Assembly: GCF_001598795.1 (NCBI RefSeq)
Contig: NZ_BCZP01000005.1
Coordinates: 1-32,000 of the forward strand
Reading direction: 5' to 3'
Length of the DNA: 32,000 bases
Source: Delftia acidovorans NBRC 14950
Lineage (GTDB): Bacteria; Pseudomonadota; Gammaproteobacteria; Burkholderiales; Burkholderiaceae_C
A program made the translations under genes and the position numbers. Below the pieces are notes generated by a model, which was given only the letters and a program-made list of their open reading frames with translations, searched no databases and was not told the DNA's origin. Shown here one piece after another: positions 1-32,000 of this stretch (position 1 is the first letter of the stretch; the number at the start of each line of letters is the position of its first letter).

Positions 1-384
1 AAAGGCCACGAACTATCCACACCTCCGAGTCGTGGCCAACAAGTCTGGAGAACAGCGCTGGTGGGCGCGCGGGCATTGCGGCAGTCATAAAAAACCCTAT
101 CGACCGTCACCAATCGCTACTTACAGGGGTTCGAGGAACGCGGAGGTAGCGCGCGCCCGAAGCGAACAAGGGACAACGCGAATGGCGTGCGGTCAATGCA
201 CCTTACGTCATACCCATGCGCCTTGTATGTGCGGAAGGAGACCGAATGAAATCAAGGCTACTCCTCACCAATCGAGGCCGAACAGGCCCGCTTGGCAACA
301 GCACGCAAGGCGCTGCGCAGGTTCGGCAGATGCGCAAAGACCAAGCCTGCAGGCCTACCGAAAAACAGCAGGAGGACGCCCAGC

Positions 385-534
385 ATGACTAGTTGGGTCT
401 CCCTTGAAAGGGCTTCGGATCTCACGGGGCTGCCCGTGAGCCACTTCCATAAGCGCGCAGAAGCCTCCGGCTCCTACGTGAACTGGCCAACATCATCAAA
501 CAAGGAACAAGGAAAACGACATGACGCCAACTGA
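385..534 (+). CDS. Small hypothetical protein, possibly an AlpA/excisionase-like HTH (49 aa)
   Basis: Internal ATG of ORF 292-534, preceded by AGGAGGA about 8 nt upstream. The peptide MTSWVSLERASDLTGLPVSHFHKRAE resembles short island HTH proteins. The 3' end overlaps the next ORF start by 14 nt. Confidence 0.3.
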   Translation: MTSWVSLERASDLTGLPVSHFHKRAEASGSYVNWPTSSNKEQGKRHDAN

Positions 535-763
535 AGCCATGGAGGCCAAGATCGAGGTGCTGACCTATGCTGTTCAGTCCCTATGCTTGCAGCTCGGTGG
601 CCGGCTCACGCGCCAGCAATTTGCTGAGCGTATGGGCGTCCACAGAAACACGCTCAGCAACATGCTTGCAAGGGATCGGTCTATGCCCAGGCCTGGGAAG
701 GATGGGAAGTGGCTGCTCTCAGAGGTGATGGATTGGGAGATCCGGCGCCGGCGCCAGGGGTAG
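521..763 (+). CDS. HTH DNA-binding protein (excisionase/regulator-like, 80 aa)
   Basis: The segment LTRQQFAERMGVHRNTLSNMLARD looks like a helix-turn-helix, and the gene lies next to the integrase. Its 3' end overlaps the integrase 3' end convergently by 83 nt, so one of the two termini may be over-called. Confidence 0.45.
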   Translation: MTPTEAMEAKIEVLTYAVQSLCLQLGGRLTRQQFAERMGVHRNTLSNMLARDRSMPRPGKDGKWLLSEVMDWEIRRRRQG

Positions 764-1778
764 GCGCGTCCAGCCTGTCCGCGATCTGCTCTGCAGTCGG
801 GTTGTAGTAGGTCATGGCCCGCTTCGGGTCAGACCACCCAAACATTTTGCAGAGGTCGAGCAGGTGGAGCTTCTGGGCAATGCGTGTCGCCGCGGTATGC
901 CGCGAATCGTGAAAGGTGAAACCAGACAGCCCGGCGCGCTCTCGGCACCGACGAAAGATCACATCCAATGTCCCCTCACCGATGCCGAAGACGAACTCGC
1001 TGTCGTAGCCGCGCATGCTCTCGATGTTCCGGCCGGCAGACTTGCTCAGAGGAACGATGCGGCCCTGGCCCGTCTTGGTCTTTCCTTGGCGCAAGATGCA
1101 GTGCGATGTCCTTACGTCTTCCCAGCGGAGGTTTGCAATCTCGCCTGCACGCATCCCAGTGAGCAACGCATGGATGAAGCAACGGGCAACTACATGCTTT
1201 TTCTGGGTCAATGGCCCACCAGACGACCAGCCCATGGCGCGCAGCATGCATCTCACCTCGAAGTCGGATATGACGCGCTCGCGGTTCATAGGAGCGCTTG
1301 GCCGCTTCACGTCCGCCATCGGGTTACGCTCGATCCAGTGCCACTCTCGGCGCGCCTCTTCCAAGATGGAGCTCAACAGGCCCATCTCGCGGATCACCGT
1401 TCCGTCTTTGACAGCCTTCCTGCGCTCGTTCTTCCAGCCGATCAAGTCTTGCTCATCAAGCTCAGACATCGGCCGGTCACCTGGCCACTTCGGGTGCTTC
1501 ATGAATGCCTCGATTCGAAGCAGCTCCCATCTCCAGCCGCGCTTCAATGGGGAGACTTCCTCCTTGTACCGCAGCACCGCGTCATTGAGGGTCTTGGTCT
1601 CTCCCAGCAGCCGCGCCCCTGCCTTCCCCCCAGCTGCTGCAGCAAGCAACTCAACGCGACGATGCGCCGCCCACTCGTTGCACTCCCGTGCGGTGGGGAA
1701 CGTTGCGGCATCCCTCACCCCCTTCACGTTGATCTGTATTCGGTAGGTGCCGGAGGCAGTTTTCTTGGGCTTCGCCAT
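681..1778 (-). CDS. int: Tyrosine-type site-specific integrase (365 aa)
   Basis: The N-terminal arm-type region is MAKPKKTASGTYRIQINVKG. The catalytic region carries LLTGMRAGEI (Arg), HDSRHTAAT (H-x-x-R) and a terminal MTYYNP Tyr. The tail after ADRLD is low-complexity and may be read-through. Confidence 0.9.
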   Translation of the reverse strand: MAKPKKTASGTYRIQINVKGVRDAATFPTARECNEWAAHRRVELLAAAAGGKAGARLLGETKTLNDAVLRYKEEVSPLKRGWRWELLRIEAFMKHPKWPGDRPMSELDEQDLIGWKNERRKAVKDGTVIREMGLLSSILEEARREWHWIERNPMADVKRPSAPMNRERVISDFEVRCMLRAMGWSSGGPLTQKKHVVARCFIHALLTGMRAGEIANLRWEDVRTSHCILRQGKTKTGQGRIVPLSKSAGRNIESMRGYDSEFVFGIGEGTLDVIFRRCRERAGLSGFTFHDSRHTAATRIAQKLHLLDLCKMFGWSDPKRAMTYYNPTAEQIADRLDAPTPGAGAGSPNPSPLRAATSHPSQAWA

Positions 1779-1942
1779 GGGGGAAAAGTGGGGGAAATTG
1801 GGGGCAAACGTTGTGCAAACATGTATTTCCGCTGCACATGCCGCTTTTTGGAACGATCATAACTTGTTGATTTGTATGACTTTGTGCAACGTGCGCACAT
1901 ACCAACACAGCTATTCGGTTCCTTTCTCCGGCACCAAACAAG

Positions 1943-1975
1943 AAGCCCCAGATTCGCAAGAGTCTGGGGCTTTTT
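1943..1975. terminator. Rho-independent terminator hairpin, potentially bidirectional
   Basis: AAGCCCCAGA (1943-1952) pairs with TCTGGGGCTT (1963-1972). TTTTT follows on the plus strand and TTCTTGTTT on the minus strand. It lies 8 nt downstream of the MFS stop codon (minus strand). Confidence 0.7.
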
Positions 1976-1982
1976 CGTTGGG

Positions 1983-3230
1983 TCATGCTTGTGGCTTCGC
2001 GCCTGCTGCGCGCGCCGCCATCCGCACCGCGAGGGCCGACAGTACGGCGCTACCGCCCGCCAGCAGGATGGACGATGTGTAGCTGCCCGACAGATCGAAC
2101 AGCAGCCCCGCCAGACTGCCCCCTGCCACGGCAGCAATACCGACCGACACGTAGAGCGCACCCAGAATGGCGCCCAGGCTCCGCGTGCCAAACCAGGTGG
2201 CAGCCACGGCCGGATACAGCGCGATGCAGCCGCCATTGACCGCACCGAATGCCAACGCGAATCCCGCCAGGGCCGTGAAGCCATGCGCCATGGACCACAG
2301 CCCGCACAGCAGGGCCAGACTCGCGGTCAGCACCATCAGAAAGCGCAGCGGTCCCATCCTGTCGCCCAGCCGCCCCAGCACCAGACGCCCGAGCACATTG
2401 CCGACGCCGATCAGCCCGATCAGCAGATTGGCCTGCGCGGCAGGCAGCCCCTGCTGACGTGCCAGCGGATTGATGTGGATCAGCGCCAGGAACAGGCCGA
2501 TGGAGCCGAAGAAGATGGCGGCGAAATACCACCAAAAGCGCGCCTGCCGGGCCACTTGCCCCAGGCCTACACCCACCACGCCCTGGCAGGTCTGCCCAGC
2601 AGCCTTGGCGCCGCCGGGTTGGATGCCATCGGGATGCAGGCCCAGCTCCTCGGGCCTGCTGCGCAGGGCGGCTGCGGCAGTCAGGCCGGCCAGTGCGATG
2701 GCTGCGGCATAGACCTGCATGGTCAGTTGCCAGGACAGATGCTCCATGAGTGCGCCGGCCACCACGGGCCCGAGCAGGGTTCCAAGTCCGGTGCCGGCAA
2801 GCGCGATACCCGAAGCCGAACTGCGCCGCAGCACGAACCAGCGCTGAATGGTGGAGACAGCAGGCACGTAGACCAGACCAACTCCCAGCCCGACCAGCGC
2901 ACAGAAGGCCCCCAGGAAAGCCGCCAGCGATGATGTCAGCAGGCTGCTGGCCACAAAGCCCAGCGACAGCAACACAATGCCGGCCGAGGTGACAGTGCGC
3001 ACCGAGCTCCTGTCGCTCCAGGCGCCCGAGAACACGCCGACGGCGTAGTAGATCAGTGCCGTCAATGAAAAGATGGAAGCCGTGGAGAAGCTGCTGGCGC
3101 CGAACTGTGCCTGGATGCTGGCAAAAAACGCCCCGAACGAATAGGCGGCACCAAAAATCAGCGCCAGCAGCACATGGACAGCGCCCACGATGTACCAACC
3201 CCGGAACAGCCTGCCTCGGTCCATATGCAT
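1983..3230 (-). CDS. MFS transporter, oxalate/formate-antiporter-like or monocarboxylate-type (415 aa)
   Basis: About 12 predicted hydrophobic helices with a central hydrophilic loop (RSRPEELGLHPDGIQPGG) and an MFS-style GRLGDR motif. GGAG precedes the ATG at 3230. An alternative ATG lies at 3224. Confidence 0.9.
   Translation of the reverse strand: MHMDRGRLFRGWYIVGAVHVLLALIFGAAYSFGAFFASIQAQFGASSFSTASIFSLTALIYYAVGVFSGAWSDRSSVRTVTSAGIVLLSLGFVASSLLTSSLAAFLGAFCALVGLGVGLVYVPAVSTIQRWFVLRRSSASGIALAGTGLGTLLGPVVAGALMEHLSWQLTMQVYAAAIALAGLTAAAALRSRPEELGLHPDGIQPGGAKAAGQTCQGVVGVGLGQVARQARFWWYFAAIFFGSIGLFLALIHINPLARQQGLPAAQANLLIGLIGVGNVLGRLVLGRLGDRMGPLRFLMVLTASLALLCGLWSMAHGFTALAGFALAFGAVNGGCIALYPAVAATWFGTRSLGAILGALYVSVGIAAVAGGSLAGLLFDLSGSYTSSILLAGGSAVLSALAVRMAARAAGAKPQA
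3135..3224. repeat. Copy A of a 90-bp direct repeat (the 5' end of the MFS gene)
   Basis: Aligns without gaps to 6410-6499. I counted 79 of 90 identical positions by eye. Confidence 0.85.
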
Positions 3231-3947
3231 CTCCTTGATAGGGCTGACTGTAGTTGTCTATACATGCTCAGACATTAAGTATCAACCCGGAGATCAGAGG
3301 CAAGCGAGATCACCGGCAATTGCCCGTCAGAGGTCAGGCAAGCTCAACGAGCCGCCTAACCACCAACGGCCGATCGGTGCTTCGCCTGGAGGCGGCGCCT
3401 TCCCTCTGCGCCGGAACCGCGCAGCCTCTCACTTTCAAATTCAGCCCCGAGCAGCCCCCCCTTCCCCTCCTTCAGGCATGCGGGACAGCGCCGGGCGCCG
3501 GACATCTGGAATCTGCAGTCAGTACCTGGTTTCAGCAATATGTCGCGCATATGCATTGAACAGGTTTTCCAACCATTCGCATCAGACGCATATTTTTCTG
3601 TCTTATATTCTTGATTCGCACAATGCTATTGATAACAAGAAATCAATCAATCACCAAAAACCAACAGCAGCATGTTCAATCGACATAATCAACGACTATT
3701 GCAAATGAATTATCAAGAATCATGAAAAATATAAGCATTTACTGATGATCACCAAAAACACATCTCTTGTCCGTCTTCCTCCTCTGAAGAAGAAAATAAA
3801 TGACCAATGAAAGCACTTGAATCCGGTCACACAACGAAAAACCGCCTCAGCAATTTCTTCTTGAAAACTTCTTACAATCCATCGATATTCCCGCCTACCT
3901 GATGCGCTCAGCATCCACTCCAGGCCTTTCCTTCCCGTATTGAATCC

Positions 3948-4634
3948 ATGCTGTTTTCCGGCCAGAATCCGCCGCCCGACATACATGACCAACTGTCTTC
4001 CGTTTCAAGGCAAGACCGGGAGATACTCCATGGTCATAAAGCGGTTGCGATATGGTTGACCGGACTTTCGGGGTCCGGCAAATCGACCATCGCCAATGCG
4101 CTGCAGGCGCATCTGCACGCGGCCGGCCGGCGTACCTATGTGCTGGACGGAGACAACATCCGCAGCCGGCTGAACCGCGATCTGGGCTTTTCCGAAGAAG
4201 ACCGGGCGGAGAACATACGCAGGGTCTCGGAGGTCGCCCGGCTTTTCGTGGATGCGGGCACGATCGTGATCGCGGCCTTCATTTCCCCTTTCCGTAGCGA
4301 GCGCGACACTGCCAGGGCCTTGTTCGACAAGGGTGACTTCCTGGAGGTGTTCGTGGATGTTCCCCTGTCCGTTGCCGAGCGGCGGGACCCCAAGGGCCTG
4401 TACAGAAAAGCGCGCCGCGGCGAACTGCGTCAGTTCACCGGAATCGACTCGCCCTATGAACCCCCTGTGGCAGCGGAGCTGACCCTGCGCACGGACCAGC
4501 TCAGCGTGGCCGCATGTGTTTCGCGCCTGCAGGCGTTGCTGCTGCACGGGCAGCCGACTGCGCCGGGCACGCCCATCCAGGGCATGGCGCCGCTGATGAC
4601 CTGCCCCCTGCCACTGGCCAAGGCGCTGCAATGA
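3948..4634 (+). CDS. cysC: Adenylyl-sulfate (APS) kinase (228 aa)
   Basis: Near-canonical CysC sequence: [22 protein letters not shown] (P-loop), [32 protein letters not shown], and RDPKGLYKKAR-like [14 protein letters not shown]. Confidence 0.92.
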
Positions 4635-5266
4635 ATGCCAGGCCCGCCCTGCCCTGCGCGCATGAAGACGCCTGTGCCGGCACGCCCCTGTTTGCGCGGC
4701 TTGATGCCAGGGTTGCGCTGCAGGCGCTGCGCGAGGAGGTGGATGCGCTGCTGTCCTCGCCATGGTGCGACCACGTGAACCACGGCGGCTACGAAGGCGT
4801 ATGGCGTGTGATGCCGCTGCGCTGCCAGCGCCAGCATGTGGCGGCCCACCCCATTCTCCAAAGCTTCTCCATCGAGGAACCCGAGGAGGATTGGGAGGAC
4901 CTGCCCCTGCTGCAGCACTGCCCCGCCATACGCCAGGTGCTGGAGCAACTGCAGTGCCCGCTGCGCTCTGTGCGCCTGATGCAGCTGAAGGCCGGCTCAT
5001 CCATCAAGCCGCATCGCGACCGTGGGCTGGGCCTGGCGCATGGCCAGGCCCGGCTGCATGTACCCGTGCACACACATCCCGATGTGCAGTTCATCGTGGA
5101 AGGCCGCACGATCCCCATGGCCGCAGGGGAGCTCTGGTATTTCAATGCCGATGCCACGCATGAAGTGGTGAACCGGGGCACCCGGGACCGCACCCACCTG
5201 GTCATCGACTGCCTTGCCAACGCCTGGCTGGCAGACAGCATCGGCAAGGGACACGCCCATGCATGA
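4631..5266 (+). CDS. Aspartyl/asparaginyl beta-hydroxylase-family (cupin, Fe/2OG-type) protein (211 aa)
   Basis: Its ATG overlaps the cysC stop codon (ATGA at 4631-4634). IKPHRD and ATHEVVN provide an H-x-D...H metal motif, and LHVPV...F.V.G matches my recollection of the Asp_Arg_Hydrox family. There is no TM segment or signal peptide. Confidence 0.75.
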
Positions 5267-6419
5267 GCTGCAGGCGGCCTTTGCCGAACTGATCGCAAGC
5301 CCCCGGCAGCACACCCTGTTCCAGCAGGCCAGGAGCATGGAGTCGCTACTGGTGCAGCTGCGCCTGCTGTGGTGTCTTCCCGCCTGGAACGATGGTCGCC
5401 TCATGCAGGCGCTGCAGCAGTTGAACCAGGCGGCTGCCGTGCCAACTGCCGCACTGCTGGCCGGTGGCTGGCTGCCACACAGGTATGAGGCACGCACGCG
5501 CAGCATCCTTTGGTGCCTGCCGGACGGCCCTGCCACCGAGCCGTTTCATGACGAGTACATCAGCCGCTGCCTGCAGCGCAGGCTGCTGAACCAGTTCATC
5601 CGGCCGCGCACGCCGCTGGCCGGCCTGTGCGCGGAATCCCTTCCCAGGCCCGGGGGCCATCCGCCTGCCGGCTTCATCTTCCACCTCTCGCGCTGCGGCT
5701 CCACCCTGGTCTCGGGCTGCCTTTCCGAACTGGACGGCACGCTGGTCCTGTCGGAGCCACCTGTATTCACCGAGCTGCTGCTGGACAGCTCACTGGACCG
5801 GGCGCAAAAGCGCGATGGCATTGCCGGCCTGGTGTCGGCCATCACCGTGGCCGTGCCGGGGCGCCGTAACCTGGTGGTCAAGTGGAATGCCTGGGACATT
5901 TTCCAGTGGGAGCTGCTGCACGATCTCTACCCCGAGGTGCCCAGCCTGATGCTGGTCCGCGATCCTGTGGAGATCCTGGCCTCACACCACAAACAGGCCG
6001 GCCGGCACATGTCGGGCGACCCGTCGCTGGCTGGCGCTGGTCCGGTTTTCTGTTCCGGCAGTGGCAGCCAGCCCGTTGTCTCCATGCTCGACCACCGCGT
6101 GCGCGTGCTGCAGGCAATGATGGAGCGGATGCGGGATCTGCACGAAAGCCAGGGCGTTCCTGTGCTGCACTACCGCCAGCTGGATGCCGAAGCCATGGAG
6201 CATATAGCCCGGCGCTTCGACCTGCACGCAGGCGAGGCAGCGCGCCAGCGCATCGCCGCACGCCTTCGCCAGCATGCCAAGGCGCTGGACCAGCGCTTCG
6301 AGCCTGACGGGCGGGACAAGGCGGCCGTCTTTGGCGAAAGCGAACGCCAGGACATCGAAGCGCGCCTGGGCCCGCTGCACGCACAGCTGCTGCGGCGCGC
6401 ACAACCCGTGAACGAATAG
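5259..6419 (+). CDS. Sulfotransferase-like protein with an uncharacterised N-terminal extension of about 135 aa (386 aa)
   Basis: The ATG has AAGGGA upstream and overlaps the preceding stop by 8 nt. FIFHLSRCGSTLVSGCL (5673-5723) resembles the PAPS 5'-phosphosulfate-binding loop of bacterial sulfotransferases (x-S/R-x-G-S/T-T-L). The stop codon TAG (6417-6419) lies inside the MFS-relic repeat. Confidence 0.65.
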   Translation: MHELQAAFAELIASPRQHTLFQQARSMESLLVQLRLLWCLPAWNDGRLMQALQQLNQAAAVPTAALLAGGWLPHRYEARTRSILWCLPDGPATEPFHDEYISRCLQRRLLNQFIRPRTPLAGLCAESLPRPGGHPPAGFIFHLSRCGSTLVSGCLSELDGTLVLSEPPVFTELLLDSSLDRAQKRDGIAGLVSAITVAVPGRRNLVVKWNAWDIFQWELLHDLYPEVPSLMLVRDPVEILASHHKQAGRHMSGDPSLAGAGPVFCSGSGSQPVVSMLDHRVRVLQAMMERMRDLHESQGVPVLHYRQLDAEAMEHIARRFDLHAGEAARQRIAARLRQHAKALDQRFEPDGRDKAAVFGESERQDIEARLGPLHAQLLRRAQPVNE

Positions 6420-6499
6420 GCCGCGCCAAAGATCAGCGCCAGCAGCACATGGACAGCGCCCACGGTGTACCAGCCCCGGAAAAGTCTGTCTCGCCTCAT
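6410..6499 (-). pseudogene. Relic 5' fragment of an MFS transporter gene (copy B of the 90-bp repeat)
   Basis: Encodes MRRDRLFRGWYTVGAVHVLLALIFGAAYSF, versus MDRGRLFRGWYIVGAVHVLLALIFGAAYSF in the intact gene. It keeps GAGGAGG plus the ATG. Homology stops abruptly at 6410, where the sulfotransferase 3' end abuts. Confidence 0.8.
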
Positions 6500-6842
6500 G
6501 TACACCTCCTCGGTGTGCTCACCCGCCCGCCCTGTGCCCCACATTTGGCAGCGCGTGGCTTTCTGGAGCTTCATTGCAATCTTGGCGTGCGCCACAGGCA
6601 CCATTTCCGTGGCACATCCGGCTGCCACGGCACTCACCGTCACTGCATTGGTCAGTTGCGGAGCATGGTCGAAAAACCGCGAGAAAAACAGACTGCAGGC
6701 GCTTGCCGCTGCCCACAACGGCGAGTCGATCTGCGGCTTTGCCCGTTCCTTTGATTTGCGCAGCACAGATCCTTTGGTAGTCCGCGCTGTGTATGCACAG
6801 CTTCAGTCTGAAGCGGCACCGCAGGCCACCGCATTTCATTGA
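6498..6842 (+). CDS. Hypothetical small membrane protein (114 aa), doubtful
   Basis: Open frame with one hydrophobic stretch (VAFWSFIAILACATG). Third-position GC is only about 65% by my count, clearly below neighbouring genes. There is no convincing RBS. It may simply be the orphaned promoter/leader of the MFS relic. Confidence 0.2.
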   Translation: MYTSSVCSPARPVPHIWQRVAFWSFIAILACATGTISVAHPAATALTVTALVSCGAWSKNREKNRLQALAAAHNGESICGFARSFDLRSTDPLVVRAVYAQLQSEAAPQATAFH

Positions 6843-6887
6843 CGACAGTGCCTTGCTCAGAGCACGGCACAGACCGCTGCAACGCCC

Positions 6888-7457
6888 TCAGGAAATCACA
6901 TTCCGGATGAACCGCGTCACGCCTTCGTGCAGGTTCACATAGGCGTAGTCCTGGGCGCTGCCGTAGATGGCGTAGTCGCCGGCCTCGATGGTCATGGGAC
7001 CCTCGCTCAGGTCCACCAGCAGGCGGCCTTCGACCACGACGATCATCTCGTGCCAGCCTTCCGGGTCAGGTTCGGCCTGGTAGCGTTCGCCGGGCCCAAG
7101 GGACCAGGACCACAGCTGAGCCTCGCGCGTGGCGGGCACGCTGCCCAGCAGCATGGCCTGGCTTTCGGGCCGGGTGCCGCGCCAGGCCATGGCGTCCATG
7201 CGCAGGCGCTGCGCGGCCGGGTCGCTGACGATTTCTATGAAGCTGGCGCCCAGCGCGTCGGCCAGCCGATCCAGGCTGGACAGGCTGATGTTGGTGTCGC
7301 CGCCTTCCAGCTGCACGACCATGCGCCGGCTCAGGCCTGCGGCCTCGGCCAGGGCCGCCTGGCTCAGTCCTGCACGCTGGCGAAGGCGGCGCAGGTTTTC
7401 GCTGACGAAAGCCAGGACATCGGAGCGCTCGCCAGCGCTGTGCAATATATTTCTCAT
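6888..7457 (-). CDS. XRE-family HTH transcriptional regulator with a C-terminal cupin domain (189 aa)
   Basis: The HTH is LRRLRQRAGLSQAALAEAAGLSRRMVVQLEGG. The cupin-like C-terminus is HEMIVVVEGRLLV...GDYAIY. The start was chosen at ATG 7457. An upstream ATG at 7487 would overlap the divergent gene. Confidence 0.85.
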   Translation of the reverse strand: MRNILHSAGERSDVLAFVSENLRRLRQRAGLSQAALAEAAGLSRRMVVQLEGGDTNISLSSLDRLADALGASFIEIVSDPAAQRLRMDAMAWRGTRPESQAMLLGSVPATREAQLWSWSLGPGERYQAEPDPEGWHEMIVVVEGRLLVDLSEGPMTIEAGDYAIYGSAQDYAYVNLHEGVTRFIRNVIS

Positions 7458-7471
7458 ATGATCTGCGCAAT

Positions 7472-8374
7472 ATGTTGCACACGTCATCTTCTCACAGTTC
7501 GCGCACGCCGCTGCTCAGCCGGCAGGAGCTGGCCTTGATCGCCGTCACCATGGTCTGGGGCGGCACCTTTCTCGTGGTCCACCTGGCAATGCAGCACAGC
7601 GGGCCGCTGTTCTTTGTGGGCCTGCGCTTTGTCACGGCGGGTTTGATCGGGCTGCTGGTGTTTCGCAAGGCCATGGCCGGGCTCACGCGCACCGAGCTGG
7701 TGGCAGGCATCGCCATCGGCGCCAGCATCTTCCTGGGCTATGGTCTGCAGACCTTCGGGCTGCAGACCATCAGCAGCAGCAAGTCGGCGTTTCTGACGGC
7801 GTTGTATGTGCCGCTGGTGCCTCTTGTGCAATGGCTGGTGATGGGCAAGCCGCCGCGACTGATGAGCTGGATAGGCATTGGCCTGGCCTTCACGGGCCTG
7901 ATGCTGGTGGCGGGACCGGAGTCCGGCGGCATGGAGTTGAACGTGGGCGAGATGGCAACCATGCTGAGCACGCTGGCCATTGCGGCCGAGGTGCTGCTGA
8001 TCGGGCATTTCGCGGGCAAGGTCGATGCGCGGCGCGTGACCACGGTGCAGTTGCTGGCGGCCGGCGTCATGGCGCTGCTGGCCATGCCGGTGGCGGGCGA
8101 ATCCGTGCCCGACTTCTCATGGGTCTGGCTGTCCGCCGCGGTGGCCATGGCCTGCGCCAGCATCCTGATCCAGCTGACCATGAACTGGGCCCAGAAGTCC
8201 CTGTCGCCCACGCGTGCGACCGTGATCTATGCCAGCGAGCCGGTCTGGGCCGGCATCGTGGGACGCATGGCCGGCGACCGGCTGCCGGGGCTGGCAATTC
8301 TGGGGGCCGCGCTGATCGTGGGCGGGGTGCTGGTCAGCGAGCTGCGCCTGGGCAGGCAAACACCCAAGCCGTAA
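7472..8374 (+). CDS. EamA/DMT-superfamily transporter (300 aa)
   Basis: Ten hydrophobic segments arranged as two EamA-like halves. The N-terminal motif is ALIAVTMVWGGTFLVV. It is divergent from the XRE-cupin regulator. Confidence 0.88.
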   Translation: MLHTSSSHSSRTPLLSRQELALIAVTMVWGGTFLVVHLAMQHSGPLFFVGLRFVTAGLIGLLVFRKAMAGLTRTELVAGIAIGASIFLGYGLQTFGLQTISSSKSAFLTALYVPLVPLVQWLVMGKPPRLMSWIGIGLAFTGLMLVAGPESGGMELNVGEMATMLSTLAIAAEVLLIGHFAGKVDARRVTTVQLLAAGVMALLAMPVAGESVPDFSWVWLSAAVAMACASILIQLTMNWAQKSLSPTRATVIYASEPVWAGIVGRMAGDRLPGLAILGAALIVGGVLVSELRLGRQTPKP

Positions 8375-8572
8375 CGCGCCCCGGATGCGGCCCCCTGCGT
8401 GCTGGGCCGCACCTGTCCAACCCTGCGGCAAGGCCACAGGCGAATTGCTGCGCAGGACCAATAGCGGGGGCATGCCAGGCGCCTTGAAAGCCCGGCCAGG
8501 ACACTTCTCAGAAGCTCTTGAAAAACGGTATTTTCATAATCAATCAGAAACATCCGAGATCAAATAAGCTAT

Positions 8573-8609
8573 TCCTAGGATAAATCTCATTTCCTCAATA
8601 ATCCTAGGA
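8573..8609. promoter_or_regulatory. Two identical 8-bp palindromes (TCCTAGGA) in the AT-rich region upstream of the surface-protein gene
   Basis: TCCTAGGA occurs at 8573-8580 and 8602-8609, 29 bp centre to centre, inside an AT-rich intergenic region of about 270 bp (8480-8747). Confidence 0.3.
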
Positions 8610-8747
8610 CGACTCTGAAAATCCGATTTTCATCAAAAAGATCATTACAAAACGCAATCAACCCTTTAGATTCCGCTTTTGAAAACAGGCAAGCCATTCA
8701 TCGGCTTGATGGTCATTCAATTCAGGAACTCATGAAAGGGCGATGGC

Positions 8748-10808
8748 ATGCAAAAGCGTGGCGCGGGAAATCGACGGAAATTGGCCGGCTTTACGGCGGC
8801 AATGGCAGTCAGCTGCACAATCGTTTTGGGGACGGGTGGCACCGCATGGGCCGCCTCGGCAGGGCAAGGTCGCGGCTATGCGCTGGAAGTGAAGGCCGGC
8901 GTTTCATTGGTAGGCATCGGGCTGGATATCCCGCTGGTAGATACCGGACTGCAAAGTGCGCCGCCGGCGTTCAATGTCTCCGGGAAAATGCTTGCTGCAG
9001 ACATCGGGGGCGCCACCGACAGCTTGATTTCATTGAAGGCGGGTGTGCTCTCGGCAAGCACCGGGAGCTCGCTGGCGCAAAACCGCGTCGAAACAACCGC
9101 AGGCATCAGTGACATCAACCTGTCCATCGCTAGCGTCGTGGCCATCAAGGCTGATGTGCTGCAGTCCCAAGTGCAGGCAACCTGCGTCAATGGCGCCGTC
9201 CAGCCCACCGGGGCCGCGACCATCGAGAACCTGAGCATCTCCGTGCTCGGTATCCCTGTCCCAATTCCACTGAATCCATCCCCCAATACCGGACTGAATA
9301 CCGGAATCCTGGAAATCGTTTTCAATGAGCAAACTCCCGTGGATGGGGGAATGGAAGTCAATGCCCTGCGCATTGGCGCGAAAATACCCACCCTCGCCGA
9401 CGTCAACCTCGTCTTGGGCCATTCGCAAGCCTCGCTTGCCGACTGCACCGCAGCGCAAGGGGATACCACGCCACCTGCGGTAGACATCACCACGTCCCCG
9501 GTGATCAATGCAGACAACCAGGAGGCCTACATCGTCGCAGGCAGTTGCACCGCGGGCGATGGCAATGTGAAGGTGACCATCGGCACGGCCCCGAAGTTCG
9601 TGACCATGACGACGGCCTGCAATGCAGCCGGAGCCTGGACGGCACCCGCTGCCAATGTGGCCAGCCTGCCCCTGGGTCCGGTGGACATCACGGCCACCCA
9701 GACCGATGCGGCCGGCAACACCGGCACGCGAAGTGTCATCACCACCAAGACCACGGCCGCAGCCACGGACACGACGGCACCCGTGGTCGCGGTGGACAAC
9801 GCAGCCGCGATAAATGCCGGCAATGAGCACAGCTACACCGTCTCGGGCACCTGCACGGCCGGCGATGGCGATGTCAGGGTGCGCATCGGCACGGCGCCCA
9901 ACTCCGTGGAAGCCATCGCAGCGTGCGGCAGCAACAGCCAATGGACCACTGCCGCCACCGACCTGGGCGGGCTGCCTGCGGGCACGGTGCCCATCCAGGC
10001 CAGCCAGACCGATGCGGCGGGCAATACAGGGACCGCCAATGTCTCCGTCACCAAGGCAGACACCACGCCGCCTGTGGTCACAGTGGGCACCGCGCCCCAG
10101 ATCAATGCCGGCAACCAGGGCGCCTACATCCTCTCTGGCACCTGCACAGTCGGCGCAGGCAGCGTTACGGTGACCATAGGCACGGCGCCCAACGCGGTGG
10201 TGGCCACTGCGCCCTGCGACAGCAATGGCCATTGGACCACCCCCGCCACCGATGTGAGCGCACTGCCTGCGGGTACGGTGGACATCCACGTGGCTCAGAC
10301 CAATGCCGCCGGCAATTCGGGCACGGCCGATGCCACGGTCACCAAGGTCGATACCACGCCGCCCACCACGCCCTCGGTCACAGTGGTGAATCCTCCCCCG
10401 ATAGACGCGGGCAACCAGGGCGGCTACATCCTCTCTGGCACCTGCACGGCCGGCGGTGGCAGCGTGACGGTGACCATCGGCACGGCACCCAAGGCCGTGG
10501 TGGTGACCGTGCCCTGCGATGGCAATGGCCACTGGACCACTCCTGCCATAGACGTGAGCGGCCTGCCCAAGGGATCGGTGACCATCACGGTCACCCAGAC
10601 CCAGGCGACGGGCGATGTCGACTCAAGCACTGCGACCACCACCAAGACCACGCCTGGCGCGGGCGATGCCCCAGGCAGCGACTCCGTCGCAGCCATCCCC
10701 GTGGGCGGGGCCTGGGCATCCCTGCTCCTGCTGGGCGCGGCGGCGCTGGGACTGCGCCGCCGTGGCAGGCAGCCGGGCCCGCAGCGCTCCGGGCGGCACC
10801 ACGATTGA
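8748..10808 (+). CDS. Secreted or cell-surface repeat protein: signal peptide, uncharacterised N-terminal domain, four Ig-like repeats, IPTL/PEP-CTERM-like sorting signal (686 aa)
   Basis: The signal peptide ends at ...GTGGTAWA/AS. Four repeats of about 97-102 aa each contain GxCTAG.G.V.V.IGTAP...C...G.W and Q-T-D/N-AAGN-x-GT, which is adhesin Ig-like style. The C-terminus has AIPVGG, then the hydrophobic AWASLLLLGAAALGL, then RRRGR. Confidence 0.85.
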   Translation: MQKRGAGNRRKLAGFTAAMAVSCTIVLGTGGTAWAASAGQGRGYALEVKAGVSLVGIGLDIPLVDTGLQSAPPAFNVSGKMLAADIGGATDSLISLKAGVLSASTGSSLAQNRVETTAGISDINLSIASVVAIKADVLQSQVQATCVNGAVQPTGAATIENLSISVLGIPVPIPLNPSPNTGLNTGILEIVFNEQTPVDGGMEVNALRIGAKIPTLADVNLVLGHSQASLADCTAAQGDTTPPAVDITTSPVINADNQEAYIVAGSCTAGDGNVKVTIGTAPKFVTMTTACNAAGAWTAPAANVASLPLGPVDITATQTDAAGNTGTRSVITTKTTAAATDTTAPVVAVDNAAAINAGNEHSYTVSGTCTAGDGDVRVRIGTAPNSVEAIAACGSNSQWTTAATDLGGLPAGTVPIQASQTDAAGNTGTANVSVTKADTTPPVVTVGTAPQINAGNQGAYILSGTCTVGAGSVTVTIGTAPNAVVATAPCDSNGHWTTPATDVSALPAGTVDIHVAQTNAAGNSGTADATVTKVDTTPPTTPSVTVVNPPPIDAGNQGGYILSGTCTAGGGSVTVTIGTAPKAVVVTVPCDGNGHWTTPAIDVSGLPKGSVTITVTQTQATGDVDSSTATTTKTTPGAGDAPGSDSVAAIPVGGAWASLLLLGAAALGLRRRGRQPGPQRSGRHHD
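9465..10655 (+). repeat. Four in-frame tandem coding repeats (306, 291, 291 and about 300 bp)
   Basis: Repeat units start at 9465, 9771, 10062 and 10353, each opening with ACC ACG (C/G)C(A/G) CC(T/C), encoding T-T-P/A-P. Units 2 to 4 are clearly similar at the DNA level. Confidence 0.85.
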
Positions 10809-10823
10809 CGGAGTTGCCACCAT

Positions 10824-10853
10824 AAAAGGCGCCACGGCCGTGGCGCCTTTTTG
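10824..10853 (+). terminator. Rho-independent terminator of the surface-protein gene
   Basis: GGCGCCAC (10828-10835) pairs with GTGGCGCC (10840-10847) across a GGCC loop, flanked by AAAA and TTTTT. Confidence 0.85.
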
Positions 10854-10990
10854 CGTTGGGCCTGCGCAAGGCATGGGGCGCCTTGATGCGGCCTTGATGG
10901 CGTTGTGCGCAAACACAATCCGCCCTTGAGGCAGCCGTCCCTAGAGTCAAGGCCTCACAACAAATGGCTTCCCGATGAAGCCGCGCCGCC

Positions 10991-11722
10991 ATGAGACCTG
11001 TCGCCATCCTCCAGCACGAATCCGCCCAGGGCCCCGGCGTTCTGCGTGAACACCTGGAGCAACAGTGCATTCCCTACCGACTGTTGCAGCCTGCCCTCGA
11101 TGGCACAGCCCCTGTGCACGCCGCCGACTACAGCGGCATCGTGGTGCTGGGCAGCAACCACAGCGTGAACGAGGGCCTGCCGTGGATGGAGGATGAACAG
11201 GCCCTGCTGACCGATGCGCTGCGCAGCGACATCCCCGTGCTCGGCCACTGCTTTGGCGCACAGATGCTGGCGCGCGCCATGGGCGCCAGGGTCTGGCGCA
11301 ACCCCTGCCCCAACATTGGCTGGAGCCGCATCTGGGTGACGGCCGCCGCCCAGCAGGTCATGGACCTGCCGCGCGAGGCGACGATCTTCCATTGGCACTA
11401 CGACACCTTCGAGATCCCGCGCGGGGCCGTGCGCACCATGTACGGCAGCCACTGCCTGAACAAGGGCTTTCGCCACGGCCGGCACTGGGCCTTCCAGGGC
11501 CACATGGAAGTGACCGCCGCCAGCGTGGCTGCCTGGTGCACCGAAGGCCATGACGAGCTGCTGCGCGCACGCGGCCCCGCGGCGCAGACCGAGAGCGAGA
11601 TCCTGCGCCACCTGGACCTGCGCATTCCCGTGTTGAACGCCCTGGCCCACCGGACCTACCGGGCCTGGACGGCACAGTTGCAGCGGCCGGTGGTCGTGAA
11701 CCTGGGCGTGGCCAGCCGATAG
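10991..11722 (+). CDS. Class-I glutamine amidotransferase-like protein (243 aa)
   Basis: VLGHCFGAQMLARAMG is the nucleophile-elbow Cys motif. H-x-E-type residues follow downstream (FQGHMEV). Confidence 0.8.
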   Translation: MRPVAILQHESAQGPGVLREHLEQQCIPYRLLQPALDGTAPVHAADYSGIVVLGSNHSVNEGLPWMEDEQALLTDALRSDIPVLGHCFGAQMLARAMGARVWRNPCPNIGWSRIWVTAAAQQVMDLPREATIFHWHYDTFEIPRGAVRTMYGSHCLNKGFRHGRHWAFQGHMEVTAASVAAWCTEGHDELLRARGPAAQTESEILRHLDLRIPVLNALAHRTYRAWTAQLQRPVVVNLGVASR

Positions 11723-11789
11723 CCCTCCCCGAAGCGGACGCCCCGGTGAATACCCGGGGAGCGCTTGACGTGGCGTTTGCACGCAGGGA

Positions 11790-11827
11790 AACTTTCGATA
11801 CGAAATAAAAAACTTTCTAATCGAAAG
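11790..11827. promoter_or_regulatory. Candidate DeoR-type operator
   Basis: The inverted repeat is CTTTCGAT (11792-11799) and ATCGAAAG (11820-11827). The direct repeat AACTTTC occurs at 11790 and 11811, 21 bp apart. The site ends 5 bp upstream of the DeoR start codon. Confidence 0.35.
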
Positions 11828-11832
11828 AATCC

Positions 11833-12642
11833 ATGCAGGAACAAGGCAACAGTTCACTCAAGCGCAGGCTGCAGATCGTGGAGCTGGCGCGCAAGACCGA
11901 CGAGGTGCGGGTCGAAGCGCTGAGCGTGCTCTTCGGCGTCTCCACCGTCACCATCCGCAACGACCTGCACTACCTGGAACAGCAGGGCTATGTGGTGCGC
12001 GCCTTCGGCAAGGCGCGCTACAACCCGGCCCTGCTCAAGACGGCCGCAGAGATACCTGGCGCCCCTGCCGCCGCGCAAGGCCCGGCGCAGGCCCAGGTGG
12101 CCCAGGGCGCGCTGGGCTGGATCGAGGACGACGCCTCGGTCTTCCTGGGCAGCGGCCGCATCACCCACCGCGTGCTGCCACTGCTGGCCAGCCGCCAGGG
12201 CATTGCGCTGACGCTGCACGACCTGGCCATGGTGGCGACGGCGCGGCAGTTTCTCGATTGCGCCATCCACGTCACGGGCGGCGCGCTGGCCGGCGACGAG
12301 CCCGGCCTCATCGGCCCCGGGGCAGAAGCGGGTCTGCGGGCCCGGCCGCTGGACATCTGCCTGTTCGAGATCTGCGGCATCGACGACCGCAACCGCCTGC
12401 TGTGCCGCGACCCGGGCGCGGCTCGCCTGTATTCGGCAGCCGTGGAGCACAGCACCAAGGCCGTGGCGCTGGCCCTGGACCTGGACAGCACCACGAGCGG
12501 GCATCCGGTCTGCGACATCGCCCAGATCGACGGCCTGTGCGCCCACCAGGACATGGAGCCGGGCGCCTTCGATCTGCTGGCGCACCACCGGCTGCAGGCC
12601 ACCCGCAAGGCCGAGGGCCGCATCGAATTCGCCAGAACCTGA
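11833..12642 (+). CDS. DeoR/GlpR-family transcriptional regulator (269 aa)
   Basis: The N-terminal HTH is RRLQIVELARKTDEVRVEALSVLFGVSTVTIRNDLHYLEQQGYVVR, followed by a C-terminal sugar-phosphate sensor-like domain. Confidence 0.88.
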   Translation: MQEQGNSSLKRRLQIVELARKTDEVRVEALSVLFGVSTVTIRNDLHYLEQQGYVVRAFGKARYNPALLKTAAEIPGAPAAAQGPAQAQVAQGALGWIEDDASVFLGSGRITHRVLPLLASRQGIALTLHDLAMVATARQFLDCAIHVTGGALAGDEPGLIGPGAEAGLRARPLDICLFEICGIDDRNRLLCRDPGAARLYSAAVEHSTKAVALALDLDSTTSGHPVCDIAQIDGLCAHQDMEPGAFDLLAHHRLQATRKAEGRIEFART

Positions 12643-12676
12643 GCTTTTCCACAACGACAGAGGGAGGGAGACAGCC

Positions 12677-13603
12677 ATGGACCGCAACACGTTTCTCCGG
12701 CGCCTGCTGGCCGGCGCATTCACATTCGGCCTGCCGGCCAGCCCGGCGCTTGCACAGCCGGGCCCCGGCCCCAGCCCTGCCCGCACCATCGGCGTGTCCC
12801 TGCTCACGCAGCAGCACCCGTTCTACCTGGAGCTGGCCCAGGCCATGCAGCAGGAAGCCGCGCGGCAGGGGCTGAAGCTGGACCTGAGCATTGCCAACCA
12901 GGACCTGGGCAAGCAGATCTCCGATGTGGAGGACTTCGTCAGCAAGAAGGTCGATGCCATCATCCTGTCTCCCGTCGATTCCCGGGGCGTGAAGGCCGCC
13001 GTGCTCAAGGCTGCCGCCGCCCGCATTCCCGTGATCACCGTGGACATTGCGGCCAGCGGGGTCGAGGTCGCATCGCACGTGGCCACCGACAACCGCGCCG
13101 GCGGCGTGCTGGCCGGCCAGCTCATGGGCCGCGCCACGGGCGGCAAGGGCCAGATCGGCGTGCTGCACTACCCGTCCATACAGTCCGTGGTCGATCGCGT
13201 GGAGGGTTTCAAGGCCGCCATTGCCACCTTCCCCGGCATGAAGATCGTCTCGGTACAACCCGGCATCACACGCGCCGAGGCCCTGTCCGCTTCGCAGAAC
13301 ATGCTGCAGGCCCACCCCGATCTCGCGGGCATCTTCGGGTTTGGCGACGACGCGGCCCTGGCTGCACTGGCCAGCGTCAAGGGCGCAAGAAAGCTGGAGC
13401 AGGTCAAGATCGTCGGCTTTGACGGCATGGCCGAGGCGCGCGCGGCCGTGGACCGGGAGCCGGCCTTCGTGGGCGTGATCCGCCAGTACCCCGACCAGTT
13501 GGGACTGCAAGCCGTGGCCATTGCCGCGCAGCTGCTGCAGGGCAAACCGGTGGAAAAATTCCACCCCGTGCTGCCCGGCGTGTACACGGCTGCCGCCAGG
13601 TAA
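12677..13603 (+). CDS. Sugar ABC transporter periplasmic substrate-binding protein, RbsB-like type I PBP (308 aa)
   Basis: GGGAGGGAG RBS. The signal peptide is RRLLAGAFTFGLPASPALA. PBP1 motifs include IGVSLLT..HPFY, DAIILSPVD, IPVITVD and DNRAGG. Confidence 0.88.
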   Translation: MDRNTFLRRLLAGAFTFGLPASPALAQPGPGPSPARTIGVSLLTQQHPFYLELAQAMQQEAARQGLKLDLSIANQDLGKQISDVEDFVSKKVDAIILSPVDSRGVKAAVLKAAAARIPVITVDIAASGVEVASHVATDNRAGGVLAGQLMGRATGGKGQIGVLHYPSIQSVVDRVEGFKAAIATFPGMKIVSVQPGITRAEALSASQNMLQAHPDLAGIFGFGDDAALAALASVKGARKLEQVKIVGFDGMAEARAAVDREPAFVGVIRQYPDQLGLQAVAIAAQLLQGKPVEKFHPVLPGVYTAAAR

Positions 13604-13623
13604 ATGGACCTGCGGAGCCCGCC

Positions 13624-15180
13624 ATGCCAGGCCCCACTGCACACAGCCACCCAGGCCGTGCCATGCTCGACGCCGTTGCGCAGCCCCCCATGCTCGAGGC
13701 CCGGTCGCTGGCCAAATCCTTCGGCGCCGTGCAGGCGCTCAAAAGCGTTTCCTTCCGCCTGCGCGCAGGCACGGTGCACACGCTGCTGGGCGAGAACGGG
13801 GCCGGCAAATCCACCCTGCTCAAGATCCTGGCGGGCGTGCACCAGCCCGATGGCGGCCAGCTGCTGATCGAGGGTGCCAGCACCGAGCTGGCCAGCCCCA
13901 CCGATGCGCAGCGCCACGGCATCGCCATCGTTCACCAGGAGCTGAGCCTGGCGCCCAACCTCAGCGTGGCGGACAACCTGTTTGCCGCGCGGCTCCCGCA
14001 GCGGGCCGGCTGCGTGGACCGCCGCGCACTGCGCCGCGACGCCGCCGCGCTGCTGGCCCGCCTGGGCATGGACCTGGACCCCAACGCGCAGGTGGCCGAA
14101 CTGTCGCTGGCCCAGCGCCAGCTGGTGGAGATCGCCAAGGCGCTGTGCCAGCCCTCGCGCATCGTCATCATGGATGAGCCCACCTCCTCGCTCAGCGACA
14201 GCGAGGCGCAGATTCTCTTCACCCTCATCGCCCGCCTCAAGGCCGAGGGGCGCGCCATCATCTACGTCTCGCACCGCATGGACGAGATCATGCGCATCTC
14301 CGACGAGATCACCGTCATGCGCGATGGCAGCTCCATCTGCACCCTGGCGCGGGACGAGACCGACATCGGGGCGCTGATCGCGCTCATGGTGGGGCGCCAG
14401 ATGCAGGACATCTATCCGCCGCGCAGCCCCACCCCTGACCGCAGCACGCGCGCCCTGCTCCAGGTGCGCGGCCTGGGCCTGGCCGGGCGCTTCGAAGGCA
14501 TTGACTTCGAGGTCCATGCGGGCGAGATCGTGGGCTTCTTCGGGCTGGTGGGCTCGGGCCGGTCCGATGTCATGGATGCGCTGTTCGGCATGCACCGCTG
14601 CACGGGCAGCATCCTCATGCACGGCCGGCCGCTGCGCCTGCGCTCGCCGGCCGACGCCATTGGCCAGGGCATGGCCTTCGTGACCGAGAACCGCAAGGAG
14701 CAAGGCCTGGTGCTGGACCAGTCCGTGCAGCACAACATCTGCATGGTGCAGGTGCACAGCGGGCGCGGCGGCGCACTGCTCACCGACGAGGCGGCCGAGC
14801 AATCGCTGGCCCGCGCCTGCGTGCAGCGGCTGAAGATACGCGTTGCCGGCCTGTACCAGCCCGTGCGCCAGTTGTCGGGCGGGAATCAGCAAAAGATCGT
14901 GTTCGCCAAATGGCTGGCCATGCGCCCCCGGCTGCTGGTGCTGGACGAGCCCACGCGCGGCATCGACGTGGGCGCGAAGTTCGAGATCTATGCCCTGATC
15001 CGCGAGCTGGCAGCGGCCGGCACGGCCGTCATCCTGGTGTCGTCGGAGCTGCCCGAGGCACTGGCCCTGAGCGACCGGCTGCTGGTCATGCGCAACAAGC
15101 GCCTCGTCCAGAGCCTGGACACCCTCCATCTGCGCCAGGAGACCGTGATGGCGCACGCCACCGGAGCAGGACTGCCATGA
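13624..15180 (+). CDS. Sugar ABC transporter ATP-binding protein with duplicated ATPase domains, RbsA-like (518 aa)
   Basis: First domain: Walker A GENGAGKST and signature LSLAQRQ. Second domain: Walker A GLVGSGRS and signature LSGGNQQK. GGAG lies 6 nt before ATG 13624. Alternative starts are at 13663 and 13690. Confidence 0.88.
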   Translation: MPGPTAHSHPGRAMLDAVAQPPMLEARSLAKSFGAVQALKSVSFRLRAGTVHTLLGENGAGKSTLLKILAGVHQPDGGQLLIEGASTELASPTDAQRHGIAIVHQELSLAPNLSVADNLFAARLPQRAGCVDRRALRRDAAALLARLGMDLDPNAQVAELSLAQRQLVEIAKALCQPSRIVIMDEPTSSLSDSEAQILFTLIARLKAEGRAIIYVSHRMDEIMRISDEITVMRDGSSICTLARDETDIGALIALMVGRQMQDIYPPRSPTPDRSTRALLQVRGLGLAGRFEGIDFEVHAGEIVGFFGLVGSGRSDVMDALFGMHRCTGSILMHGRPLRLRSPADAIGQGMAFVTENRKEQGLVLDQSVQHNICMVQVHSGRGGALLTDEAAEQSLARACVQRLKIRVAGLYQPVRQLSGGNQQKIVFAKWLAMRPRLLVLDEPTRGIDVGAKFEIYALIRELAAAGTAVILVSSELPEALALSDRLLVMRNKRLVQSLDTLHLRQETVMAHATGAGLP

Positions 15181-16223
15181 CCCCTTCCGAACTGAGCATC
15201 ACAGCGTCTGGCTCCTCCAATGCCTCCGACGCCTCCGACGCTGCCGAAAACATCCCGGGCAGCCAGGAAACATGGCGAGACGGCTTGCGAGGTGGCTGGC
15301 GATCGCTGCGGCGCCACGCCGGCACCCTCATGGGCCTTGCCGCCCTGGTGCTGCTGTTCTCCCTGCTGTCGCCGGCCTTTCTGACGGGCGGCAACCTGCG
15401 CAACGTGCTGCTGCAGGTGTCCATCATCGCCATCGTGGCCTTCGGCATGACCTATGTACTGCTCCTGGGCGAGATCGACCTCTCTGTGGGATCGGTGGTC
15501 GCCCTGGCCGGCAGCGTGGCCGGCCTGATGCTGGGCCAGGGTCTGGCGCCCGCCCTGGTGCTGCCCGCCGTGCTGTTGTGCGGCCTGGTGCTGGGCGCAC
15601 TCAACGGCTCGCTGTCGGCGCTGCTGCATCTGCCGTCCTTCATCGTGACGGTGGCGACCATGGGCATCTTCCGGGGGCTGGCCTATATCGTCTCAGGCGG
15701 CATGCCGGCGCCGGTGGACAACGAGGCTTTTCTGTGGATCGGCAACGGCGAATGGCTGGGCATGCCCGTGCCCATCTGGATCCTGGCCGCGCTGCTGGCT
15801 GCCAACCACTTCGTGCTGGCCCGTACCGTCTTTGGCCGCAAAACCTATCTGGCAGGCGGCAATGCCGAGGCGGCCACCTATGCGGGCATACGGGTGGGGC
15901 GCCTCAAGATCGCCATCTTCATGCTGTCGGGGCTGATGGCGGCCGTGGGCGGCCTGCTGCTCACCTCCCGCCTGTACTCGGCCCAGCCCAACGCGGCCAT
16001 GGGCTGGGAGCTGGACGCCATTGCCGCCGCCGTGCTGGGCGGCACGCGCCTGGCCGGAGGCCACGGCAGCGTTGCGGGCACCTTGATAGGGGCGCTGATG
16101 ATCGGCGTCATCAACAACGGCATGAACCTGATGAGCGTGCCCTACTTCTATCAGCTCATCGTCAAGGGCAGCGTGATTCTGGTGGCTGTGTGCATCGATG
16201 TGCACAGCAGGCGCAGGCGCTGA
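15177..16223 (+). CDS. Sugar ABC transporter permease, RbsC-like (348 aa)
   Basis: ATGA overlap with the ATPase stop codon (15177-15180). It is multi-TM with the branched-chain/ribose permease motif GEIDLSVGS. A Ser/Asp/Ala-rich N-terminal tail is present. Confidence 0.88.
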   Translation: MTPSELSITASGSSNASDASDAAENIPGSQETWRDGLRGGWRSLRRHAGTLMGLAALVLLFSLLSPAFLTGGNLRNVLLQVSIIAIVAFGMTYVLLLGEIDLSVGSVVALAGSVAGLMLGQGLAPALVLPAVLLCGLVLGALNGSLSALLHLPSFIVTVATMGIFRGLAYIVSGGMPAPVDNEAFLWIGNGEWLGMPVPIWILAALLAANHFVLARTVFGRKTYLAGGNAEAATYAGIRVGRLKIAIFMLSGLMAAVGGLLLTSRLYSAQPNAAMGWELDAIAAAVLGGTRLAGGHGSVAGTLIGALMIGVINNGMNLMSVPYFYQLIVKGSVILVAVCIDVHSRRRR

Positions 16224-16283
16224 CGCATGGGCCGGCGGCGCAGCGAACGGCGCACGGGGTTTGATTCCAAAGGGAGGGAGAGC

Positions 16284-17252
16284 ATGCAATCCATCATGAC
16301 CATGGGCGAGATCCTCGTCGAAATCATGGCCGAGCGAAAAGGCCAGAGCTTTCGCGCGCCGGGGCCGCTGGCCGGGCCCTATGCCAGCGGGGCGCCCGCC
16401 ATCTTCATCGACCAGGTGGCCCGGCTGGGGCATCCGGCCGCCATCATCGGCTGCGTGGGCGATGATGATTTTGGCTGGCTCAACATCGACCGCCTGCGCC
16501 GCGACGGCGTGGACACCAGCGCCATCGCCGTATGCAAGGGCGCCGTCACGGGCAGCGCCTTCGTCACCTACCGCGACAGCGGCGAGCGCGACTTCATCTT
16601 CAACATCACCAACAGCGCCTCGGCACAGCTGCAGCCCGAGCAGGTCAACCAGGCCGTGCTCAAGGACTGCGCGCACTTCCATGTCATGGGCTCGTCGCTG
16701 TTCTCGTTTCGCATCATCGATGCCATGAAGAAGGCCATCGAAATCGTCAAGGCCCAGGGCGGCACCGTGTCCTTCGACCCGAACGTGCGCAAGGAGATGC
16801 TGCGCATTCCCGAAATGCGCGAAGCCCTGGCCTACATCCTGGAGTTCACCGACATCTTCCTGCCCAGCGGCCACGAGGTCACCCAGCTGGCCCGCTCGGC
16901 CGACGAGGCCGGCGCCATCGCCGAAATCTTCGCGCGCGGCGTGCGCGAAATCGTGGTCAAGCGCGGCGCCGACGGCTGCAGCTACTTCAGTGCCGACGAG
17001 CGCATCGACCTCGACGCCCTTGCCGTGGACATGGCCGACCCCACGGGCGCGGGCGACTGCTTTGGCGCCACCTTCATCGCCTGCCGGCGCATGGGCAAGA
17101 CCGCGCTGCAATCGCTGCGCTACGCCAATGCGGCCGGCGCGCTGGCCGTCGCCAGCAAGGGGCCGATGGAGGGCACATCCGGCTTTGCGGGGCTCGACGC
17201 GCTGCTGGCACAACAGCCGCAGCACCTGCGGCATGCGGTGATGGAGGGCTGA
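16284..17252 (+). CDS. PfkB-family carbohydrate kinase, candidate ketohexose/tagatose kinase (322 aa)
   Basis: GGGAGGGAG RBS before ATG 16284. The PfkB signature DPTGAGDCFGATFIA is present, along with an N-terminal GEILVE..A pattern. Confidence 0.85.
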   Translation: MQSIMTMGEILVEIMAERKGQSFRAPGPLAGPYASGAPAIFIDQVARLGHPAAIIGCVGDDDFGWLNIDRLRRDGVDTSAIAVCKGAVTGSAFVTYRDSGERDFIFNITNSASAQLQPEQVNQAVLKDCAHFHVMGSSLFSFRIIDAMKKAIEIVKAQGGTVSFDPNVRKEMLRIPEMREALAYILEFTDIFLPSGHEVTQLARSADEAGAIAEIFARGVREIVVKRGADGCSYFSADERIDLDALAVDMADPTGAGDCFGATFIACRRMGKTALQSLRYANAAGALAVASKGPMEGTSGFAGLDALLAQQPQHLRHAVMEG

Positions 17253-17256
17253 AACC

Positions 17257-18618
17257 ATGCCCACCCACCTCACCCACCTCACCCACCCCACCCATCTCAC
17301 CCACTTCACCCGCCTGGCGCAGTCACGCTCCAGGCAAACGCCAGCAGCCGCAGGCGATGCGCGCGCAACAGGCAGCGCACTCGGCATCTACTCCATCTGC
17401 TCGGCCCATCCCCTGGTCATCGAGGCCGCCATGCACCAGGCGCTGGACGACGGCACGCCGCTGCTGGTGGAAGCCACCGCCAATCAGGTCAACCAGTTCG
17501 GCGGCTACACCGGCATGCAGCCCGCCGACTTCCGCCGCTTCGTGCTGGCCATCGCCCACCGCGTCGGCCTGCCGCTGGAGCGCGTGCTGCTGGGCGGCGA
17601 CCACCTGGGCCCCACGGCGTGGACGCATCTGCCTGCCGCCGAGGCCATGGAACTGGCGCAGGACCTGGTACACGCCTATGCGGCGGCCGGCTTCGTGAAG
17701 CTGCATCTGGACGCCAGCATGGCCTGCGCAGACGACCCCCAGGCGCTGGACGACGAAACCGTGGCCCGCCGCGCTGCCCTGCTCTGCCAGGCGGCCGAGC
17801 GCGGCAGCACCTGCCCGGCGCCCGGCCCCGTCTACGTGATCGGCACCGAAGTGCCCGTGCCCGGCGGCGCCGCGCATGCGCTGGAGCATGTGCAAGTCAC
17901 TGCCCGCGCCGACGCCCAGCGCACGCTGCAGGTGCACCGTGAAGTCTTCGCGCAACAGGGGCTGGACCCAGTCTGGCCGCGCATCATTGCCATGGTGGTC
18001 CAGCCCGGCGTGGAGTTCGATCACACGCGCGTGGTGGACTACGCGCCCGGCGAAGCGGCCGACCTCAAACAGTTGCTGCGCCAGCACCCGCAACTGGTCT
18101 TCGAGGCCCACTCCACCGACTACCAGCGGCCCGAAGCCCTGCGCCAGCTGGTGCAGGACGGCTTTGCCATCCTCAAGGTCGGCCCCGGCGCCACCTTTGC
18201 GCTGCGCGAGGTGCTGTTCGCGCTGGCCGCCATCGAAGAGCAGCTCATCGACGCGCACCAGCGCTCCCACCTGCCCGCCGTGCTGGAGTCCGCCATGCTG
18301 GGCCGCCCCGCCAACTGGGAGCGCTACTACCGCGGCGAGCAGCCCGATCCCGGCGCCCAAAGGCTGCTGCGCATCTACAGCTACAGCGACCGCATCCGCT
18401 ACTACTGGGCCGACCCCACGGTGAACGCCGCCGTGGCGCGGCTGCTGGACAACCTGTCCACCTGCACCCTGCCCGAGAACATGCTCAGCCAGTTCCTCCC
18501 AGCCCAATACCAGGCCGTGCGCGCCGGGCGGCTTGCGCCCTCGCCCCACGCGCTGGTGCTGGACCGCGTGCGCGAGGCAATCAGGCCGTATGCGGCGGCT
18601 TGTGGGGGTGTTGTGTGA
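17257..18618 (+). CDS. GatZ/KbaZ/AgaZ-family protein (tagatose-bisphosphate aldolase accessory subunit family or tagatose-6-phosphate 4-epimerase-like), 453 aa
   Basis: GIYSICSAHPLVIEAAM...LLVEATANQVNQFGGYTGMQPADFRRFV...LLGGDHLGP closely parallels my recollection of E. coli GatZ. GGAGGG lies 8 nt before the ATG. It carries a 28-aa N-terminal extension rich in THL repeats. Confidence 0.88.
   Translation: MPTHLTHLTHPTHLTHFTRLAQSRSRQTPAAAGDARATGSALGIYSICSAHPLVIEAAMHQALDDGTPLLVEATANQVNQFGGYTGMQPADFRRFVLAIAHRVGLPLERVLLGGDHLGPTAWTHLPAAEAMELAQDLVHAYAAAGFVKLHLDASMACADDPQALDDETVARRAALLCQAAERGSTCPAPGPVYVIGTEVPVPGGAAHALEHVQVTARADAQRTLQVHREVFAQQGLDPVWPRIIAMVVQPGVEFDHTRVVDYAPGEAADLKQLLRQHPQLVFEAHSTDYQRPEALRQLVQDGFAILKVGPGATFALREVLFALAAIEEQLIDAHQRSHLPAVLESAMLGRPANWERYYRGEQPDPGAQRLLRIYSYSDRIRYYWADPTVNAAVARLLDNLSTCTLPENMLSQFLPAQYQAVRAGRLAPSPHALVLDRVREAIRPYAAACGGVV
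17263..17316 (+). repeat. Six imperfect tandem copies of a 9-bp unit (ACCCACCTC) inside the 5' end of the GatZ-family gene
   Basis: The units are ACCCACCTC, ACCCACCTC, ACCCACCCC, ACCCATCTC, ACCCACTTC and ACCCGCCTG. They encode THL-THL-THP-THL-THF-TRL. Confidence 0.9.
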
Positions 18619-18714
18619 TGCGCCAGCCTCGTAGGGGAACTGGGTCTTGAACTGGGCAATTATGTTTGCACATATACTTTTTGAACCCGTTCCCCCGCTC
18701 AAGGAGTAGCTGCC

Positions 18715-18945
18715 ATGTCGCAAATCACACTCTATTTGGACGACACCACCCAAGCTCTGGTGGAAGAGGCGGCCAGAGCCAATGGCATGTCCAAGAGCCG
18801 CTGGGTCGCCGAGATCATTCGCAAGTACGCAGCGCATGAATGGCCTCAGGATTGCATTGAGCTGGCAGGTCGCTTCGCCGATTTCCCTCTTGCGAACGAA
18901 CATAACGCTCCAGTTGCCGCCGATGTGCCTCGAGTCGGCTATTGA
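18715..18945 (+). CDS. vapB: Type II antitoxin, VapB-like or ribbon-helix-helix type (76 aa)
   Basis: AAGGAG RBS. MSQITLYLDDTTQALVEEAARANGMSKSRWVAEIIRKY fits an RHH antitoxin pattern. The gene ends 9 nt before the PIN toxin gene. Confidence 0.8.
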   Translation: MSQITLYLDDTTQALVEEAARANGMSKSRWVAEIIRKYAAHEWPQDCIELAGRFADFPLANEHNAPVAADVPRVGY

Positions 18946-18954
18946 CATGCGGCC

Positions 18955-19359
18955 ATGCTGATCCTCGACAGCAACACCATCAGCTATTACTTTCGCGGAG
19001 ACCCGCAGGTAGTGCCTCGCCTGCAGGCTTTGCGCCCCACCGACATCGGCGTACCGGCCATCGTGGAGTACGAGCTGCGTTATGGACTGCAACGCTTGCC
19101 GCCAGCCGCCTCCGCGCCTCGTCTTGAGGCATTGGTGCAACTCCTGCGCCCCATGCAGTTGCTGGCATTCGACAGCGAATGCGCGACTCATGCCGCCCGC
19201 ATACGCGCAGCGCTGGAGGCCAAGGGCACGCCGATAGGACCGCATGACACCTTGATCGCAGCAACTGCATTGCGCCATCAGGCAGCGCTGGTCACCCGCA
19301 ATATCCGGGAGTTTTCTCGTGTGCCCGACTTGCAGTGCCTGAACTGGCACATGGATTGA
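18955..19359 (+). CDS. vapC: Type II toxin, PIN-domain ribonuclease VapC (134 aa)
   Basis: Motifs are MLILDSN (Asp5), EYEL (Glu), GPHDTLIAATA (Asp) and the C-terminal LVTRNIREF. Confidence 0.88.
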   Translation: MLILDSNTISYYFRGDPQVVPRLQALRPTDIGVPAIVEYELRYGLQRLPPAASAPRLEALVQLLRPMQLLAFDSECATHAARIRAALEAKGTPIGPHDTLIAATALRHQAALVTRNIREFSRVPDLQCLNWHMD

Positions 19360-19377
19360 TCCTCGCCCACCACAGCC

Positions 19378-20295
19378 TCACAGCTGCCCCGCCTCCCCCC
19401 TGATCAAATCCCACACGCTTTGCGCCACCGGCGACAGTTCACGCTGGCGGCGGCGCACCAGCATGATGTCGCGCTGCACGCGCGGCAGCAGGGGGCGGCT
19501 GGCAAGGGCGTCGGGGATGGTGGCGCCACTCGCGGGAGTTCGCCATTCCTGCGGCACGGCCAGTTCCGGCACCACGCTCAGGCCGAGGCCCGCCTGGAGC
19601 ATGCAGAAGATGGTGGTGGTGTGGCCGACTTCCTGGACCACGGCGGCCTCGGCGTCGTGGGCCTGCAGCGCGGCGTCGATCAGGCGGCGGCTGCCCGAGG
19701 CGTGGTCCAGCAGTACCAGCGGCTGGCCGGCCAGGTCGCTCCAGGCCACCTGACGCTTGCGGGCCAGCCGGTGCGTGGCCGGGCAGACCAGGCAAAAGGG
19801 CTCGCTGAGTATGGTTTCGCAGTACAGGTCATCGCGGCCTTGCGGGTCGATGACCACGCCGAAGTCCACCTCGCCGCTGCGCACGCTTTGCAGCACGTCG
19901 CTCTGGATGCGGTCCAGCAGCAGCAGCTCGATGCCCGGCGCCTGCTCGCGGCAGCGCGCAATGCAGCGCGGCATCAGGTGGGCCGACAGCGTGGGGCTGC
20001 TGGCCACGCGTACCTTGCCCAGGCGCTGGGTGGCCAGGCCGCTGACTTCGAGCAGGCATTCATCCAGCGCGTCCAGCACGCGCGTGGCATGGCCCTGCAG
20101 CAGGCGGCCGGCGTCGGTCAGTTCCACCTCGCGCGTGGTGCGGTGCAAAAGCTGCACGCCCAGGGCCTGTTCCAGCTCGGTGACGTTGCGGCTGACGGCG
20201 GGCTGGGTGAGCGCCATCAGCTCGCCGGCGCGGCTGAAGTTGCGGCTTTCTGCCACGGCCAGGAAGGCGCGCAGCTGGCGCAGGCTGATATTCAT
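19378..20295 (-). CDS. LysR-family transcriptional regulator (305 aa)
   Basis: The N-terminus is MNISLRQLRAFLAVAESRNFSRAGELMALTQPAVSRNVTELEQALGVQLLHRTTREVELTDAG. It is divergent from the transporter gene. Confidence 0.9.
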   Translation of the reverse strand: MNISLRQLRAFLAVAESRNFSRAGELMALTQPAVSRNVTELEQALGVQLLHRTTREVELTDAGRLLQGHATRVLDALDECLLEVSGLATQRLGKVRVASSPTLSAHLMPRCIARCREQAPGIELLLLDRIQSDVLQSVRSGEVDFGVVIDPQGRDDLYCETILSEPFCLVCPATHRLARKRQVAWSDLAGQPLVLLDHASGSRRLIDAALQAHDAEAAVVQEVGHTTTIFCMLQAGLGLSVVPELAVPQEWRTPASGATIPDALASRPLLPRVQRDIMLVRRRQRELSPVAQSVWDLIRGEAGQL

Positions 20296-20304
20296 ACGGA
20301 AAAA

Positions 20305-20323
20305 TTATAAAACCATCAGATAA
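20305..20323. promoter_or_regulatory. LysR-type T-N11-A box (TTAT-N11-ATAA)
   Basis: TTATAAAACCATCAGATAA lies 10 bp upstream of the LysR start codon, in the 118-bp divergent intergenic region. Confidence 0.5.
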
Positions 20324-20413
20324 ATCCATTTCTCTTTTCAATGGCCGTGGCGTCCAATCGGGGCCTTGCAGCCTGGCTGCACGAACCGATAGTTAGTTGG
20401 AGAGAGTTTTCCC

Positions 20414-21457
20414 ATGGCACGCCCCCGCTTCGCCCCTGACAATTTCACGCTGATGCTGCTGTCCACCGTGGCACTGGCCAGCTTCCTGCCCGCCTCGGGC
20501 ACCGTCTCGCAATGGCTGGAGGTGGCGACCACGCTCATGGTCAGCCTGCTGTTCTTCCTGCACGGCGCCAAGCTCTCGCGCGAGGCCATCTTTGCCGGCA
20601 TAGGCCACTGGCGCCTGCACCTGACCATCTTTGCCGCCACCTTCGTGCTTTTCCCCCTGCTGGGCTGGGCGCTGCGCCCCGTGCTGGAGCCCCTGGTCAC
20701 GCCCGAGATGTACATGGGCGTGCTCTTTCTGTGCACGCTGCCGGCCACGGTGCAGTCGGCCATTGCCTTCACGGCCATGGCGCGCGGCAACATGCCCGCT
20801 GCCGTGTGCAGCGCATCGGCCTCCACGCTGATGGGCATCGTGATCACGCCCATCCTGGTCAGCATGCTGCTGCACAAGAGCGCCGAAGGGGGCGACGCGC
20901 TGCAGGCCATCGGCAAGATCGCGCTGCAGCTGCTGCTGCCCTTTGTGCTGGGCCATCTGCTGCGGCCCGTGATCGGCGGCTTCATCTCGCGCCATGCCAA
21001 GCGCGTGAAGTTCGTGGACCAGGGCTCCATCCTGCTGGTGGTGTACACGGCCTTCAGCGCCGCCGTCATCAGCGGCCTGTGGCAGCAGACGCCCCTGCCT
21101 GCGCTGCTGGGCCTGCTGCTGCTGTCGTCCATCCTGCTGGCCCTGGTGCTGGTCATCACGTCGTGGACGGCGCGCCGCCTGGGCTTTTCCAAGGAGGACG
21201 AGATCACCCTGGTGTTCTGCGGCTCCAAGAAGAGCCTGGTCAGCGGCGTGCCCATGGCCAAGGTGCTGTTCGAGTCCAGTGCCGTGGGCGCCATCGTGCT
21301 GCCGCTGATGGTCTTCCACCAGCTGCAGCTCATGGTCTGCGCCGTGCTGGCCCAGCGCTATGCACGCCGGCCCATGCATCCCGAGGCGATCGAGGATGGC
21401 GCCGTGCCCGCCAGCGCTGCGCCGGCCGCCAAGGCCGAAACGGCGCCAGCCAAATAA
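20414..21457 (+). CDS. Bile acid:sodium symporter (BASS/SBF-like, YfeH-type) family transporter (347 aa)
   Basis: The N-terminus is DNFTLMLLSTVALASFLP. FFLHGAKLS and CTLPATVQSAIAFT are typical of YfeH-like SBF transporters. About 9-10 TM segments. Confidence 0.82.
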   Translation: MARPRFAPDNFTLMLLSTVALASFLPASGTVSQWLEVATTLMVSLLFFLHGAKLSREAIFAGIGHWRLHLTIFAATFVLFPLLGWALRPVLEPLVTPEMYMGVLFLCTLPATVQSAIAFTAMARGNMPAAVCSASASTLMGIVITPILVSMLLHKSAEGGDALQAIGKIALQLLLPFVLGHLLRPVIGGFISRHAKRVKFVDQGSILLVVYTAFSAAVISGLWQQTPLPALLGLLLLSSILLALVLVITSWTARRLGFSKEDEITLVFCGSKKSLVSGVPMAKVLFESSAVGAIVLPLMVFHQLQLMVCAVLAQRYARRPMHPEAIEDGAVPASAAPAAKAETAPAK

Positions 21458-21478
21458 GGCGCGGGCGCGCTCCCATCA

Positions 21479-21512
21479 CAAAAAAGCCTGGCTCTCGCGC
21501 CAGGCTTTTTTG
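21479..21512. terminator. Bidirectional rho-independent terminator between convergent genes
   Basis: AGCCTGGC (21485-21492) pairs with GCCAGGCT (21499-21506), flanked by an A-run and a T-run. This serves both 20414-21457 (plus) and 21517-22617 (minus). Confidence 0.9.
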
Positions 21513-21516
21513 CATC

Positions 21517-22617
21517 TCAGCCCTTCAGGGCCAGGTTGTTGAGCTTGTCCAGGCGCTCGGGCCAGCTTCCCTGCTGCGCCGACTGCAGCAGGATGCGCGT
21601 CCAGGCTATCCAGGCGTCCCACTGCACGCGCTTGTCCCAGGCGTTGCCCCAGCCGCTGAAGCACTGCAGCGCGCTGGTGGCTGCGCGCGCGGCGTCGTCG
21701 GCGCGGGCGGCAGACAGGTAGAGCTGGGCCAGCACCATCTGCGGCTCGCCCACCCAGGGGTTCAGGCGTACGGCGCTTTCCAGCACGGCCGTGGCGGCGT
21801 CCAGGTCCACCAGCGGCTGGTCCAGCTGGATCACCGACCAGTACAGCGACACGGCAGCGGCCTCGTCGCCGGGCGACAGCTGCCGGCTGCAATGGTCGAA
21901 CACCGGCGGCAGCGGCAGTTGGGCGCGCAGCGCCGGGTGCTGCAGCGCACGGCCCAGGTCGCTGATCTGGCTGAGCATGCGGCTGGCCGGCCGCATGGGG
22001 CCGGGCCACAGCGAGGCTGCCCAGTGCACGCCCTGCTGCCGCTGGTTCTGCACCTGCGGAAACTGCGAGTAGATGTCTTCCTGCCAGCTGAACCACTGCT
22101 CCATGGCATCGGCCATGCTCACGATGGTGAAGGCCGCCACTTCATAGGCGCTCAGGCGCTGGCTGCGGCCGGCGGATTCCAGCGCCATGGAGCCGTCTTC
22201 GGCCAGGTCGCCGGCCAGGATCTTCTGCATGAACTGCGTGCGGCTCATGGTGCAAAACAGGTAGACCAGGTGCTCGGCGCCCTCGCCCACCAGTTCGCGC
22301 AGGCGGCCGCGCTCGCTGCCCGCGTCGAACTTGACCAAGTCCACGAAGGCGTTGCCGTAGACGCTGTGCAGCAGGCCCAGCAGGCGCACGTCGCGCGGCT
22401 GGCGCCACAGCGCCAGCGAACGCGCCACGCCCGCCAGGTGGTGGCGGAAGGTGCCGGCCTTGTGCCAGTCCTGGCCAACGCCGCGCGCCAGCACCACGGG
22501 CAGCACGGGGGCGAGGTCGGCATCCCTGCGCAGCCATTCCTCGTCGAGCAGGTCCTGGGCGCGCGTGAACAGCGCCTCGTCAAGTGTCTGGAACAGTGTC
22601 GGGACAGGCAGGCTCAT
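21517..22617 (-). CDS. Uncharacterised protein: HD-like/DUF-type N-terminal half and helical-repeat C-terminal half (366 aa), translationally coupled to mtnD
   Basis: Its ATG overlaps the mtnD stop codon (ATGA on the minus strand, 22614-22617). His-rich motifs are TFRHHLAGV and [10 protein letters not shown]. The Trp-rich helical C-terminus is [19 protein letters not shown] recognise no characterised family with confidence. Confidence 0.75.
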
Positions 22618-23144
22618 GCAGGCACCTCCATGGCAGCGGCGGGCCGCTGGGTATATTGCGCCACCCAGCCCGCCGTATCGGCGAACAGGCGCAGCGCCTT
22701 GATGCGCCGCGTGGCGGTCAGCGTGAAGCGGTGCTCCACGCCGGCCGGTATGCGCAGGTAGTCGCCGGGCTGCACGCGCAGCACGCGCTCTTGGCCGTGG
22801 GCATCGAAGAAGCCGAACAGGCCTTCGCCTTCGAGGATGTAGCGCACCTCGTCATCGGCATGGGTGTGGGGCTTGTCGAAGCGCTCCAGCGCCTCGTCCA
22901 GGCCCGGGGTGCCCGGGTGCAGCACGACCAGGTCCATGCTGTGGTAGCCATGGGCCACGCATTCGTCGACCACCAGCATGCCCACGGCCTGGACCACGGT
23001 GGCCTTGCCGCCGTCGTCCAGCTGGGCCTGCGCCAGCAGCGCGGCCAGGCCGGGCTCGGGCGCCAGCGGGCGGCGCTGCCATTGCACGCCGATGGCGGCC
23101 ACGAAGTCCGCGTCGGAAACCCGGTGGGATGCGAGGGCGCCCAT
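22614..23144 (-). CDS. mtnD: Acireductone dioxygenase (ARD, 1,2-dihydroxy-3-keto-5-methylthiopentene dioxygenase) (176 aa)
   Basis: The cupin core is [24 protein letters not shown]...[17 protein letters not shown]...IKALRLF...GWVAQY. The start was taken at ATG 23144, 5 nt after the metQ stop. The longer ORF reaching 23255 would overlap metQ. Confidence 0.85.
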
Positions 23145-23148
23145 GCTC

Positions 23149-23958
23149 TTACCAGGCCGCCGTGTAGGCGCCCTTGAACTGCGTGTCGATGAACTGGCGC
23201 ACCTCGGGCGACTGGTAGGCCTTGACGAAGGCCTGCAGGCCCGCGTCCTTTTCATGGCCGGCGCGCGTGGCGATCAGCACGGTGACATAGGGCGTGTCCG
23301 TGGCTTCCAGCGCCAGCGAATCCTTTTGCGGCGACAGGCCTGCGGCCACGGCGTAGCTGCTGTTGACGGCGGCAGCGTCCAGGTCGTCCAGCGAGCGCGC
23401 CAGCTGGGCGGCCTCCAGCTCCACGAAGCGCAGCTTCTTCGGATTGGCCGTGATGTCCAGCACCGAGGCGCGGGCGCCCGCGCCGGTCTTCAGTTCGATC
23501 AGCTTCTGCGCGGCCAGCACCATCAGTGCGCGCGAGCCATTGGTGGGGTCGTTGGGGATGCCCACGCGCGCACCGCTCTTGAGGTCGGCCAGGCTTTTGA
23601 TCTTCTTGGAGTACACGCCCATCTGCTGGTTGACCGCACGGGCCACGGGCACGAGCTTGTAGCCGCGGTCCTTGTTCTGGGCGTCCATGAAGGGCTGGTG
23701 CTGGTAGATGTTGGCATCCAGCTCACCCTGCGACAGCGCCGCATTGGGCTGGATGAAGTCGCCGAACTCGACCAGCTTCACCTTGAGGCCGTTCTTCTCG
23801 GCCACTTTCCTGGCCACCTCGGCGATCTGGGCATGCGGGCCCGAGGTCACGCCGATGGTGACCGAGCCGTCGGCCGCATGGGCCGGCAGCGCGGCCATTC
23901 CCGCCAGCGGCAGGACGGCAGCCAGGGCCAGCGATTGAAGCAATGCGCGCTTTTTCAT
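23149..23958 (-). CDS. metQ: Methionine ABC transporter substrate-binding protein, MetQ/NlpA family (269 aa)
   Basis: The signal peptide ends at AHA/AD, with no lipobox Cys. Motifs include [31 protein letters not shown] and [10 protein letters not shown]. Confidence 0.9.
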
Positions 23959-24028
23959 GGAATCCCTCTTTCAGACAATCTCGCGGCAGCTTGCCGCCCC
24001 GGCCGCGCCGGCCGCCGGGGTGTGTGGA

Positions 24029-24694
24029 TCAGCGGTGGCTGAGCCTGCGCACCGCCCAATCGCCCAGGCTCTGGATGGCCTGCACGAAGAAGATCAGGAT
24101 GATGACCACGGCCAGCATCACGTCGGGCAAAAAGCGCTGGTAGCCGTAGCGGATGCCCAGGTCACCCAGGCCGCCGCCGCCAATGGCGCCGGCCATGGCC
24201 GAGTAGCCGGTCAGGCTCACGAAGCTGATGGTCAGGCCTGCCACGATGCCGGGCAGCGCCTCGGGCAGCAGGATCTTCCAGACGATCTGGCCCGTGGTGG
24301 CGCCCATGGACTGGGCCGCTTCCACCAGGCCGTTGTCCACTTCGCGCAGCGCGGTCTCCACCAGGCGCGCCACGAAAGGGGCTGCCGCAATGGTCAGCGG
24401 CACCACGGCCGCCCAGGTGCCGATGGACGAGCCCGTGATCAGACGCGTCAGCGGGATGATGGCCACCAGCAGGATGATGAAGGGGGTGGAGCGCAGCGCA
24501 TTGACGATCCAGCCCACGATCTTGTTGGCCGGGCCGTTCTGCAGCACGCCGCCGTGGTCGGTCAGGCGCAGGAACACGCCCAGGGGAATGCCGATCAGGC
24601 CACCCACCAGGCCAGAGACGCCGACCATGATGATGGTCTCCCACAGCGAGCTGACGAACAGCTCCAGCATCATTTCCGAAAAATTCTCAAACAT
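24029..24694 (-). CDS. metI: Methionine ABC transporter permease MetI (221 aa)
   Basis: The EAA-like loop is VDNGLVEAAQSMGATTGQIVWKILLPEALPGI. The gene lies 3 nt downstream of metN. Confidence 0.9.
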   Translation of the reverse strand: MFENFSEMMLELFVSSLWETIIMVGVSGLVGGLIGIPLGVFLRLTDHGGVLQNGPANKIVGWIVNALRSTPFIILLVAIIPLTRLITGSSIGTWAAVVPLTIAAAPFVARLVETALREVDNGLVEAAQSMGATTGQIVWKILLPEALPGIVAGLTISFVSLTGYSAMAGAIGGGGLGDLGIRYGYQRFLPDVMLAVVIILIFFVQAIQSLGDWAVRRLSHR

Positions 24695-24697
24695 CGC

Positions 24698-25744
24698 TCA
24701 ATCCCTGGTGGAAACGATCTGTACCTGCACGCCGGTGGCGCGCAGATGGTCCACGGCGGCATCGATCTTTGCCGCGTCGCCGCTGGCGAAGACAGCCAGC
24801 GAGCCGAAGGTCTGCTCCTGGATCTCGTCGATCTGGCCATGCAGGATGGACAGGTCCAGCCCCAGCTCGCGGATCAGGTGCGACAGGATGGGCTGGTAGG
24901 CGCTCTCGCCCGCATACGACAGGCGCAGCAGCCGGCCTTGCTGGCCCGGCGCCAGCTGGGCGGCCAGCGCGTTCACGCGCACGGCCACCGACTCGGGCAG
25001 TTGCTGGGGCACGATCTCGTCGATCAGGCTGCGCGTGATGGCCTGCTGCGGGCGCGTGAACACGTCGATCACGGGGCCCAGCTCGGCAATCTCGCCGCCG
25101 TCGATCACGGCCACGCGGTCGGCGATCTGCTTGATCACCTGCATCTGGTGCGTGATCAGCACCACGGTCAGGCCCAGCTCCCGGTTGACCTTGCGCAGCA
25201 GGTCCAGGATGGAGCGCGTGGTCTCGGGGTCCAGGGCCGATGTGGCTTCGTCCGACAGCAGCACCTTGGGGTGGCTGGCCAGCGCGCGCGCAATGCCCAC
25301 GCGCTGCTTTTGCCCGCCCGAGATCTGCGCCGGATAGCGGTCGCGCAGCGCGCTCAGGCCCACCAGGTCCAGCAGCGGGTCCACGCGCTTCTTGATGTCG
25401 TCGGCCGACATGCCCGCCATCTCCAGCGGCAGCGCGGCGTTGTCGAACACCGTGCGCGAGGACAGCAGGTTGAAATGCTGAAACACCATGCCGATGTCGC
25501 GGCGCGCCGTGCGCAGCTCGGCATCGCTGAGCTGCATCAGGTCACGGCCGCCCACCAGCACCTGGCCGGAGGTCGGACGGTTGAGCAGGTTCAGGCAGCG
25601 CACCAGCGAGCTTTTGCCCGCGCCGCTGCGGCCGATGATGCCGAACACCTCGCCCGACTCGATCTGCAGGTTGATGCCCCGCAAGGCATGGACGGGCCCG
25701 GTGGGGCCCTTGTAGGTCAGGGAAAGATCCCGAATCTCGATCAT
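24698..25744 (-). CDS. metN: Methionine ABC transporter ATP-binding protein MetN with a C-terminal NIL/ACT-like regulatory domain (348 aa)
   Basis: Walker A is GRSGAGKSS, the signature is [15 protein letters not shown] and Walker B is [11 protein letters not shown]. The C-terminal region of about 100 aa is typical of MetN. Confidence 0.92.
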
Positions 25745-26177
25745 GAAAAAACGCCGCGGCGCAGGACGGCCTGGGGACGCCGCTGCGCATTGTTGGGAAG
25801 TGGGAGCAAATATAGGTTGCGCGTATAAAAACGCAAACTATAAAAAAATAAAGTAATAAGAAGCTCCGGTTATGCCCAGGACTTCACTACTTTCTGCACA
25901 ACCCTCAACTATGCCTGAATGTGGACACGCCCTTGCCCTGCCGGGCTATGCGCGGCGCCACGGAGCACTGCGGCAAGGCCCTTCTTGCGGCGGCGTCTGA
26001 TTGACAGTGGGGCCGGCACGCTGCCGTCGCGGCCTGGCGGCCCTGGCCCGCTCCTGCTTTTGACGATGGCAAGCACCCGCCGCTGCCGCCGCGCTGACGC
26101 CAGAAGCAGCCTTTGCTGACAGGCCGCGCGGCATGCGCCCTCCTACAGTGGGCTCAACCCCACAGGAGAAGAGCGCC

Positions 26178-29099
26178 ATGCGCCCAGAACAACACTCCGG
26201 CGCCGGCAGCCAGGCCGGCGCGGCTCCCTTGTCGCGGCGCGGCTTTCTGCAGGCTGCCAGCATCGCAGGCGTCAGCGTCTGGGTGGCGCCGCTGGCCAGC
26301 CAGGCCTATGCAGCCCTCTTTGAAGACCGCGTCCTGGGCAGCGTGGCCCGCGAGCCGGCCACGCAGCTGCCGCGCATGCGGCTCGATGGCCGCTCCAAGG
26401 TCATGGGCGCCAAGGTCTTCGCTCGCGACATCCGCGCCCGCGACATGCCGCACTGGCCCCAGCAGCAATCCCATGCCTTCATCGTGCGCACCACGCTGGC
26501 CGACCGGCTGTTCGACGGCATGGATCTTTCCGCACTGGACGGCGAACTGGCGCCCGACCGCGTGGTCACGGCCGAGGACCTGGCGCGCGACGGCCTGGCC
26601 TTTCCCGAGTTCTATGGCGAAGACATGCTGCTGCCACCAGGCAAGACCCCCGCCTACCTGGGCCAGGCCGTGGCCATCCTCATCTACCACGACTTCGCGC
26701 GCTTTCGCTTTGCCAAGGAAAGGCTGCAGGCCACGGCCGGCGTCATCCGCTACGGCCGCATCACGGGCGCGCTGGACCGTCCGCCCTGGGGCGTGTTCCG
26801 CTATGTGCGCCAGGGCGGCGCCACGGCCTTTGACGACGACGTGTTCTCCAGCCTGCGCGATGCCCCGCTGTTCCCCGCCGAACGCAAGCCGCTGGTCTGG
26901 CCGCAGATCTCCAAGGCCGACGCGGTCACGGCACGCGGCCTGCGCGCGGCCGAGCAAATCGCCCAGGAGCTGGCCACGCCGCCCGCCGACTGGCTGGTGC
27001 TGCAGCGCCACTACGCCACGCAATCGGTGGACACGGCCGCGCTGGAGCCCGACAACGCCAACTGCTGGTATGACGCGGCCACGCAAAGCCTGCACATGGT
27101 GCTGGCCACGCAATCGCCGCACGAAGTGGCCGAATGGGCAGCGCAGATGGTGCAGGCCAGCAGGTTCCCGCTCAAGAACCTTTTCGTGCACCCGTGCTAC
27201 ACGGTGGGCTACGGCTCCAAGGACCACGCGCCCATGCCCTACTACGGCCTGGTCTGCGCGCTGTATGCGGACGGCAAGCCCGTGCGCCTGGCCAATGACC
27301 GGTTCGAGCAGTTCCAGTCCTCGCTCAAGCGCCATGCCTTCGAGATCGACTACACCATGGCCATCGACAGGAAGACCGGCCTCTTCCAGAGCCTTGTGGC
27401 CAACATGACGGCCAATGGCGGCGGCCGGGCCAACTTCTCGCCCTCGGTCGCCATGGTCGGCGGCACGGCGGCGCAGTCCATCTACTACTTTCCCAAGAAC
27501 GACATCACCGCCGTGGCCCTGGCCAGCCGCGCGCTGGACGCGGGCTCGGCACGCGGCTACGGCACGCTGCAGAGCATGGCGGCCACCGAAATGATGGTGG
27601 ACGAAATCGCCGAACTGCTGCAGATCGACCCCATCGAGCTGCGCCTGCGCAACGTGCTGACCTCGGGCGCCAAGAACACCCAGGGCGCCATTGCCGCAGG
27701 CGCCCTGCGCGCCGACGAGGTGCTGGAGCGCGCCCGCCGCCATCCGCTGTGGACCGAGCGCGCCAAGCGCAAGACCGCCTACGAGGCCAGCCACCCGGGC
27801 CAGCGCTACGGCGTGGGCTTTGCCTGCGTGCAAAAGGACTTCGGCACGGGCGGCGAGGCGGCCTTCGCCCGCATCGAGATATCGCCCCAGGGCCGCGTGC
27901 TGCTGCACCACTCGGGCACCGAGATCGGCACGGGCATGGGCACCTCGCAGGCCCAGTTGTGCGTGCAATGGTTCGGCAAGCCCGCCGACGAGCTGCAGAC
28001 CGCCTGCCTGGACTGGCCCGAGCTGCCGCTCAAGGCCGAGGGCGACAACTACACCATGCCCCAGGCCGACCAGGACCGCTTCGCCACCCGGCCGCTGTGG
28101 ACGCCGGTCTACGCCTCGCCGGCCAGCGCCAGCAACTCGGCCTACTACTACAGCCACGCCACCAGCGAGACGGCGCGCGTGGTCTTCGAGCACGGCCTGT
28201 GGCCGGCCGCCGTCGCCATCTGGAGCCAGGGCACGGGCGGCGGCCAGAAGGCGCCCTACGTGGTGCGCCGCGAGGACGCGCGCTGGGTCAACGGCATGCT
28301 CACGGCCAACGGCATGCAGCCGCTGTCCCTGCAGGCCCTGGCCCAGAAGGCCCATGCCATGCAGCTGGTCACGGGCGCCGTGGGCCATACCTTCAACCGC
28401 TGGCAATGGGCCGAGGCGGACTTCGACATCCTGGGCACCAGCGCGCGCCGGCCGCTGGACGCGCTGGCCGTGCGCCTGGGCAGCGCGCCCGATGCCGGCG
28501 CCGTCACGCCGGCCCCTGAAACCACAGACACGCCGCAGGCGGCCACGCCCGTTGAGGCCTCTGTCACCGCGCGGCGCAGCGCCGCCGGCTACCGCATGAT
28601 TGCGCGGCGCAACCTGTTCTATCCGCCCATGCAGCGCAACAACGCGGGCGTCACCTACTACAGCGCCAATGCGGCCCTGGTCGAGCTGGCGGTGGACACG
28701 GGCACGGGCGCGGTCGAGCTGCTGGCCCACCACTCCATCATGGAGTGCGGGCGGCCCATCGTGCCTGAGCTGGTGCACGGCCAGCTCGAAGGCGGCATCG
28801 CCATGGGCATAGGCCATGCGCTGTACGAAACCATGCCGCTGTACGAGGGCGGCCCCGGCGACGGCAACTGGAACTTCCACCGCTACCACCTGCCGCGCGG
28901 CAGCGAGGTGGCGGTCTGGAAGCAGACGGCCGAGCTGCTGGCACCTCTGTCGGACACCGATCCGCCCAAGGGCATTGCCGAGGTGGTGATGATTCCCATC
29001 GTCGCCGCCATCGTCAACGGACTGCACCACGCCATTGGCAAGCGCTTCCACGACCTGCCCGTGACCCCGCAAAAGATCAGGGAGGCACTCGCACCATGA
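26178..29099 (+). CDS. Molybdopterin-dependent hydroxylase/aldehyde-oxidase-family large subunit (IorB-like), Tat-exported (973 aa)
   Basis: AGGAGA RBS. The twin-arginine signal is SRRGFLQAASIAGVSVWVAPLASQAYA. The C-terminal Ald_Xan_dh-type region is AALVELAVDTGTGAVELL...GQLEGGIAMGIGHALYE...PKGIAEV. It contains an Ala/Pro/Thr-rich insert around 28480-28570. Confidence 0.85.
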   Translation: MRPEQHSGAGSQAGAAPLSRRGFLQAASIAGVSVWVAPLASQAYAALFEDRVLGSVAREPATQLPRMRLDGRSKVMGAKVFARDIRARDMPHWPQQQSHAFIVRTTLADRLFDGMDLSALDGELAPDRVVTAEDLARDGLAFPEFYGEDMLLPPGKTPAYLGQAVAILIYHDFARFRFAKERLQATAGVIRYGRITGALDRPPWGVFRYVRQGGATAFDDDVFSSLRDAPLFPAERKPLVWPQISKADAVTARGLRAAEQIAQELATPPADWLVLQRHYATQSVDTAALEPDNANCWYDAATQSLHMVLATQSPHEVAEWAAQMVQASRFPLKNLFVHPCYTVGYGSKDHAPMPYYGLVCALYADGKPVRLANDRFEQFQSSLKRHAFEIDYTMAIDRKTGLFQSLVANMTANGGGRANFSPSVAMVGGTAAQSIYYFPKNDITAVALASRALDAGSARGYGTLQSMAATEMMVDEIAELLQIDPIELRLRNVLTSGAKNTQGAIAAGALRADEVLERARRHPLWTERAKRKTAYEASHPGQRYGVGFACVQKDFGTGGEAAFARIEISPQGRVLLHHSGTEIGTGMGTSQAQLCVQWFGKPADELQTACLDWPELPLKAEGDNYTMPQADQDRFATRPLWTPVYASPASASNSAYYYSHATSETARVVFEHGLWPAAVAIWSQGTGGGQKAPYVVRREDARWVNGMLTANGMQPLSLQALAQKAHAMQLVTGAVGHTFNRWQWAEADFDILGTSARRPLDALAVRLGSAPDAGAVTPAPETTDTPQAATPVEASVTARRSAAGYRMIARRNLFYPPMQRNNAGVTYYSANAALVELAVDTGTGAVELLAHHSIMECGRPIVPELVHGQLEGGIAMGIGHALYETMPLYEGGPGDGNWNFHRYHLPRGSEVAVWKQTAELLAPLSDTDPPKGIAEVVMIPIVAAIVNGLHHAIGKRFHDLPVTPQKIREALAP

Positions 29100-29683
29100 G
29101 CCTTGTCCCGCGCCCCTTGTCGCTGACCGTCAACGGCCAGAGCGTCGGCCCCATGGACGTGCCCGAAGGCATGCCCATGATCGACTTCCTGCACGAATAC
29201 CTGAACCTCACCGGCTCGCGCCTGGGCTGCGGCATTGGCGAATGCAGGGCCTGCACCATCATCGTGGACGGGCCCGAGGGCAGCCGCGAGATGCGCACCT
29301 GCATCACCGGCGCCCACTACTTCCAGGGCCGCAAGGTCCGCACCATCGAAGGCATTGCCGACCCGGCCGGCGCGGACACCGCGCCCCCGCCCTCGCCCGG
29401 CGCCTCGGGCCAGCCGCGCAAGGTCATCGCCATCAGCCCCGTGCAGCAGAAGTACCTGGAGCATTTCAGCTTCCAGTGCGGCTACTGCACGCCGGGCTTC
29501 GTCATCGCGGCCACGGTGCTGGTCGAGCGCCTGGCCAAGGCGCCCATCCGCGCGGCCGATGTGGAACAGGTCGTGGGCGAGGCGCTGCAGCCCCACCTGT
29601 GCCGCTGCACCGGATATGTGCGCTACTACGCGGCCGTGAAGGACCTGGTCCTGAACACGCCCGGGCTGACCTTGAAAGGATGA
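29096..29683 (+). CDS. [2Fe-2S]-binding small subunit of the molybdo-hydroxylase (195 aa)
   Basis: ATGA overlap with the large-subunit stop codon. Cluster I is GCGIGECRAC...C and cluster II is QCGYCTPGF...LCRCTGY. A Pro-rich insert (ADPAGADTAPPPSPGASGQPRK, about 29359-29421) separates the two cluster domains. Confidence 0.88.
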   Translation: MSLVPRPLSLTVNGQSVGPMDVPEGMPMIDFLHEYLNLTGSRLGCGIGECRACTIIVDGPEGSREMRTCITGAHYFQGRKVRTIEGIADPAGADTAPPPSPGASGQPRKVIAISPVQQKYLEHFSFQCGYCTPGFVIAATVLVERLAKAPIRAADVEQVVGEALQPHLCRCTGYVRYYAAVKDLVLNTPGLTLKG

Positions 29684-31146
29684 GCGCCATGTCCGCCGCC
29701 GACCACAGCGCAGCCACCCCCACCGCCGCCACCGGCACCACCGCCGCGCCACCCGCAGACTACAGCGGTGCCCGCCCCCCGCCACCGCGCAGGCCCAGGC
29801 GCCGCTGGCGCGGGCTGCTGCTCGTCCTCCTGCTGCTGGCCGTGCTGTTTGCCATTGCCGCCGTCTGGGGCAACCGGCCCCATGTGCCGCAGCGCGAGCC
29901 GCAGGCCGTGCACCGCAGCCCCCAGCAACTGGCCCAGGGCCTGTACCTGGCGCGCGCCGCCGACTGCATGGCCTGCCATGACGGGGTGGGTGGTATGGGT
30001 GGCGCCCGGGAAGGCCAGCCCTTTGCGGGCGGCAAGCCCCTGCCCACGCCCTTCGGCACCCTCTACGGCACCAACATCACCCCCGACCCCGACCACGGCA
30101 TAGGCCGCTGGACGGCCGAGGAATTCCACGCCGCCGTCACGCGCGGCACGGCGCCGGGCGGGCGCCAGCTCTACCCGGCCATGCCCTATGCCTCCTACCA
30201 CCTGATGAGCCGCGAAGACTCGGACCTGATCTACGGCTACCTGATGAACATCCGGCCCGTGGCCCAGCCCAACACCAAGCCCGCCCTGCCCTTCCCCTTC
30301 AACCTGCGCGTGCTCATGTTCGGCTGGAAGACGCTGTTCCTGTCCAGCGCGCCCCTGCCCGTGGGCTCGCAGGGCCAGAGCCCGGCCTGGCTGCGCGGGC
30401 AGTACCTGGGCAATGTCATGGGCCACTGCGCCGAATGCCACACGCCGCGCGGCATGTTCGGCCAGATGCAGAAAGACCGCTGGCTGCAGGGCGGCACGCT
30501 GTCGCTGTTCACGGCCCCCGGCATCACCGCCGAAGCCCTGGCCGCACGCGGCTGGACGCGCGAGGGCATGGCCCAGTTCCTGCAGACGGGCTTCTCGGCC
30601 CACGGCAGCGCCTTCGATGAAATGCACGAGGTCATCGCCAACAGCACCCGGTACCTCACGGCCGAGGACATGACGGCGCTGTCCACCTTCCTGCTGGGCG
30701 ACAACCCGCCCGCGCCCCAGCCCCTGCCGGCCGCAGCGCCTCCGGATTCCGGCACCGGCAACAGCGGGAGCAACGGCGCGGGCACGCTGGACGCGGGCCG
30801 GGGCCACTACATGGCGCTGTGCGCCAGCTGCCACGGCAGCGAAGGCCTGGGCCGCAGCCTCACCATGCCCCCGCTCAAGGGCAACAGCACCGTGCGCCAG
30901 GCCGACGCCCGCAACCTGGTGCTGGCCATCCTCGTCGGCCTGCCCAAGCACCCGGCCACCCAGCAGGGCCCCACGCCCCTGCCCGGCATGCCCGGCTTCA
31001 TGCAGGAACTGACCGATGGCGAAGTCGCCGCCCTGGCCAACTACACCCGCACGGCCCTGGGCGGCCAGCCTGCCGACGTGACCGCCGCCCAGGTGGCAGA
31101 CCTGCGCAGCGCAGCGGGCAAGGCGGGACACAGGCCAGCGCCCTGA
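29680..31146 (+). CDS. Membrane-anchored triheme cytochrome c subunit (488 aa)
   Basis: ATGA overlap with the small-subunit stop codon. The N-terminal anchor is WRGLLLVLLLLAVLFAIAAVWG. Three CxxCH motifs are present: CMACH, CAECH and CASCH. The architecture matches cytochrome subunits of membrane-bound dehydrogenases. Confidence 0.88.
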   Translation: MSAMSAADHSAATPTAATGTTAAPPADYSGARPPPPRRPRRRWRGLLLVLLLLAVLFAIAAVWGNRPHVPQREPQAVHRSPQQLAQGLYLARAADCMACHDGVGGMGGAREGQPFAGGKPLPTPFGTLYGTNITPDPDHGIGRWTAEEFHAAVTRGTAPGGRQLYPAMPYASYHLMSREDSDLIYGYLMNIRPVAQPNTKPALPFPFNLRVLMFGWKTLFLSSAPLPVGSQGQSPAWLRGQYLGNVMGHCAECHTPRGMFGQMQKDRWLQGGTLSLFTAPGITAEALAARGWTREGMAQFLQTGFSAHGSAFDEMHEVIANSTRYLTAEDMTALSTFLLGDNPPAPQPLPAAAPPDSGTGNSGSNGAGTLDAGRGHYMALCASCHGSEGLGRSLTMPPLKGNSTVRQADARNLVLAILVGLPKHPATQQGPTPLPGMPGFMQELTDGEVAALANYTRTALGGQPADVTAAQVADLRSAAGKAGHRPAP

Positions 31147-31212
31147 AACCCCGGCCTGCTCTGCAGGCCCTAGCCCGTATGCCCGCGCCTGCGTCGTGGC
31201 GGTTGCGGGGTT

Positions 31213-31244
31213 GCAGTCCTGCCGAAGGACAGGACTGCTTCGTC
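31213..31244 (+). terminator. Candidate terminator hairpin after the cytochrome c gene
   Basis: GCAGTCCTG (31213-31221) pairs with CAGGACTGC (31230-31238) across an 8-nt loop. Only a weak T tract (TTCGTC) follows. Confidence 0.45.
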
Positions 31245-31367
31245 AACTGGCTGTGATCACAGCCCGAAACCCCGCCCATTGTTTCCACCACGGAACCAAC
31301 CGCGTTCCACCACCCTCCTTTGCCAGCCGCCCCTGTCTCCCTAGAGTGAAAGCAAAAGGAGACAAGC

Positions 31368-32000
31368 ATGTTCGAAGCCAATCTATTCCAGGGCCAGCGC
31401 GTCCTGATCACCGGGGGCGGCACGGGGCTGGGCCTGGCCATGGCGGCCAAGCTGGCGGAGCTGGGTGCCGAGCTGCACCTGTGCGGCCGGCGGCATTCCG
31501 TGGTGCAGCAGGCCTGCGAGATGCTGAACAACGACACGGGCGCGCAGGCCTTTGCGCATGAACTCGACATTCGCCAGCCCGAGGCCGTGCACACCGTCAT
31601 CGACCGCATCTGGGCCGAACACGGCCCGCTGACGGGCCTGGTCAACAACGCGGCCGGCAACTTCGTCAGCCGCACCGAGGACCTGAGCATCAACGGCTTC
31701 CATGCCATCTCGGACATCGTCTTCCGGGGCACCTTCTACGTCACCCAGGCCGTGGGCCGCCGCTGGATCGCCGAAGGGCTGCCGGGCTCGGTGCTGTCCA
31801 TCGTCGTCACCTGGGTGGATACGGGTTCGCCCTTCGTCGTGCCCTCGGCCATGTCCAAGGCCGGGCTGGACGCCATGACCAAATCGCTGGCCGTGGAATG
31901 GGGTCCCAAGCGCATACGGTTCAACGCGATTGCGCCGGGCGTGATTCCCACCCAGGGCGCCAGCCAGCGCCTGCGCCCCAGGATCGACGGCAACGAGGAC
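31368..32000 (+). CDS. Short-chain dehydrogenase/reductase, 2,4-dienoyl-CoA-reductase-like (partial, runs off the window)
   Basis: AAGGAGA RBS. MFEANLFQGQRVLITGGGTGLGLAMA carries a TGxxxGxG motif. NNAAGNF and S...SKAG active-site-like elements are present. No stop codon occurs before position 32000. Confidence 0.85.
   Translation, partial: MFEANLFQGQRVLITGGGTGLGLAMAAKLAELGAELHLCGRRHSVVQQACEMLNNDTGAQAFAHELDIRQPEAVHTVIDRIWAEHGPLTGLVNNAAGNFVSRTEDLSINGFHAISDIVFRGTFYVTQAVGRRWIAEGLPGSVLSIVVTWVDTGSPFVVPSAMSKAGLDAMTKSLAVEWGPKRIRFNAIAPGVIPTQGASQRLRPRIDGNED

Follow-up and report, generated by a model that had tools for sequence, protein, structure and literature searches.

What does a three-gene set encoding an APS kinase, a hydroxylase and a sulfotransferase do in Delftia acidovorans NBRC 14950, and does it act alone? 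The original prediction, made from the DNA, described this trio as an autonomous orphan. We analysed the window around it (the whole stretch of 32,000 nt at the start of contig NZ_BCZP01000005.1) and compared it with homologous loci. With somewhat more confidence than doubt, we read the trio as the truncated, probably still functional front of a larger protein-modifying cluster.

Organization of the cassette

The genes lie on the forward strand in the following order:

3948..4634, +, cysC (ORF1), APS kinase of 228 aa, predicted to make PAPS (PF01583, TIGR00455, motifs)
4631..5266, +, Hyd (ORF2), 2-oxoglutarate/Fe(II) oxygenase of the Asp_Arg_Hydrox cupin family, 211 aa (PF05118, AF2, Foldseek)
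5259..6419, +, ORF3, sulfotransferase-fold protein of 386 aa (AF2, Foldseek, invariant PAPS motifs)

Direct reading of the DNA reproduced the three ORFs and both overlaps that had been described. In the ATGA at 4631–4634, the Hyd start codon (ATG, 4631–4633) overlaps the cysC stop codon (TGA, 4632–4634). In the 8-nt overlap ATGCATGA at 5259–5266, the ORF3 start codon (ATG, 5259–5261) is followed by the Hyd stop codon (5264–5266). The mechanical ORF list contained longer forms of ORF2 (start at 4514) and ORF3 (start at 5214); the starts at 4631 and 5259 are supported because homologues open with MNAR... and MHEL..., respectively. The cysC start codon agrees with the Delftia orthologue MPFSGHTPPPD. 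All three genes are coupled in translation and make up a single cassette.

Predicted functions of the three proteins

ORF1 was identified as CysC, as originally predicted, by profile scores above the cutoffs of PF01583 in Pfam (E 1.6e-68, 230 bits, cutoff 21.1) and TIGR00455 in NCBIfam (269.1 bits, cutoff 138.7). Its translation carries the P-loop GxxGxGKS/T, LDGDxxR and FISPF substrate-binding motifs; the CysC motif quoted in the prediction, ...ATHEVVN of ORF2 and FHLSRCGSTL of ORF3 were likewise all found in the translations. CysC would phosphorylate APS to PAPS. The gene accompanies Hyd–ORF3 in 12 of the 56 species-level loci of the survey described below (Comamonadaceae and several Cellvibrio), and this recurrence, together with the translational coupling, fits the proposed dedicated PAPS supply. 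ATP sulfurylase genes (CysD/CysN type) were found neither near the trio in the window nor in the gene tables of homologous clusters. That the kinase serves assimilatory sulfate reduction and has its neighbours by chance is hardly credible, given the ATGA overlap with Hyd, the repeated occurrence next to the Hyd–ORF3 pair and the location of the gene within a hyper-variable accessory locus.

Hyd matched PF05118 (E 3.2e-20, 73 bits, cutoff 22.6), and residues H128, D130, H177 and R187 were invariant in an alignment of 19 homologues. This score, the invariant triad and the predicted fold (AF2 model, pLDDT 85.7) bear out the assignment to the His-x-Asp...His 2OG/Fe(II) cupins of the Asp_Arg_Hydrox family, and Hyd would thus be expected to hydroxylate a substrate. 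The top Foldseek matches were 2OG oxygenases, the first being L-proline cis-4-hydroxylase (E 1.9e-11, TMq 0.70), which was also matched by sequence (E 4e-5). Free-proline hydroxylases and a hydroxylase of a nucleoside-antibiotic pathway preceded human AspH (E 1.9e-8).

ORF3 comprises an N-terminal extra domain (about residues 1–135) and a PAPS-binding domain. A Foldseek search of the PDB with its AF2 model (pLDDT 87.8, pTM 0.87) gave sulfotransferases at every rank from 1 to 31 (best E 6.2e-4). At the head of the list were tyrosylprotein sulfotransferases (TPSTs) of tick and human, 3rnl, Stf9, Stf1 and the CurM sulfotransferase domain; the TPSTs were barely ahead of small-molecule sulfotransferases (E 6e-4 vs 1.5e-3; TM about 0.4). 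The 5'-PSB (H142-LSRCGSTL-150) and 3'-PB (R234-D-P-x5-S242) motifs were invariant among 19 homologues. The predicted fold and the presence of both PAPS motifs agree with the earlier description of ORF3 as sulfotransferase-like. The whole protein had no match in Pfam and only a weak one in NCBIfam (NoeE, E 2e-4). It did not exceed the thresholds of the Sulfotransfer_1 and Sulfotransfer_3 profiles, its C-terminal domain reached 15.7 bits against PF13469 (cutoff 27; homologue P0053, 26.7 bits), and a profile search with ORF3 against the sequences of solved structures in the PDB gave no match. Based on the model, we infer that ORF3 is a PAPS-dependent sulfotransferase with an extra N-terminal domain, which would sulfate its substrate using PAPS.

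The ORF3 family is large. Database searches returned 518 relatives at E ≤ 1e-3, the best 120 of these 518 all having E ≤ 1e-89, and 2,112 clusters at 50% identity matched at E ≤ 1e-10. Neither a Pfam model nor a solved relative detectable by sequence nor a characterised member was found for this family. In dozens of genera its members nearly always come as a pair with one particular 2OG oxygenase, and genes for tail-fibre-like proteins and giant adhesins are usually linked as well.

A larger cluster in related bacteria

Gene neighbourhoods were surveyed with phmmer, using Delftia and Cellvibrio references and stop-to-stop ORFs, in 56 species-representative loci with enough flank; the counts ignore kinship. 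Hyd was present in 53 of the 56 loci. Genes for collar proteins were present in 44, including loci from distant phyla, followed by GNAT (43), a giant protein (36), a second sulfotransferase (22) and cysC (12); a Mem_trans (AEC-family) transporter gene was located 5' of Hyd in 14. The downstream set in relatives consists of a RimI-like GNAT acetyltransferase, one or three small collar proteins of the phage tail-fibre-tip type, a giant surface protein and often the second sulfotransferase. The full order in Delftia, Acidovorax and Comamonas is cysC-Hyd-ORF3-GNAT-Collar x3-Sulfotransfer_1-DUF4347/fn3/IPTL-CTERM, and in Cellvibrio, Shewanella, Rheinheimera and Hahella it is Hyd-ORF3-GNAT-Collar-giant. 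The clusters of Shewanella and Hahella add a further tailoring enzyme, a methyltransferase-like/PhyH fusion, and Arenimonas retains Hyd–ORF3 without GNAT or collar genes.

The best NCBIfam match of the GNAT was RimI. The collar proteins (PF07484) matched the T4 gp12 short tail fibre, the long tail fibre of another phage and PHROG tail-fibre families, and the best PDB sequence matches of the second sulfotransferase were TPSTs. Scaffold-forming or amino-acid-activating enzymes were found in no version of the cluster. When the cluster proteins were compared with the defence-system models of PADLOC-DB, the sole match was CysC, at the level of the P-loop (E 6.6e-4).

Hyd and ORF3 make up the enzymatic core that is conserved in a widespread and uncharacterised cluster. 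The homologous trios belong to this larger cluster, and no paper describing it was found in the literature searched. The view of the trio as an autonomous orphan did not hold. Its orphan status is a secondary state, and since the cluster genes exist in relatives, candidate partner or substrate genes are known and merely missing here. For genome scanning, this means that a tailoring operon that looks like an orphan can be what is left of a bigger cluster.

Truncation of the cluster in this lineage

The trio and the opening three genes of the full cluster are orthologues, with the same order and the same overlaps and with 79–88% DNA identity to the alleles of other Delftia. Genes for the GNAT, the collar proteins, the second sulfotransferase and the giant protein are lacking: phmmer, run with each cluster protein over all ORFs of the window, detected nothing beyond cysC, Hyd and ORF3. 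An indirect comparison suggests that the second sulfotransferase is missing from the rest of this genome as well. The following features surround the cassette:

681..1778, −, tyrosine integrase (PF00589, E 6.9e-19) at the edge of an integrated element, outside the cassette
1914..1981, unstranded, 68-nt segment with homology to sequence immediately 3' of the cluster-preceding FBPase gene in other Delftia
1983..3230, −, intact MFS_1 transporter gene, divergent from cysC (PF07690, E 2.3e-43)
3135..3235, unstranded, left copy of a 101-nt direct repeat (repeat search), the 5' end of the intact MFS gene
3236..3947, unstranded, MFS–cysC intergenic spacer, GC 0.48 (sequence comparison)
6410..6517, −, remnant of an MFS 5' end, the right-hand deletion junction (first 30 codons, ATG 6499–6497, and an 18-nt leader)

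Homology to the full cluster can be followed as far as 6411, 29 nt short of the ancestral stop codon of ORF3, and MFS homology sets in at 6410. The junction supplies the final two codons of ORF3 and its stop codon, and the protein ends in QPVNE* instead of the HPLMDAEARHAA* of full-cluster relatives. The remnant is 92.6% identical to the MFS 5' end in relative L007 and 90.7% identical to that in L096; the intact MFS gene is 85% identical to L007 18414–19694 and L096 15701–16959. The right copy of the direct repeat (6410–6510) shares 86% identity with the left one at a spacing of 3275 nt. In full-cluster relatives the MFS gene is downstream of the giant-protein gene, whereas here it is upstream of the trio; it adjoins the cluster only in Delftia. 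In this lineage, a deletion-type junction joined ORF3 to the 5' end of an MFS gene in antisense orientation, and all cluster sequence past ORF3 codon 384 has been lost.

The identical junction was found in the independent variant L095, and many D. acidovorans genomes carry the truncated allele. ORF3 is identical to the D. acidovorans protein WP_034392490.1, encoded in GCA_000741825.1 and GCA_002443055.1. L096, which is also labelled D. acidovorans, has all nine genes of the cluster at this site, with flanks about 98% identical to those of this genome. Genomes labelled D. acidovorans thus have either the nine-gene cluster or the truncated trio at one chromosomal site, which provides natural variants to compare.

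The locus is hyper-variable among Delftia strains (78–89% DNA identity, vs 96–98% in the flanks). The spacer at 3289–3851 is present only in contigs with the truncated haplotype, and L007 has a conserved counterpart of 3852–3947 upstream of its cysC; positions 3861–3889 resemble a promoter. An Rfam scan of 3100–7000 detected no family in the spacer and only a weak match at 6688–6751. The 68-nt segment (identity of 97% to L007 7902–7969, 92% to L001 and 90% to L097) abuts the integrase-bearing element. This element is absent from L090, which retains some 62 nt from the 5' end of the integrase gene. According to the gene table of L089, ParB-like and DNA methylase genes are situated further left in the element. 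As had been noted before, NRPS, PKS and glycosyltransferase genes were absent from the parts of the window examined, where the annotated larger ORFs were ordinary metabolic and transport genes.

Maintenance after truncation

The trio might have been without a role since the downstream loss, with disabling mutations not yet accumulated. The absence of genes that are linked in most of the surveyed species, the rewriting of the ORF3 C-terminus by the junction and the location in a hot spot of rearrangement and prophage insertion would fit such a remnant. Against this, all 14 full-length variants read (from a 138-member cluster) encode 386 aa with the junction-derived C-terminus in common, and only 1 of their 35 variable positions touches a family-invariant column. 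Two junction-bearing alleles differ by 13 synonymous and 14 non-synonymous substitutions (dN/dS 0.36; binomial P against neutrality for the same pair, 0.0095), and dN/dS after junction formation equals that before. The C-terminal tail that was lost is unconserved across the family. By these sequence measures the truncated trio is intact and under purifying selection, and we consider a functionless remnant unlikely.

Substrate and possible function

The complete system would carry out hydroxylation, O-sulfation and acetylation of the cluster's own collar and giant proteins. As the clusters contain only tailoring enzymes and ribosomally made proteins, and no scaffold builder, these proteins are the most likely targets. 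Hints of a protein substrate are the TPST matches of both sulfotransferases, the RimI-like GNAT and the tail-fibre-like collars. We therefore favour protein targets, namely tail-fibre-like proteins, on the grounds of gene content and homology, with a small metabolite as the main rival. The truncated trio probably still works; its target may be unlinked, such as tail-fibre-like proteins from another part of the genome, or may be a second substrate.

Some observations run against this reading. The linked candidate substrates are absent here, yet the trio is not decaying; decay would be expected if the linked proteins were its only substrates. The closest solved relatives of Hyd suit a small molecule as substrate no less well than a protein, the TPST matches of ORF3 barely surpass those to small-molecule sulfotransferases, and the Hyd–ORF3 pair persists without collar genes in Arenimonas and in this lineage.

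Alternatively, Hyd could hydroxylate a free amino acid or metabolite, which ORF3 would sulfate with PAPS from CysC to yield an exported signal, osmolyte or ligand; in complete clusters the GNAT would N-acetylate the product, and the collar and giant proteins would be functionally associated, for example as binders, rather than substrates. This is possible, if doubtful. L-proline cis-4-hydroxylase, the nucleoside-antibiotic hydroxylase and proline 3-hydroxylase all rank above AspH for Hyd, and the persistence of the pair without collar and GNAT genes, the Mem_trans gene 5' of Hyd in a quarter of the loci (14/56) and the MFS gene adjoining the trio would suit a small exported product. However, the MFS adjacency is confined to Delftia, and the absence of scaffold-forming and amino-acid-activating enzymes from every cluster version, the co-occurrence of collar proteins in 44 of 56 species, distant phyla included, and the best scores of both sulfotransferases against protein-tyrosine sulfotransferases argue against this alternative. 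As originally suggested by analogy with LpxO and OlsC, which PF05118 also takes in, the cupin could instead hydroxylate a lipid acyl chain or head group for sulfation by ORF3, giving a sulfated membrane lipid. Beyond this shared family, no observation points to lipids: no long hydrophobic stretch was seen in the 211-aa Hyd, acyltransferase and lipid A genes are lacking in all cluster versions, and the structural neighbours of Hyd are amino-acid and protein hydroxylases. We regard lipid modification as very improbable.

Within the preferred protein-target reading, we tentatively propose that Hyd, ORF3, GNAT and the second sulfotransferase might constitute an unrecognised bacterial system that modifies collar trimers and/or giant IPTL-CTERM proteins, of which D. 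acidovorans would have a minimal version acting in trans. Such a system would range from Comamonadaceae through many Gammaproteobacteria to phyla further afield, and bacterial protein sulfation would be far commoner than the single RaxST/RaxX example. Proteins as targets would also imply a new route of sulfation and hydroxylation of bacterial surface proteins, with a bearing on adhesion, phage or host recognition and antigenic variation.

Comparison with known systems

In NodPQ/NodH (Nod-factor sulfation in Sinorhizobium) and RaxPQ/RaxST (tyrosine sulfation of RaxX in Xanthomonas), APS-kinase activity is likewise encoded beside, and co-transcribed with, a PAPS-dependent sulfotransferase. The Delftia trio differs in encoding the kinase step only, with no ATP sulfurylase gene (NodP/CysD, NodQ/CysN) seen near it in the window, and neither a gene for a RaxX-like peptide nor nod genes are present here. 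ORF3 differs in its extra N-terminal domain of about 135 aa and in having no detectable sequence match to any solved sulfotransferase. The likeness to RaxST is that the nearest solved structures of ORF3 are TPSTs.

The same three enzyme classes occur together in cyanotoxin gene sets (CyrI/CyrJ/CyrN for cylindrospermopsin; SxtO, SxtN and oxygenases for saxitoxin). Those sets lie inside PKS/NRPS or amidinotransferase scaffold pathways, whereas no scaffold enzyme was found at this locus or in the homologous clusters. In cylindrospermopsin, hydroxylation and sulfation take place at different atoms, so a sequence of hydroxylation and then sulfation is not implied even there.

Hyd has the double-stranded beta-helix and His-x-Asp...His triad in common with L-proline cis-4-hydroxylase (about 20% identity), proline 3-hydroxylase and human AspH (about 14% identity). 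At 211 aa it is shorter, the TPR domain of AspH is missing from it, and no EGF-like substrate domain was seen in the proteins of the cluster.

The best structural matches of ORF3, human TPST1/2 and tick TPST, share only 13–16% identity with it, at TM-scores of about 0.35–0.5, and ORF3, a bacterial protein of the cytoplasm, has an N-terminal domain unlike theirs. Features in common are the 5'-PSB loop of the type xRSG(S/T)T with Arg and the Arg...Ser pair of the 3'-PB. The invariant E166 of ORF3 is at +21 from R145 of the PSB, which, aligned by eye, is the Arg-to-Glu spacing in TPST2, whose Glu we take to be the catalytic base.

The APS kinase, oxygenase and sulfotransferase genes

The three open reading frames of the original prediction were present at the following positions:

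3948–4634 (+), cysC (ORF1), APS kinase
4631–5266 (+), hyd (ORF2), cupin oxygenase
5259–6419 (+), ORF3, sulfotransferase-fold protein

Both overlaps, ATGA at 4631–4634 and the 8-nt ATGCATGA at 5259–5266, were confirmed by reading the DNA directly. Homologue alignments backed the short starts of ORF2 (MNAR... at 4631) and ORF3 (MHEL... at 5259), and the cysC start at 3948 agreed with the Delftia orthologue. A scan for promoters and terminators returned a single weak promoter-like site (3861–3889) and no convincing terminator 3' of ORF3. An Rfam scan of 3100–7000 gave a chance-level match only (E 0.12).

The predicted enzyme assignments (APS kinase, cupin hydroxylase, sulfotransferase) held in profiles, motifs and predicted folds. 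ORF1 matched the APS kinase models PF01583 (E 1.6e-68) and TIGR00455 (269 bits, cutoff 138.7). ORF2 was a PF05118 cupin (E 3.2e-20) in which H128, D130, H177 and R187 were invariant across the homologue alignment. The structures nearest to its predicted model (pLDDT 85.7) were L-proline cis-4-hydroxylase (E 1.9e-11, TMq 0.70), a hydroxylase of a nucleoside-antibiotic pathway and proline 3-hydroxylase, with human AspH ranking after these (E 1.9e-8). The kinase that makes PAPS, the 2OG/Fe oxygenase and the sulfotransferase with its PAPS site are translationally coupled and co-inherited.

ORF3 had no match in Pfam and only a weak NoeE match in NCBIfam (E 2e-4), and a PDB sequence search with its profile gave no matches to solved structures. 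It fell below the thresholds of curated sulfotransferase profiles, though it passed the fold and motif tests. In an alignment of 19 homologues (42–90% identity), H142-LSRCGSTL-150 and R234-D-P-x5-S242 were invariant; in form and spacing they correspond to the 5'-phosphosulfate and 3'-phosphate motifs with which sulfotransferases bind PAPS. The AlphaFold2 model was confident (pLDDT 87.8, pTM 0.87), and its best 31 Foldseek matches in the PDB were all sulfotransferases (best E 6.2e-4), led by tick and human tyrosylprotein sulfotransferases and followed by 3rnl, Stf9, Stf1 and the CurM sulfotransferase domain. The fold and both PAPS motifs expected of ORF3 were therefore found. TM-scores were modest (0.35–0.56), partly because residues 1–135 form an extra domain, which belonged to no recognisable family. 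Glu166, also invariant, lies 21 residues past the loop Arg145, a spacing that, aligned by eye only, equals that from Arg to Glu in TPST2, where the Glu is presumably the catalytic base. Homologues formed 3,098 clusters at 50% identity with E<=1e-3 and 2,112 with E<=1e-10, many of them being forms of approximately 330 aa that lack the first ~70 residues. ORF3 represents a large un-modelled family.

The exact ORF3 protein is WP_034392490.1 (Delftia acidovorans); GCA_000741825.1 and GCA_002443055.1 both encode it, between the genes that also flank it in the window. Its 90% identity cluster comprised 138 member sequences.

A larger conserved cluster in relatives

The trio had been predicted to stand alone. 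Gene order in relatives instead placed it at the head of a larger conserved cluster: cysC, Hyd, ORF3, a GNAT, three collar (PF07484) genes, a 285-aa Sulfotransfer_1/3 protein (the second sulfotransferase) and a giant protein of 1,370–1,540 aa with DUF4347, fn3 and IPTL-CTERM domains. This full order was present in genomes of the D. lacustris/tsuruhatensis type, a metagenomic relative (ORF3 90% identical), Acidovorax and a Comamonas MAG. Cellvibrio, Shewanella, Rheinheimera, Hahella and Alteromonas carried Hyd-ORF3 with most other elements close by; these loci usually had the GNAT, one or three collar genes and the giant protein, and sometimes the second sulfotransferase. Between Hyd and ORF3, Shewanella (L067 7947–9992) and Hahella (L075 7869–9983) encoded a fusion of ~700 aa, methyltransferase-like and PhyH 2OG oxygenase, which adds further tailoring chemistry to the cluster there.

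In a phmmer survey of 56 species-representative loci with adequate flanks, one genome per species, Hyd was found at 53/56, collar genes at 44/56, the GNAT at 43/56, the giant protein at 36/56, the second sulfotransferase at 22/56, a Mem_trans transporter at 14/56 and cysC at 12/56, counts that depend on the choice of Delftia and Cellvibrio proteins as references. Hyd-ORF3 lacked GNAT and collar partners only in Arenimonas and in the window's lineage. The Arenimonas locus (L106 9040–13406), a second natural case of the minimal pair, had two alpha/beta-hydrolase genes flanking Hyd-ORF3, no GNAT, collar gene or cysC, and a Peptidase_M1/leukotriene-A4-hydrolase-like gene upstream.

The collar proteins matched the T4 gp12 short tail fibre, the long tail fibre of another phage and PHROG tail-fibre families, and RimI was the best NCBIfam match of the GNAT. 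The second sulfotransferase (L001 11349–12206 and L007 13370–14227, both full-cluster Delftia loci) had TPST2 as its best PDB sequence match. It was 75–80% identical between Delftia (Betaproteobacteria) and Cellvibrio, Shewanella, Rheinheimera, Lysobacter and Pseudoxanthomonas, and was far better conserved than its cluster neighbours ORF3 (~45%) and Hyd (~57%). It tracked the three-collar architecture (18/23 versus 8/30 loci; Fisher P 2.8e-4, kinship ignored). It also matched phrog_27463, a phage family of unknown function (E 1.4e-42). A phage origin of the cluster was rejected, as ORF3 relatives occurred in only 2 of 2.9 million IMG/VR contigs, both of them the bacterial cluster, either beside a prophage or mis-called as viral. 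PADLOC defence models gave the cluster no membership, and a literature search found no description of it. In an expression table for Acaryochloris marina, genes for an acetyltransferase and conserved hypothetical proteins are given as co-regulated with three tail-collar genes; this set, AM1_3684-3690, is among the most strongly light-regulated and changes in the same direction (PMC11633204). It may represent the GNAT/collar module in a cyanobacterium.

Truncation of the cluster in the window

The window was aligned with L007, a Delftia relative with the full cluster. Upstream of the trio lies an MFS transporter gene (1983–3230, −), which in L007 is downstream of the cluster.

Table. Segments of the window and their counterparts in L007 (window; L007; identity)
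Region just after FBPase: 1914–1981; 7902–7969; 97%
MFS gene and leader: 1998–3288; 18414–19694; 85%
cysC upstream region and trio: 3852–6411; 8601–11150; 88%
First 30 MFS codons and leader: 6410–6517; 19540–19647; 92.6%

Homology of ORF3 to L007 ended 29 nt short of the ancestral stop codon. Antisense MFS sequence supplies the final two codons and the TAG, so that QPVNE* replaces HPLMDAEARHAA*, a tail that the family does not conserve. Between them, the two MFS 5' copies make up a 101-nt direct repeat (3135–3235 and 6410–6510; 86% identity). A D. acidovorans-labelled genome (L096), with flanks 97.8% (right) and 98.3% (left) identical to those of the window's genome, carried at the same site all nine genes of the cluster, with the MFS gene after them; its trio was just 79.4% identical to that of the window and its MFS gene 84.9%.

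The arrangement to be explained comprises an intact MFS gene upstream, a unique spacer (3289–3851) and an MFS remnant downstream. No single-step model (simple deletion, tandem duplication or circle reintegration) fitted it, because the MFS 5' copies are only 83–86% alike and the segments have different affinities. The two copies are too different for a recent duplication. The spacer, 563 nt between MFS and cysC with a GC content of 0.49 against ~0.66 around it, was seen only in contigs of the truncated haplotype, and it had no match in full-cluster relatives or in Rfam. The MFS transporter was rejected as a conserved functional partner, its adjacency to the cluster being Delftia-specific.

The cluster is hyper-divergent within Delftia (78–89% identity versus 96–98% for the PepN and FBPase flanks). 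Against L007, dS dropped along the trio, from 0.83 in cysC to 0.23 in hyd and 0.14 in ORF3, which indicates probable mosaic recombination. Together with the divergence between conserved flanks, this gradient suggests mosaic recombination or diversifying selection, as at surface-antigen loci.

Maintenance of the truncated trio

All full-length ORF3 variants that were read (14/14) had 386 aa and ended in QPV[N/D/H]E. Between the window allele and an independent allele with the same junction (L095), ORF3 differed by 13 synonymous and 14 non-synonymous changes, where ~7 and 20 were expected under neutrality (binomial P 0.0095). The resulting dN/dS of 0.36 equalled the value against full-cluster alleles. 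Among the 14 variants 35 positions varied, a single variant hit a family-invariant column, and none was truncated. This dN/dS and the intact variants sparing invariant columns argue for purifying selection having continued after the downstream genes were lost. Indirect evidence suggests that truncated-allele genomes lack the second sulfotransferase: the contigs encoding members of its sequence cluster differ in length from those of these genomes, and the best 120 matches included no further Delftia cluster. The trio represents a haplotype, truncated yet maintained, of a cluster for tailoring and surface proteins that is widespread and uncharacterised.

Surroundings of the trio

Other features near the trio were:

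521–763 (+), 80-aa ORF
681–1778 (−), tyrosine integrase
6888–7487 (−), XRE-HTH/cupin regulator
7472–8374 (+), EamA transporter
8748–10808 (+), 686-aa protein

The right edge of an integrated element is made up of the integrase and the 80-aa ORF; the ORF had no Pfam match and seems to encode a DNA-binding protein. In L089, another locus compared with the window, ParB-like and DNA methylase genes lay further left. The element abuts the 68-nt segment 1914–1981, found just 3' of FBPase in other Delftia. A sister genome (L090) was without the element, yet kept ~62 nt of the integrase 5' end, and other strains had different phage-like genes at this point. The gap separating FBPase from the cluster seems to be an integration hot spot that lacks a tRNA gene; the window contained no tRNA gene as an attachment site for the integrase.

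The divergent regulator and EamA genes directly right of the junction have no connection with the cassette; they are native to this site and occur in L096 too. The 686-aa protein has four Ca_tandemer/Big_13 repeats of ~100 aa and, at its C terminus, a hydrophobic segment with RRRGR after it. The Pfam IPTL-CTERM model did not match this protein, which is likely a repeat adhesin. Its reading as a relic of the giant protein was rejected, since it is of the Ca_tandemer/Big_13 type and also adjoins the complete cluster of L096. In the rest of the window, annotation gave genes for a sugar ABC transporter, accompanied by PfkB and GatZ, and for a LysR regulator, an ARD-family protein, a molybdopterin oxidoreductase and a cytochrome c. 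As originally predicted, no NRPS, PKS or glycosyltransferase was among them.

Possible targets and comparison with known systems

The trio would act on one shared target, hydroxylating and sulfating it. Apart from ribosomally made proteins, tailoring enzymes were all that any version of the cluster encoded (one or two oxygenases, one or two sulfotransferases, a GNAT and a methyltransferase-like domain), and none had a scaffold-building enzyme. Since, in addition, both sulfotransferases lean towards the protein-tyrosine sulfotransferase group, we favour modification of the collar and/or giant proteins by the complete system. A small-molecule product is the chief alternative: the oxygenase is akin to free-proline hydroxylases, a transporter often adjoins, and Hyd-ORF3 persists without collar genes in Arenimonas and the window's lineage. 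Nothing supported the lipid substrate suggested in the original prediction. That cysC serves a housekeeping role is unlikely because of its coupling to the rest of the trio and the recurrence of this linkage in relatives.

The parallels originally drawn with known systems stood as to enzyme classes and linkage. The Delftia cassette works like the dedicated PAPS-supply modules NodPQ/NodH and RaxPQ/RaxST, and it shares its oxygenase, sulfotransferase and APS-kinase tailoring classes with the cylindrospermopsin and saxitoxin sets. It comes without an ATP sulfurylase and without a scaffold pathway.
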